DNA of 64,000 nt from Octopus vulgaris (taxonomy: Eukaryota). The stretch lies in NCBI GenBank assembly GCA_951406725.2, contig OX597843.1, positions 8,184,001 through 8,248,000 on the forward strand. The letters run 5' to 3'. Below, piece after piece: positions 1-64,000 of this stretch. The position numbers were made by a program, and so were the translations under genes. Numbering within the stretch: the stretch's first letter is position 1; every line of letters begins with the position of its first letter. The notes beneath the pieces are model-generated. The model searched no databases. It had not been told where the DNA came from and saw only the letters and a program-made list of their open reading frames with translations.

Positions 1-422
1 CCCTCTTTGTATTTCTCTCATCATCATTGTCTATCTCTCTCTCTCCCTCTCCCTCTTAATCACCCCCTATCATAATCAACCTATTTTTCAATCTCTCTTA
101 CTCACCCTCTCCATCTCTTTTATGATTACACTCTTTCTCCCTCACATAATCACCTACTCTCTTTCTTTCATAAGCAACTTCCCATAATCACCTTTCTGTA
201 CTCTCTCTCTCTCTCTTTCTTACCATCACTCTCTGTCTCTCATAATCACCATCTCTCTCTCTCTCTTTCCGTTATTACCTTCTGTCTTTCCTTCTCACTC
301 CTTCCTAGACACCTTCTCTCTTGTAATCAACATTTCTCTCTCTCTCTGTCTGTCTGTCTGTCTCTCTCTCTCTGTCTCTCTCTCTCTCTCTCATAATTGC
401 CTTTTTTGTCTCTCATTGGTTC

Positions 423-604
423 CAGGAGTGGCTGTGTGGTAAGTAGCTTGTTTACCAACCACATGGCTCCGGGTTCAGTCCCACTGCGTGGCACCTTGGG
501 CAAGTGTCTTCTACTATAGCCTCGGGCCGACCAAAGCCTTGTGAGCGGATTTGGTAGACGGAAACTGAAAGAAGCCCGTCGTATATATGCATATATATAT
601 ATAT

Positions 605-639
<35 letters not shown>

Positions 640-842
640 TGTGTCTGTGTTTGTCCCCCTAACATCGCTTGACAACCGATACTGGTGTGTTTATGTCCCC
701 GTTACTTAGCAGTTCGGCAAAAGAGAACCGATAGAATAAGTACTGGGCTTACAAAAAGAATAAGTCCCGGGGTCGAGTTGCTCGATTAAAGGTGGTGCTC
801 CAGCATGGCCGCAGTCAAATGACTGAAACAAGTAAAAGAGTA
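423..842 (+). mobile_element. SINE family A, full length (tRNA-like head, internal (TA)n/(TG)n, LINE-derived tail)
   Basis: Head CAGGAGTGGCTGTGTGGTAAG...GGTTCAGTCCC (Pol III A/B-box-like), CORE-like CCTTGGGCAAGT, tail GGTGCTCCAGCATGGCCGCAGTCAAATGACTGAAACAAGTAAAAGAG. Many near-identical copies in the window. Confidence 0.9.
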
Positions 843-949
843 TCTCCCTCCTTCTCCATCGCCCACTCATTCGTACACTCTCTATATCCTTATATATCCG
901 TCTCATTCCAGAAACTAGGACCATTTGGCGGCCAAGCAAGCTTCTTAAC

Positions 950-1118
950 ACGGGCTTCTTTCAGTTTCCGTTAACCAAATCCACTCACAAGGTTTTGATC
1001 GGTCCAAGGATTTAGTACAAGACACATGCCCAAGGTGTCACGCAGTGGGACTGAACCCAGAACCGTATTGTTGGGAAGCAAGCATCTTACCACCTTACCA
1101 CACAGCCACTCCTGCGCC
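950..1118 (-). mobile_element. SINE A 5' module
   Basis: Reverse complement of GGCGCAGGAGTGGCTGTGTGG...GAAAGAAGCCCG. Confidence 0.85.
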
Positions 1119-1157
1119 AATATACACATCATATAGATATAGATAATTCGTTTGAGT

Positions 1158-1447
1158 GGAGGCGCAATGGACCAGTGGTTAGGGCAGCGGACTCGCGGTC
1201 GTGGGATCGCGGTTTCGACGCCCAGACCATGCGTTGTGAGTGTTTATTGAGCGAAAATACCTAAAGCTCCACGAGACCCCGACAGTGAGTGGTGGTGAAC
1301 CCTGTTCTACTCTTTCACCACAACTTTCTCTCACTCTCACTCTCCCTTCCTGTTTCTGTTGTACCTGTATTTCAAAGGGCCAACCTTGTCACACTCTGGT
1401 GTCACGCTGAATCTCCCCGAGAACTACGTTAAGGGGTCCACGTGTCT
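1158..1447 (+). mobile_element. SINE family B (tRNA-derived head), 3'-truncated
   Basis: GGAGGCGCAATGGACCAGTGGTTAGGGCAGCGGACTCGCGGTC...GGTTTCGA head; body matches the copy at 61471-61857. Confidence 0.85.
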
Positions 1448-1588
1448 TTCGCCACCCACGTATTTGCGAAAACACTATGAATGATGAAACTGGATCGAAA
1501 GACGCTTCCGTGTTTGCGTTGTTCTAAGTCACGGTGTGTGTATACATACATACATACATACATACATACATACATACATACATACGTA

Positions 1589-1647
<59 letters not shown>

Positions 1648-1651
<4 letters not shown>

Positions 1652-1856
1652 AATGTGACCTCGTGTGTACCGTTGGCGATTTTTTCCCTCTGTCTTCCCT
1701 TCTCTGGATCTTTCCTTTTCCTATGTTTCTGACAAAGAGCTCCGCTCGAAACGTAAAACCCTCCTTCTTCCCTTCCTTCCTGAGCGTCCAATAATACTAT
1801 ATTTGTTCCACATCCTCGCGTTGTTGTGTTTTCTCTCTGCGTTTTCATGTTTGGAT

Positions 1857-1860
<4 letters not shown>
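1648..1860 (+). mobile_element. Short (TA)n-embedded element with minimal hammerhead-like motif (family H1; Penelope pLTR/retrozyme-like)
   Basis: Also at 6470-6663 and 22028-22240. Motif GTTT-CTGACAA-AGAGC-TCC-GCTC-GAAAC-GTA-AAAC at 1725-1759; flanked by (TA)n on both sides. Confidence 0.65.
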
Positions 1861-1900
<40 letters not shown>

Positions 1901-1914
1901 TAGACAGATAGATG

Positions 1915-1994
<80 letters not shown>

Positions 1995-1995
1995 C

Positions 1996-2116
<121 letters not shown>

Positions 2117-2500
2117 CGACAGGCTTCCTCACGGTTTCCGCCTATCAAATTTAGTCATACAACATCGGTCGGCCTAGAGTTATAGTGCTGCCGTGAAGTG
2201 GGACTGAACCGGAAAACTTGTGATTTTAAAACGAACCTCTTAGCGAAACAAACTTTCCTGCGGCTAATATTAAGTGAAAATACAAGTATTTGTTTTGATA
2301 AGCCAAACAATAAAATCAGAATAAATTTAATATGTACTACGATATGTAGTTTCGTCGAGACATAAATTTTGAAGGTTAGAAGTGAATCTGATATTTGCTT
2401 CCCATTAAAACTGGTATTTAATTTAATATCAATTAGATGAGACCGTAAGCATTTACAATCTGACTTATATGACTATAACTGAGCATATATTTTTCCATTC

Positions 2501-2553
<53 letters not shown>

Positions 2554-2589
2554 GGCTGTGCGCGGCTGAAGAAGGCTATATATATACAA

Positions 2590-2622
<33 letters not shown>

Positions 2623-2720
2623 AAGAGACAGCGAGATAGATAGATAGATAGATGGATAGACAGACAGACAGACAGACAGGCAGGCAGGCAGGCAGGCAGG
2701 TAGATAGATAGATAGATAGC

Positions 2721-2785
<65 letters not shown>

Positions 2786-3380
2786 GGGTAGATAGATAGA
2801 TAGACAATAGGTAGGTAGGTATAAATGAGAGAGGCTTCTTAATGTACAAAGTATATAGTAATGAGCTACTAATAGTTTCATGCATAGGAGATGTTATCTA
2901 GGGCGCATGACTCATATAAGCTACAAATCAGAGATATAACGAGAGAAAACGAGATGTGGGTGGGTTCAAAACGTAGAATGATGAAAATAAAAAAAGAAAG
3001 GGAAAAATAGAAAATAGAACAAATAGAGCTATATGCCCATTGACTGCAAAGTCATATGGTTAGATGTTATAGAATCAACGGGATGGTTCTAGAAACTGCA
3101 AAACAGTTGCTCAGTCCGGTGAGGGTGGGGCTCTCGAAGTTACCAAAAGGAATTTGTCCATATATTTACATGTGCTGAAAATTTCTGATCTGCAGTACAC
3201 TAGTGCACTAGATTTAGAAAGGATATGCGCATACCTTGCTATATAATAATAGATAAATAAAAACAATTGAATTGTCTATCTATCTGTCTGTCTGTCTGTT
3301 TCTGCCTCTCTAAATATGTGTATATACATACACACATAGATATGCAAACATACTTATTCCAATTGCATATATATCATATG

Positions 3381-3432
<52 letters not shown>

Positions 3433-3702
3433 CACATGGATACATACAAGCACACAAAATCATACATATATACATAATAGTTATATACATAGGTTTATAC
3501 ACATGCTTATCTATATTCGACAGTGTGTACATGCGCATGCACGAAGCAACGAAAAAACATTGACAAACAAAAACAAAACAATCGGATATTCAATAAATGA
3601 ATGGAAATTGAACCAGTGTGTGTGTTAATTATATTAGCATGCTGGCTCTCCCTAGACATAACAATGCCTATATATATACTTATCCAGTATATATATATAT
3701 AC

Positions 3703-3778
<76 letters not shown>

Positions 3779-4045
3779 ATGTCTATAAACGCATTTGCCG
3801 CCAATGCAAATCTGTGCAGTGTATAATACTAACTAACATACACATAAAATGCAACGTTGTGCACACGCTTGTATACAGATATTATACATACACCACATAC
3901 ATATAGAGAAATATACGCTCCGGTACATACTTCTATACATAAGCAGAAAATAACCCTTACACACACATACTTCCGTGTCCACAACATGCAATTGTACATA
4001 ATACGTAAATACAGGAACACACACACACACACGTCATACGCGTAT

Positions 4046-4079
<34 letters not shown>

Positions 4080-4187
4080 GTGTGTGTATGTATATACTTA
4101 TATATACTCAACAACCGACAGATACACACGTCTAGATATATTGACAGGCACATAGCATATACACACATAGGGCTAGTATACACACAC

Positions 4188-4252
<65 letters not shown>

Positions 4253-4951
4253 TTATATACGTGCTTACAAATATACATACATATATATTCAAATACATAC
4301 ACACACTGACACAACAGGCGTCCCCCAAACAAACACGCCACACACACACACATTCATACATACATACATATATACATACATATTTATATATATATATACA
4401 TATATATATATACATCCATCCATCCATCCATACATACATATATACATACATACATACATACATACATACATACAGATATACATACATATATATATATATA
4501 TATACATACATACACACACATATATTTAAATACATACACACACTGAGACAACAGGATCCCCCCCAAACACACACGCCACACACACACATACACATATACA
4601 TACACATCCAAAATACGGAATCACATCGGCTGCTTCTAATTTATATCTCTCAGTTAGATTTACAATCAATCCCCCGTTTGCCTTCCTTCCTTTTATCCTG
4701 TGAAATTATGGCGGGAATGGAGACAACATGGCGGCGAGGACAGGGAGACGGGCTGGGTGACTGATTGATTTTGTTTGGTTTGGGCTGGGTGTGGGTGTTG
4801 TAGGTTGGTGCGGACTGATAGAGACGAAGGTATGTAGGTTTGTGTGTGTGTATGTGTGAGTGCATGTCTGTGTGTGTGGATGTTCCTGTGTGTATGTGTG
4901 ACTGTGTGTGTGTGCGTGTTGTTTTGTGAGTGTAGATGCACAGAGATAGGC

Positions 4952-4994
<43 letters not shown>

Positions 4995-5127
4995 AAGAGA
5001 AAGAAAGAGAAATAGAGAGAGGGAAAAAAAAAGATAGAGAGAGGACAGTATACATGTATCTATCTTGCTATATCTAGTGTGATAGATGGATAGATAGACA
5101 GATAGATAGAGATAGATAGATAGGGAG

Positions 5128-5220
<93 letters not shown>

Positions 5221-5241
5221 CATAGATAGATACATAGATAC

Positions 5242-5321
<80 letters not shown>

Positions 5322-5325
5322 GTGA

Positions 5326-5370
<45 letters not shown>

Positions 5371-5509
5371 CAGACAGATAGATAGATAGATGAATAGATA
5401 GATAGATAGACAGATAGATAGATAGATAGGTACGTAGGTTAACCGATAGATACATGGATGTATATACATACATACATGCATACATATAGAGCTACGTGTG
5501 TGTATGTGC

Positions 5510-5563
<54 letters not shown>

Positions 5564-5633
5564 TATACATATATGTATGTATGCATGTAAGTATATAAAT
5601 AAATATATATATATATGTATGTATGCATGTAAG

Positions 5634-5685
<52 letters not shown>

Positions 5686-5689
5686 TATA

Positions 5690-6400
5690 TGGGAACAGGC
5701 CATCACAAAACGTAAACAACATGAAATGTGAAAACAGCAAAAAATACGAAGGCAAACTTCGGAATGCGAACAACGTGAGGAACAAATGGAAAACAGGACA
5801 AGTAACATAAAGAACGACCCTTCATCAGTTGCTGGCTGTTCAACTACTCCACATTTCGAGCAATTAACGAGAATATGAGGCTTCGAAAGGCAGTTGCTCC
5901 CGCGAACGAAAATAACATTTGGGATTTTGCCTAGGGTTAAAGATGGTAACAAAGACAGGACAATGGAGACATACAACAACCCACACGAAAACAAACAAGG
6001 AGGACTGTTAGGCCAGACGAGGTAAGGTAGCGAATGCTGGAGAAATATTGTCTTTGACAGGAGAAAAGATAGAAAAGGAGACAGATATGAATCCGTCTGG
6101 TCTGTGCGACAGACTGAAGAAAAAAAACGATAAGTACGCGAGGTAAAGAAAGATGAACGATGGTCACGTGTGAGCAACGCGAGATAGAGAGTAAAGGAGA
6201 AAGATGGTCAGAGAGAGACAGAAAACGGTGAAGGGGAGAAAAAGATTGAGAGAAAGGATAAGGGAGAGAAGAACGGAAGTGGGGGAATTAAAGAAAGGAA
6301 GAGAGAGAACACGAAAGGGGGAGAGAGAGAGCAGTACAGGGTAGAGTCGCATCAAAATTATTAAGATAAACTTACTTGGAAATGGATGCGTGGTGCTCAA
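5690..6400. repeat. Unclassified interspersed repeat embedded in (TA)n; partial second copy at 6840-6945
   Basis: AAAACGTAAACAACATGAAAT...AAATACGAAGGCAAACTT..ATGCGAACAACG shared between 5705-5780 and 6857-6930. Confidence 0.55.
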
Positions 6401-6415
6401 TCATATAATAATATA

Positions 6416-6469
<54 letters not shown>

Positions 6470-6663
6470 AGTTAATCCAAACATGAAAACACAACAACGC
6501 GAGGACGTGGAACAAATATAGTATTATTGGACGCTCAGGAAGGAAGGGAAGAAGGAGGGTTTAACGTTTCGAGCGGAGCTCTTCGTTGGAAACATAGAAG
6601 AAGGAAAGATCCAGAGAAGGAAAGACAGAGGAAACAAATCGCCAACGGTACACACGAGGTCAC
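6470..6663 (-). mobile_element. Family H1 element, copy 2
   Basis: Reverse complement of 1648-1860; motif GTTT-CCAACGA-AGAGCTCCGCTC-GAAAC-GTT-AAAC at 6559-6593. Confidence 0.65.
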
Positions 6664-6712
<49 letters not shown>

Positions 6713-6721
6713 TATATATAC

Positions 6722-6832
<111 letters not shown>

Positions 6833-6959
6833 TGCATATACGGGTAGACGATGACAAAAAACGTAAACAACATGAAATACGTAAACAACAAGAAATACGA
6901 AGGCAAACTTGGGTATGCGAACAACGAGAGAAACAAAATGGAAAAGGTCAGCCATATCA

Positions 6960-7105
6960 GACTCTGCGTCACGCTGAATCTCACTCAGTACTACGTTAAT
7001 GGTAGACCTATCTGTGGAGTACTCAGCCAGTAGTCTCTTAATTTCACGGGCAGCCTGTTCCGTTTGGTCAGATCAACTGCAAAAGTCTTCGCCGTAACTA
7101 ACACC
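6960..7105 (+). mobile_element. SINE B 3' tail fragment, diverged
   Basis: GTCACGCTGAATCTC...CTACGTTAA...TCTGTGGAGTACTCAGCCA...AATTTCACGGGCAGCCTGTTCCGTT matches 61700-61850. Confidence 0.7.
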
Positions 7106-7112
7106 CTTGTTG

Positions 7113-7161
<49 letters not shown>

Positions 7162-7563
7162 TGGATTGTGTGTATGTATGTGTGACTTTTGTGTGTGTGT
7201 GTGTACAAACACATTTATATATACATTTATATATACACACATATATATATATATGTATGTATACTGCAAACTAAGAACTCAGGTACGTTGAAAGCTGCTT
7301 CACGTATCTTTATATACAGGCACCTTAGCTCTATGACTAACTGCATTTCTACCTCTACGTGTATATATATATATATATACATAGAGAGAGAGAGAGAGAG
7401 TAAGAGGGAAGGAGGGAGGGAGAGACGGAGGAAGAGACACAGTGAGAAAGAAGCCTTTATGTATCTGTGTGTGCCTGTATACACGTATGTCTGTATAAAA
7501 TCGTCATATATGTGTGTGTGTGCATATATATATGTATATAGTGAGTGTATGTGTGTATATGTA

Positions 7564-7614
<51 letters not shown>

Positions 7615-7669
7615 ATATGCATATATATATGTATATATATATGTATGTATCTATCTATACGTATATATA

Positions 7670-7863
<194 letters not shown>

Positions 7864-8196
7864 TATATGTGTGTGTGTACTTGTGTATCTGCTTGCGTAT
7901 GTGTGTGTGTCTATTGGCGCTTGTGTGCGCATGTCGTTGGCATGCATGTGACCGGGCAACAAACGGAAGCAGCAAGCCAGCAGATCGTTAGGAGTAGCGG
8001 GAAGAGGAGACGGGGGGGAAAGGGAAAGAAGCAGGAGGAGTAGAATAAAGAGAGAGAGAGAGAGATGGAGAGATGGCGGAGATATAACGAAGAGAGAGAG
8101 GGGAGAGGACAAGTGTAAAGAGAGGCAGTAGAAAAAAAATTTGGGGGATGGGGGAATTAGAAGGGGAAAAGAAAAGGTTTGAGTAATTGTATGAAG

Positions 8197-8227
<31 letters not shown>

Positions 8228-8269
8228 CGACAATGATGATGATGATGATGGTGATCATGATGATGATGG

Positions 8270-8345
<76 letters not shown>

Positions 8346-8539
8346 GGGGATGGTGATGATGATGATGATGATGATGATGATGGCGATGGTGATGGTGATG
8401 ATGATGATGATTATGTAATGATGGAGAGGTTGGGGAGGAGGTTGAAGTGGAGGCGGAGTATGTTCGGAAGGAAATAGGAAGGAAATATGAAGGAAATTGA
8501 ATGAAAGTAGGAAGGAAGAGATAAGTATGTTTTTTTTAA

Positions 8540-8669
8540 ACAAGTTCTCTATAAACAGAGAGAGAGAGAGAGAGGGTGAGAGATGGACCAAGCGAGAGAG
8601 ACGGAGATATAAGGAGAAAGAGGGCGGTAAAGGAAGAAAGAGAGAGCGTGAATAAAAAAGTGAGGTTAT

Positions 8670-8759
<90 letters not shown>

Positions 8760-9631
8760 AAGAGGGAAAAGAAGAGTGACATGGGAGAGAAAGAGAGATA
8801 GAGAGAGAGAGAGGGTGAGAGAGAGAGGGTGAGAGAGAGAGAGAGAAGGAGACATAAGGAGAAAGAAGGCAGAAAAGGAAGAGAGAGAGAGAACGTGAAT
8901 AAAAAAGTGAGGTTATATAAGAATGAGGACGAATGAAAGAGAGGTTATGTAAGAGAGAGAGAGAGAGAGAGAAAGAAAGAAAGAGGGAAAGGAAGAGAGA
9001 CATAGGAGAAAAAGAGAGATATAGAGAGAGCGAGAGAAGAAATTATGAAAGAGAGAGAAACAGAGATATGGAGAGAGGAGGGCAAGTAGGGATGGAGAAA
9101 GCGAGAGAGAGAGAGAGAGTGAAAGAGAGAGGATGAGAGAGACAGGGTGATGGAGGCAGTGAGAGAGAGAGAGGTTGAGAGAGATGGACCAAGCGAGAGA
9201 GAAAGAGACATAAGGAGAAAGAAGGTGGAAAAGGAAGAGAGAGAAAAAGAGAGAAAGAAAGAGAGAGAGAGAGAGAGAGAGAACGTGAATAAAAAAGTGA
9301 GGTTATGTAAGAATGAGAGAGGGCGAATGAAGGAGAGGTTATGTAAGAGAAAGAGAGAGAGAGAAAGAGGGAAAGGAAAAGAGACATAGGAGATAAAGAG
9401 AGAGCGAGAGAAGAAGAGGTTATGGAAGAGAGAGAAACAGAGATATGGAGAGAGAGGGGAAAATAGGGATGGAGAAAGCGAGAGAGACAGACAGAGAGAG
9501 AGAAAGAGAGAGATGGACCAATCGAGAGAGAAGGAGACATAAGGAGAAAGAGGGCGGAAAAGTAAGAGAGAGAGATCGTGAATAAAAAATGTGAGGTTAT
9601 ATAAGAATGAGGACGAATGAAAGAGAGGTTA

Positions 9632-9680
<49 letters not shown>

Positions 9681-9930
9681 AAGAGGGAAAGGATGAGAGA
9701 CATAGGAGAGAAAGAGAGATAAAGAAAGAGCGAGAGAAGAAGAGGTTATAGAAGTGAGAGAAATAGAGATATGGAAAGAGAGAGGAAAATAGCGATGGAG
9801 AAAGCGAGAGAGAGTGAGAGAGAGAGGGAGAGTTAGAGGGATTATGTAACACAGAGAAAGAGTGATACTGGAAGAGAGAGAGCAGGAGAAAAAAGAGAGA
9901 GCAAGATAGAGAGAGAGAGAGAGAGGGAGA
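8540..9930. repeat. Polypurine (GA)n field with higher-order repeated cassettes
   Basis: GAATAAAAAAGTGAGGTTAT near 8650, 8897, 9287, 9580; GATGGACCAAGCGAGAGAG near 8582, 9183, 9512. Confidence 0.85.
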
Positions 9931-10248
9931 GACTATATACCTATGAGGGATAAGTAGGAATGTGTGTGTTCGTGTATTTGTGTGTGTGAGAGAGAGTGTG
10001 TGTGTCCATATCAGTATGTGTGCAGCGGTTCTGGTACTATCGGTGTGTGTGCGTGTACAATTGTATGTATGTGTGTGTGTGTGTATACAAACGTAAAGAG
10101 CAATATTTTGTATGTGACAGTAACTGTGTGAATGTTTGAGCATTTAAAAATACACATGCACACACACATATGTATATATATATACCATGCTCCCCTGTGA
10201 CTGTATATATATATATATATACACATATATATATATATATATATATAC

Positions 10249-10282
<34 letters not shown>

Positions 10283-10340
10283 ACACATGTATATTTACAT
10301 ACATATATATATATACATATATATATATATAAATAAATAA

Positions 10341-10394
<54 letters not shown>

Positions 10395-10396
<2 letters not shown>

Positions 10397-10525
10397 GGAG
10401 AATTCACGAAAAAAAGACGAAGACAGGTGGTGTACAAAACAAACAGATGTATTAGTATAACGCTCGGGAATTTAAAAAGTCTTCTACGTTTCGAGCCTAC
10501 CCTCTTCCGCAGAAAGGAACGCAGA
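10395..10525 (-). mobile_element. Family H2 (TA)n-embedded element with hammerhead-like motif
   Basis: Minus strand CTTT-CTGCGGA-AGAGG-GTAG-GCTC-GAAAC-GTA-GAAG (10481-10516); homologous to 49510-49650. Confidence 0.55.
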
Positions 10526-10549
10526 ATATATATATATATACATATTTAT

Positions 10550-10619
<70 letters not shown>

Positions 10620-10949
10620 TTGTATATATATATATATATATACAGAGGGAGATTGTAGCTGAGAGTATGTAACAGAATGCTTGAGTCTATACGCCTAGGT
10701 GCGTGTATATTATCAGTGTATAAACGGAAAGAGCGAGATGTTGTATAAGGTACATAGAAATGTATTTACATGCATGTGTGTGTATGTGTCAATGAATAAA
10801 TATATATAAGGATGTATATAGATTAATATATACAGTCAGGCGCAATATAAAACCATAAAGGAAAAATCTAATGGCCCCAACTTGTGGCTGAGGGTACCGA
10901 AGCACCAATATCGTTAGAAATAAGAACTATATTCTTTTATATTTTTTTT

Positions 10950-11171
10950 GTTCTTTTACTTCTTTTGAGTCATGTGACTGCGGCCATGCTAGAGCACTGC
11001 CTTTCAGTCGAATAAATCGAACCCCGGCTAATTCTTTGTGAGCCTAGTACTTATTCCATAGGTCTCTTTTTGCCAAACCGTGAAGTTACTGGGACGTAAA
11101 CACACCGACGTCGGTTGTCAAGTGATAATGGGGAGGACAATCGCAGACCCACAAATAACAAATAACAAATA

Positions 11172-11219
<48 letters not shown>

Positions 11220-11392
11220 TATATATACATATATATATATATACGATGGTCTTCTTTCAGTTTCCGTATACCAAATCCAATCACAAGGCTTTGGTCAGCC
11301 CCGAAGCTATAGTAGAAGACACTTGCCCAATATTCCACGCAGTAGGACTGAACCCAGAACCATGTGGTTGGGAAGCAAGCTTCCCACCACAG
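10950..11392 (-). mobile_element. SINE A, diverged
   Basis: Reverse complement of the A head, internal SSR and tail. Confidence 0.85.
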
Positions 11393-11399
11393 TCACGCC

Positions 11400-12890
11400 A
11401 AGTGCAACAACAACATTGCCACCATAACCACCGGCTACCATCACCACAACCTGCAACAACAACGTAAACTACCCCCACATCAATGCATACCACCGCCGCC
11501 ATATAACACCACCACCAGCAGCAACTCTGCAAAAACAGAATCGCAGGAGGCCAATACTCTCCCTTTCATCATCACCACCCCTACCACAACCTCTACTACA
11601 ACTGGTACTACCATTACATACCACCACCACTACAACTACAACCACCGTCACAACCATCCCCATAACCAATGACGTATACCATCACAAACACCAGAGCGAC
11701 CACCACCGCCACCACTATCTCAAAAATACGAACTCACGACCGCCATCAATACTCGCACCACCACCCACCCACCACCACTACTAATACCTCTGTGTCCACC
11801 AATACCACTCCACCACCACGGCTAACATCACCAACCACCCATACACCATTCGCTACCAAACCACCACATGACACTATCGCCACCACCACCACCACCACCG
11901 TCACTGAAGTGCAAAGCAAGAAGCAAGGACTACCATCAATGCTTTCATCACCACCGCCACAACCACCGCCACCGCCACCACCTCCACCGCCACCATCGTC
12001 ACCGCCACCATCGCCACCGCCGGAACCATCGCTGCCGTCACCTCCACCTCCATCACCACCACCACGAAAGCGCAAAACAAGAACCAGCGACTACGCTCAA
12101 TGCTTTCACCGGCGCCACCACTACCACAAGCCCCAACACCACCATCACAAGCACCGCCACCACCACAAGCAACGCCACCACTACCACCACCACCACCACC
12201 ACCACCACCGCCTCCACCGCTAGAACAACCCCCACCAACACCGCCGCCGCCGCAAAAACACAAAACAAGAACCTAGAACTACCATCATCAATGCTCACAC
12301 CACCATCACAACCACCACCACATGCACCACCACATGCACCACCACCACCACCACATGCACCACCACCACCACCACATGCACCACCACCACCACCACAACC
12401 ACCGCCAACACCACAACCACCGCCACCACCACCAGCAACGCCACCACCACAAGCCCCGCCACCACCACCACAAGCACCGCCACCACCATCACAAGCACCG
12501 CCACCACCAGAACCACCACCATCACCTCCACCGCTAGAACCACCTCCACCTCCACCAACACCGCCGACACCGCCGCCGCAAAAACACAAAACAAGAACCT
12601 AGAACTACCATCATCAATGCCTCTCAAAACCACCACCACCACCACCTCCACCACCAACACCACCACCACCACCACCAGAACTACCACCACCTCCACCGCT
12701 AGAACCACCTCCACCAACACCACCGCCGCCGCCGCCGCAAAAACACAAAACAAGAACCTAGAACTACCATCATCAATGCCTCTCACAACCACCACCATAA
12801 CCACCACCAAACCACCACCACCACCACCACCACCACCACCACCACCACCACCACCACCCACCCCCACCCCCCCACCACCACCATTCGTTA
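11400..12890. repeat. (ACC)n field with a recurrent ~45-nt cassette
   Basis: GCAAAAACACAAAACAAGAACCTAGAACTACCATCATCAATGC near 12252, 12578, 12737; diverged versions near 11909 and 12064. Confidence 0.85.
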
Positions 12891-12989
12891 CCAAACAATA
12901 TGAAAGAACTCAGCCTGTCTTTGAAATCAATGAAAGAATTAGAAAACCTAAACAAATATTGTTTCAAACGACCACGAATTTCAGACAAT

Positions 12990-13090
12990 CCCTTTCTGCT
13001 TTTCACTTCCGGTCGAAAGCTTCCGGTCGCCATCTTCGTTTTTCTAATTTTCGCTAGAGTTTCCCTTCTTTGTGCCGTCGACTATTCTCT
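12990..13090. promoter_or_regulatory. Candidate cis-regulatory island (2x ETS + YY1/Pho motif)
   Basis: ACTTCCGGT 13005-13013, GCTTCCGGT 13019-13027 and CGCCATCTT 13028-13036 in unique sequence between SSR fields. Confidence 0.4.
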
Positions 13091-13355
13091 CGTTATTATT
13101 ATCACTACTACTACCACCACGACTACTACGACTACTACTACTGCTACTACTACTATTACTACTACTACTACTACTACTACTATTACTACTACTACAACTA
13201 CTATTATTACTACTACTAGGACTACTACTACCACCACCACCACCACCACCACCACCACCACCAGTACTACTACTGCTGCTACTACTACTGCTGCCTTTAT
13301 CCTCATCGTCATTATCATCATCACCAGCATTACTATTTATTTTTTCTCTGACGTA

Positions 13356-13389
<34 letters not shown>

Positions 13390-13427
13390 CATTATTATTA
13401 TTATCATTATTATTATTATTATTGTTA

Positions 13428-13486
<59 letters not shown>

Positions 13487-13511
13487 GTTATCATTATTAT
13501 TATTATTATTA

Positions 13512-13554
<43 letters not shown>

Positions 13555-13598
13555 CATTATTATTATTATTATTGTTATCATTATTATTATTATTATTA

Positions 13599-13641
<43 letters not shown>

Positions 13642-13721
13642 CATTATTATCATTATTATTATTATTATTATTATTTTCATTATTATTATTATTATTGTTA
13701 TCATTATTATTATTATTATTA

Positions 13722-13767
<46 letters not shown>

Positions 13768-13805
13768 CATTATTATTATTATCATTATTATTATTATTAT
13801 TATTA

Positions 13806-13848
<43 letters not shown>

Positions 13849-13918
13849 CATTATTATTATTATCATTATTATTATTATTATTATTATCATTATTATTATT
13901 ATTATTATCATTATTATA

Positions 13919-13989
<71 letters not shown>

Positions 13990-14021
13990 CTTTATTATTA
14001 TTATTATTATTGTTATTGCTA

Positions 14022-14067
<46 letters not shown>

Positions 14068-14098
14068 CATTATTATTATTATTATTATCATTATTATA

Positions 14099-14136
<38 letters not shown>

Positions 14137-14749
14137 CGTCTGTTTTGTCTTTTCATTTCGAATTCTCTTTGTATTTGCGTTTAGCTATGTTGTTGCTGCT
14201 GTTGTTGTTGTTATTAGCAGTACTAGCATGGCTGTTGTGGTTGTTGTTTTAAATGCCGTGTGATCTAAGGACGTGACATGATGCTGTTGATGGCAGTGGT
14301 GCTGGCGCTGGTACTGATAGTGGTAGTGGTTGTCATTGTTGTTGTTGTGGTATTGGTAGTGGTGGTTGTGGTGATAGTGATGGTAGTCATGGTTATGATG
14401 GCAGTGGTTGTGGTGGTGCTGGCGCTAGTGTTGACGGTGACGGTGGTTGTGGTATGATGGTCGTCGTTGTAGCGGTGGTGGTTGTGGTGGTGATGGTGGT
14501 GGTTGTGATTGTGGTAGTTGTTGTGATGCCATTTCTTGTAGAAGTAGTTATTGATGTAGTGGAAAGGTGAAGTGATTAGTGGTGTCTTGACTGCCACCAC
14601 GTTCTGAGTTCAAATTCCGCCGAGGTCGTCTTTACATTTCATCCTTTCTGGGTCGATAAATTAAGTACCAGTTGTGTATTGAGGGCGATCTAATCGTCTA
14701 GTTCCCACCCCCAAAATTTCGGAACTTGTGCCTAGTGTAGAAAAGACTA

Positions 14750-14841
<92 letters not shown>

Positions 14842-15025
14842 GATTATTATTATTTATTATTATCATCATTATCATTATTATCATCATCATCATCATCATC
14901 ATTATTATTATTCATTATTATTTATTATTATAATTATTATTATCATTATTACTATTATTAATATCTATTATTATTATTATTATTAAATTTATTATTATTG
15001 TTATTATTATTATTATTATTATTAT

Positions 15026-15063
<38 letters not shown>

Positions 15064-15252
15064 ATTGTAGTAGTAGTATTAGTATTATTATTATTACTAT
15101 TTATTATCATTATTTATTTTTATACATTATTATTATTATTATTATTATTATTATAATTATTATTTATTATTATTAGTAATTTATCATTTTTATTATTATT
15201 GTTATTATTATTATTATCATTATTATTATTATTGTTATTATTATTATTATTA

Positions 15253-15301
<49 letters not shown>

Positions 15302-15370
15302 TATTATTATTATTATTATTTATTACTATTATTATTATTATTATTATTTCATTAATATTATTATCATTAT
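13090..15370. repeat. (ACT)n/(ATT)n/(GGT)n microsatellite field
   Basis: Long ATT runs with ATC/GTT interruptions; source of the poly-I/L/Y ORFs. Confidence 0.95.
14580..14750 (+). mobile_element. SINE C, older tail type, headless
   Basis: CGTTCTGAGTTCAAATTCCGCCGAGGTCG...TTTCATCCTTTCTGGGTCGATAAATTAAGTACCAG, followed by (ATT)n. Confidence 0.8.
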
Positions 15371-15374
15371 TATT

Positions 15375-15590
15375 AAGGCAGTGTTCTGTCATTATCGTTA
15401 GTATGCTGAACGAAATGCTTAAAGGTTTGTACCTGTTTCTACGTTCTGAGTTCAAATTCCGTCGAGATCGACTTCACGCTTTATCCTTCTGGGGCCAGTA
15501 AAATATGTACCAGTGGAACACAGCGGTCGATGTAATCTACTCTTCCCCTCAACCAAAATTGTTGTCCTTGTGGCAAAACTTGAAACCATT
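15375..15590 (+). mobile_element. SINE C, older tail type, diverged, in (ATT)n
   Basis: AAGGCAG...CGAAATGCTTA...CGTTCTGAGTTCAAATTCC...; (ATT)n on both flanks. Confidence 0.7.
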
Positions 15591-15599
15591 ATAATTATT

Positions 15600-15738
15600 A
15601 TTATTATTCGTAGTAGTAATAGTAGTAGTATTAGTAGTAGTCGTTGAGGTAGTAGTTGTTGTAGAAGTAGTAGGTATAGTAGCAGTGGTGGTGGTAGTAG
15701 TAGTCGTTGAGACAGTAGTTGTAGTAGTAGTAGTAGAT

Positions 15739-15777
<39 letters not shown>

Positions 15778-17327
15778 TAGTAGTGGTTGTAGTAGTAGTA
15801 ATATTAGTGGTAGTACTAATAAGTTGAGTGGTGATGATTGCAATGGTAGTGGTGGTAGTTTTAAAAATGGTTGCGCTGGCAATGGTTGTTTGTGTTTGGT
15901 GGTAGATTGGTAGCAATGGGAGCGGGGAAGATGGGGGGTTATGGTTGAGGCGGTGGTGCTGCTGATGCGGCGGTATTGGTGGTGATGGTCGTATGGCGAC
16001 GACAATCGTGGTGGTGGTGATGGTGATGGTGGTGATGACGACGGAAAAAGACTGCGGTCGCGGTGACAATGTTGGTGATGCCCGTGATGATTATAATGAT
16101 GATGAAGATGATGATGATAGCTATGGCGATGGACGTCGACGGTAATGGTGGCGGTGGTGATGGTCGTAGTGATCGCGGTGGTGGTGGTGGTGGTGATGGC
16201 GGAGGGAGCAAGCAACGGGGGCGGTGGTGAGCGCTGGTTTGTTGGTCTTCATAGCCGTTTATTATACGTAGTTTGGTGTTACTGGGGCCGGCCGTGGTGG
16301 TGGGGTGGAGTGGAGGAGGAGATGATGGATTGCAGCAGGGGGGAGCCAGGGGAAAGGAGATGGGGGGGTTCAATGTGATGGTGAGAGGGGAGAGTGTGGT
16401 TCTGGCGGCGGTGGGGTGGCTGGTCTCGGTTTGATTGGGCGCGGCGAAGGATGGCGAAGGATGATGGCGAAACGCGTGGCGGAAATAGTCGAGGGTGGGG
16501 CGGAGGTAGTGTTGACGGTAGTGGAGGTGGTGGTGACAGCAACGGTGGTGGAGGCGGTGGCGGGCGAGTGTGCGGGGTGTGACTAGTGGTTGCCGCTATA
16601 ACTGTAATAGTATTTATGTTGCAATACTGTTGTGATTAATGTATGGCCTGGTTGTGGCGGTGGTGGCGGTGGTGGTGGTGGTGGTTGTGGTGGTGGTGGT
16701 GGTGGTGGTGGTGGTGGTGGTTGATGGTGGCGGCGTTTGTAGTGATGTTGGTGCTGGTGTTATTGTTGTTCTTGTTGTTGTTGTTGGTGGTGGTGGTGGT
16801 GGTGGTGATGGTGGTGGTGGTGGTGGTGTTTTTGTTCAATGGTGTGTGGCCGTGTGTGCAGCGATGTGTTGAGTGATGATGTGTCGAGTAAACGGGTGAG
16901 TGAGAGAATGAGTGAGGGATTGAGTGAACCGGTGACTGAGTGAGAGAAGGAAAGAGAGAGAGAGAGAGAGAGAGGAGCAATAGAGTGGAGTAGACCATGC
17001 TAAGAGATAAAGACGTAGATAAAGAGAGAGAAACAAAGAGAGTGAGTGAGAAAGGGCGCAAAGTGAAAGAGAGAGAGAGAAAAAAACAGAGAGAGAATGG
17101 CTTGATGTAATGGCGGCCGTTGGAGTAAATCTCGGCGGCGGCGGCGGAGTAGTGACGCGGGGCTGTGGAGGGGACGGCGGTATTTGTTCTATTTTTGTTG
17201 TGATTAACTTAGCATATTTTGGGTTTGTTTATTATTCCTTTATTCCCTTCCACTCTTTCACGCTGCCATCAAATCACTTCTTCTCCCCTTATTATCATCA
17301 TCATCATTATTATCATCATTATTATTA

Positions 17328-17391
<64 letters not shown>

Positions 17392-17426
17392 CATTTTTAT
17401 TATTATTATTATTATTATTATCATTA

Positions 17427-17460
<34 letters not shown>

Positions 17461-17467
17461 TTCATTA

Positions 17468-17516
<49 letters not shown>

Positions 17517-17598
17517 CATTATATTATTATTATTATTATCATTATTATTATTATTATTTTTATTATTATTATTTTTATTAATATTATTACTATTATTA

Positions 17599-17633
<35 letters not shown>

Positions 17634-17640
17634 TTCATTA

Positions 17641-17674
<34 letters not shown>

Positions 17675-17759
17675 CATTATATTATTATTATTATTATTAT
17701 CATTATTATTATTATTATTTTTATTATTATTATTTTTATTAATATTATTACTATTATTA

Positions 17760-17820
<61 letters not shown>

Positions 17821-17910
17821 CTTTATTATTATTATCATTATTATTACTATTATTATTATTATTATTATTATTACAAATTCTTCTTCTTCTTCTTATTATT
17901 ATTATTATTA
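15600..17910. repeat. Mosaic (AGT)n/(GGT)n/(GA)n/(ATT)n with small unique islands
   Basis: Direct reading. Confidence 0.9.
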
Positions 17911-18079
17911 TTGTCGTCGTTTGTGTTGTTGTTGCTTTATTTCTTTCGTCCCCCCGCCTCCCCGCCCTCCCCGCCCTCCTCCCCCGCCAACCGGTCCGTT
18001 TCTCCGTCTGTCCGTTCGTCCGCAGTGACTAAATCATTTTCTCATTCGTCTGAAAACTAAACCCCTTTTATATTCTTTT

Positions 18080-19960
18080 TAATTTGATCATTCATTCGTT
18101 CAGCCGTTTATTCCTTTATTGCTTCGATTATTTGCTCATACCTTTATTCTTTCATTCGTTTCATTCCTTCATTCATGTATTTATTTGTTTATTCCTTCAT
18201 ACGTTTATTCGTTTATTCTTTCAATCGTTTCATTCTTTCCTTCCTTCAGTTATTTATTTGCTCATTCCTTCATTCATTAATTCTTTCATTCATTTCATTC
18301 ATTCATTCCTTTCAGTTATATTTGCTTATTCCTTCATTCGATAACTCTTTCAATCATTCGTTTCATTAATTTATTCACTCGCCTTTATTCATACGTTTAT
18401 TCTTTCATTCATTTCATTCATTCCTTCCTTCACTTATTTATTCGATTATTCCTTCATTCGATAATTCTTTCAATCATTCATTTCATTAATTTATGTATTC
18501 ATTTATGTATTTATTTGCTTATTCCTTCATACGTTTATTCTTTCATTCATTTCATTCATTCATCCCTTCAGTTATTTTTTGCTTACTCCTTCATTCGTTA
18601 ATTCTTTCAATCGTTCATTTCATTCATTTATTTACTCGCCGTTATTCATACGTTTATTCTTTCATTCATTTCATTCATTCATTCCTTCACTTATCTATTT
18701 GCTTATTCCTTCATTCGTTAATTCTTTCAATCATTTCATTCATTCCTTCCTTCACTTATTTATTTGCTTATTCCTTTATTCGATAATTCTTTCAATCGTT
18801 CGTTTCATTCACTTATTTACTCGCCTTCATTCATACGCTTATTCTTTCATTCATTTCATTCCTTCATTTATCTATTCATTTGATTATCCCTTCATTCGTT
18901 AATTCTTTCATTCGTTCATTCATTTATTTATTCGCCTATTGTTTAACTCTTTCATTCATTTCATTCTTCTTTTCATTTCTTCATTCATTTATTCGCCTAT
19001 CCGTTCTTCTCTAACTTCACTCATTCGTTCATGTATTCAAGCATCCCATCGTTTATTCGTTTATATCTTGATACAGTTGTTCTTTCGTTCATCCCTTCAG
19101 TAACTCTTTCATTCGTTTCATTCTTTTTCACTTCTTCCTTCATTTACTCGCCTATTCGTTCATTCACTAACTCCTTCATTGGTTCGTACCTGCAAGTGTT
19201 CATTCACCAGTTCGTTCATTCGTTCATACATTTCTTCTTTCATTCATTCCTTCACTAACTCTTTTATTTGCTCGTTCATTCATTATTTCGAACCTTCTTT
19301 CATCCAGCTGTTCAGTTGTTTCTTCATTCATCGATACTTTCATTCATTCATTCTTTTATTCATTCATTCTTCTGATTCATTCTTCCATTCATCGATACTT
19401 TCATTCATTCATTCTTTTATTCATTCATTCTTCTGATTCATTCTTCCATTCATCGATACATCCATTCATTCATTCTTATATTCATTCATTCTTCTGATCG
19501 TTCCACTATCCCTTTGTTCTTTCCTTCACTTATTCATTCAATTTCTCTTTCATTTATTCATTATTTCCATCACTCGTTCATTCGTTCCTTTTCCCCTCTC
19601 TTTTTTTCATTTTCTTCTTCATTCCTTTGCATTAATCTACTCATTTATTCTATTATACGTTTATTCATTCTTCCTTTAATCCATTTCTTTCCTTTATTTC
19701 TTCGTTTTCCATTCGCTCATTCACCTATTTTCTCCTTCAACCTCTCATTCTATCATTCATTCACTCATTCACTAATTCCTGCATCCTTTGATTCAATCAC
19801 TTAAACACCTTCTTCTAAATTCTTTCATTGCACTAATCCTTCGTTCATTCGTACTGTCGCTCATTCTTCGATTTATTTGCTCATTTTTCTTTTTCAGCCT
19901 TTTACTCTTTCATTCATCCAAGAATTCCTTCATTCTTTGTTCCATTCACTTATTCATCTA
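18080..19960. repeat. Degenerate (TTCA)n-derived field with higher-order repetition
   Basis: Recurrent TTCCTTCATTCG(T/A)TAATTCTTTCAATC and ATACGTTTATTCTTTCATTC. Confidence 0.9.
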
Positions 19961-20261
19961 TTTTTCTCCTTCAGACTTTCATTCGAATTGCATCCATGTT
20001 CGAGAAACACGTCGACAAAAGTTTTAGTCAAACAAATCGACCTCATGGCTTATTTTTTCAAAGCTTGGTAGTTACTTTATCGAACATTTTGCCGAACGAC
20101 TAGTTTGCAGGGACGTAAACACACCAACACTGGTTGTCAAGCGGTGATGGGGGCACACAGTGCGAGGCGGCATTTTGGGCAAGACTTTACAAATATAATC
20201 TCGGATCGGTCAATGCTTTATCACTGAATTAGATGTGGTTGAAACTGCAAAGAAGACTGAC

Positions 20262-20346
<85 letters not shown>

Positions 20347-20348
<2 letters not shown>

Positions 20349-20635
20349 AGGCTATCAGATGTTGCTACACATCGCTAGTCACAATGCGCTTCGAATTGTT
20401 TTAGCCTTCGAATGACGCCACCCCGCTGGCTAAGCGAGCAATCCAACAGAAGAAAGAGTGAGAGAACGTGGTTGCAAAACAGTACAGCAGGGATCACCAC
20501 CATCCCCTGCCGGAGCACCGTGGAGCTTTTAGGTGTTTTCGCTCAATAAACACACACAACGCCCGGTCTGGGAATCGAAACCAGGATCCTACGACCGCGA
20601 GTCTGCTGCCCTAACCAGTGGGCAATTGCGCCTCC
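20347..20635 (-). mobile_element. SINE B head/body with alternative tail 2
   Basis: Head and body as in 61471 up to ...CTCTCACTCTT, then an unrelated tail ...GCTTAGCCAGCGGGGTGGCGTCATTCGAAGG...GATAGCCTGGTAT. Confidence 0.8.
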
Positions 20636-20683
20636 ATATATATATATATATATATACATATTCACACACATACACACACACAC

Positions 20684-20730
<47 letters not shown>

Positions 20731-20957
20731 TATATATAGACATGTACATATATTCGTGAGTGTGGATATATACATATCTATATATATAATATGTATATAT
20801 ATGTGTATATATATATATACATATACATATACTGACATATACATATATATACATATATATATATACAAGGATATGTGTAGAAGCATATGTATATATACAT
20901 ATGCTGATATATATATATATACACACGCATATATATATACACGATATGTGTAGAAGC

Positions 20958-21047
<90 letters not shown>

Positions 21048-21361
21048 GCATACATACAAACCAATAAGTATACGTACGTATCTACATAGAAAAATACTCC
21101 TACATATATATATATATATATAGAAAAGAAAACGAGATATCGCTAAAAAGACAATTTAGTCCCACCACTGATGATGGCGTCGTTACATATCTTATAAGCA
21201 AAATCGCGTGCTTCGTTTTGTTTTGTAGATATAGTCTGCGTTACACTGGAAGCCGGATTCACAACAGATGACACGATTATATTAACACAAACGGAAGCAC
21301 TCATGGAGGGCTTGATGCTAACTACTTCTCTCACAGCTGAAAGTTTAAATTGGACAGGACG

Positions 21362-21440
<79 letters not shown>

Positions 21441-21681
21441 GTATAGGTTAGTGAATTTAGTGTTAGTTTGTAACGGATTTCAACTTTTAAATGCAAATTC
21501 TCAGCAGCTACTGTGGAGGAAAAAATTTGACCGTTCCATCATCATCATCGTTATTTCCCATTGATAACGGCTAAAGAGTTAGAAATGCTTCGTCTGTGAA
21601 TCCTCCATAGGGAAAGTACATGGCAGATATTTTAAACCCTAATTATAATTATACTCATAATTATAGAATTTATATATATAC

Positions 21682-21813
<132 letters not shown>

Positions 21814-21970
21814 TAAAAAAATGGGGTTAACGTAAATATTCAACGTAAACACGAAGTTTCTACCTTTATAAACGAGGAGTTACAACATCTTTACTTGTCA
21901 GATTTTTGCTGCCCTGGTAACTATTTGTTTATTTTTCCGTGTTAATTGTTAACAAGGTAAATATACACTC

Positions 21971-22022
<52 letters not shown>

Positions 22023-22027
22023 TAAAT

Positions 22028-22240
22028 TTAATCCAAACAAGAAAGCACAAAAAAACACAACAACGCGAGGACGTGTAACAAATATAGTATTATTGGACGC
22101 TCGGGAAAGAAGGAAAGAAGGAGGGTTTAACGTTTCGAGCGGAGCTCTTCGTCGGAAACATGGGAGAAGGAAAGATCCAGAGAAGGGAAGACAGAGGAAA
22201 AAAAATCGCCAACGGTACACACGCGGTCACATTTTGAAAT
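22028..22240 (-). mobile_element. Family H1 element, copy 3
   Basis: Minus strand GTTT-CCGACGA-AGAGCTCCGCTC-GAAAC-GTT-AAAC at 22125-22159; (TA)n flanks. Confidence 0.65.
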
Positions 22241-22267
22241 GTATATATATATATATATATATATATA

Positions 22268-22674
22268 TTACTCTTTACTCTTTTACTTGTTTCAGTCATT
22301 TGACTGTGGCCATGCTGGAGCACCACCTTTAATCGAGCAACTCGAGCCCGGGACTTATTTTTTGTAAGCCCAGCACTTATTCTATCAGTCTCTTTTGCCG
22401 AACCGCTAAGTGACAGGGACGTAAACACACCAGCATCGGTTGTCAAGCGATGCTAGGGGGACAAACACAGACACACAAGCACACACACATACATATATAT
22501 ATATACATATATACGACAGACTTCTTTCAGTTTCCGTCTACCAAATCCACTCACAAGGCATTGGTCGACCCGGGGCTATAGCAGAAGACACTTGCCCAAG
22601 ATGCCACGCAGTGGGACTGAACCCGGAACCATGTGGTTGTTTAGCAAGCTACTTACCACACAGCCACTCCTACG

Positions 22675-22718
<44 letters not shown>

Positions 22719-23049
22719 TACGACAGGCTTCTTTCAGTTTCCGTCTACCAAATCCACTCACAAGGCATTGGTCGGCCCGGGGCTATAGCAGAAGACACTT
22801 GCCCAAGATGCCACGCAGTGGGACTGAACCCGGGACCATGTGGTTGGTAAGCAAGCTACTTACCACACAGCCATACACATATATACGACAGGCTTCTTTC
22901 AGTTTCCGTCTACCAAATCCACTCACAAGGCATTGGTCGGCCCGGGGCTATAGCAGAAGACACTTGCCCAAGATGCCACGCAGTGGGACTGAACCGAGAA
23001 CCATGCGGTTGTTTAGCAAGCTACTTACCACACAGCCACTCCTGAGCCT
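22268..23049 (-). mobile_element. SINE A composite: three 5' modules, one tail
   Basis: Head modules at about 22512-22677, 22720-22872 and 22885-23049; single tail at 22268-22480. Confidence 0.9.
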
Positions 23050-23364
23050 ATAAATTTTTATTTATTTTTTTATTTATTTTTTTGAGGTTTAATTTTCTGA
23101 TATTGATTTCACTTCTGATCCTTCGGTGTATTTACACACCGTAGCCATTTTGATAATTAGTGCAAACGCTGCCGGTACATAATTTATAAGAGACAGCGTG
23201 CAATAACGCCATCATAATACGGTCGCGCATTATTACGATTGTTTTCATCAATATCGTTAAAAAATATGACTGAAGTTTTTTTTGTTGCTATTTTGTTGTG
23301 TTTGTTTCTGGGAGTAGGAGGAGAATTTTGCATTCTTTACTGTTACTTTTATACAGAGTAAAAT

Positions 23365-23412
<48 letters not shown>

Positions 23413-23521
23413 AACCTCAACCACCATTATCGTCGCCACCTTCCCCCGCGTCAACACCACTACCACCGTCAGCAAAAAACATAAACATCCTCGCCACAAC
23501 AAACACCATAGCCACTGTTGT

Positions 23522-23637
23522 GGAGGCGCAATGGCCCAGTGGTTAGGGCAGCGGAGTCGCGGTCGGAGGATCGCGGTTTCGATTCCCAGGCCGGGCGTTG
23601 TGTGAGTTTATTGAGCGAAAACACCTAAAGCTCCACA
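23522..23637 (+). mobile_element. SINE B head, truncated
   Basis: GGAGGCGCAATGGCCCAGTGGTTAGGGCAGCGG...CACCTAAAGCTCCAC. Confidence 0.85.
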
Positions 23638-23658
23638 TGTATATGTGTATATATATAT

Positions 23659-24240
23659 ACACTCTTTACTCTTTTACTTGTTTCAGTCATTTGACTGCGG
23701 TCATGCTGGAGCACCGCCTTTAGTCGAGCAAATCGACCCAGGGTCTTATTCTTTGTAAGCCCAGTACTTACTCTATCGGTCTCTTTTGCCGAACCGCTAA
23801 GTGACGGGGACGTAAACACACCAGCATCGGTTGTCAAGCAATGCTAGGGGGACAAACACAGACACACAAACACATACACACCTATATATATACATATATA
23901 TGACGGGCTTCTTTCAGTTTCCGTCTACCAAATCCACTCACAAGGCATTGGTCGGCCCGAGGCTATAGCAGAAGACACTTGTCCAAGATGCCACACAGTG
24001 GGACTGAACCCGGAACCATGTGGTTGATTAGCAAGCTACTTACCACCTTACCACACAGCCACTCCTGTATATAAATATACATATAGATATATATATGGGC
24101 TTCTCTCAGTTTCTGTTTACCAAATCCACTCACCAGGCCTTGGTTGGCTTGAGGCTCTAGTACAAGACACTTGTCCAGGGTGCCACACAGTGGGACCGAA
24201 TCCGGAACCACATGGTCGGGAAGCAAGCTTCTTACCACAC
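23659..24240 (-). mobile_element. SINE A full copy plus extra diverged head
   Basis: Reverse complement of the A consensus. Confidence 0.85.
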
Positions 24241-24629
24241 ATACACACATACACACATATAATATATGTGTGTGTATATGTTCATTCGTGTGTGTATGTG
24301 TGTGTCTACATTCATGTAAATAGCAAGTTCTAGCGGTAGCAATGGGCACTCACTTCACTGAGGAGTCCAAATATCACCGAAACGTATGTAAACACCCTTA
24401 CTTCTTGCACAGCATTCCTTGTTGCATCCCTTGCCTCCCCCTCCCTCCGGAATTCATTCTAAATAAATGATTATCTCTATGGAATTCTATTAACTATAAA
24501 AGCATCTTAGTTTTCTGCTTTAGATCTGTAAACGGCAACTTGGCTGCTCAGTTTGCATGCAGAGGGCATCTCTGGCTATCGTCTGATTCGTACTGATCTA
24601 AAAGGGCTAAACGAAAAATAGCAATAAGA

Positions 24630-24651
24630 GCAATTACTACTACTACTACTG

Positions 24652-24719
<68 letters not shown>

Positions 24720-24786
24720 ACTACCACTACTACTACTACTACTACTGCTACTACTACTACTGCCACCACCACCACCACCACTACCG

Positions 24787-24835
<49 letters not shown>

Positions 24836-25007
24836 CACTACTACTACTGTCATCACCACCACTACCAGCACCACCACCACCACTACCACCACCACCACCA
24901 CCACCACAACCACCACCACCACTACTACTACTGCCACCACCACCACCACCACTACCACCACCACAACCACCACCACCACCACTACTACTACTGTCATCAC
25001 CACCACT

Positions 25008-25038
<31 letters not shown>

Positions 25039-25073
25039 CCACCACCACTACTACTACTGTCATCACCACCACT

Positions 25074-25104
<31 letters not shown>

Positions 25105-25613
25105 CCACCACTACTACTACTACCATCACCATTACCCTCTTTTTCTCTTACCCTCTCTACCTCTTACTCAATCTCTCTCCCACCCCCTCTCTCCCTCTTA
25201 CACAACCCGTCTCCCACCCTCCCTCCCACCCATCTCACTCACCCTGTTACCCTTCTTTCCCATCCCTCTTTCTCTCCTTCTTACTCAGCCCCTCTCTCTC
25301 ATTATGTCTCTCACTCTCTCACTCCCACTCTCTCTCTCTCTCACGCTACAAATCTTCTCCTCCACCTACCACGGTGCTACTTCCTTCCTCACACCGCAAC
25401 CATCACCACCACTACCCTTCTCCATTCACATTACCGTGTGCATACCATCTCCCCTTACACCCCTACACTTATTCTACTTCCCATTTCTACTACTTCCTGT
25501 TGTCGTTTTCATTTCCGGTCCAGCTACTAAGCTAACATTTCAAGTAATTTTTTTCATTGTTTTTTCTCGTCATCGTCATAGCAGCAGCAGCAGTTGTAGT
25601 ATCTGTAGTGGTG

Positions 25614-25667
<54 letters not shown>

Positions 25668-25770
25668 ATGGTGGTGGTGGTGGTGGCAGCGCTGGTGGTA
25701 GTGGTAGTAATACGATGTGGTGTTGTAGTAACAATATTAGTGATGGTGGTGGTGGTTGTAGTAGTAGTAT

Positions 25771-25810
<40 letters not shown>

Positions 25811-26035
25811 GGTGGTGGTGGCGCTGGTGGTGGTGGTGGTGGCGCTGGTGGTGTTGGTGCTGGTGTTGGCTGCGGCGGCGGTGGTGGTGGTGGTGGTGGT
25901 AGTAATACGAAGTGGTGTTGTAGTAACAATATTAGTGGTGGTGGTGGTGGTGGTGGTGGTGGTGGTGGTGGTAGTAGTAGTAGTAGTAGTGTGAGTGCTA
26001 GTAGTAGCATCTGTAGTAGTATCTATGGTGGTGTG
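24630..26035. repeat. (ACT)n/(ACC)n, CT-rich and (GGT)/(AGT) fields
   Basis: Direct reading; duplicated cassette AGTAATACGA(T/A)GTGGTGTTGTAGTAACAATATTAGTG near 25705 and 25901. Confidence 0.9.
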
Positions 26036-26036
26036 T

Positions 26037-26235
26037 GAAGGTGCGTGTCCAAGAGGTTACGGTATTGTAGTCAAGATCACGAGATAGCGATTTCGATTCT
26101 CGAACCGAGTGTCGGTTTCTTAAACAAATTACTTGCCTCTAACGTTGTTCAGCGACCACGTCGACACCAACGTTTTGCACGCGGTTCACCTCTTCAGGTA
26201 ACGTCGATTTTATGGAGGTATTGAGCTAATGTATT
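26037..26235 (+). mobile_element. Old diverged tRNA-headed SINE (fourth family)
   Basis: GAAGGTGCGTGTCCAAGAGGTTACGG (A-box-like) ... GATTTCGATTCTCG (B-box-like). Confidence 0.45.
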
Positions 26236-26284
26236 TTCGGCGAGAAATTGCAGATACCTTCATTTTTTGCCTACAAGAGAGTCA

Positions 26285-26460
26285 ATCACACACGCACAGA
26301 GACCAACATATGGTTTGATAAGCTGCATGAGCTCAGCTGGACCCGTTTGGGAGGACCCAGCTGAATCAACTGGTGACGATTAAGTCTGATAATATCCAAT
26401 TGAAGGTGAGTTGGCGGACTCTGCCCCTGTCATCCGTTCGGGTATAAGGGGACCAAAAAG
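26285..26460 (+). mobile_element. RTE-like LINE 3' end remnant
   Basis: Translates IWFDKLHELSWTRLGG...WRTLPL, resembling the RTE/Rex3 ORF C-terminus (RW.DY...L.W.RLG...W..LL..LPP), judged from memory. Confidence 0.45.
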
Positions 26461-26468
26461 ATTAGATG

Positions 26469-27434
26469 AGGCGAGCTGGCAGAAACGTTAACGCGCCGGG
26501 CGAAATGCTTAACGGTATTTCGTCTGTCGTTATATTCTGAGTTCAAATTCCGCCGAGATCGACGTTGCCTTTCATCCTTTCGGGGTCGATGAAATAAGTA
26601 CCAGTTTCGCGCTGGGGTCGATGTAATCGACTTAATACGTTTGTCTGTCTTTGTTTGTCCCCTCTATGTTTAGCCCCTTGTGGGTAGTAAAGAAATAGGC
26701 ATTTCGTCTGCCGCTACGTTCTGACTTCAAATTCCGCCGAGGTCGACTTTGCCTTTCATCCTTTCGGGGTCGATGAATTAAGTACCAGTTTCGCGCTGGG
26801 GTCGATGTAATCGACTTAATCCCTTTGTCTGTCTTTGTTTGTCCCCTCTATGTTTAGCCCCTTGTGGGTAGTAAAGAAATAGGTATTTCGTCTGCCGCTA
26901 CGTTCTGACTTCAAATTCCGCCGAGGTCGACTTTGCCTTTCATCCTTTCAGGGTCGATAAATAAAGTACCAGTTTCGCCCTGGGGTCGATGTAATCGACT
27001 TAATCCCTTTGTCTGTCCTTGTTTGTCCCCTCTATGTTTAGCCCCTTGTGGGTAGTAAAGAAATAGGTATTTCGTCTGCCGCTACGTTCTGACTTCAAAT
27101 TCCGCCGAGGTCGACTTTGCCTTTCATCCTTTCAGGGTCGATAAATAAAATACCAGTTTCGCCCTGGGGGTCGATGTAATCGACTTAATCCCTTTGTCTG
27201 TCCTTGTTTGTCCCCTCTATGTTTAGCCCCTTGTGGGTAGTAAAGAAATAGGTATTTCGTCTGCCGCTACGTTCTGACTTCAAATTCCGCCGAGGTCGAC
27301 TTTGCCTTTCATCCTTTCAGGGTCGATGAATTAAGTACCAGTTTCGCCCTGGGGTCGATGTAATCGACTTAATCCCTTTGTCTGTCCTTGTTTGTCCCCT
27401 CTATGTTTAGCCCCTTGTGGGTAGTAAAGAAATA
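26469..27434 (+). mobile_element. SINE C array: one head plus five tandem 184-185-bp bodies
   Basis: Units start at 26514, 26698, 26882, 27066, 27251; junction AAAGAAATA|GG(T/C)ATTTCGTCTG. Body carries GCCTTTCATCCTTTCGGGGTCGATAAATTAAGTACCAG, which resembles the MetaSINE central domain as I recall it. Confidence 0.92.
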
Positions 27435-27645
27435 TAGATGAGGTTGAAACAAAAATGTTAGCTACAAGAAAACATTTCGCAATATAGAACTCCTTGGAAA
27501 CAGTAAATTTCATTGAAGTCACAAAGAACTTTCTCTTTACTCTCCATTGCCAAACTACTAATGAGCCATGAAAGAAAACCCCAAAACAGATATTCAATAA
27601 ACTGCTTCCCAGTTGTAATTATGTTTTATTTATACAAATATTGGT

Positions 27646-27807
27646 GCAGGAGTGGCTGTGTGGTAAGTAGATTGCTAACCAACCACATGGTTCCGGGTTC
27701 AGTCCCACTGCGTGGCATCTTGGGCAAGTGTCTTCTGCTATAGCCTTGGGCCGACCAATGCCTTGTGAGTGGATTTGGTAGACGGAAACTGAAAGAAGCC
27801 CGTCGTA

Positions 27808-27850
<43 letters not shown>

Positions 27851-28255
27851 ATATGTTTGTGTGTCTGTGTTTGTCCCCCCACCGTCGCTTGACAACCGAT
27901 GCTGGTGTGTTTACGTCCCCGTCACTTAGCGGTTCAGAAGTGTCTTCTGCTATAGCCCCAGTGCCTTGCTAGTGGATTTGGTAACTGAAAGAAGCCTGTC
28001 GTATATATGTATATATATATATGTATGTGTGTGTATGTGTTTGTGTGTCTATGTTTGTCCCCCTAGCATTGCTTGACAACCGATGCTGGTGTGGTTACGT
28101 CCCCGCCACTTAGCGTTTCGGCAAAAGATACCGATAGAATAAGTACTGGGCTTACAAAGAATAAGTCCCGGGGTCGATTTGGTCGACTAAAAGGCGGTGC
28201 TCCAGCATGGCCGCAGTCAAATGACTGAAACAAGCAAAAGAGAGAAAGAGAGAAA
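27646..28255 (+). mobile_element. SINE A with internal partial duplication
   Basis: Head 27646-27806, partial tail, re-entry at AAGTGTCTTCTGCTATAGCC (~27938), full tail to ~28255. Confidence 0.85.
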
Positions 28256-28679
28256 GATATCTCACGTCATGAAATGCTCAGGTTCTATACCTCAGGTTAT
28301 GTCATACTGCAGATTTCTAAAAAGAATGAAATACGGCTATAAACACGAATGGGCAGAAATAGGTATACAGTTCCGTAATATTTCTTCTTTTTTCTAGGGA
28401 TAAATATTATATGACTGTTTTTTTTAAAAACCTTATTCATAAGGAACGACGCACACACATGCGCGTAAACAGACAACAAAGAACGCAGCTCCAATAACGG
28501 ACAGAGTCAATATCCATTGACAAGGCTGCAAAAGCAACGACAATTTTAAGAAGAACATTCCGATGAGGTAAACTTAGCCATTCACCCTTTCGGGGTCGGT
28601 AAATTAAGTAGCAGTTGAGTACTGTGGTCGATCGAGTTATTCCGTTCTCCGGAATTGCTGGCCTTGTGCCAAAATCGTA

Positions 28680-31245
<2,566 letters not shown>

Positions 31246-31608
31246 TACATATCTGTTAACACCCTCTCACCTCCTCCACCTTAACACCCTTACCACATGC
31301 AGCCCAAACATCAATATACTCTCAACATCACCACCACCAGCACCACCACCTCTACCACTATCAGCACCACTCTAACCATGACTACCACACCTACGACAAC
31401 TACTACCATCGTGATCACCGCATCGAGTCAACAATAGCCGACACCCGGAACCAATACTGCCATAGTTACACTCCTTCCCTACCCTCTCTACCCCCTAACA
31501 CCACCACAGCAGTGGTCACCCGCCGTCACTCACGTCCACTCACTCATTCAACTTAATCAGGCACGCAGTCAATCAATTCAGTCACTTAAACACACGTTCA
31601 TACCAAAA

Positions 31609-31981
31609 CAGGTGCGGCTGTGTGGTAAGAAGCTTGCGTCCCAACCACATGGTTCTGGGTTCAGTCCCACTGCGTGGTATCTTGGGCAAGTGTCTTCTAC
31701 TATGGCCTCAGGTCGATCAAAACATTGTGAATCGATTTGGTAGACGGAAACTGAAAGAAGCCCATCATATATGGGCTTACGGCCATATCACATTGAAAGC
31801 ACCGGTTCCCGTCCGATCACCGAAGTTAAGCAACATCAAGCTTAGTTAGTACTTAGATGGGTGACCGCTTGGGAAACCTTGGTGCTGTAAGCATTCCAAA
31901 TGGCGGTGCCCCAGCATGGCCACAGCTCGTGAGCTAAAACTAGATAAAAATAAAATAAAAAATAAAATAATATATATAATT

Positions 31982-32036
<55 letters not shown>

Positions 32037-32210
32037 TGTGTGTGTTGGTGTGTTTACGTCCTCGTAATTTAGTGGTTTGACAAATGAGACCGATAGAATA
32101 AGTTCTAAGCTTCAAAAATAAGTCCTAGGATCGACTTGTTCGACTAAAAACTGCTCAAGACGGTGCTCCAGCATGGCCGCTGTCAATTGACTGAAACAAG
32201 CAAAAGGTAA
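31609..32210 (+). mobile_element. SINE A interrupted in its internal SSR by a 5S-derived insertion
   Basis: Head 31609-31768; tail resumes after (TG)n at about 32045-32210. Confidence 0.85.
31775..31893 (+). pseudogene. 5S rRNA: Full-length 5S rRNA copy (retrocopy or SINE3 head)
   Basis: 119 nt GCTTACGGCCATATCAC...CGATCACCGAAGTTAAGC...TTAGTACTTAGATGGGTGACCGCTTGGGAA...GGTGCTGTAAGCA; ends pair (GCTTAC/GTAAGC); no T4 terminator; followed by a LINE-type tail. Confidence 0.92.
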
Positions 32211-32448
32211 ACTACACATAAATAAACACGTGATACATTTACGAAGGTTCTTTTTTTTTTACGTTTAGGACAACCAGTTTTTGTCTGTCCTAGATTTTCG
32301 TAATTTTTGTATATTTTTACTGGACATCTAATAAGCTGGCCACTCACCGTTTCTTATTCCAGATTGAATAAGACGGCTGAAACTAACTGGCATTCCAGAG
32401 TGGCATGCACTTCTCTCTCACATAATAATAATAATAATAATAATAATG

Positions 32449-32522
<74 letters not shown>

Positions 32523-32523
<1 letters not shown>

Positions 32524-32968
32524 TAGAGAAAATAGAGAAATTAAGGCCAACAGACCAGATATAGTTGTCAGAGATCATGAAGAAAAAAATGCTTTCTAAT
32601 TGATGTATCAATACCGACAGATGACAACGTGTCTCTAAAGGAAATAGAGAAACTCTCAAAATACAAAGACCTGGAAATAGAGGTAACCAGAATGTGGAAT
32701 CTAAAAACAGAAACAATTCCTATCATAGTAGGTGCATTAGGTATGATAAAAAAATATTCAGACAAATACATAACAAAAACACCAGGACTTACAAACACAT
32801 ATAACATACAGAAAATTGCACTACTAGGCACTGCACACATCCTACGCAGAACACTTTCCATACAATAACCATCAGAGTATCACAACAAATCACAGCACAT
32901 ACCCAAGGCACACAGAGCTGCGCTCGGTAGTGAAGTGAAAGCACGCTATAAAAAATAAAACTACTGAA
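32523..32968 (+). mobile_element. R4/Dong-clade non-LTR retrotransposon, 5'-truncated 3' end (RLE domain + 3'UTR) in (AAT)n
   Basis: NREIKANRPDIVVRDHEEK[frameshift in A-run]CFLIDVSIPTDDNVSLKEIEKLSKYKDLEIEVTRMWNLKTETIPIIVGALG: PD..D..K..KY restriction-like endonuclease motif. Confidence 0.88.
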
Positions 32969-32984
32969 TAATAATAATAATAAT

Positions 32985-33749
32985 GGCTTCAATTTTTTCG
33001 ACAAGGGCCGCAATTTGGGGGAGGGGATGAGTGTATTACATTGACCCCAGTATATCACTGGTACTTAATTTATCGACTACTAAAGGATGAGAGCCAAAGT
33101 CGACCTGGGAAGAATTTGAACTCAGAACTTGAAGACAGACGAAACACATATTTCTTTGCTACCTACAAGGGGCTAAACACAGAGGGGACAAACAAAGACA
33201 GACAAACGGATTAAGTCGATTACATCGACCCCAGTGCGTAACTGGTACTTAATTTATCGACCCCCGAAAGGACGAAAGGCAAAGTCGACCTCGGCGGAAT
33301 TTGAACTCAGAACGTAACGGCAGACGAAATACCTATTTCTTTACTACCCACAAGGGGCTAAACACTCAGAGGACAAACAAGGACAGACAAAGGGATTAAA
33401 TTGATTATATCGACTCCAGTGCGTAACTGGTACTTATTTCAACGACCCCGAAAGGATGAAAGGCAAAGTCGACCTCAGCGGAATTTGAACTCAAAACGTA
33501 ACGGCAGACGAAATACCTATATCTTTACTACCCACAAGGGGCTAAACACAGAGGGGAGAAACAAGGACAGTGAAAGAGATTAAGTCGATTACATCGACCC
33601 CAGTGCGTAACTGGTACTTATTTAATCGACCCCCGAATGGATGAAAGGCAAAGTCGACCTCGGCGGAATTTGAACTCAGAACGTAAAGGCAGACGAAATA
33701 CCGCTAAGCATTTCGCCCGGCGTGCTAACGTTTCTGCCAGCTCGCCGCC
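32985..33749 (-). mobile_element. SINE C array: head, three bodies, and a terminal body of the older tail type
   Basis: Minus-strand unit starts at 33702, 33517, 33333, 33148; head abuts (TTA)n. Confidence 0.9.
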
Positions 33750-33754
33750 TTAAC

Positions 33755-33817
<63 letters not shown>

Positions 33818-33994
33818 TATAATAATAATAATAATAATAACAAACTGTTTATAACCACTACATCTCCCACTCGTGTCAAAACACACATCTCCCCCATCCC
33901 CTTCCTTTTCTCTTAGTCTCTCTGCTTCCCCCTTTCTTTTTCTCTACCCCGACCCCCCCACGTCGCTTCATTTTCCCGCTTCTCATTCTTTTTG

Positions 33995-34110
33995 TTTCCA
34001 GACACGTGACCGGCATATATTTTCTCATTTCCGCCTCTCTGCCAATGGCGTGTTATATGACGTTTGACTGATTTAGAACGTTAAACAACACGGTTATGGC
34101 GGTACAAGTC
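33995..34110. promoter_or_regulatory. Candidate cis-regulatory island
   Basis: CACGTG 34003, ATTTCCGCC, CCAATGGCG 34042, TGACGT, and TAAACAA-N7-ATGGCGG at 34082-34102. Confidence 0.4.
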
Positions 34111-34480
34111 CCTCTGATACGGGGGGGTGCATGTGGGGTGGTGGGGTGGGGTGGAGTGGGGAAGAGTGGGCCCAGTTACTGGTGAGGGCGGGGTGCCGTT
34201 TTCGATAGTGGGAGCAGTATTGATGACGGTGACTGTGGTGGTGGTAGTGGTAGTATTGGTGGTAGTACGGGTGATGTTGGTGGTAGTGTTAGCGGTGGTG
34301 GTGGTGATAGTAGTAGTAGCTGTAGTACTGGTGGTGGTGGTAGTAGTAGCAGTAGTTGTAGTGGTGGTGGTGGTCGTCGTAGTTATAGTGGTAGTAGTTA
34401 TGGTAGTAGTATAAGTTGTAGTAGTAGTGGTAGTAGTCGTAGAAGTAGTAGTAGTAGTTGTGGTGGTGGTGGCGGTGGTT

Positions 34481-34518
<38 letters not shown>

Positions 34519-34600
34519 TGTAGTAGTAGTGGTGGTGGCGGTGGTGGTAGTTATGGTAGTAGTAGCAGTTGTAGTAGTAGTAGTTGTAGTAGTAGTAGTA

Positions 34601-34685
34601 CCAAAGCCTTGTGAGTGGATTTTGTAGACGGAAACTGAAAGAAGCCCATCATATATGTATATATATATATTTATATATATGTATG

Positions 34686-34718
<33 letters not shown>

Positions 34719-34910
34719 TTGTGTATCTGTGTTTGTCGTCCCAACATCGCTTGACAACCGATGTTGGTGTGTTTAGGTCCCCGTAACATTAGCGGTTCGG
34801 CAAAAGTGACCGATAGAACAAGCCCTGGGGTCGGTTTGCTCAAATAAAGGCGGTGCTGCAGCCTGGCCGCAGTCAAATGACTTAAAACAAGTAAAAGAGT
34901 AAAAGAATAA
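34601..34910 (+). mobile_element. SINE A, 5'-truncated
   Basis: CCAAAGCCTTGTGAGTGGAT through the tail ...AACAAGTAAAAGAGTAAAAGA. Confidence 0.85.
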
Positions 34911-34931
34911 AAGAAACATCGCCATCTTATG

Positions 34932-35168
34932 AACGCATGTCTTCTGGGAAATAAATGCATTCGTAAGAACGTATTATACAAATGTACTGTTAAAATGCTG
35001 AGTGTGCGTTTGTTTATATTGGTTGGACGGCTCATTGCTTGAAACGTCGACATCGGAACCACATTGCATCGATTGAAAACGTTAGGAAGAGATATTGCAC
35101 GCCACTCGCTTACTTTGTGTGGAATCTTAAAGAACGAAATGTACAATAAGACATCACATGGATAGTGT
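34932..35168 (+). mobile_element. Penelope-like element GIY-YIG endonuclease remnant
   Basis: NACLLGNKCIRKNVLYKCTVK[frameshift]AECAFVYIGWTAHCLKRRHRNHIASIENVRKRYCTPLAYFVWNLKERNVQ*DITWIV matches the PLE pattern C.L...C....V.Y...V...YIG.T....K.R..NH..S......T.L...VW.LK......I.W. Confidence 0.75.
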
Positions 35169-35430
35169 GCCACCGGAGATGGGATGAAGATAAACTCGTC
35201 AGTGGGATGTGTGTTCTACCGAGAGAGGGTGTTGAGGCCCCTCCCAGTGAAAGTGATGAAGAATATATGTTCTATCTCAGGGAAGGGGCTATTGAGAGGT
35301 TCGTGGAATAGTCGGATCCTGGGAGACCCAACTTGTATTGACACCCCCAGAGTGGCCTCCGCAGGTGGCTGCTCTGCTGCTGGAAAGAAAGTATTGTGAT
35401 CTCATAATTGACTCGTGTAAAAACGAGAAT

Positions 35431-35846
35431 TACTCTTTTACTCTTTTACTTGTTTCAGTCATTTGACTGCGGCCATGCTGGAGCACCGCCTTTAGTCGAG
35501 CAAATCGACCCCGGGACTTATTCTTTGTAAGCCCAGTACTTATTCTATCGGTCTCTTTTGCCGAACCGCTAGGTGACGGGGACGTAAACACACCAGCATC
35601 GATTGTCAAGCAATGCTAGGGGGACAAACACAGACACACAAACATATACATACACATACATATATATATATATACATATATACGACGGGCTTCTTTCAGT
35701 TTCCGTCTACCAAATCCACTCACAAGGCATTGGTCGGCCCGGGGCTATAGCAGAAGACACTTGCCCAAGATGCCACGCAGTGGGACTGAACCCAGAACCA
35801 TGTAGCTGGTTAGCAAGCTACTTACCACACAGCCACTCCTGCGCCT
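35431..35846 (-). mobile_element. SINE A, full length, near consensus
   Basis: Reverse complement of the complete consensus. Confidence 0.92.
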
Positions 35847-36213
35847 AATTATAGAATTCTTTTTTGGAGCTCCGTAATGCGGTTGCAGGAATGCCCGCAA
35901 GTTGCAAGAAAATTATTCGAGGAAGGATTGTAGAGGTTTATCACCTCCAATTTGGGCATAAATTGTGTTTTTATAATTGTATGGACTTTTTAGTCCGAAT
36001 ATATTGTATTTTAAATTGTAAGAAGGTTAATACCTCTGTGTATGATGTTTGTAAAGAACAATGTTTTAGAGAAGCAGAGGGTCGACGGGCGCATTCTGTC
36101 TTCTCCCATCCTTATCATTTTTGTATCATAATCATTCGCATCATCGATGTATATGTCCAGCCGCAATGCTACCTTATCTATGTGCTGCCTACATGGCAAA
36201 TTTAATGAATAAA

Positions 36214-36440
36214 AGTAGCTTGCTTCCCAAGCACATGGTTCCGGGTTCAGTCCCACGGCATGGCACCTTGTGCAAGTGTCTATATGTGTGTGTGTGTGTG
36301 TGTGTGTGTTTGTGTCTGTGTACCCCCAAATCGTGTGACAACCTATGATGGTGTCTTTACGTCCCCGTAACTTAGGGGTCCGGCAAAAGAGACCGATACA
36401 ATAAGTACTAGGCCGCAGTCAACGAATAAAAGAATAAAAC
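36214..36440 (+). mobile_element. SINE A, internally deleted
   Basis: AGTAGCTTGCTTCCCAAGCACATGGTTCCGGG...(TG)n...GGCAAAAGAGACCGATA. Confidence 0.75.
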
Positions 36441-36448
36441 AAAAAGAA

Positions 36449-36525
<77 letters not shown>

Positions 36526-36599
36526 CGTTGTGCTCCGGCTTCGCCATTCTTCAGTGACTGACGTCTCTTATAGAATAAAAAGATATACATACACACACG

Positions 36600-36608
36600 C
36601 ACCCGCTC

Positions 36609-36670
<62 letters not shown>

Positions 36671-37490
36671 TTATCTGTCCACTATCTACATGCATATGTA
36701 TATATATATGTATATATATATTTATATACTTACATATACATGTATATACAGAGGTAAATATAAATGTATGCGTGTGTGTATTTAAAATGTTTAAAATATA
36801 TTTATATGGAGACATATATTTACACAACCATGCGCACAACCACACTCACATATATATACACATATATAAGCCAGAACCAGTATATGTAGCTACGTGTGTG
36901 TATGTGTATGTATGTTTAAATGTATATATGTATGTAATTATGTATATGTATAATATGGCTATAAACACATATATCCATCTATTATATATACGCGTATGTT
37001 TGTATGTATATTCATAGATGACACACACACACATACATACATACATACATACATACATACATACATACATTCATACATACGTACGTACGTACATACATAC
37101 ATACATACATACATACATACATACATACATACATGCATACATACATACATACATACATACATACATACATACGTACGTACATACGTACGTACATACATAC
37201 ATTCATACATACATACGTACATACATACATACATACATACATACATTCATACATACATACATACATACATACATACATACATACATACAAACATACAAAC
37301 ATACATGCATACATACATACATACATACATACATACATACATACATACATACATACATACATACATACATACATACATACATACATACATACATACATAC
37401 ATACATACATACATACATACATACGTACATACATACATACCTACATACATACATACACACACACACATCCGTACACACACACGCGCACAA
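36600..37490. repeat. (ATCT)n/(TA)n/(CATA)n microsatellites
   Basis: Direct reading. Confidence 0.95.
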
Positions 37491-37544
37491 AAAAATGTCC
37501 TTATAATTGAGTCACTGCCAACAAACTCTCAGTAGGCCTGCCTA

Positions 37545-37625
37545 AAAATCTTGAATAAAATGGCGTCCTCTCTTCTCTCTTCTCCGCCATTTTCCGGTTG
37601 TTTATAACCAACTTCCGGTAGACAT
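37545..37625. promoter_or_regulatory. Candidate cis-regulatory island (2x YY1/Pho, 2x ETS, forkhead-like)
   Basis: AAAATGGCG 37557, CCGCCATTTT 37584, TTTCCGG, TTGTTTA, ACTTCCGGT 37611. Confidence 0.45.
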
Positions 37626-37839
37626 ATTATTCCATTTTGTTTTATTTTATAATCTCCTTTATTTATTTATTTACTTATTTATTTATTACGAAGTGATGTC
37701 CTCCAGTAAATCCGTTGCTGTTGTTGTTGTTGTGGTAGTTGTTGTTGTTAAATGTTGCTTCTGCCGCTTTTAATGTTCTTGTTGTTATTCCTTTTCTTGT
37801 TGTTCAGCTTCGAGCGAGTTCTGACTATGATAGACCAAT

Positions 37840-38279
37840 GATCAAAGGTGGATCCAACGATGACCATCCTTTAATTTTATTCACGCATAGTGTACCAAGG
37901 ACTACATTATCTAATGTGCTCTTCGTTCTTATTGTTGTAGCTTAGCCTTGAGTTAATCCTTAGTGAATCTGAATTATAATCAAAGATGTTCCATAGCATA
38001 GTGTTACCAAGGACTACATTATCTAATGGCATCTTCAAGTTCTATATGTGCTTAGCTAGAGTTAATCCTTAGTGAATATATATATATATATCAAAGATGT
38101 TCCATAGTCGCAGGAGTGGCTGTGTGGTAAGTAGCTTGCTTACCAACCACATGGTTCCAGGTTCAGTCCCACTACATGGCATCTTGGGCAAGTGTCTTCT
38201 GCTATAGCCTCGGGCCGACCAGTGCCTTGTGAGTGGATTTGGTAGACGGAAACTGAAATAAGCCCGCCGTATATGTATG

Positions 38280-38317
<38 letters not shown>

Positions 38318-38532
38318 CGCAGGAGTGTATGTGTGGTAAGAAGCTTGCTAACCAACCACATGGTTCCGGGTTCAGTCCTACTGCGTGGCATCTTGGGCAA
38401 GTGTCTTCTGCTATAGCCTCGGGCCGACCAATGCCTTGTGAGTGGATTTGGTAGATGGAAACTGAAAGAAGCCTGTCGTATATATGTATATATATATATA
38501 TGTATGTGTGTATATATATATATATGTATGTG

Positions 38533-38592
<60 letters not shown>

Positions 38593-39655
38593 CGCAGGAG
38601 TGGCTGTGTGGTAAATAGCTTGCTTACCAACCACATGGTTCCGGGTTCAGTTCCACTGCGTGGCATCTTGGGCAAACGTCTTCTGCTATAGCCTCGGGCC
38701 GACCAATGCCTGCCTTGTGAGTGGATTTGGTAGACGGAAACTGAAAGAAGCCTGTCGTATATATGTATATATATGTGTATGTATGTGTGTGTATATGCTT
38801 GTGTGTCTGTGTTTGTCCCCCTAGTATTGCTTGACAACCGATGCTGGTGTGTTTACTACCCCGTCACTTAGTGGTTCGGCAAAAGAGACCGATAGAATAA
38901 GTACTTGGCTTACAAAGAATAAGTCCCGGGGTCGATTTGCTCGACTAAAGGCGGTGCTCCAGTGTGGCCGCAGTCAAATGACTGAAACAAGTAAAAGAAA
39001 AAGATAGAAATACGACCATCCTGTCTTTTATTCAGGCATAGTGTATCTCGGACTACATTATTTAATGTGTCCTTTCTTGTTCTTTAGCCCCAGGTTAGTC
39101 CATATACAGACAGACCTATGATCAAAGACGTTCCAGCTGTGACCATCCTGTCTCTTATAAAGGCATAGTGTATCTAGGACTACATTATCTGATGTGCCCT
39201 TCTTTATTGTTATTTAGTTCCTGGTAAATTCTGATCCAAAAGACTTAAGATCGAAGTTGCTCCAGTCATGACCATCCTGTTTATTATTAAGACACAATGT
39301 ATCTAGGAGTAAACTTTCTAATGTGATCTTCCTCATTGTTGTTTAGCTCCTGGTCAGTCATCATTGTGATCAAAGACATTCCAGCTGTGACCATCCTGTC
39401 TTTTATTCAGGCATAGTGTATCTATGATCATAGACGTTCCAGCTGTGACCATCTGTGTATCAAGGACTACATCACCTAATGTGTCCTTCCTTGTTGTTGT
39501 TTAGCCCCAGGTCAGTCCTGATCCAGTCAGACCCATGATCAAAGACATTCCAGCTGTGGCCATCCTGTTTTTTATTCAGACATAGTGTATCTAGGACTAC
39601 ATCACCTAATGTGTCCTTCCTTATTGTTGTTTAGCCCTAGGTCAGTCCTGATCCT
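37840..39655. repeat. ~128-bp minisatellite interrupted by a SINE A cluster
   Basis: Unit ATCAAAGACATTCCAGCTGTGACCATCCTGTC...CATAGTGTATCTAGGACTACAT...TTAGCCCCAGGTCAGTCCTGATC; starts near 37841, 37979, 38090, 39121, 39249, 39369, 39428, 39538. Confidence 0.85.
38109..39005 (+). mobile_element. SINE A composite: three heads, one tail
   Basis: Heads near 38109, 38316 and 38591 separated by (TA)n; tail at 38800-39005. Confidence 0.9.
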
Positions 39656-39690
39656 GCATTCCTATTTGTTGTAATAGACTTAAACCGCTT

Positions 39691-39856
39691 CGTTCTGAGT
39701 TCAAATTCCGCCGAGGTCGATTTTGCCTTTCATCCTTTCGGGGTCGATAAATTAAGTACCAGTTACGCACTGGGGTCGATGTAATCGACTTAATCCCTTT
39801 GTCTGTCCTTGTCTGTCTCCTCTGTGTTTAGCCCCTTGTGGGCAATAAAGAAATAA
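39691..39856 (+). mobile_element. SINE C single body
   Basis: CGTTCTGAGTTCAAATTCC...GTGGGCAATAAAGAAATA. Confidence 0.9.
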
Positions 39857-39915
39857 GATGTGTACACACTCATACACACACACACACACACACTCATACA
39901 CACACACACACACAC

Positions 39916-39984
<69 letters not shown>

Positions 39985-40301
39985 TATATATATATATATG
40001 AATGAGTGTTATGTTTCAACGTAAATTCGCTACCTAGGTCTATGCCTGTCTATGTTCTGGCTAAATTCCCCGCCCTGCCCTCCAGTCTCTCTCTCTCCCA
40101 ATTTCTCAGCCCGTTACTTACTCTCCCTTCTTCAGTGTGCGTACGTGCGTGCGTGTGTGTGTGTGCGTGTGTGTATGTGTATGTGTGTGTATGTGTGTGT
40201 GTATGTATGTGTGTGCATGTGCGTGTGTATGTGTATGTGTGTGTATGTGTATGTACGTGTATATGTACGTGTATATGTATGTGTGTATATGTGTGTGTAA
40301 G

Positions 40302-40332
<31 letters not shown>

Positions 40333-40749
40333 ATGTACGTGTATATGTACGTGTATATGTGTGTGTGTGTATGTGTGTGTGTGCATGTGTGTTTGTGTGT
40401 ATGTGTGTGCGTGTATGTGTGTTTGTGCATATGTGTGTGTATGTGCGCACGTGTGTTTGTATGTGTGTGTGTATTTGCGCACTTGTGTGTGTGTATTTAT
40501 CATGTCACGCTTGGTATATGTCCGTGAAAAAACAGATTACGAGTCAAATTGAAAAGGCGAAAAAACGCAAAACCCACCCAACCGATTCCTAAATCGTACG
40601 TATCGCCGTCTGCTTTGTTTGCTATTAACCTGCTCCACTGGCTGCTTTATATTTAACTCTCGACACACGTGCTCACAATGAGACATCAATATTGCTAGAA
40701 ATGGCGACTAAAATCACCCTGAATTCGCACTCTGCTGCCTTATACTTTT

Positions 40750-40996
40750 TTCTCTCTTTTACTTGTTTCAGTCATTTGACTGCGGCCATGCTGGAGCATC
40801 ACCGCCTTTTTTTTAATCGAGGAACTCGACCCCGAGACTTGTTTTTTTTTGTAAGCCCAGTACTTATTCTATCGGGTCTCTTTTTGCCGAACCGCTAGGT
40901 GACGGGGACGTAAACACACCGGCATCGGTTGTCAAGCGATGTTGGGGGTGACAAACACATACACACATACACGTACACACACACACAAATACACAC

Positions 40997-41045
<49 letters not shown>

Positions 41046-41048
41046 TAT

Positions 41049-41102
<54 letters not shown>

Positions 41103-41106
41103 ATAA

Positions 41107-41158
<52 letters not shown>

Positions 41159-41308
41159 GACGGGCGTCTTTCAGTTTCCACCTAGCAAATCCACTCACAA
41201 GGCTTTGGTCGACCCGAGGCTATAGAAGAAGACACTTACCCAAGGTGCCACGCAGTGAGACTGAACGCGGAACCATGTGGTGGGTAAGCAAGCTACTTAC
41301 CACACAGC
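40750..41308 (-). mobile_element. SINE A with expanded internal (TA)n
   Basis: Reverse complement of head and tail with about 190 bp of internal SSR. Confidence 0.88.
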
Positions 41309-42049
41309 CAGCCAAATCTCCCTCAAATTACACCCACTACCTTAAGAGTGGATGTATGTATGCATGTGTGTGTGTGTGTGTGTATGTGTGTTTGCATGTG
41401 TGTATGTTTGTATATATATATATATATATATATCATTCACTGGGGGGAGACTTCTATATCATAGTTAGACCTGGAAGAAATAACTGCTAAATCTCCCATA
41501 AATCATATATTACTGTAAATATTTGCTTGAAATTTTTGAAATTTTTCAAATTGTTTTTAATGGCTGCAGTCTAATGACTAAAACAAGCATCAGACACAAG
41601 ATGGGCTTCCTCACAGTTTCCGCTCATCAAATTCACTCACAAAGTATTGGTTCGCTTCGAGTTGTAGCGGAAGACACTTGCCGAATTTGCGGCGCAGTGT
41701 TCTTTATTTTCGTACGTCCCCACAGCAGTTCGATAAAATTGACAAATACAAGCATTGAGTTCGATCTGTTTGATTAAAACTCTTCAAGGCAATGTACCAG
41801 AATGGTTGCAGCCCAATGCCAGAAACTAGTAAACAATAAACTATAAGGGGTTTCTCGATTTGATTGAAATAACAGTCAAATCTCGCTTACAATGCGCATC
41901 ACTCTATCGTTCTGTATTTTTAAAGGAAAAACAAAATGGATGAACGTATCCTACTTGATCAGGGTTGACTGGGGCTATATCACAACAATATTATTATCCT
42001 GATCACTATTAGTAACCTAACATCAACTGTAGCGTCGTTATCAGCGATA

Positions 42050-42635
42050 AGAGAGAAAGAGGGGGAGAGAAAGATGGGAGAGAAAGAGAGAGAGAAAGAG
42101 GGGGAGAGAAAGAGAGAGAGAAAGATGGGGAGAGAAAGAGAGGGGGAGAAAGATGGGGAGAGAAAGAGAGAGGAAGAGAGGGGGAGAGGAAGAGGGGGAG
42201 AGGAAGAGAGAGAAAGAGAGGGGGAGAGAAAGAGAGAGAAAGAGAGGGGACAGAAAGATGGGGAGAAAAAGAGAGAGAAAGAGAGGGGGAGAGAAAGAGA
42301 GAGAAAGAGAGTGGACAGAAAGATGGGGAGAGAAAGAGAGAGGAAGAGAGGGGGAGAGAAAGAGAGAGAAAGAGAGGGGACAGAAAGATTGGGAGAGAAA
42401 GAGAGAGGAAGAGAGGGGGAGAGAAAGAGAGAGAAAGAGAGGGGACAGAAAGATGGGGAGAGAAAGAGAGAGAAAGAGAGGGGGAGAGAAAGAGAGAGAA
42501 AGAGAGGGGGACAGAAAGATGGGGAGAGGAAGAGAGAGAAAGAGAGGGGGAGAGAAAGAGAGAGAAAGAGAGGGGGACAGAAAAATGGGGAGAGAAAGAG
42601 AAAGAAAGAGAGGGGGAGGGAAAGAGAGAGAGAGA
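42050..42635. repeat. Polypurine minisatellite (GGGGAGAGAAAGAGAGAG / CAGAAAGATG units)
   Basis: Direct reading. Confidence 0.9.
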
Positions 42636-42741
42636 TGCATTAACAAACAGAAGAACAAGAGAAATGCACAAACAATAAAGACCTCCCTCACTCCCACACA
42701 CCTTTACTCCACATCACACCGCTCCGCTCCGATCACCATCT

Positions 42742-42772
<31 letters not shown>

Positions 42773-43074
42773 CGGCTCTTGTTATCTGCTATCTTGACTA
42801 AAAACAAAATACGAGGGGATCATTGCCATTACCTTATCAATCGGCGTCTTTGTGAAATGCATGCCGGGAAGGGAAGAGTGCAAGTTCAGACGACATGGCG
42901 AAATGTGAAGAGCAAACATGCCGAGTGTGTTAGAGTGAAGAAAGAAGAAAAAAAATAAGGAAAAGAAAAAGAGATCGCGCACACACACACAAAGACACAC
43001 ACACACAAACACACACACACATACACACATACATACATACACACACACGCACACACAAACACACACACATACAT

Positions 43075-43105
<31 letters not shown>

Positions 43106-43232
43106 TACATAAATACACACACACACACGCACACACGCATGCACGCACGCACACACACACACACACGCACAAACACACACACACACATACACACACACAC
43201 ACACACGCACGCACACACACACACACACACGA

Positions 43233-43306
<74 letters not shown>

Positions 43307-44528
43307 AAATAATACAAAAAAGAACAAATACAAACGACGTCATACGAAAGCGAAAGTGAAACTAAAATACAAAGAAAGAAAAAATACTACAAAAAGCAAA
43401 CCTACAAACATTGTCTAATATTTGATAATGCAACGGTAAAGGGGCGCTAAAAGTTAAATGCGCTAAAAGTGGATGCGCGGAGGTGGCCATGGTGGGGTGA
43501 GAAGGAAGGGTAAGACGCATGGTGGGGGGGGTGAGTAAAGCGCGGGGGTGGTGTCGGGTGGTTGGTTTGTTATCATCCCGTGTGTGAAGGAGAGGGTAGG
43601 TGGCTGTGGTGGCAGTGATAGTGATGACTTGCGACAAGGTGACGGTGGTATGGCTGTTATGACTGTTGTGGTAGTATTGGTGGTAGTATAGCTAGTGGTG
43701 ATGCTATTGTTTAATGATGTTGTAGGGGTACTGTTGTGGCGGTGGTGTATTGGAGGTGGTGGTACTGTTGTGGCGGTGGTGGTTGTATGAGTGATTGTGG
43801 TGATGGTGAGGTAGGGGTGTGTGTTTGGGTTAGTGATCGTCGTCGGGATTTTAATTGTGGTATTGGCACTAGTACAACAGTGGTTGTGGTGATGGTGGTA
43901 TTTAATGATATTGGTATAAGTGGCTTCATAGGTGGCGCTGGTAGCGTTAGTGGCGCTGGCTGAATTGGCTGTGGTGAAGATGGTGTTAGCGTTGGTGGTG
44001 GGATTTAAATTGGTGGTAGTGATAGTGGGGTTAGTGTGAGTGATGATGGTTGAATTGGTGGTGGTGTTGGTAGTAGGGTTGTTGTTGTTGGTGGTGGTGG
44101 TGGTGGCGGTGGCGGAGGCGGAGTTGGTGGTGGTTAGAATTTTGATAATAATGGTGGTGGTGGTGGTGGTGGTGATGACAGTAGTGTGTGTTTTATGTGA
44201 GAATGGTGGTGGTTCTTATCGTGTTTGTGGTGGTAGTGGTAGTGGTTGTGGTGGTTGTAGTGACAGCTGGTGATGGAGGTTGTGCTAGCGGTAGTTGTGG
44301 TGGTGGTGGTGGTGGTGGTAATTATGGCCGTTGTTCAGGTGTTTGCAGTGGTAACTTCTGTCGGCTATGATGCTAAAAATTCCTCCGTTCGGTGCCGGAG
44401 CAAGTCACCGCGGGAGTGTTAGTATCGGTGGCAGTAGTGGTGGTGGCATAGTAGAGGTTATAGAGGTTAGACATGATTCTCATTCAGGCTGTCTGTAATT
44501 ACTCAGGGTAGGCAGTAGGTGACCTTTA

Positions 44529-44929
44529 TACTCTTTACTCTTTTACTCCTTTACTTGTTTCAGTCATTTGACTGCGGCCATGCCGGAGCACCGCCTTTAG
44601 TCGATCAAATCGACCCCGGGACTTATTCTTTGTAAGCCCAGTACTTATTCTATCGGTCTCTTTTGCCGAACCGCTAAGTGACGGGGACGTAAACACACCA
44701 GCATCGGGGGGACAAACACAGACACACAAACACACACACACATACATATATATATATACATATATACGACAGGCTTCTTTCAGTTTCCGTCTATCAAATC
44801 CACTCGCAAGGCATTGGTTGGCCCGGGGCTATAGCAGAAAACACTTGGCCAAGATGCCACGCAGTGGGACTGAACCCGGAACCATGTGGTTGGTAAGCAA
44901 GCTACTTACCACACAGCCACTCCTGCGCC
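44529..44929 (-). mobile_element. SINE A, full length
   Basis: Reverse complement of the consensus with a small deletion. Confidence 0.9.
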
Positions 44930-45269
44930 TATGTAGTAAAACACACGAAAAATAAGCGAAACACAGCCGTGTGACTGAGTTGAAGGCAGATTCACTTCTG
45001 CCTTTATAGCACGTAAAGAAAACAGTGTTGTAGGAGTGTACACAGCATGTGTACTGCAGCAATATTATGCGTAGCTTTAATACTGAGATTGAAAAGCAGG
45101 GGTGAATTATGCCTACATAATCTACAAAATAAATAAAATATTTTATGCAAACTAATCAGAGTAATTTTATTAAATTAGGTGCACATTTTGCCATTAAAGG
45201 AAAATGTTGCTAACGATCTATTTTATTCAAGGAGGCACCGCCTACTTTGCCTACCTAGGCGGCACATCC

Positions 45270-45331
<62 letters not shown>

Positions 45332-45507
45332 GGTGATCATATATATATATATATATATATAAGTAGGTAGTGTAAATTTAGGGTGAATACTTGATAAGTG
45401 TAAGCACCCGTATACGCCAGATAGTGGCAGAGGTGAGATAAATTTGATATATTATTTTATTTATTTTATTTGATATTTTATTTTATTTTATTTTATTTTA
45501 TTTTATT

Positions 45508-45569
<62 letters not shown>

Positions 45570-45917
45570 GATTCAGTTGAATTAGGTACTTAACTTGAAG
45601 CACAAAGTCTGTTAAAATAGTTAAGAAAAATTATATTAATGTGTCCTACTTGTTAAAGAAATTCTATATTTTGTGCAGCTGAAGATAGCACTGCAGTTAA
45701 ATTGATGTAATGATTGCATTGTTCAATTAAATGGAGCCGCTTTACTACTTGATTTACTACTGCATTTCTACTTGATATCCTGTTACTTATTTTGATTTTA
45801 TATATATATGTATATAAATTTATATAAATAAGGATAATATCGTTAATCTAAATATCGATCTTATCAAGTGGCCAGCATGGGAATAAAAACCTTCAAAAGT
45901 AATAATTATCTTTAAAA

Positions 45918-46186
45918 TTATAATTTAGGGGATCTAAGAGATGCCTCCACGCTGGAAATAGCAGCCAAAACTTGACTCTAAAACCATATTAAATGTTCAT
46001 ACAGCACCAGGAGAGAAGACAAAAAAAAACAACAAAATAAACTAATAAAAAAATTACTGGATAATTACTAGTTTATTTTGTCTTGTTTTCTCTCCTGGTG
46101 CTGTATGAATATTTAATGTGGTTTTAGAGTCAAGTTTTGGCTGCTATTTCCAGCGTGGATGTATCTCTTAGATACCCTAAATTATA

Positions 46187-46187
<1 letters not shown>
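45918..46187. repeat. Long inverted repeat (arms ~120-130 bp)
   Basis: TTATAATTTAGGG..ATCTAAGAGAT..TCCACGCTGGAAATAGCAGCCAAAACTTGACTCTAAAACCA..CATACAGCACCAGGAGAGAA mirrored at 46069-46187. Confidence 0.9.
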
Positions 46188-46256
<69 letters not shown>

Positions 46257-46370
46257 ACTGCAAAATTAGGACGAATACTTGATAAGTGTAAGCACCAGTA
46301 TACGCCAGATAGTGGCAGAGGTGAGAGAGAATATATCAAATAAAATCAAAAACAGGACAGAAAGGATATC

Positions 46371-46462
46371 ACGGTATACGTGTTTCAAGCTTTATAAACG
46401 ACCTGTTCATTACATTAGTGTATGATAGACATAAAGCATGGTTTAAAGCTCTCTTCAGCCGC
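46371..46462 (-). ncRNA. Type-I hammerhead ribozyme motif (Penelope pLTR type)
   Basis: Minus strand GCGG-CTGAAGA-GAGCTTTA-[long loop]-TAAAGCTT-GAAA-CACGTA-TA-CCGT: intact CUGANGA/GAAA core, 8-bp stem II, 4-bp stem I, near-palindromic stem III. Confidence 0.65.
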
Positions 46463-46649
46463 ATGCATTGTTATTCCAAAGAGTTACATCACACTATAAA
46501 AAATATGAAAAGTACATGTAGTATTACCCATTATAATAGGTAAATCATATCTCCCCGAGAAAGTGTATTTGTAAAATCTCGTAACTGTATAACTATAAAA
46601 AGATTCATTAGATTTCGAAAATCTGCGCATACTGTATCACCAGTCAACA

Positions 46650-47047
46650 TAGAGTAGCCTGCTTACCAACCACATGGTTCTGGGTTCAGTCCCACTGCGT
46701 GGCACCTTGGGCAAGTATCTTATACTATAGCCTCGAGCCGACCAAAGCCTTGTGAGTGGATTTGGTAGAAGGAAACTGAAAGAATCCCGTCGTATATATG
46801 TATATATATATATGTATATGTGTACGTTTGTGTGTTTGTGTTTGTCCCTCCCCCCAACATCACTTGCCAACCGATGCTGGTGTGTTTACGTTCCCGTAGC
46901 TTAGCAGTTCGGCAAAAGAGACCGATAGAATAAGTACTAGGTTTACAAAGAATAAGTCCCGGGGTCGATTTGTTCGACGAAAGGCGGTGCCCCAGCATGG
47001 CCACAATCAAATGACTGAAACAAGTAAAAGAGTAAAGAGTAAAGAGT
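46650..47047 (+). mobile_element. SINE A
   Basis: AGTAGCCTGCTTACCAACC...AACAAGTAAAAGAGTAAAGAGTAAAGAGT. Confidence 0.9.
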
Positions 47048-47099
47048 ATATATATATATGTCTTCCAATCACATCTATCTATTTACCTACCTAACTATT

Positions 47100-48850
<1,751 letters not shown>

Positions 48851-48955
48851 TGTTGGGGGTCAAACAGACACACAAACATATACACACATACATATATATA
48901 TATACATATATACGAGGGTCTTCTTTCAGTTTCCGTCTACCAAATCCACTCACAA

Positions 48956-49019
48956 GGCCGAGATTTCCTTCATTAAATGAAGCTTAAAGTGTCGCTTGGA
49001 TCTTCCAAGTTATCTCACC

Positions 49020-49097
<78 letters not shown>

Positions 49098-49138
49098 GTA
49101 TACACTGTAAGCTTCATTTAATGAAGGAAATCTCGACC
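48956..49138. repeat. 37-bp inverted repeat enclosing (TA)n
   Basis: GGCCGAGATTTCCTTCATTAAATGAAGCTTAAAGTGT (48956-48992) versus the reverse complement of 49102-49138; 2 mismatches. Confidence 0.85.
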
Positions 49139-49366
49139 TGACGATTGGCTGAGTTGAGCAAATCTCATTGAGTAACAATTACATCTGTGGAACAGCGGGG
49201 ATGGTACATATATAATTTGCATTTTACATGTTCCAATCCCTGAATCTGGACATATAAATATACATATACATACACACACACATACATACATACATATATA
49301 TATATATATATGTATATATATGTATATGTATATATATGTATATGTATATATATATATATGTATATA

Positions 49367-49397
<31 letters not shown>

Positions 49398-49509
49398 GTA
49401 TGATTGATTGATTGATTGATTCTAGTTTCAGCTCGCGAGCTGTGGCCATGCTGGGGCACCGCCATTATATATATAGATATATATATATGTGTATATATAT
49501 ACATATGTA

Positions 49510-49650
49510 ACGGGAAAGTTTACTAAAATAAACAAAAGACGAAGGCAGGTGGAGTACAAACAAACAAATGTATTAGTATAGCGCTCAGGAATAGAAATAG
49601 AAAAAAGTCTTTTACGTTTCGAGCCTACGCTCTTCGACAGAAAGATACAC
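49510..49650 (-). mobile_element. Family H2 element, copy 2
   Basis: Minus strand TCTTT-CTGTCGA-AGAGC-GTAG-GCTC-GAAAC-GTA-AAAGA (49608-49645). Confidence 0.6.
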
Positions 49651-49661
49651 ATATATACATA

Positions 49662-49878
49662 TGTAGTGGTTTTTAAATCAAAGCTCGACCTCTTCTTGTC
49701 GAGAGTCCCAGATGAACCTACCTCACGGCAAGAGGTGCAAATGAAGGTAGCTACACCAAACTCCATTCTTCATCAATTGCCACATATTAGTGGAGGCTCC
49801 TAGTAATAACAGTGTAGCGCAAAACGGCGGTGCTTCAGCATGGCCGCAGCTCTTAGCTGGAACTTAAAAAAAAAAAAT
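49662..49878 (+). mobile_element. CR1/L2-group LINE 3' end (ORF2 C-terminus + 3'UTR); probable partner of SINE A
   Basis: VVFKSKLDLFLSRVPDEPTSRQEVQMKVATPNSILHQLPHISGGS* (stop 49801-49803), then GGCGGTGCTTCAGCATGGCCGCAGCTCTTAGCTGGAAC shared with the SINE A tail. Confidence 0.75.
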
Positions 49879-50051
49879 ATATATATATATACACATATAT
49901 ATGCATACATGCATTCATACATATATACACATGTGTATGCACAAGATTTCATTCACATATATGTATGTATACACACACACATATATAGAGACAGAAGTGT
50001 ATATATTCTCACACATGAGCATATGTATTTGCGCGCATGTACGAGTGTATA

Positions 50052-50138
<87 letters not shown>

Positions 50139-50316
50139 AACAATTAAAAATGAGGGTGTCTGAGAGACACCAACATGCCGAAATAGCAGTCGAAATGCTG
50201 ACTATAAAAACCACGTTAAGTGTTCATATCGTACCATGAGATAAGACAGAGGAACAAAATAGACAAGCAGAAGTTATTGAATAATTCAAGATCCAGGATT
50301 TCTGGTTTTGCTTTAA

Positions 50317-50382
<66 letters not shown>

Positions 50383-50679
50383 GTACCCATACCCAATGAC
50401 ATGTTGTTCACAAGCACTCACCCACTTCACTACACATACTTTATCAATCTGCAAAGCTACCCAAGGATGTAGAATTACAAAAACTGTCATAGAGCATCCC
50501 CACCCGCAAGTGCCGCCCTAGCTCCCCTTCATCCCGTTCCACACCACCTTTCTCCTGTTTTACTTTATTTTACATAATCTCACACCTCCTCTCAAACGAC
50601 TCCTCTTAAACATTATTTCACAAATAGTCAGGAATCACATCCTTTTGATTCCTTGCCTCTCTCTTTCTCTCTCTCCATT

Positions 50680-50737
50680 TATATATATATGTGTATGTGT
50701 GTGTATGTAAGCGTGTGTATGTATGTATGTATGTATG

Positions 50738-50825
<88 letters not shown>

Positions 50826-50994
50826 GATAGATAGATATATAGGTAGATAGATATACATACAAATACATATACATACATACATATATATACACACACGTAC
50901 TCATATACATTCATATATAGACATATGTGTAAAGATATAAGTATATATATATATTTCTACACACAAGCATATACATATATGTATTCACACATAA

Positions 50995-51036
<42 letters not shown>

Positions 51037-51114
51037 ATATATGTATATATATATATATATATGTATTCATACATACACACACACACACACGCATATATAT
51101 ATATATATATATAT

Positions 51115-51158
<44 letters not shown>

Positions 51159-51184
51159 TCATACACATATATATATATATATAC

Positions 51185-51242
<58 letters not shown>

Positions 51243-53059
51243 TCATACATACACACACATACACACATATATATACACACACACAAAATACATATATTTA
51301 TATACACAAGCATATACACATACGTACACATACACATTCTGTTGCAATCTCAAGGGTACGAACATAGCCACAGACACACGTGTACAAACATATATATACG
51401 TACGTACATCAGTTATTGGCATCGGTCACATGTATTTGTGTATCTAGAAGAGGAAGGAGAGGAATCTGGGGGTGAGAGGAGGAGGAAATAAAACAAGGAG
51501 GGTATGATTAAACATAGGAAAAAGGAGAAGGAAGAGGAGAAGGGGATTACGAATAGAAAAATGAGGAGAGAAGCAGAGAAAATTATGAAAGTCAAAAGGG
51601 AGAAATAATGGGGGCGATGGCGGGGGAGAAGAAGAAAAGGATGGAGGAGGAGGGGGAGGAGAAAAAGAAGAAGAAGAAGAATTGAAGAAGAAAAAGAAGA
51701 ACAAAGATGAAGAAGATAAAGAAAAAGAAGAAGAAGAAGGGTGAGGATGAGGAGAAGAAGAAGATAAAGAAGGAATGGAAGACGAGTAAAAGGGATGAAA
51801 GAGAAGAAGAAGAAGAAGAAGAAGAAGAAGAAGAAGAAGACGAAAAAGAAGACGAAAAAGAAGAAGAAGAAGAAGAAGAAGAAGAAAAAGAAGAAGAAGA
51901 AGAAGAAGAAGGAGAAGAAGAAGGAGAAGAAGAAGACGAAGAAGAGGAAGAAGAAGAAAAAGAAGACGGGGAAGAAGAAGAAAAGAAGAAGAACAGAGGT
52001 GAAGAAGAAGACGAAGAAGAAGAAGGAGAGCAACAACAACAACAACAATTGGATTGAAGACTAGATTGAAGAAGATGACCAGAATCACGAAGACAACGAC
52101 GTTGATGATGTTCATGATAATGTTACTGATGATGATGATAATGATGATGATGATGATAATGATGAAAAAGAAAGAAGACGAAGAAGAATTGGAAGAAGAA
52201 GAAGAATTGAAAGAAGAAGAAGAAGAAGAAGAAGAAGATGAACAAGAACAAGAATTGGAAGAAGAAGAAGAAGAAGAAGAAGAAGAAGAAGAAGAAGAAG
52301 AAGAAGAAGAAGAAGAAGAAGAAGAAGAATTGAAGAAGAAGAAGAAGAAGAAGAAGAAGAAGAAGAAGAAGAAGAAGAAGAAGAAGAAGAAGAAGAATTG
52401 AAAGAAGAAGGAGGAGAAGGAGAAGTGAAGGAAGAAGAAGACGGGGGGAAAGAGAAGAATGGGATGATTCTGATGGGGGGAAGAGAACGACTAAGATTTA
52501 AATGGACTTAAATTGACAATTGATGACATCAAGAACACAATGTTAAGTAAACCCTATTATAGACCGGAAATGAAAGCTATTAATGCTGGTGTGTAGATAG
52601 GTGCGTATATAGACATGTGTGTGTGTGTGTGTGTGGTTGTGGTTGTATATCGCTATGTGTATTTACATGTATGTTAACATGCGTACTTGCATATACGAGT
52701 TTAGATGTGTGTATGTATGTATGTATGTATGTATGTATGTATGTGTGTATGTATGTGTGTATGTATGTATGTATGTATGTATGTATGTATGTATGTATGT
52801 GTGTATGTATGTGTGTATGTATGTATGTATGTGTGTATGTATGTATGTATGTGTGTATGTATGTGTGTATGTATGTATGTATGTATGTATCTGTGTATGT
52901 TTATGTATGTATGTATGTATGTATGTGTGTGTATGTATGTATGTATGTGTGTATGTATGTATGTATGTGTGTATGTATGTATGTATGTATGTATGTATAT
53001 ATATGTATGTGTATATATATGTATGTATGTATGTGTGTGTATGTATGTATGTATGTATG

Positions 53060-53093
<34 letters not shown>

Positions 53094-53095
53094 TG

Positions 53096-53128
<33 letters not shown>

Positions 53129-53253
53129 GTGTGTATGTATGTATGTATGTATGTATGTGTATGTGTGTATGTATGTATGTATGTATGTGTGAGTGTGTCT
53201 GTATATGTAACTACATACCAACATGCATGTGTATATGTGTGTATGTATGTAAG

Positions 53254-53284
<31 letters not shown>

Positions 53285-53470
53285 ATGTATGTTTATGCAC
53301 ACACACACACGCCGATGTATATATGTATATATTTATGTATGTATGTATATGCATATATGTATGTCAATATATATATGTGTGTCCATGTGTGCGTTTAAAT
53401 ATATTTTACTTGTGTATATGCAAGTGTATTTGCATATGGTTTGTGAGCGTGTGTATATAAACACACTCAC

Positions 53471-53541
<71 letters not shown>

Positions 53542-53741
53542 GGTATGTATATATGTATATATATATATATACATACATACATACATATATATACATATAT
53601 ATATATAATACATACGAAAGTCTATGTATGCAAGCTTTAATACATACATACGTATATACATACATATACATATATGTATATATATGTATATATATGTATA
53701 TATATATGTATATGTATATACATATCAATCTATCTAAATAT

Positions 53742-53779
<38 letters not shown>

Positions 53780-53816
53780 GAGCGGGAAAGCTGGATGCCT
53801 ATATCCTTACATGATT

Positions 53817-53887
<71 letters not shown>

Positions 53888-53900
53888 TATATATATGCAA
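50680..53900. repeat. (TA)/(CA), (GAA)n, (TATG)n microsatellite fields
   Basis: Direct reading. Confidence 0.95.
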
Positions 53901-54145
53901 CACATGAATGTGTTTACGTAGGCTGAGGCGGAGTAGTTGTAAGAGAAGCCATCTTTGCTTCATTTGCCAACAACAACAACAACTACAACCACATAAACAA
54001 CACGAACAACAACAACAATGACTGCATCGACAGCAAGAACACCAACAACGACATGTACAATAGCATCTGTAACAAGAGTGACAAAGGATTTATCATGTCT
54101 ATTGTAATCAATGATAACAGCAGCGATAAGAACAAGGAGAAGAAT

Positions 54146-54980
54146 GAGCCAACGAGGGAGACCTCGACATGGGCAAAAAGGCTTGCAAGAAATAGCAGTC
54201 AAAATCACCCGAAATCACGTTTTACTGTTTAAGTACGTATATACGCGTTTAAGAGCCAACGAGGGAGACCTCGACATGGGCAAAAAGGCCTGCAAGAAAT
54301 AGCAGTCAAAACCACTTGAAATCACGTATATATGCGTTTATGAGCCAACGAGGGAGTCCTCGACATGGTAAAAAGGCCTGCAAGAAATAGCAGTCAAAAC
54401 CACCTGAAATCACGTTTTACTGTTTAGGTACGTATATATACGTAGGCGCAGGAGTGGCTGTGTGGTAAGTAGCTTGCTAACCAACCACATGGTTCCGGGT
54501 TCAGTCCCACTGCGTGGCATCTTGGGCAAGTGTCTTCTGCTATAGCCCCGGGCCGACCAATGCCTTGTGAGTGGATTTGGTAGACGGAAACTGAAATAAG
54601 CCTGTCGTATATATGTATATATATATATGTATGCGTGTGTGTGTTTGTCCCCTTAGCATTGCTTGACGACCGATGCTGGTGTGTTTACGTCCCCGTCACT
54701 TAGCGGTTCGGCAAAAGAGACCGATAGAATAAGTACTGGGCTTACAAAAGAATAAGTCCCGGGGTCGATTTGCTCGACTAAAGGCGGTGCTCCAGCATGG
54801 CCGCAGTCAAATGACTGAAACATGCAAAAGAGTAAAAGAGTATATGCGTTTATGTGCCAACGAGGGAGACCTCGACATGGGAAAAAAGCTTGCAAGAAAT
54901 AGCAGTCAAAACCACCTAAAATCACGTTTTACTGTTTAGGTACGTATATATGCGTTTATGAGCCAACGAGGGAGTTCTCG
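54146..54980. repeat. ~107-bp minisatellite interrupted by SINE A
   Basis: Unit GAGCCAACGAGGGAGACCTCGACATGG...GCAAGAAATAGCAGTCAAAACCAC..AAATCACG starting 54146, 54253, 54342, 54854, 54960. Confidence 0.9.
54445..54842 (+). mobile_element. SINE A, full length, inserted in the TA stretch of a minisatellite unit
   Basis: GGCGCAGGAGTGG...AAAAGAGTAAAAGAGTA. Confidence 0.92.
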
Positions 54981-55577
54981 AATTGAAAGATAGGTATGCT
55001 AGAAATAACAACCAAATCTCCCTCAAATTACGTTCTGCTGTCTTATATACATATATAAAAGAGGAAACAAAACGTGCACACTTTGGCTTTGGTAAGGATT
55101 CAATGGAACTAGACGTGCTAGGATCGAGCTGGAAATTTACACACCTATAGAAGGCGTGGTGTAGTTACGGCCAGAGTAGGTTTCAAGTCTCTATCTCGAT
55201 AACAAAGGCCTGAAACAAGGCATTTTCTGCGAGTGGGTGGATGTCATACACTATTGCCTTGAGTTGTGTTCACGCAACATGTTGGATTCTATGTGTGACT
55301 GTGCGCGTGTTTGCGCGAATGCAACGGAAAAATGGGTCGAAAATCACGTTCAATTTTTGAGTTTTTCGAAAAATAAAATATGAGCATATATGTAGGAAAA
55401 TTACCTGAATCGATTGGAGCAAGTTTGAATTCTCTAGCTTGAAAAATGCAAATTCTAGCAGTTTTGAGTGTGCCTTTTTAAGGAGTTCTCAGTTGAAAAT
55501 GGTGTCAAAATATAGCTCAAAATGAGAGAATTATTTTGCAGACCGAATAGCCTCAAAAATTAAAGGGGAAGTGATCT

Positions 55578-55888
55578 TAATCTATAAAGCTGAAGTTGTC
55601 TGTTTGTGACAGGTTTGGTAGCCTTCAACTAACACTATCTCCTCTAAAACCCTGCGGCGTAGGTGGCCAAAAATTGAGAGTGTGATAGAAGAAGGCTTGC
55701 TCTTCCATCTGTAGAAGATAAAATTCAAATCGGACCATGTTAACACCAAAAATTATTTACATCAAAAAGGTGCATTTCTTCTATGAAATTCCCTATTTTT
55801 TACGATTTTTTGACTGCTGTGTCGCCATTTTTCGGTGTATTTCAACCAGAAAAATGTTCACTTAAAGAGAACAACAAGCTACATAAAG
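55578..55888 (+). mobile_element. Probable non-autonomous Helitron 5' part
   Basis: Start ATCTATAAAGCTGAAGTTGTCTGTTTGTG resembles TC-initiated non-autonomous Helitron 5' ends; no 3' hairpin/CTRR seen (cut by SINE C). Confidence 0.4.
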
Positions 55889-55889
55889 T

Positions 55890-56270
55890 CGACAAACAAG
55901 GACAGACGAACGGATTAAGTCGATTATATCGACCCAGTGCGTAACTGGTACTTAATTTATCGACCCCGAAAGGATGAAAGGTAAAGTCGACCTCGGCGAA
56001 ATTTGAACTCAGAACGTAAAGACAGACGAAATACCTATTTCTTTATTACCCGCAAGGGGCTAAGCACAGAAGGGACAAACAAGGACAGACAAACGGATTA
56101 AGTAGATTATATCGACCCCAGTTCGTAACTGGTACTTAATTTATCGAACCCGAAAGGATGAAAGGCAAAGTCGACCTCGGCGGAATTTGAACTCAGAGCG
56201 TAGCGGCAGACGAAAGAAATACTACCAAGCATTTCGCCCGGCGTGCTAACGATTCGGCCAGCTCGCCGCC
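55890..56270 (-). mobile_element. SINE C: head, body and partial second body
   Basis: Junction AAAGAAATA|GGTATTTCG at 56036/56035; head abuts (TTA)n. Confidence 0.9.
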
Positions 56271-56296
56271 TTCATAATAATAATAATAATAATAAC

Positions 56297-56362
<66 letters not shown>

Positions 56363-56363
<1 letters not shown>

Positions 56364-56521
56364 GAGTGGTTGTGTGGTAAGTAGCTTGCTAACCAACCAC
56401 ATGGTTCCGGGTTCAGTCCCACTGCGTGGCACCTTGGGCAAGTGTCTTCTACTATAGCCTCGAGCCGACCAATGCCTTGTGAGTGGATTTGGTAGACGGA
56501 AACTGAAAGAAGCCTGTCGTA

Positions 56522-56580
<59 letters not shown>

Positions 56581-56748
56581 ATATTTATATATAGGCGCAG
56601 GAGTGGCTGTGTGGCGTAGCTGCACCAGCCACATGGTTCCGGATTCAGTCCACTGCGTGGCATCTTGGCAAGTGTCCTCTGCTATAGCCTCGGGCCGACC
56701 AAAGCCTTGTGAGTGGATTTGGTAGACGGAAACTGAAAGAAGCCTGTC

Positions 56749-56804
<56 letters not shown>

Positions 56805-57015
56805 TTGTGTGTCTGTGTTTATCCCCCTAGCATTGCTTGACAACCGATGCTGGTGTGTTTACGTCCCCGTCACTTAGCCGTTCGGCAAAAGAGACCGATA
56901 GAATAAGTACTGGGCTTACAAAAGAATAAGTCCCGGGATTGATTTGCTCGACTAAAGGCGGTGCTCCAGCATGGCCGCAGTCAAATGACTGAAACAAGTA
57001 AAAGAGTAAAAGAGT
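56363..57015 (+). mobile_element. SINE A composite: two heads, one tail
   Basis: Heads near 56363 and 56594; tail to about 57015. Confidence 0.9.
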
Positions 57016-57395
57016 AATAATAAAAAACTCCATGCGCGTCATCTACAGTTAATGCTATTCTTGTTGTCAATATTGTTAATCAATAATCGATAATCGATTT
57101 TTGTCTTTTGTGTTTTAGTTAAACTTGCTGATTGTTTATTGGGAGTCTTATTTATTGTTCATTTCACTTGTGTGTAGTGCCGGTGGTGGTGGTGGTGGTG
57201 GTGGTGGTGGTGGTGGTGGTGGTGGTGGTGGTGATGGTGAATGCAATGGTAGTGGTGATGGTGGTGGTGGTAATGATGGGAGTGTTGATAATGTTGGTGG
57301 TTATGGTGGTGGTGGTATTGACGGTGGTGGTGGTGGTAGTGGTGGTGGTGGTTTTGGAGTGATGATGATGATGATGGTGATGGTGGTGGTGGTGG

Positions 57396-57426
<31 letters not shown>

Positions 57427-57902
57427 GGTGGTGGTGGTGGTGGTGGTGGTGGTGGTGGTGGTGGTGGTTTTGGCTACGGTTGAGTGATGATGATGATGAT
57501 GGTGGTGGTGTTGGTGGCGGTGGTGGTAGTGGTGGTGGCGGTGGTGGTAGTGGTTGTAGTGGTGCTGGTGATAGTAGTTAAGGCGTTAGTGATGGCAGCG
57601 GTGGCGATGCTGATGATGCTGGTGACAGTGATTGAGACGATGACAACGTTGATGGTGGGAATGACGATGTTGATGATGATGATGGTGTTGGTGGTGGTGG
57701 TGGTGGTGGTGGTGGTGCGGTGGCGGTGATGTTCTGATGATGGTTGTAGTGATGATAATGCTGATGATCGTGGAATTGGCGACGACAATGTTGGCGGTGC
57801 CGTTCATGTTGCTGTTTATATTAGCATCGTTGGTGATGGTCATGGTTTTTACTGTCATCTCTGTTGTTCTCTCCGCTGCTGCAGTTGCTGCTGCTGTTGC
57901 TG

Positions 57903-58266
57903 TTGAGCGAACGGTCTTCGTCCCAGAGCTCGCAAGATGGGAGAAGTCCGAAACGTGGTCCTTTGCTATTTGTAAGACCCGCAGAAGAGAAAGCAGGTCA
58001 ACCCCCGACACCGAGAGCATAGACGGATGGATGAAAGCACATCCAGGCTCAGCGGTTGCGTAGGAAGTCGGGGACAAGAAACAGGAAGAGAGAGTGAGAG
58101 AAAGTTGGAGCGAAAGAGTACAACAGGGGTCGCCACCACCCCTGCCGGAGCCTCGTGGAGCTTTAGGTGTTTTCGCTCAATAAACACACACAACGCCCGG
58201 TATGGGAATCGAAACCGCGATCCTACGACCGCGAGTCCGCTGCCCTAACCACTGGGCCATTGCGCC
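57903..58266 (-). mobile_element. SINE B head/body with alternative tail 3
   Basis: B head/body, then CCCCGACTTCCTACGCAACCGCTGAGCCTGGATG...GGGACGAAGACCGTTCGCTCAACAGCAAC. Confidence 0.85.
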
Positions 58267-58430
58267 GCCACTACTGCTGCCTTTGTCGTCCATTCTTTTC
58301 GCTATTTTTCAAACGTTCCCGTTGCTCTTTTCAAAGTTCTTCTTCTTCTTATCATCACTATCTTTTGCAGCCAAACTTGGCATCGATCTTCAGATCCATA
58401 TCGGCCCTGATTGAGCAGTTGAACAATCCT

Positions 58431-58843
58431 GGGATCTTTTCGGTTTGACCGGCAGTTTTTAAAATAATTTCCACGTAACTAAACACTTTTAAACTTCGTA
58501 TTCTGGTAGAATGTGTTTATAAAACATCTTTTTCTCTTGGCTTTATTGAGAAAATTCTAGAGGTTGTAAGATATTTGTTGTTTTTTTTCTTCAATTTCTT
58601 CAATTTCAACCAATCAATGACGTCTATTGAGGTAAAAAACATTCTGTGCCGTATGAATATGACCCTCGTTTAAGAAACAGATTGGGTTTATCTACATTTG
58701 TGAAGAAAAAAAGATACCCTTCCCCCCACCCCTAACCCTAACCCTAAAACAGATTGAAATGCAATAGATCGATACTAGGGTTATGGGTGACAATTTCATA
58801 TGACACCGCTAGAGAAAACTGCCGTTCAAACCGAAAAGATCCC
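58431..58843. mobile_element. Non-autonomous TIR DNA transposon (MITE) with TSD
   Basis: 29-bp TIR GGGATCTTTTCGGTTTGA(C/A)CGGCAGTTTT. TSD is AATCCT (6 bp) or, with GG termini, CAATCCTG (8 bp; 58424-58431 and 58843-58850). Internal CCTAACCCTAACCCTAA. Confidence 0.9.
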
Positions 58844-58999
58844 AATCCTGTATTAACAAAACAAAAAACCAAAAAAAAAACAGAAAATGAAAAAACAACA
58901 ACGTATTCCAGCCGTGACGATCCCGACTTTTCCTTGTATAATTACGTCTAACCTTCACTACAACAACAACGTTTACGGCTTTATACTTCGTGTCATTAT

Positions 59000-60410
59000 C
59001 ACTACCACAACCACCATCACCAACACCACCACCACCAACAACACTAACATCCCCACCGCAACCACAAACACCATCAACACCACCACTACCATCAACATCA
59101 TCATAACCAGCACCACGAATTCCAACACCACTTCCACCACGAGTGCCACCACCACCACCAACAACAACAACACCAACACCACAAGCGGCACCACTACAAT
59201 CAGTAACACCACCACCACCACCACCAACACCACCACCACAACCGCCACCACCACCACCATCATCACCACCACCACCACCAACCACCACCCGCCACCACCA
59301 CCACCAACACCAACAACACAACCACCACCAACACCACCACCACCACCACCACCACCACCACTACCAACACCATCACCACCACCATCACCACCACCACCAT
59401 CACTACCACCATCATCACCAACCACCACCGCCACCACCACCACCACCACCACCACAACCACCACAACCACCACAATCAGCACAACCACCATCGACAGAGG
59501 TGTGATTTGATGGAGATTTAGCTTCTATTTCTAGCACCTCGAATTCTCCCCACCAAAGCACTATTAATTACTGCCAATATTGTCATTCATCCATTGTTGT
59601 CGTTGTTCTTCTTCTTGTTGTTCTCGTCAGTAGCCATTAATACTGTTGCGTACAACACAATGGCGTCTTCATTTACCGCACGGCAATAAATTATAGTCGG
59701 AGGGATTGGTTTTGCACGCTCTATAAACAATGGCGGTATTGGCGGTGGTGGTATGGTGGTGGTGGTGGTTGTAGTTGTGGTAGTAATGATGGTTGTGGTG
59801 GTTGTTGTTGTGGTGGTGGTGGTGGTGGTTGTGGTGGTGGTGGTGTTGGTGGCGGTGGTGATGGTGGTGGTGGTGGTAGTGGTGGTTGTAGTTGTGGTAG
59901 TAGTGATGGTTGTGGTGGTGGTCGTCGTAGTGGTGGTGGTGGTGGTAGTGGTGGTATTAGTGATGGTGGTTGTAGTAGTGGTAGTAGTAGTGCTTGTGGT
60001 GGTGGTGGTGGTGGTGGTATTAGTGATGGTGGTTGTAGTAATGGTAGTAGTGATGGTTGTGGTGGTGGTGGTCGTCGTCGTCATTGTCGTTGTCGTCGTG
60101 GAGGTGGTGGTGGAGGTGGTGGTGGTGGAGGTGGGGGCAGTGATGCTGGAATTGGTTGTGCTGGTATTAGTGATTGTGGTTGTGGTTACGGTAGTAGAGG
60201 TAGTGGTAGTTGTGGTGGTGGTAGTGGTAGTGGTAGTGGTGGTAGTGGTGGTGATAGTAGCGGTGGTGGTGATGGCCGCGTCATCGTCTTTGCAGTCTTC
60301 TCGCCGATTTGTTGGTGTTGGTTGGTGAAGATTGGCGGTGTTGGTGGTGATGGTCATTTTAGCATGGTAGTGTCTGTGGTTGTGGTGGTGGTGGTAGTTG
60401 TGGTGTGATG
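59000..60410. repeat. (ACC)n and (GGT)n fields around a unique island
   Basis: Direct reading. Confidence 0.9.
59645..59745. promoter_or_regulatory. Candidate cis-regulatory island
   Basis: ACAATGGCG 59657, GATTGG (CCAAT box) ~59704, TATAAACAATGGCGG 59722-59736. Confidence 0.35.
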
Positions 60411-60414
60411 GTGG

Positions 60415-60929
60415 CACAATCGCAAAACACGCCAGAAATATTTCTTAGTCCGTTTTTATGTTCTGAGTTCAAATTCCGTCGGGAGTGACTTCGCCTTTCA
60501 TCCGTTTGGGGTCGATAAATTAAGTACCAGTCAAGTACTGGGGTCTATTTCATCGACTAACCCCCGGACTCAAAATTGCGGGCCTTGTATCTATAACAGA
60601 AAGACTTTTAACGCAGCGAGCTGGCAGAATTGTAAACATGCCAGAAAAAAATGGCTTAGGTTCTCAGTTGTCAGAACGTAGTGATAGGCGAAATACCTAT
60701 TTCTTTATGACCCACAAGGGGCTAAACACAGAGGGGACAAACAAGGACAGACATATGTATTAAGTCGATTATATCGAGCTCAATGCGTTACTGGTACTCA
60801 ATTTAATCGACCCCGAAAGGATGAAAGGCAAAGTCGACCTCGGCGGAATTTGAACTCACGACGTAACGGCAGACGAAATACTGCTCAGCATTTCGTCCGG
60901 CGTGCTAACGTTTCTACCAGCTCGCCACC
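60415..60929. mobile_element. SINE C cluster (old + strand copy, + strand head fragment, - strand head/body with one junction)
   Basis: GTTCTGAGTTCAAATTCC at 60460; minus-strand junction at 60698/60697. Confidence 0.85.
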
Positions 60930-61024
<95 letters not shown>

Positions 61025-61069
61025 TATAATAATAATAATAATAACAAAAACAACAACAACAACAACAAT

Positions 61070-62160
61070 ACCAAGTGGGTCACATTTTCCACTCACTTTC
61101 CACAGAGTTCGCATTTCTGGGTGCCGGAAGTTTTATAGATGTTATACTTCACTGAATTGGTAGCGAGAGCCTGGTCCTGTGCAGCAATGATCAGGCTTTC
61201 GGTGGTACGCTTCAAACCACCTCGCTCAAGCCATGCCCACGATGCTATATTATCATCAACGTCTTGTGTATTCCTTTCAAATTGTCCATGCTTTCTCATT
61301 TCAAGAAGGTCTTTTCTCTTCTCCTCAGCTCTCTGGTTAAACTCTTCCTTGTCCATCATTTCATCTGCATTTACACCCGTATCTTTCGCGGCACTTTACA
61401 GCGGGTCTTCATCACTATTTATAAAATACTCAGCAAGCGTTCTCCTTTCGCTCCTTATACAATGGTATGGTGGAGGCGCAATGGCCCAGTGGTTAGGGCA
61501 GCGGACTCGCGGTCATAGGATCGCGGTTTCGATTCCCAGACCGGGCGTTGTGAGTATTTATTGAGCGAAAACACCTAAAGCTCCACGAGGCTCCGGCAGG
61601 GGGTGGTGGTGATCCCTGCTGTACTCTTTCACCACAACTTTCTCTCACTCTTACTTCCTGTTTCTGTTGTACCTGTATTTCAAAGGGCCGGCCTTGTCAC
61701 TCTCTGTGTCACGCTGAATATCCCCGAGAACTACGTTAAGGGTACACGTGTCTGTGGAGTGCTCAGCCACTTGCATGTTAATTTCACGAGCAGGCTGTTC
61801 CGTTGATTCGGATCAACCGGAACCCTCGTCGTCGTAACCGACGGAGTGCTTCCATCCATACAATGGTCTATACTAATTAGTCCTCTGCCACCATTCTTCC
61901 TTTTCATATACAGTCTGTTTACGTTTGCTTTAGGGTTTAGCGCCCCATCCAGCGTCATCAACTTTCTCATCCTTCTTTCTAGTGTTGATATTTCCTCCTG
62001 AGTCCATTTGAGGATGGACGCACTACATCTGACCACCACAACTGCCCAGATATTCATTGTGGTTATCAAATTTTTAGCATTCAGGTTGGATTTCAACACC
62101 ATCTTTACCCTTTTTTGATACGCCTCGCTGACCTTGACTTTCATTTCCCTGTGTAAAATA
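61070..62160 (-). mobile_element. R4/Dong-clade retrotransposon internal fragment (post-RT region to zinc knuckle), split by SINE B
   Basis: YQKRVKMVLKSNLNAKNLITTMNIWAV...RLYMKRKNGGRGLISIDHC|IRSERRTLAEYF...HGQFER...SWAWLERGGLKRTTESLIIAAQDQALATN..KYNI..CELCGK*VENVTHLV; in-frame stops. Confidence 0.88.
61467..61857 (+). mobile_element. SINE B, full length, tail 1, with 10-bp TSD
   Basis: TSD ATACAATGGT at 61457-61466 and 61858-61867; removing the insert restores the LINE reading frame. Confidence 0.93.
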
Positions 62161-62163
62161 TCC

Positions 62164-62214
<51 letters not shown>

Positions 62215-62464
62215 GTTATTGTTATTGTTGTTATTGTTATTGTTGTTGTTATTATTATTATTGATATTATTATTATTATTATTATTATTACTTTTTTTTT
62301 CTTTCAAATTTGCTCCCATTTCTTGCCGAGTGTCTTCCCGATTCCTAGGGCAAAGAAACTTATAGTATACATTGGTAGGCCATTAAACCAAACTCAATAT
62401 TTCGTTCATTTAAAAAAAATTTTTTTTTAAGTTAAATTAAATACATGAGCAGCAACAGTTCTCA

Positions 62465-62534
<70 letters not shown>

Positions 62535-62536
<2 letters not shown>

Positions 62537-62701
62537 GTTCTGAGTTCAAATTCCGCCGAGGTCGACTTTGCCTTTCATCCTTTCGGGGTCGGAAAAATAA
62601 AGTACCAGTTACACCCTGGGGTCAATATAATCGACTTAATCCCTTTGTCTGTCCTTGTTTGTCCCCTCTGTGTTTAGCCCCTTGTGGGTAGTAAAGAAAT
62701 A
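62535..62701 (+). mobile_element. SINE C single headless body in (ATT)n
   Basis: CGTTCTGAGTTC...GTAGTAAAGAAATA; ATT repeats on both sides. Confidence 0.9.
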
Positions 62702-62826
62702 ATAATTATTATTATTATCACTATTATTATTACTATTATTATTATTATCATTATTATTATTATTATCATTATTATTATTTTTATTATTATTATCATTATT
62801 ATTATTATTATCATCATCATCATTAT

Positions 62827-62889
<63 letters not shown>

Positions 62890-62893
62890 TATT

Positions 62894-63432
62894 GAGTGAG
62901 AGAGCAGTTCATGCCATCAAAGTGACACTGGGGTAAAATATACGAAGCCCAATATACCCATCATTACTACCCGTCTGATAAGGGTACACCAGGCACATGC
63001 ATCACAATCATATGTGCGCGATATGGTGATCTCATATCAAGATAAACAGCACATGACCTTGCAGGTGGGGCCCAGTTAGAATTTTCTTCAGGTTGAGTAG
63101 TCCATCCTGCTCAAACGGTCCCTGAATAAGGGTTGTTTAAGGATGTTGAAAGAACCACCCATGTTTCCAGAGGTGAATTATCCAAACCCCAAAGAATCCC
63201 TCTCAACACATGGCTATGATGCTCCCCCACTACTTCTGCTCGTGATCAGAGATGCACATATCGTCAGCCACTAAGGGACATGCTCAACTGGTTAAGGTCA
63301 AGCAACTGACAAGCAAATCTGTGGTATTGAGCAGAATATTTGCTGTAGCCCATCTTTTATACCAAGACAAAACAATGTGTACATGATAACACTTCCAATC
63401 AGTTAAGATGATAACACTTCCAATCAGTTAAG
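62894..63432 (-). mobile_element. Unclassified retroelement 3' segment inserted in (AAT)n
   Basis: High-complexity 540 bp between ATT tracts; minus-strand end TGGCATGAACTGCTCTCTCACTC(AAT)n resembles 32400-32421; ~25-bp direct duplication at its 5' edge. Confidence 0.55.
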
Positions 63433-63485
<53 letters not shown>

Positions 63486-63489
63486 CTTC

Positions 63490-63800
63490 TTTTTTATTTT
63501 TATAGCGTGCTTTCACTTCACTACCGAGCGCAGCTCTGTGTGCCTTGGGTATGTGCTGTGATTTGTTGTGATGCTCTGATGGTTATTGTATGGAAAGTGT
63601 TCTGCGTAGGATGTGTGCAGTGCCTAGTAGTGCAATTTTCTGTATGTTATATGTGTTTGTAAGTCCTGGTGTTTTTGTTATGTATTTGTCTGAATATTTT
63701 TTTATCATGCCTAATGCACCTACTATGATAGGAATTGTTTCTGTTTTCAGGTTCCACATTCTGGTTACCTCTATTTCCAGGTCTTTGTATTTTGAAAATG
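63490..63800 (-). mobile_element. R4/Dong 3' end, second copy, in (AAT)n
   Basis: SKYKDLEIEVTRMWNLKTETIPIIVGALG...ILRRTLSIQ*, nearly identical to 32656-32960. Confidence 0.9.
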
Positions 63801-63810
63801 TCTCCATTTG

Positions 63811-63862
<52 letters not shown>

Positions 63863-63864
63863 TC

Positions 63865-64000
63865 TTTTTTATTTTTATAGCGTGCTTCCTTTCACTTCAC
63901 TACCGATGCTGCAGCTCTGTTGTGCCTTGGGTAATATTTTTTTGTGCTGTGATTTGTTGTGATGCTCTGGGCTTTGTATGGTTATTGTATGGATTTTTAT
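63865..64000 (-). mobile_element. Degenerate third copy of the R4/Dong 3'UTR
   Basis: Indel-rich version of 63490-63595. Confidence 0.7.

What the first reader, a model, noticed from the sequence alone, without database searches (positions are those of the whole stretch)
1648..1860. (TA)n-embedded ~200-bp elements with a minimal hammerhead-like fold: two related families, five copies
Seen: H1 (1725-1759 +, 6559-6593 -, 22125-22159 -) and H2 (10481-10516 -, 49608-49645 -) all read stem I - core - A - GAGC loop GCTC - GAAAC - GT(A/T) - stem I' (one H2 copy has GAGG). Stem I changes while keeping its pairing (GTTT/AAAC vs TCTTT/AAAGA) and the stem II loop changes (TCC vs GTAG). No copy has a perfect CUGANGA (CTGACAA, CCAACGA, CCGACGA, CTGCGGA, CTGTCGA), but the position-wise majority is CTGACGA. 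Both families share downstream TTCC(T/C)GAGCG..TAATAC..ATTTGTT, and all sit in TA-rich SSR. Known: Penelope-like elements and retrozymes carry minimal type-I hammerheads with a palindromic stem III that act as dimers. Inference: a TA-associated, ribozyme-bearing non-autonomous element system, possibly with family-wide variant cores.
Basis: partly seen in the sequence, partly recalled or inferred. Interest (0 to 1): 0.75.

Follow-up and report, generated by a model that had tools for sequence, protein, structure and literature searches.

The report
Penelope-type repeats carrying minimal hammerheads
These five short repeats in TA microsatellites carry the sequence pattern of a small hammerhead (predicted self-cutting RNA) and are likely tail-end pieces of Penelope-type jumping genes, a pairing already described in animals, so this is an ordinary new member of a known kind.

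Summary
Observation confirmed. My minimal-hammerhead descriptor hits exactly these five sites, and none in 30 shuffled windows. Both families are very high-copy: 12,756-21,370 contigs laid per run in three runs. H1's majority core is canonical CUGACGA. A U4C subfamily makes up 33-44% of depth, and position 17 is U, C or A, never G. So 'family-wide variant core' fails for H1; H2's core could not be tested. Both H2 copies are 5'-truncated. The same core plus stem II occurs in 117 metagenome loci. In 17 of them (some duplicates) it lies 97-677 nt downstream of a Penelope-type GIY-YIG coding end with the Neptune/Nematis zinc-finger linker. Best reading: pLTR-derived pieces of a (TA)n-targeting Penelope-like element, matching the published min-HHR consensus. 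No coding partner is shown for H1/H2, and cleavage is untested. One extra: a downstream YGAGCG shared by both families could pair with the ribozyme and hold it off (weak). This scan noted the same kind of element before, on other DNA of this and other genomes.

The parts
1648..1860 (+). H1a, 213-bp element between (TA)n tracts
   Evidence: 92-95% identical to H1b and H1c
1725..1759 (+). H1a minimal hammerhead: stem I 1725-28/1756-59, core 1729-35 (CTGACAA, G8A), extra A 1736, stem II 1737-40/1744-47, GAAA 1748-51, palindromic ACGT 1751-54, position 17 at 1755
   Evidence: family majority has G at 1734
1777..1786 (+). TTCC(T/C)GAGCG block shared by H1 and H2; can pair with (C)GCUCG of stem II and G12 (predicted)
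6470..6665 (-). H1b, 196 bp; hammerhead 6559-6593, core CCAACGA (U4C, G5A), GUU at the site
22025..22237 (-). H1c, 213 bp; hammerhead 22125-22159, core CCGACGA (U4C subfamily allele only), GUU at the site
10395..10525 (-). H2a, 131 bp, 5'-truncated; hammerhead 10481-10516, core CTGCGGA (A6C), stem II reduced to 3 bp
49510..49650 (-). H2b, 141 bp, 5'-truncated; hammerhead 49608-49645, core CTGTCGA (A6U)
49651..49665 (-). 5' copy of a 15-bp TA-rich direct repeat abutting H2b (candidate target-site duplication)
   Evidence: such repeats are common in this window, so suggestive only
49495..49509 (-). 3' copy of the same 15-bp direct repeat
1590..1647 (.). (TA)n tract 5' of H1a (likely target site)
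1862..1897 (.). (TA)n tract 3' of H1a

Best explanation
H1 and H2 are two related, very high-copy non-coding repeats that carry a minimal type-I hammerhead motif and sit in (TA)n tracts, and they are likely the terminal-repeat (pLTR) ends of a Penelope-like retroelement, probably of the Neptune type, copied into TA targets by that element's enzymes. Shown: the hammerhead anatomy; a canonical majority core in H1 with a U4C subfamily; high copy number; TA flanks; 5' truncation of both H2 copies; a shared 5' start in three H1 copies; the same core and stem II downstream of Neptune/Nematis-type GIY-YIG coding ends in other animals' DNA. Inferred: (1) RNA comes from tandem or full-length source loci. 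(2) There, two hammerheads would pair through the ACGU palindrome and cut after GUH to release the element RNA. (3) A GIY-YIG endonuclease with the CX2-5CxxC linker would nick (TA)n, and the reverse transcriptase would copy the RNA from its 3' end. (4) Copying that stops early gives H2-like stubs; H1 is likely a fixed short non-autonomous unit or solo pLTR. (5) Because H1 keeps about 108 nt 5' of the cut site, its template was either uncut or re-ligated; single copies are predicted to fold inactive. The five window copies, each with 1-2 core changes and no adjacent partner, are likely inert.
For: Descriptor: 5 of 5 hits, 0 in 30 shuffled windows. Every feature of the published consensus is met: CUGANGAH, G...C stem II, GAAAN, palindrome, NUH, 3-5 bp stem I, U-rich 5' flank. 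H1 laid on 4 runs: G8 90-97%, U4C 33-44%, N7 C>T 3-10%, position 17 U 52-92% and C 4-31% with no G row at 3% or more; no rows at 1729, 1731, 1732, 1735-1751 or 1754. Stem I pair 4 is G-C in 3 H1 copies and C-G in 2 H2 copies; 39 of 40 cells are paired, against 20-52.5% for slid controls. 118 matches in 117 metagenome loci: the unspecified position 17 is C 104, T 12, A 2, G 0. The unspecified stem I is paired at 55 of 69 positions in 23 clusters, null mean 36.9, 0 of 5,000 shuffles as high. 17 of 117 loci have PLE endonuclease-coding sequence on the same strand 97-677 nt upstream, none downstream. L023 has RT (Pfam RVT_1, E 5e-8) upstream of the endonuclease. 26 longer homologs of 390-783 aa; 22 carry RVT_1, 2 carry GIY-YIG, and 25 have CX2-5CxxC. 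The literature ties this linker to TA bias in Neptune. Most min-HHRs are found as single motifs probably from truncated PLEs.
Against: No RT or GIY-YIG sequence adjoins any of the five copies (Pfam on 104 of 364 window ORF segments; tblastn and profile scans of the whole window). Likeness to the relatives is limited to about 22-38 nt of the hammerhead, and a profile of the H1/H2 downstream part finds nothing in the 117 loci, so the Neptune link could be convergence or ribozyme swapping. Only 1 of 118 relatives has (TA)5 within 300 nt. The 17 loci include about five duplicate pairs and the 3 loci that supplied the queries, and most belong to one family. Within H1 the core is not significantly less variable than the rest: 2 of 13 core positions against 29 of 130 others have rows. 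The five-copy covariation is one event (48 of 500 shuffles as high). Rfam gives no hammerhead hit on H1a or H2b.
Confidence: 0.8

Rival explanations
1. H1 is an independent dispersed retrozyme: tandem master copies give unit-length RNA by double cleavage, the RNA circularises, and one round of reverse transcription gives monomers with fixed ends and the ribozyme in the middle. It would still borrow PLE enzymes.
For: Three H1 copies start within 7 nt of each other. The hammerhead is central. Three head-to-tail joints exist (X9 1832->1656, X7 1836->1657 and 1836->1663). Monomeric dispersed retrozyme derivatives are described.
Against: The joints are heterogeneous and tiny (depth 10-63 against millions). 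There are no tandem arrays in the window. Described non-LTR retrozymes carry canonical type-I hammerheads in tandem repeats. A joint through a long TA tract, or at the very ends of the laid stretch, could not be seen, so the test is incomplete.
Confidence: 0.15
2. The elements are PLE-derived, but the hammerhead is now vestigial: H1 and H2 spread without cutting, and the variant cores mark relaxed selection. This differs from the best explanation only in function.
For: U4C in 33-44% of H1 depth. Both H2 copies lack A6. A6C gives kobs below 0.1 per min and U4C considerably lowers activity in vitro. Monomers are predicted inactive, stem I probability 0-0.34 in 4 of 5. Min-HHRs cut poorly even as dimers; 8 of 9 Xenopus dimers showed no product.
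Against: The H1 majority core is canonical, and position 17 varies among U, C and A but not G. The stems are kept between families that are only 65-72% alike. U4C still supports viroid infectivity.
Confidence: 0.3
3. A tRNA-type Pol III SINE, in which GCTCGAAAC is a degenerate B box and the hammerhead likeness is chance.
For: GCTCGAAAC is one letter from the B-box consensus (recalled).
Against: No A or B box by pattern on any copy; T4+ runs inside every copy; ARAGORN finds 0 genes; descriptor shuffles; relatives sit behind PLE coding ends.
Confidence: 0.02
4. A MITE or Helitron-type DNA element inserting at TA.
For: TA flanks; fixed 5' start in H1; two H1 copies begin with TC.
Against: No terminal inverted repeats (2-5 of 20 end matches); no CTRR 3' end (Helitron end rule recalled); 5' truncation in H2.
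Confidence: 0.02

Closest known systems
Minimal hammerheads (min-HHR) of metazoan Penelope-like elements (Cervera and De la Pena 2014, PMC4209133; main text parts 1-2 of 4 and supplement 2 part 2 read)
   Same: Type-I layout, extra nucleotide between 9 and 10.1, G10.1-C11.1, GAAA-C-G-U-H palindromic helix III, 4-5 bp helix I, U-rich 5' flank, mostly single genome-wide copies.
   Different: No octopus entry was found in the searched supplement. Stem II is short (4 bp). H1 has a common U4C subfamily, and both H2 copies lack A6.
Neptune/Nematis-type EN+ PLEs (C-terminal GIY-YIG with CX2-5CxxC linker; Craig et al. 2021, PMC8557442; passages and supplement part 2 read)
   Same: Relatives with the identical core and stem II lie downstream of such coding ends (L023, L064, L076 and others); TA-microsatellite bias is attributed to this linker.
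   Different: No coding region is linked to H1 or H2 themselves; no homology outside the hammerhead was detected.
Hydra-clade PLEs including Hydra-1_Obim (PMC8557442 supplement)
   Same: (TA)n insertion; hammerhead near the 3' end; present in an octopus.
   Different: All 26 Hydra-clade rows have a 3-4 bp helix III and Hydra-1_Obim's hammerhead has another sequence; H1 and H2 have the minimal ACGU form.
Metazoan non-LTR retrozymes (Cervera and de la Pena 2020, PMC7229834, part 1 of 6 and passages; Li et al. 2026, bioRxiv 10.64898/2026.07.22.740005, parts 1-3 of 5)
   Same: Non-coding, 150-400 nt, type-I hammerhead, derived from PLE pLTRs, dispersed monomers occur.
   Different: Defined by tandem repeats with (mostly canonical) hammerheads; H1 and H2 are solo copies in TA tracts with a minimal ribozyme.

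Membership tests
PLE-type minimal hammerhead | CUGANGA core | tested here: met
   H1 majority CUGACGA over 4 runs; 0 of 5 window copies perfect
PLE-type minimal hammerhead | CUGANGA core in the H2 family | tested here: inconclusive
   Both window copies lack A6. One search lists no variants within about 35 nt of the stretch ends, where the core lay.
PLE-type minimal hammerhead | Extra nucleotide between 9 and 10.1; G10.1-C11.1 pair | tested here: met
   5 of 5 copies; no variant rows in H1
PLE-type minimal hammerhead | GAAA, palindromic 15.2/16.2, NUH site | tested here: met
   GAAACGT plus A or T in 5 of 5; position 17 U/C/A in H1 and A/U in H2, no G row
PLE-type minimal hammerhead | Helix I of 3-5 bp kept under sequence change | tested here: met
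   20 of 20 cells paired, one double change and one wobble; a single event, weak alone
PLE-type minimal hammerhead | Self-cleavage as a dimer | not testable with these tools
   ACGU duplex only about -3.5 kcal/mol; no assay
Rfam hammerhead families | Covariance-model match | tested here: not met
   No hammerhead hit at E up to 10 on H1a or H2b; none among the 150 of 432 rows shown for the window
EN+ Penelope-like element (Neptune/Nematis type) | Lies in a pLTR next to an RT plus GIY-YIG frame | tested here: inconclusive
   Not for the 5 copies; yes for 17 of 117 loci with the same core and stem II
EN+ Penelope-like element (Neptune/Nematis type) | 5' truncation | tested here: met
   H2 loose ends behind 49644 and 49651 are pyrimidine-rich on the element strand, not TA
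EN+ Penelope-like element (Neptune/Nematis type) | Short variable target-site duplication | tested here: inconclusive
   15-bp repeat abuts H2b, but TA-rich 15-mer repeats at such spacing are frequent; other copies lie in pure TA
EN+ Penelope-like element (Neptune/Nematis type) | (TA)n insertion bias | tested here: met
   4 of 5 with both ends at (TA)4+, against 2 of 24 controls; TA loose ends before 1653 in 3 runs
EN+ Penelope-like element (Neptune/Nematis type) | Partial tandem or inverted arrangements | tested here: inconclusive
   None in the window; 3 rare head-to-tail joints; 15 of 118 relatives have an inverted core upstream
Hydra-clade PLE hammerhead | Helix III of 3-4 bp | tested here: not met
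   26 of 26 table rows against the minimal ACGU here
Non-LTR retrozyme | Tandem units each with a hammerhead | tested here: not met
   5 of 5 solo in the window; tandems through TA could not be seen in contigs
Non-LTR retrozyme | Abundant circular RNA | not testable with these tools
   Only contigs were available
tRNA-derived SINE | A and B boxes, tRNA head | tested here: not met

The most novel reading that the evidence does not exclude
H1 and H2 are self-throttling ribozyme elements. The conserved downstream YGAGCG block pairs with the 3' strand of stem II and G12, and the slow cores (U4C in over a third of H1; possibly a fixed non-A at position 6 in H2) were selected, so the RNA stays uncut until the Penelope enzyme has copied across the ribozyme. 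This would explain how single copies keep sequence on both sides of the cut site, and would turn the open question of what PLE hammerheads are for into a direct test.
Probability: 0.12. Interest if true: 0.6.

Novelty: new member of a known kind. Interest (0 to 1): 0.3.

Why it matters
It adds two very high-copy families to the known link between minimal hammerheads and Penelope-like elements, in a genome that looks octopus-like (inferred from recalled SINE sequences and earlier scan notes). A 2026 octopus repeat annotation does not mention hammerheads or ribozymes in its main text. The role of PLE hammerheads is stated to be unclear. H1 offers a natural comparison within one young family (U4 against C4, and three letters at the cut site) to ask whether cutting matters for spread.

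Tried and rejected
No whole genome is held, so no genome-wide consensus or partner search was possible. Sequencing-run search: no RNA holder listed; run X7 is only guessed to be RNA and is used here just as a fourth set of contigs. I first read the lack of variant rows over the H2 core as a fixed A6U and rejected that: the tool lists no rows within about 30-40 nt of the stretch ends (in one search the T/G variant at 1661, seen in H1c and in the loose-end consensus, has no row), and both lay calls were then spent. The exact H1/H2 pattern found 0 matches in metagenome contigs, and a looser one 0 in viral contigs. P0002 against viral and prokaryote contigs gave nothing useful. Rfam hits on the window are microsatellite look-alikes plus one 5S rRNA. 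Hydra-1_Obim as parent was rejected on hammerhead sequence and helix III. Absence of CpG decay rows at two core CpGs was not used, because other H1 CpGs sit near the 3% listing limit. Covariation of the downstream block with stem II could not be tested: my pattern fixed stem II, and the 10 other hammerheads found in the loci were not informative. Nearest-neighbour cofolding does not give the active dimer, as expected for a pseudoknotted form. Lunse et al. 2017 is not held; only its title was seen.

Full report
1. Observation. The five motifs are at the stated places. GCTCGAAAC occurs five times in the window, once in each element. H1 copies are 196-213 bp and 92-95% alike; H2 copies are 131-141 bp and 85% alike; H1 and H2 are 65-72% alike over the aligned part. 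I wrote a descriptor from the published min-HHR consensus, after seeing the copies. It finds 0 perfect-core sites, 4 with at most one mismatch and 5 with at most two, which are exactly these elements. It finds none in 30 shuffled windows. Four of five copies have (TA)4+ within 10 nt of both ends, against 2 of 24 SINE-like control copies within 15 nt; 11.6% of the window lies that near a TA tract. The window is 43% simple repeat and looks octopus-like; this rests on SINE sequences that I recall and on earlier scan notes, not on a call that names the species.

2. Anatomy. Each copy reads: U-rich flank, stem I (4-5 bp), C3-A9, an extra A, stem II GAGC/GCUC with a 3-4 nt loop, GAAA, C-G-U, position 17, stem I'. 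This matches each term of the consensus of Cervera and De la Pena, CUGANGAH GNNNNN...NNNNNC GAAAN palindrome NUH, and the three traits they list: extra nucleotide after 9, G10.1-C11.1, palindromic 15.2/16.2. On the five-copy alignment 39 of 40 cells pair. There is one double change (G-C in H1, C-G in H2) and one wobble; slid controls pair at 20-52.5%. It is a single event, and 48 of 500 shuffles reach the same score. Rfam gives no hammerhead hit.

3. The H1 family. Laid on four public runs kept as contigs, H1a drew 20,575, 21,370, 15,611 and 4,933 contigs, most of them 90-99% alike. Depth is not a copy number. By depth, position 1734 is G in 90-97%, so H1a's G8A is a minority allele and the majority core is CUGACGA. 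U4C holds 33-44%. N7 varies C>T at 3-10%. Position 17 is U in 52-92% and C in 4-31%, the rest mostly A, with no G row at 3% or more. No rows appear at 1729, 1731, 1732, 1735-1751 or 1754. Against this: overall, 2 of 13 core positions and 29 of 130 other positions between 1686 and 1828 have rows, so conservation inside this young family is not significant. A>T at 1757 (1-16%) breaks a stem I pair. U4C is a known natural variant that lowers activity in vitro yet permits viroid infectivity; A6C gave under 0.1 per min (PMC3088659, passages). Loose ends before 1653 are TA in three runs, and the three window copies start within 7 nt of each other, which points to a preferred 5' end. Contigs that ran past the start of the laid stretch could not be read, so longer copies are not excluded. 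Three different head-to-tail joints exist at very low depth, one of them in a run guessed to be DNA.

4. The H2 family. H2b drew 12,756, 18,076, 13,218 and 2,743 contigs. Loose ends behind 49644 and 49651 (63-417 contigs per run and place) are pyrimidine-rich on the element strand, so both window copies are 5'-truncated members of longer subfamilies. Other subfamilies share the hammerhead and the TTCCYGAGC block with different spacers. Position 17 is A, or U in 2-28%. The core was not tested: the variant table is blank within about 35 nt of the stretch ends, which I confirmed from a known H1 variant at 1661 that has no row. Both window copies lack A6, which is modest evidence for a variant family. 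Earlier scan notes report A6U families in other genomes; I could not show that they are this family (searches found no look-alikes). A 15-bp direct repeat abuts both ends of H2b. PLEs make 8-10 bp duplications in a rotifer (PMC3846280, passages), but TA-rich 15-mers repeat at this spacing at many other places in the window, so this is suggestive only.

5. Link to Penelope-like elements. No RT or GIY-YIG adjoins the five copies (Pfam on 104 of 364 ORF segments; tblastn and profile scans of all six frames). A decayed GIY-YIG piece lies at about 34970-35150, some 14 kb from the nearest copy (E 3e-5), and is not linked. The pattern CTGANGAAGAGC-N3-6-GCTCGAAACGT found 118 matches in 117 metagenome loci. 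Letters not in the pattern behave as a hammerhead: position 17 is C 104, T 12, A 2, G 0, and stem I pairs at 55 of 69 positions across 23 clusters (null 36.9; 0 of 5,000 shuffles), although 64 matches are one family. In 17 of 117 loci PLE endonuclease-coding sequence ends 97-677 nt upstream on the same strand, and in none downstream. These include about five duplicate pairs and the three loci that gave the queries, and only 48 matches have 1 kb upstream. L023 has an RT (RVT_1) followed by a CX2-5CxxC linker and a GIY-YIG-type end. L064's frame hits GIY-YIG weakly (E 0.0018) and aligns with L076's (E 2e-15). Longer homologs of 390-783 aa carry RVT_1 (22 of 26) and, in two cases, GIY-YIG. A C-terminal endonuclease with this linker defines Neptune and Nematis, and the linker is proposed to cause microsatellite bias in Neptune. 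Limits: likeness to H1/H2 covers only 22-38 nt; the downstream parts show no homology; only 1 of 118 relatives has (TA)5 nearby. The Hydra clade, suggested by earlier notes, does not fit: 26 of 26 rows have a 3-4 bp helix III, and Hydra-1_Obim's hammerhead differs.

6. Mechanism. I commit, at 0.8, to pLTR-derived ends of a (TA)n-targeting Penelope-like element, and at about 0.55 to the Neptune type. Source RNA from tandem or full-length loci would be cut by dimeric hammerheads and reverse-transcribed at nicked TA tracts; these steps are inferred from the literature, not shown here. Single copies are predicted to fold inactive: in H1 the 5' arm of stem I pairs with GAAACGU instead, and stem I probability is 0-0.34 in four of five isolated motifs, 0.85 in H2b. 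That fits templates that were copied across the cut site.

7. The one extra feature. TTCC(T/C)GAGCG is the best-kept block outside the ribozyme. It can pair with (C)GCUCG, and both letters at the variable site pair with G12. Predicted probability in full-length copies is 0.03, 0.40, 0.79, 0.26 and 0.93. Duplex strength against shuffled downstream sequence gives fractions 0.006-0.18, and the copies are not independent. A GAGC lies downstream in 9 of 23 relative clusters, 2.7 expected, but those clusters are kin, the preceding letter there is mostly G, and the largest family lacks it (0 of 64). No covariation test was possible. I give it 0.12.

8. Novelty. Min-HHRs as single genome-wide copies tied to truncated PLEs, TA-targeting PLEs in octopus, and pLTR-derived non-autonomous elements are all in print. 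I did not find these two families or the downstream pairing in nine paper searches. The octopus repeat paper PMC13282606 (passages) has no occurrence of hammerhead or ribozyme in its main text. Lunse et al. 2017, on small PLE hammerhead variants, was not available and may already list such cores. Supplement 1 of PMC4209133 and the bioRxiv supplements were not seen, and repeat libraries such as Repbase could not be searched. This scan has reported the same kind of element several times on other DNA. Verdict: new member of a known kind, interest 0.3.

Noticed in passing
window 31775-31943 (+) and 49422-49465 (-): A full 5S rRNA match (103.7 bits) is followed after 6 nt by a 44-bp stem-loop tail like the 3' end of the abundant local SINE, then A-rich repeats. 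The same 44-bp tail stands alone about 45 nt past H2b's 3' end. Possibly a 5S-headed SINE or chimeric retrocopy.
   Followed up: partly
window 34970-35150 (+): Decayed GIY-YIG endonuclease fragment (profile E 3e-5) between two SINE tails; its downstream residues resemble Hydra-clade PLE endonucleases (recalled, not tested).
   Followed up: partly
window 45918-46017 and 46088-46187: 100-bp inverted pair ending at a (TA)n tract, like the inverted-end structure of PLE insertions; no standard hammerhead by my descriptor.
   Followed up: no
window 45371-45438 and 46259-46326: 68-bp direct repeat, each copy just after a TA tract. On the minus strand the first copy ends in CCCTAAATT, like the inverted pair above; possibly another TA-targeted element end.
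   Followed up: no
window 45670-45700 (+): Lone CTGAAGAT half-core in a short element between TA tracts, with no GAAA partner nearby.
   Followed up: no
window 61734-62303 (-): 190-aa frame resembling the C-terminal part of an R4/Dong-type non-LTR retrotransposon (recalled), in a TAA tract; no Pfam hit.
   Followed up: partly
window 6470-49650: Four of the five copies lie on the minus strand and share the ACGU palindrome, so one long transcript could in principle form H1/H2 heterodimers; the nearest pair is 3.9 kb apart and all cores are mutated. No host exon was found.
   Followed up: no
L076 1590-1760; L023 1300-1470: Neptune-type pLTRs with promoter-like motifs just upstream of the hammerhead, and a GGAGC...GTGTG block 30-45 nt downstream that recurs in several related clusters.
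   Followed up: partly

What the first reader, a model, noticed from the sequence alone, without database searches (positions are those of the whole stretch)
26469..27434. SINE C 'one head + n x 184-bp body' arrays with a fixed junction in the head's hairpin loop
Seen: nine junctions at four loci (four here; three at 33518, 33334, 33149; one each at 56036 and 60698) join the 3' end ...AAAGAAATA to GGTATTTCG... at the same position. In the consensus head, CGGGCGAAATGC-TTAGCG-GTATTTCGTCTG forms a 12-bp stem (with GU pairs) where a tRNA anticodon arm would be, between A-box-like and B-box-like (GTTCAAATTCC) motifs. The unit starts at the last loop base, and the 3' end GAAATA is complementary to TATTTC at the unit start. 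Inference: the RNA may be cut in the pseudo-anticodon loop and either circularised (rolling-circle reverse transcription, retrozyme-like but with no hammerhead) or concatenated by RT template jumping or site-specific self-insertion. Caveat: units 2-5 here share CTGACTTC and units 3-5 share TTTCAGGG, which suggests local expansion too.
Basis: partly seen in the sequence, partly recalled or inferred. Interest (0 to 1): 0.8.

Follow-up and report, generated by a model that had tools for sequence, protein, structure and literature searches.

The report
SINE that inserts into its head
A short jumping gene, probably of an octopus, forms tens of thousands of one-head, many-body arrays, likely because its tail matches a spot in its own head and steers new copies into older ones, not because it makes a circular RNA.

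Summary
In detail: five 184-bp bodies behind one tRNA-like head, nine junctions in the window, at least 29,197 exact junctions genome-wide. The circle idea is not supported.

Single copies in ordinary DNA sit in 9-24 bp target-site duplications (TSDs), and the bases after the tail are most often GGTAT, the same letters as head nt 50. In 20 of 25 inspected double-head loci a full copy sits inside an older copy at nt 50, usually with a visible TSD. A head variant with C at nt 50 is almost never hit (2 of 75). Last units often come from an older subfamily or a sister SINE, and a second junction exists at nt 17 (282 exact). Long arrays then grow locally.

Best reading: tail-guided insertion into existing heads, with the 5' end usually resolved by homology. 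Open gap: the motif alone predicts about 1% of such hits, yet 39 of 101 elements are arrays, so a second amplifier is needed. Read-through composite RNAs or template jumps remain live rivals. Verdict: new variant of SINE-derived tandem arrays.

The parts
26463..26471 (+). 5' copy of 9-bp target-site duplication; its last two bases overlap the first head bases
26470..26513 (+). SINE C head, nt 6-49 of the 234-nt reference copy (window 33751..33518, minus strand); A-box-like motif about 26477-26487 (box label from recall); minor junction site nt 17 at 26481
26497..26526 (+). Head hairpin, 12-13 bp stem with 4-nt loop; nt 50 (26514) is the first base of the 3' arm and the main target site
26514..26697 (+). 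Unit 1 (nt 50-234), with B-box-like motif 26541-26551 (label from recall); differs from units 2-5
26698..27434 (+). Units 2-5 (26698, 26882, 27066, 27251), sharing private variants: local expansion
27435..27443 (+). 3' copy of the target-site duplication
32975..33751 (-). Second array: head, three C units, then an older sister-family (B2) unit from nt 51 with its own tail; start coordinate approximate
55881..56272 (-). Head, one C unit and a partial second unit; no TSD found, likely cut by a later deletion
60670..60931 (-). Head, one C unit and about 28 bases of a following unit
39691..39855 (+). 5'-truncated single C copy
62533..62701 (+). 5'-truncated single C copy in an ATT microsatellite
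15375..15541 (+). Free copy of sister family B (same head and core, other tail); further B copies at 14566-14699, 28557-28632 and 60445-60558

Best explanation
This tRNA-headed SINE inserts preferentially at GGTAT-like sites, nt 50 of its own and a sister SINE's head is such a site, and new copies likely landed inside older ones there, which would found most one-head arrays. SHOWN: the target motif; TSD-flanked full copies inside older heads at nt 50; avoidance of heads with C at nt 50; older last units; local growth of long arrays. INFERRED: the RNA ends in about GGUAUU, which pairs with the nicked target and primes reverse transcription by an unidentified LINE (endonuclease preference could give the same motif). 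INFERRED: the cDNA end usually pairs with the homologous host head, leaving one head, while about 0.4% of heads keep a double head. INFERRED: longer RNA-DNA pairing or easier 5' joining lifts the hit rate 30-100-fold above the motif alone. Arrays of three or more units then grow mostly by unequal exchange. Odds: 0.5 for this in-place route; about 0.7 that the junction is an insertion target site at all (with rival 1 added).
For: Target motif: after the tail of 83 terminal copies in non-SINE DNA, G 59%, G 59%, T 82%, A 82%, T 71%, with C at position 1 in 0 of 83. 16 of 59 TSDs start GGT against 1.1% background. Some copies have GG or GGT only downstream (L145, L163, L175), so the RNA likely supplies it. 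Double heads: 75 exact; 20 of 25 inspected have head, full copy, then host resuming at nt 50, with host-private variants duplicated (20 bp in L243 and L264, 17 bp in L257). Host older than insert in 15 of 18, younger in 1 (0.076 vs 0.020, p=0.0008). C-at-50 heads are the outer head in 2 of 75 against 41% expected (p=1e-14). Single-head arrays: last B unit older than the adjacent C unit in 29 of 38 (0.052 vs 0.035, p=0.003) and as old as free B copies (0.060 vs 0.058). An older C subfamily is last unit 11 times and is followed by a unit only at nt 17 (5 of 5), while two younger tail types are followed at nt 50 148 times. Host traces: head nt 3-16 divergence 0.095 vs 0.061 in C monomers and 0.119 in B monomers (p=0.03); B-type marker at nt 65 in 6 of 24 first units vs 3 of 76 monomers (p=0.006).
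Against: The motif alone predicts 0.3-1.4% hits at nt 50. That matches the double-head rate (75 vs 18,307) but not 39 of 101 elements being arrays. Heads of single-head arrays are mostly donor-type: the C-specific head variant is in 6 of 36 C+B arrays vs 0 of 47 free B copies, and nt 17-32 is C-like. 29 of 30 nt-17 loci have one head although only about 30 bp of homology is available, and nt 21 is not host-type in 4 of 6 informative loci. TSD decay in C+B arrays is only weakly higher than in monomers (0.16 vs 0.116, p=0.09) and does not track B age (rho 0.08). In C-only arrays first and last units do not differ in age (0.029 vs 0.033, p=0.24). L024 is a headless four-unit array inside a duplication of about 58 bp, easier to read as one cDNA.
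Confidence: 0.5

Rival explanations
1. Composite read-through RNAs: rare self-insertions found loci whose inner head is transcribed through the junction into the host remainder, and these multi-unit RNAs from many founders are retrotransposed whole using the host's tail.
For: No run of four T on the sense strand of the focal array. One TSD flanks the whole array in 29 of 47 C+B and 18 of 41 C-only arrays. Donor-type heads. The double-head rate equals the motif-only expectation. Older last units are also predicted. L024.
Against: No recurring founder: 29 distinct marker combinations in 29 C-C dimers and 25 in 26 C-B dimers, with 0 of 20 cross-unit associations in C-B. Between-locus pairs rarely share two rare variants (1 of 1,319 second-unit pairs). 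Host-like nt 3-16. Arrays that truly end inside a unit show no TSD. Hundreds of founders would escape these tests.
Confidence: 0.2
2. Template jumping: the LINE reverse transcriptase copies one SINE RNA back to the hairpin at nt 50 (or to nt 17) and jumps by microhomology onto the GGUAUU end of a second RNA, in one insertion event.
For: One head, donor-type, with a TSD around the whole. Independent units in dimers. B never internal. L1 ORF2p makes concatemers by template jumping in vitro (PMC10830420, passages).
Against: It predicts equal ages, but last B units are older and match free B copies; CpG decay 0.23 vs 0.09 in arrays ending in other B families. It does not explain the TSD-bearing double heads.
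Confidence: 0.15
3. One or a few dimeric masters, or local duplication between the short GGTAT repeats at nt 50 and in the TSD, followed by unequal crossing-over.
For: Internal neighbours in arrays of four or more units share 50% of rare variants (40 pairs, identity 0.963). Dimers ending in GG share two or more rare variants in 4 of 11 vs 1 of 18. Middle markers are concordant in C-C dimers (nt 128/131: 0.76 vs 0.48).
Against: Both tail variants form junctions at similar rates (6,133/20,813 and 23,064/67,054; patterns differ in extent). Last units come from several families. A second junction exists at nt 17. GG ends are not enriched in arrays (15 of 47 vs 28 of 79). It accounts for growth and a minority of dimers, not for founding.
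Confidence: 0.1
4. One reading: the RNA is cut in a pseudo-anticodon loop, ligated to a 184-nt circle and copied by rolling-circle reverse transcription.
For: Dominant junction at a hairpin; the tail end is complementary to the unit start.
Against: C-start junctions 0.9% vs 41% C-at-50 heads, although a cut one base later would hide this. A circle gives identical units, no head, no foreign last unit and permuted ends, whereas complete arrays end at natural tails. No CUGANGA core on either strand; no Rfam hit near gathering score. Loop is 4 nt.
Confidence: 0.03

Closest known systems
TSD-(SINE)n-TSD multimers of the blood clam S. broughtonii (Martelossi et al. 2024, PMC11481361; section 15 and passages read)
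   Same: Mollusc tRNA-SINE arrays with one complete head, repeated head-truncated units and one TSD pair; some include other families.
   Different: There internal units are truncated at both ends and about 3% of SINEs are affected, with unequal recombination suggested. Here each unit keeps its full tail, 39 of 101 elements are arrays, and the breakpoint equals the element's target motif.
SINE-derived satellites sSat1-3 of squamates (Vassetzky et al. 2023, PMC10702118; parts 1, 3 and 4 of 5 read)
   Same: Tandem sub-SINE units with a longer terminal unit; homogeneity rises with length.
   Different: Those tend to be subtelomeric, reach hundreds of units and are attributed to unequal recombination. 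These are dispersed, 2-11 units in my sample, and founded from different copies.
SINEU of crocodilians with Tx1-Mar (Kojima 2015, PMC4494074; passages)
   Same: A SINE preferring a site in another repeat (13-90% of copies), often in tandem by sequential insertion.
   Different: The target there is a Mariner and is attributed to the LINE endonuclease; tandem copies sandwich a TSD. Here the target is the SINE's own head.
RTE-related SINEs whose 3' repeat sets the TSD start (Nishiyama and Ohshima 2018, PMC6007223; abstract, passages and section 18)
   Same: The tail sequence predicts the first TSD bases; same proposed pairing step.
   Different: Microhomology there is 1-2 bases in animals and TSDs mostly 13 bp or less; here a 5-base motif and TSDs of 9-24 bp. 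Partner LINE not identified.
Metazoan non-LTR retrozymes (PMC7229834; passages)
   Same: Short tandem repeats, from dimers upward.
   Different: Defined by type I hammerheads and circular RNA; no hammerhead core here, and a separate head is present.

Membership tests
tRNA-derived SINE | Head with Pol III A and B boxes of tRNA origin | tested here: inconclusive
   Box-like motifs visible (labels from recall), but ARAGORN finds no tRNA and Rfam none
tRNA-derived SINE | Short, dispersed, high-copy, TSD-flanked | tested here: met
   87,867 exact tails; TSD in 41 of 62 monomers vs 7 of 300 controls
tRNA-derived SINE | 3' tail shared with a partner LINE | tested here: inconclusive
   No tail match next to the 30 best RT loci of 56,077 candidates
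tRNA-derived SINE | Pol III transcript | not testable with these tools
   RNA reads map at family level, unstranded, with no defined ends
Octopus OK, OR1, OR2 SINEs (Ohshima and Okada 1994) | Sequence identity to the published families | not testable with these tools
   Seen only as a reference; no Repbase or Dfam here
MetaSINE | 66-bp Meta domain after the head | tested here: inconclusive
   By eye no likeness to the BivaMeta-SINE1 rows in supplement part 1 of 4; no alignment run
Non-LTR retrozyme | Type I hammerhead in each unit | tested here: not met
   No CUGANGA on either strand; no Rfam ribozyme hit
Non-LTR retrozyme | Circular monomer RNA | not testable with these tools
   The junction exists in DNA, so reads across it prove nothing
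SINE-derived satellite (sSat) | Tandem units shorter than the SINE with an extended terminal unit | tested here: met
SINE-derived satellite (sSat) | At least four middle monomers; subtelomeric bias | tested here: not met
   3 of 106 arrays that could be counted as 6 or more units ending in B (2 six-, 1 seven-) plus one 11-mer; listed hits run along chromosomes; position not tested formally
Fixed dimeric SINE (Alu-like) | One master with fixed left and right arms | tested here: not met
   29 of 29 and 25 of 26 distinct marker combinations; variable unit number and last-unit family

The most novel reading that the evidence does not exclude
A self-targeting SINE: its RNA guides insertion into its own family by extended pairing, 30-100-fold above the motif alone, and the head variant that swaps a U-G pair for G-C spread because it keeps the hairpin while becoming immune to being split by its own kin.
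Probability: 0.25. Interest if true: 0.75.

Novelty: new variant of a known kind. Interest (0 to 1): 0.48.

Why it matters
It gives a concrete, testable route from dispersed SINEs to tandem repeats, a link that PMC10702118 calls thinly evidenced. The breakpoint is set by the element's own target motif, and growth by unequal exchange comes second. The family has at least 29,197 exact junctions, so it supplies a large natural data set on 3' priming and on the poorly understood 5' joining step of LINE-driven insertion. The never-hit head variant is a built-in control. It also warns that repeat libraries for this genome will mis-split these composites.

Tried and rejected
Rfam (two hits at E 0.45 and 1.3, far below gathering score) and ARAGORN: nothing. 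Whole-RNA fold is no better than shuffles (z -0.91). Partner LINE: only the 30 best of 150 scored RT loci were read; no shared tail. RNA: no RNA holder on record. Three raw RNA runs gave 46,072-62,705 laid reads, mostly under 90% alike, balanced on both strands, with no shared start or end, so they say nothing on circles or 3' ends. A-start junctions (893) barely exceed the neighbouring G-to-A control (675): not discriminating. A long-TSD model with the host copied from nt 50 far into unit 1 was rejected for most C-B dimers (concordance 0.54 vs 0.53). The nt 33-49 age comparison was set aside because the monomers were chosen on an exact match there. Truncated arrays: of 7 starting past nt 50 the script found no short TSD. 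Earlier scan findings: none. Ten paper searches listed no description of this junction; subscription papers, Repbase entries and the library files of PMC13282606 were not seen.

Full report
Setting. The window lies on contig C30 of G000, 2.8 Gb in 227 contigs. That the animal is an octopus is my inference from recall and genome size; it was not tested. Positions are given on one natural 234-nt copy (window 33751..33518, minus strand). 'C' is the family in the finding; 'B' is my label for sister SINEs with the same head and core to nt 169 and other tails. Data: 464 kb of contiguous C30 plus C1 loci chosen on the junction, a B tail or a head motif, giving 316 elements after dropping edge-cut and duplicate ones. 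Later sets were double heads (25 of 30 loci; overlaps dropped), nt-17 junctions (30) and A-start junctions (26 of 30). Exact-match selection favours young copies. Six head-selected loci already fetched as junction loci were counted there, which lowers the array share of the head-selected set.

Observation. The array, the nine junctions and the hairpin are real. Exact junctions number 23,064 and 6,133 for the two tail variants, with reversed controls at 0. Among C30 and head-selected elements that begin with a C unit, 62 are single and 39 have 2-6 units.

The junction is a target site. Monomers carry TSDs (41 of 62; control 7 of 300; 9-24 bp). After the tail of 83 terminal copies in non-SINE DNA the commonest letters spell GGTAT, and C never stands first. 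Head nt 50-56 reads GGTATTT. A search for a head fragment followed by a new head gave 75 exact matches against 18,307 normal heads. In 20 of 25 inspected, the host resumes at nt 50 after the inserted copy and repeats its private bases; the other five are different structures. Hosts are older than inserts. The head variant with G45-C50 makes up 41% of exact heads but 2 of 75 outer heads, and C-start junctions are 211, as the motif predicts. A second class mirrors this: 5 of 83 targets begin AGA, head nt 17 begins AGAA, and 282 exact junctions lie there.

How dimers arise. In C-C dimers the units are about as unlike as units of different loci (0.898 vs 0.882; 3 of 28 share two rare variants). 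47 of 106 sampled arrays end in a B unit, and B is not seen internally (one such label there is a C unit with a deletion). Last B units are older than their C neighbours and as old as free B copies. An older C subfamily serves as last unit but never precedes an nt-50 junction. This polarity fits insertion into resident copies. Against a simple version: heads are mostly donor-type, C-only arrays show no age gap, TSD decay is equivocal, and the motif alone predicts only 0.3-1.4%. Partial host traces at nt 3-16 and nt 65 suggest a crossover within the head. Microhomology-guided 5' joining is described for L1 and Alu (PMC2881922, passages); replacement of upstream target by homologous RNA sequence in R2 is from my recall. 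I give 0.5 to in-place insertion, 0.2 to composite read-through RNAs founded the same way, and 0.15 to template jumping.

How long arrays grow. Internal neighbours share half their rare variants. In the focal array units 2-5 share variants that unit 1 lacks. Some GG-ended dimers look like local duplications. Head fragments and TSD-containing units also expand in tandem (L248 and L264; L121), so local expansion is general in this genome.

Circle model. There is no hammerhead core, Rfam hit or tRNA. The loop is 4 nt. Complete arrays end at natural tails and carry a head and foreign last units. RNA reads cannot decide.

Literature. Similar architectures are in print for a clam (PMC11481361) and for squamates (PMC10702118), and target-preferring SINEs for crocodilians (PMC4494074). 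A link between tail and TSD start is in print for RTE SINEs (PMC6007223). PMC13282606 (part 1 of 3 and passages) and PMC9115989 (passages) showed no mention of such arrays in what I read. PMC4758252, PMC4824008 and PMC5804259 were seen as passages, plus part of the supplement of PMC4824008. Ten searches found no account of this junction; Repbase and the 1994 octopus SINE paper were out of reach, so the family itself may already have a name.

Verdict. Real and large in scale; a new variant of SINE-derived tandem arrays with a shown founding step and an unexplained 30-100-fold excess. Interest 0.48.

Noticed in passing
L121 (G000:C1:15778139-15781173): A 101-bp tandem of the 3' part of family B plus its TSD, at least six copies, follows a head + 5 C + B array: the TSD-(SINE-TSD)n type.
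   Followed up: partly
L264 and L248: The 65-67 bp head fragment left by a double-head insertion is itself expanded, 11 times in L264 and twice in L248.
   Followed up: partly
L163: Six-unit array with a private junction at nt 84: a local duplication in another register.
   Followed up: no
L024 / L110: Headless four-unit array inside a duplication of about 58 bp that starts with the target motif.
   Followed up: partly
L084, near G000:C1:3067000: A C dimer sits at the matching site of a more diverged tRNA-like head.
   Followed up: no
window 22489-24238, 27646-28062, 38076-38820: Other SINE-like families also form short tandems (periods 165-275) joined through TA microsatellites.
   Followed up: no
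C monomers: Subfamily markers are strongly mosaic: head type is unlinked to most mid-body markers but linked to nt 174 and 224, which suggests frequent exchange among copies.
   Followed up: partly
L211-L240: Many near-identical LINE copies with open frames of up to about 950 codons, which suggests a young family; clade not determined.
   Followed up: no
L222: Tandem C2H2 zinc-finger-like coding repeats downstream of a LINE copy.
   Followed up: no
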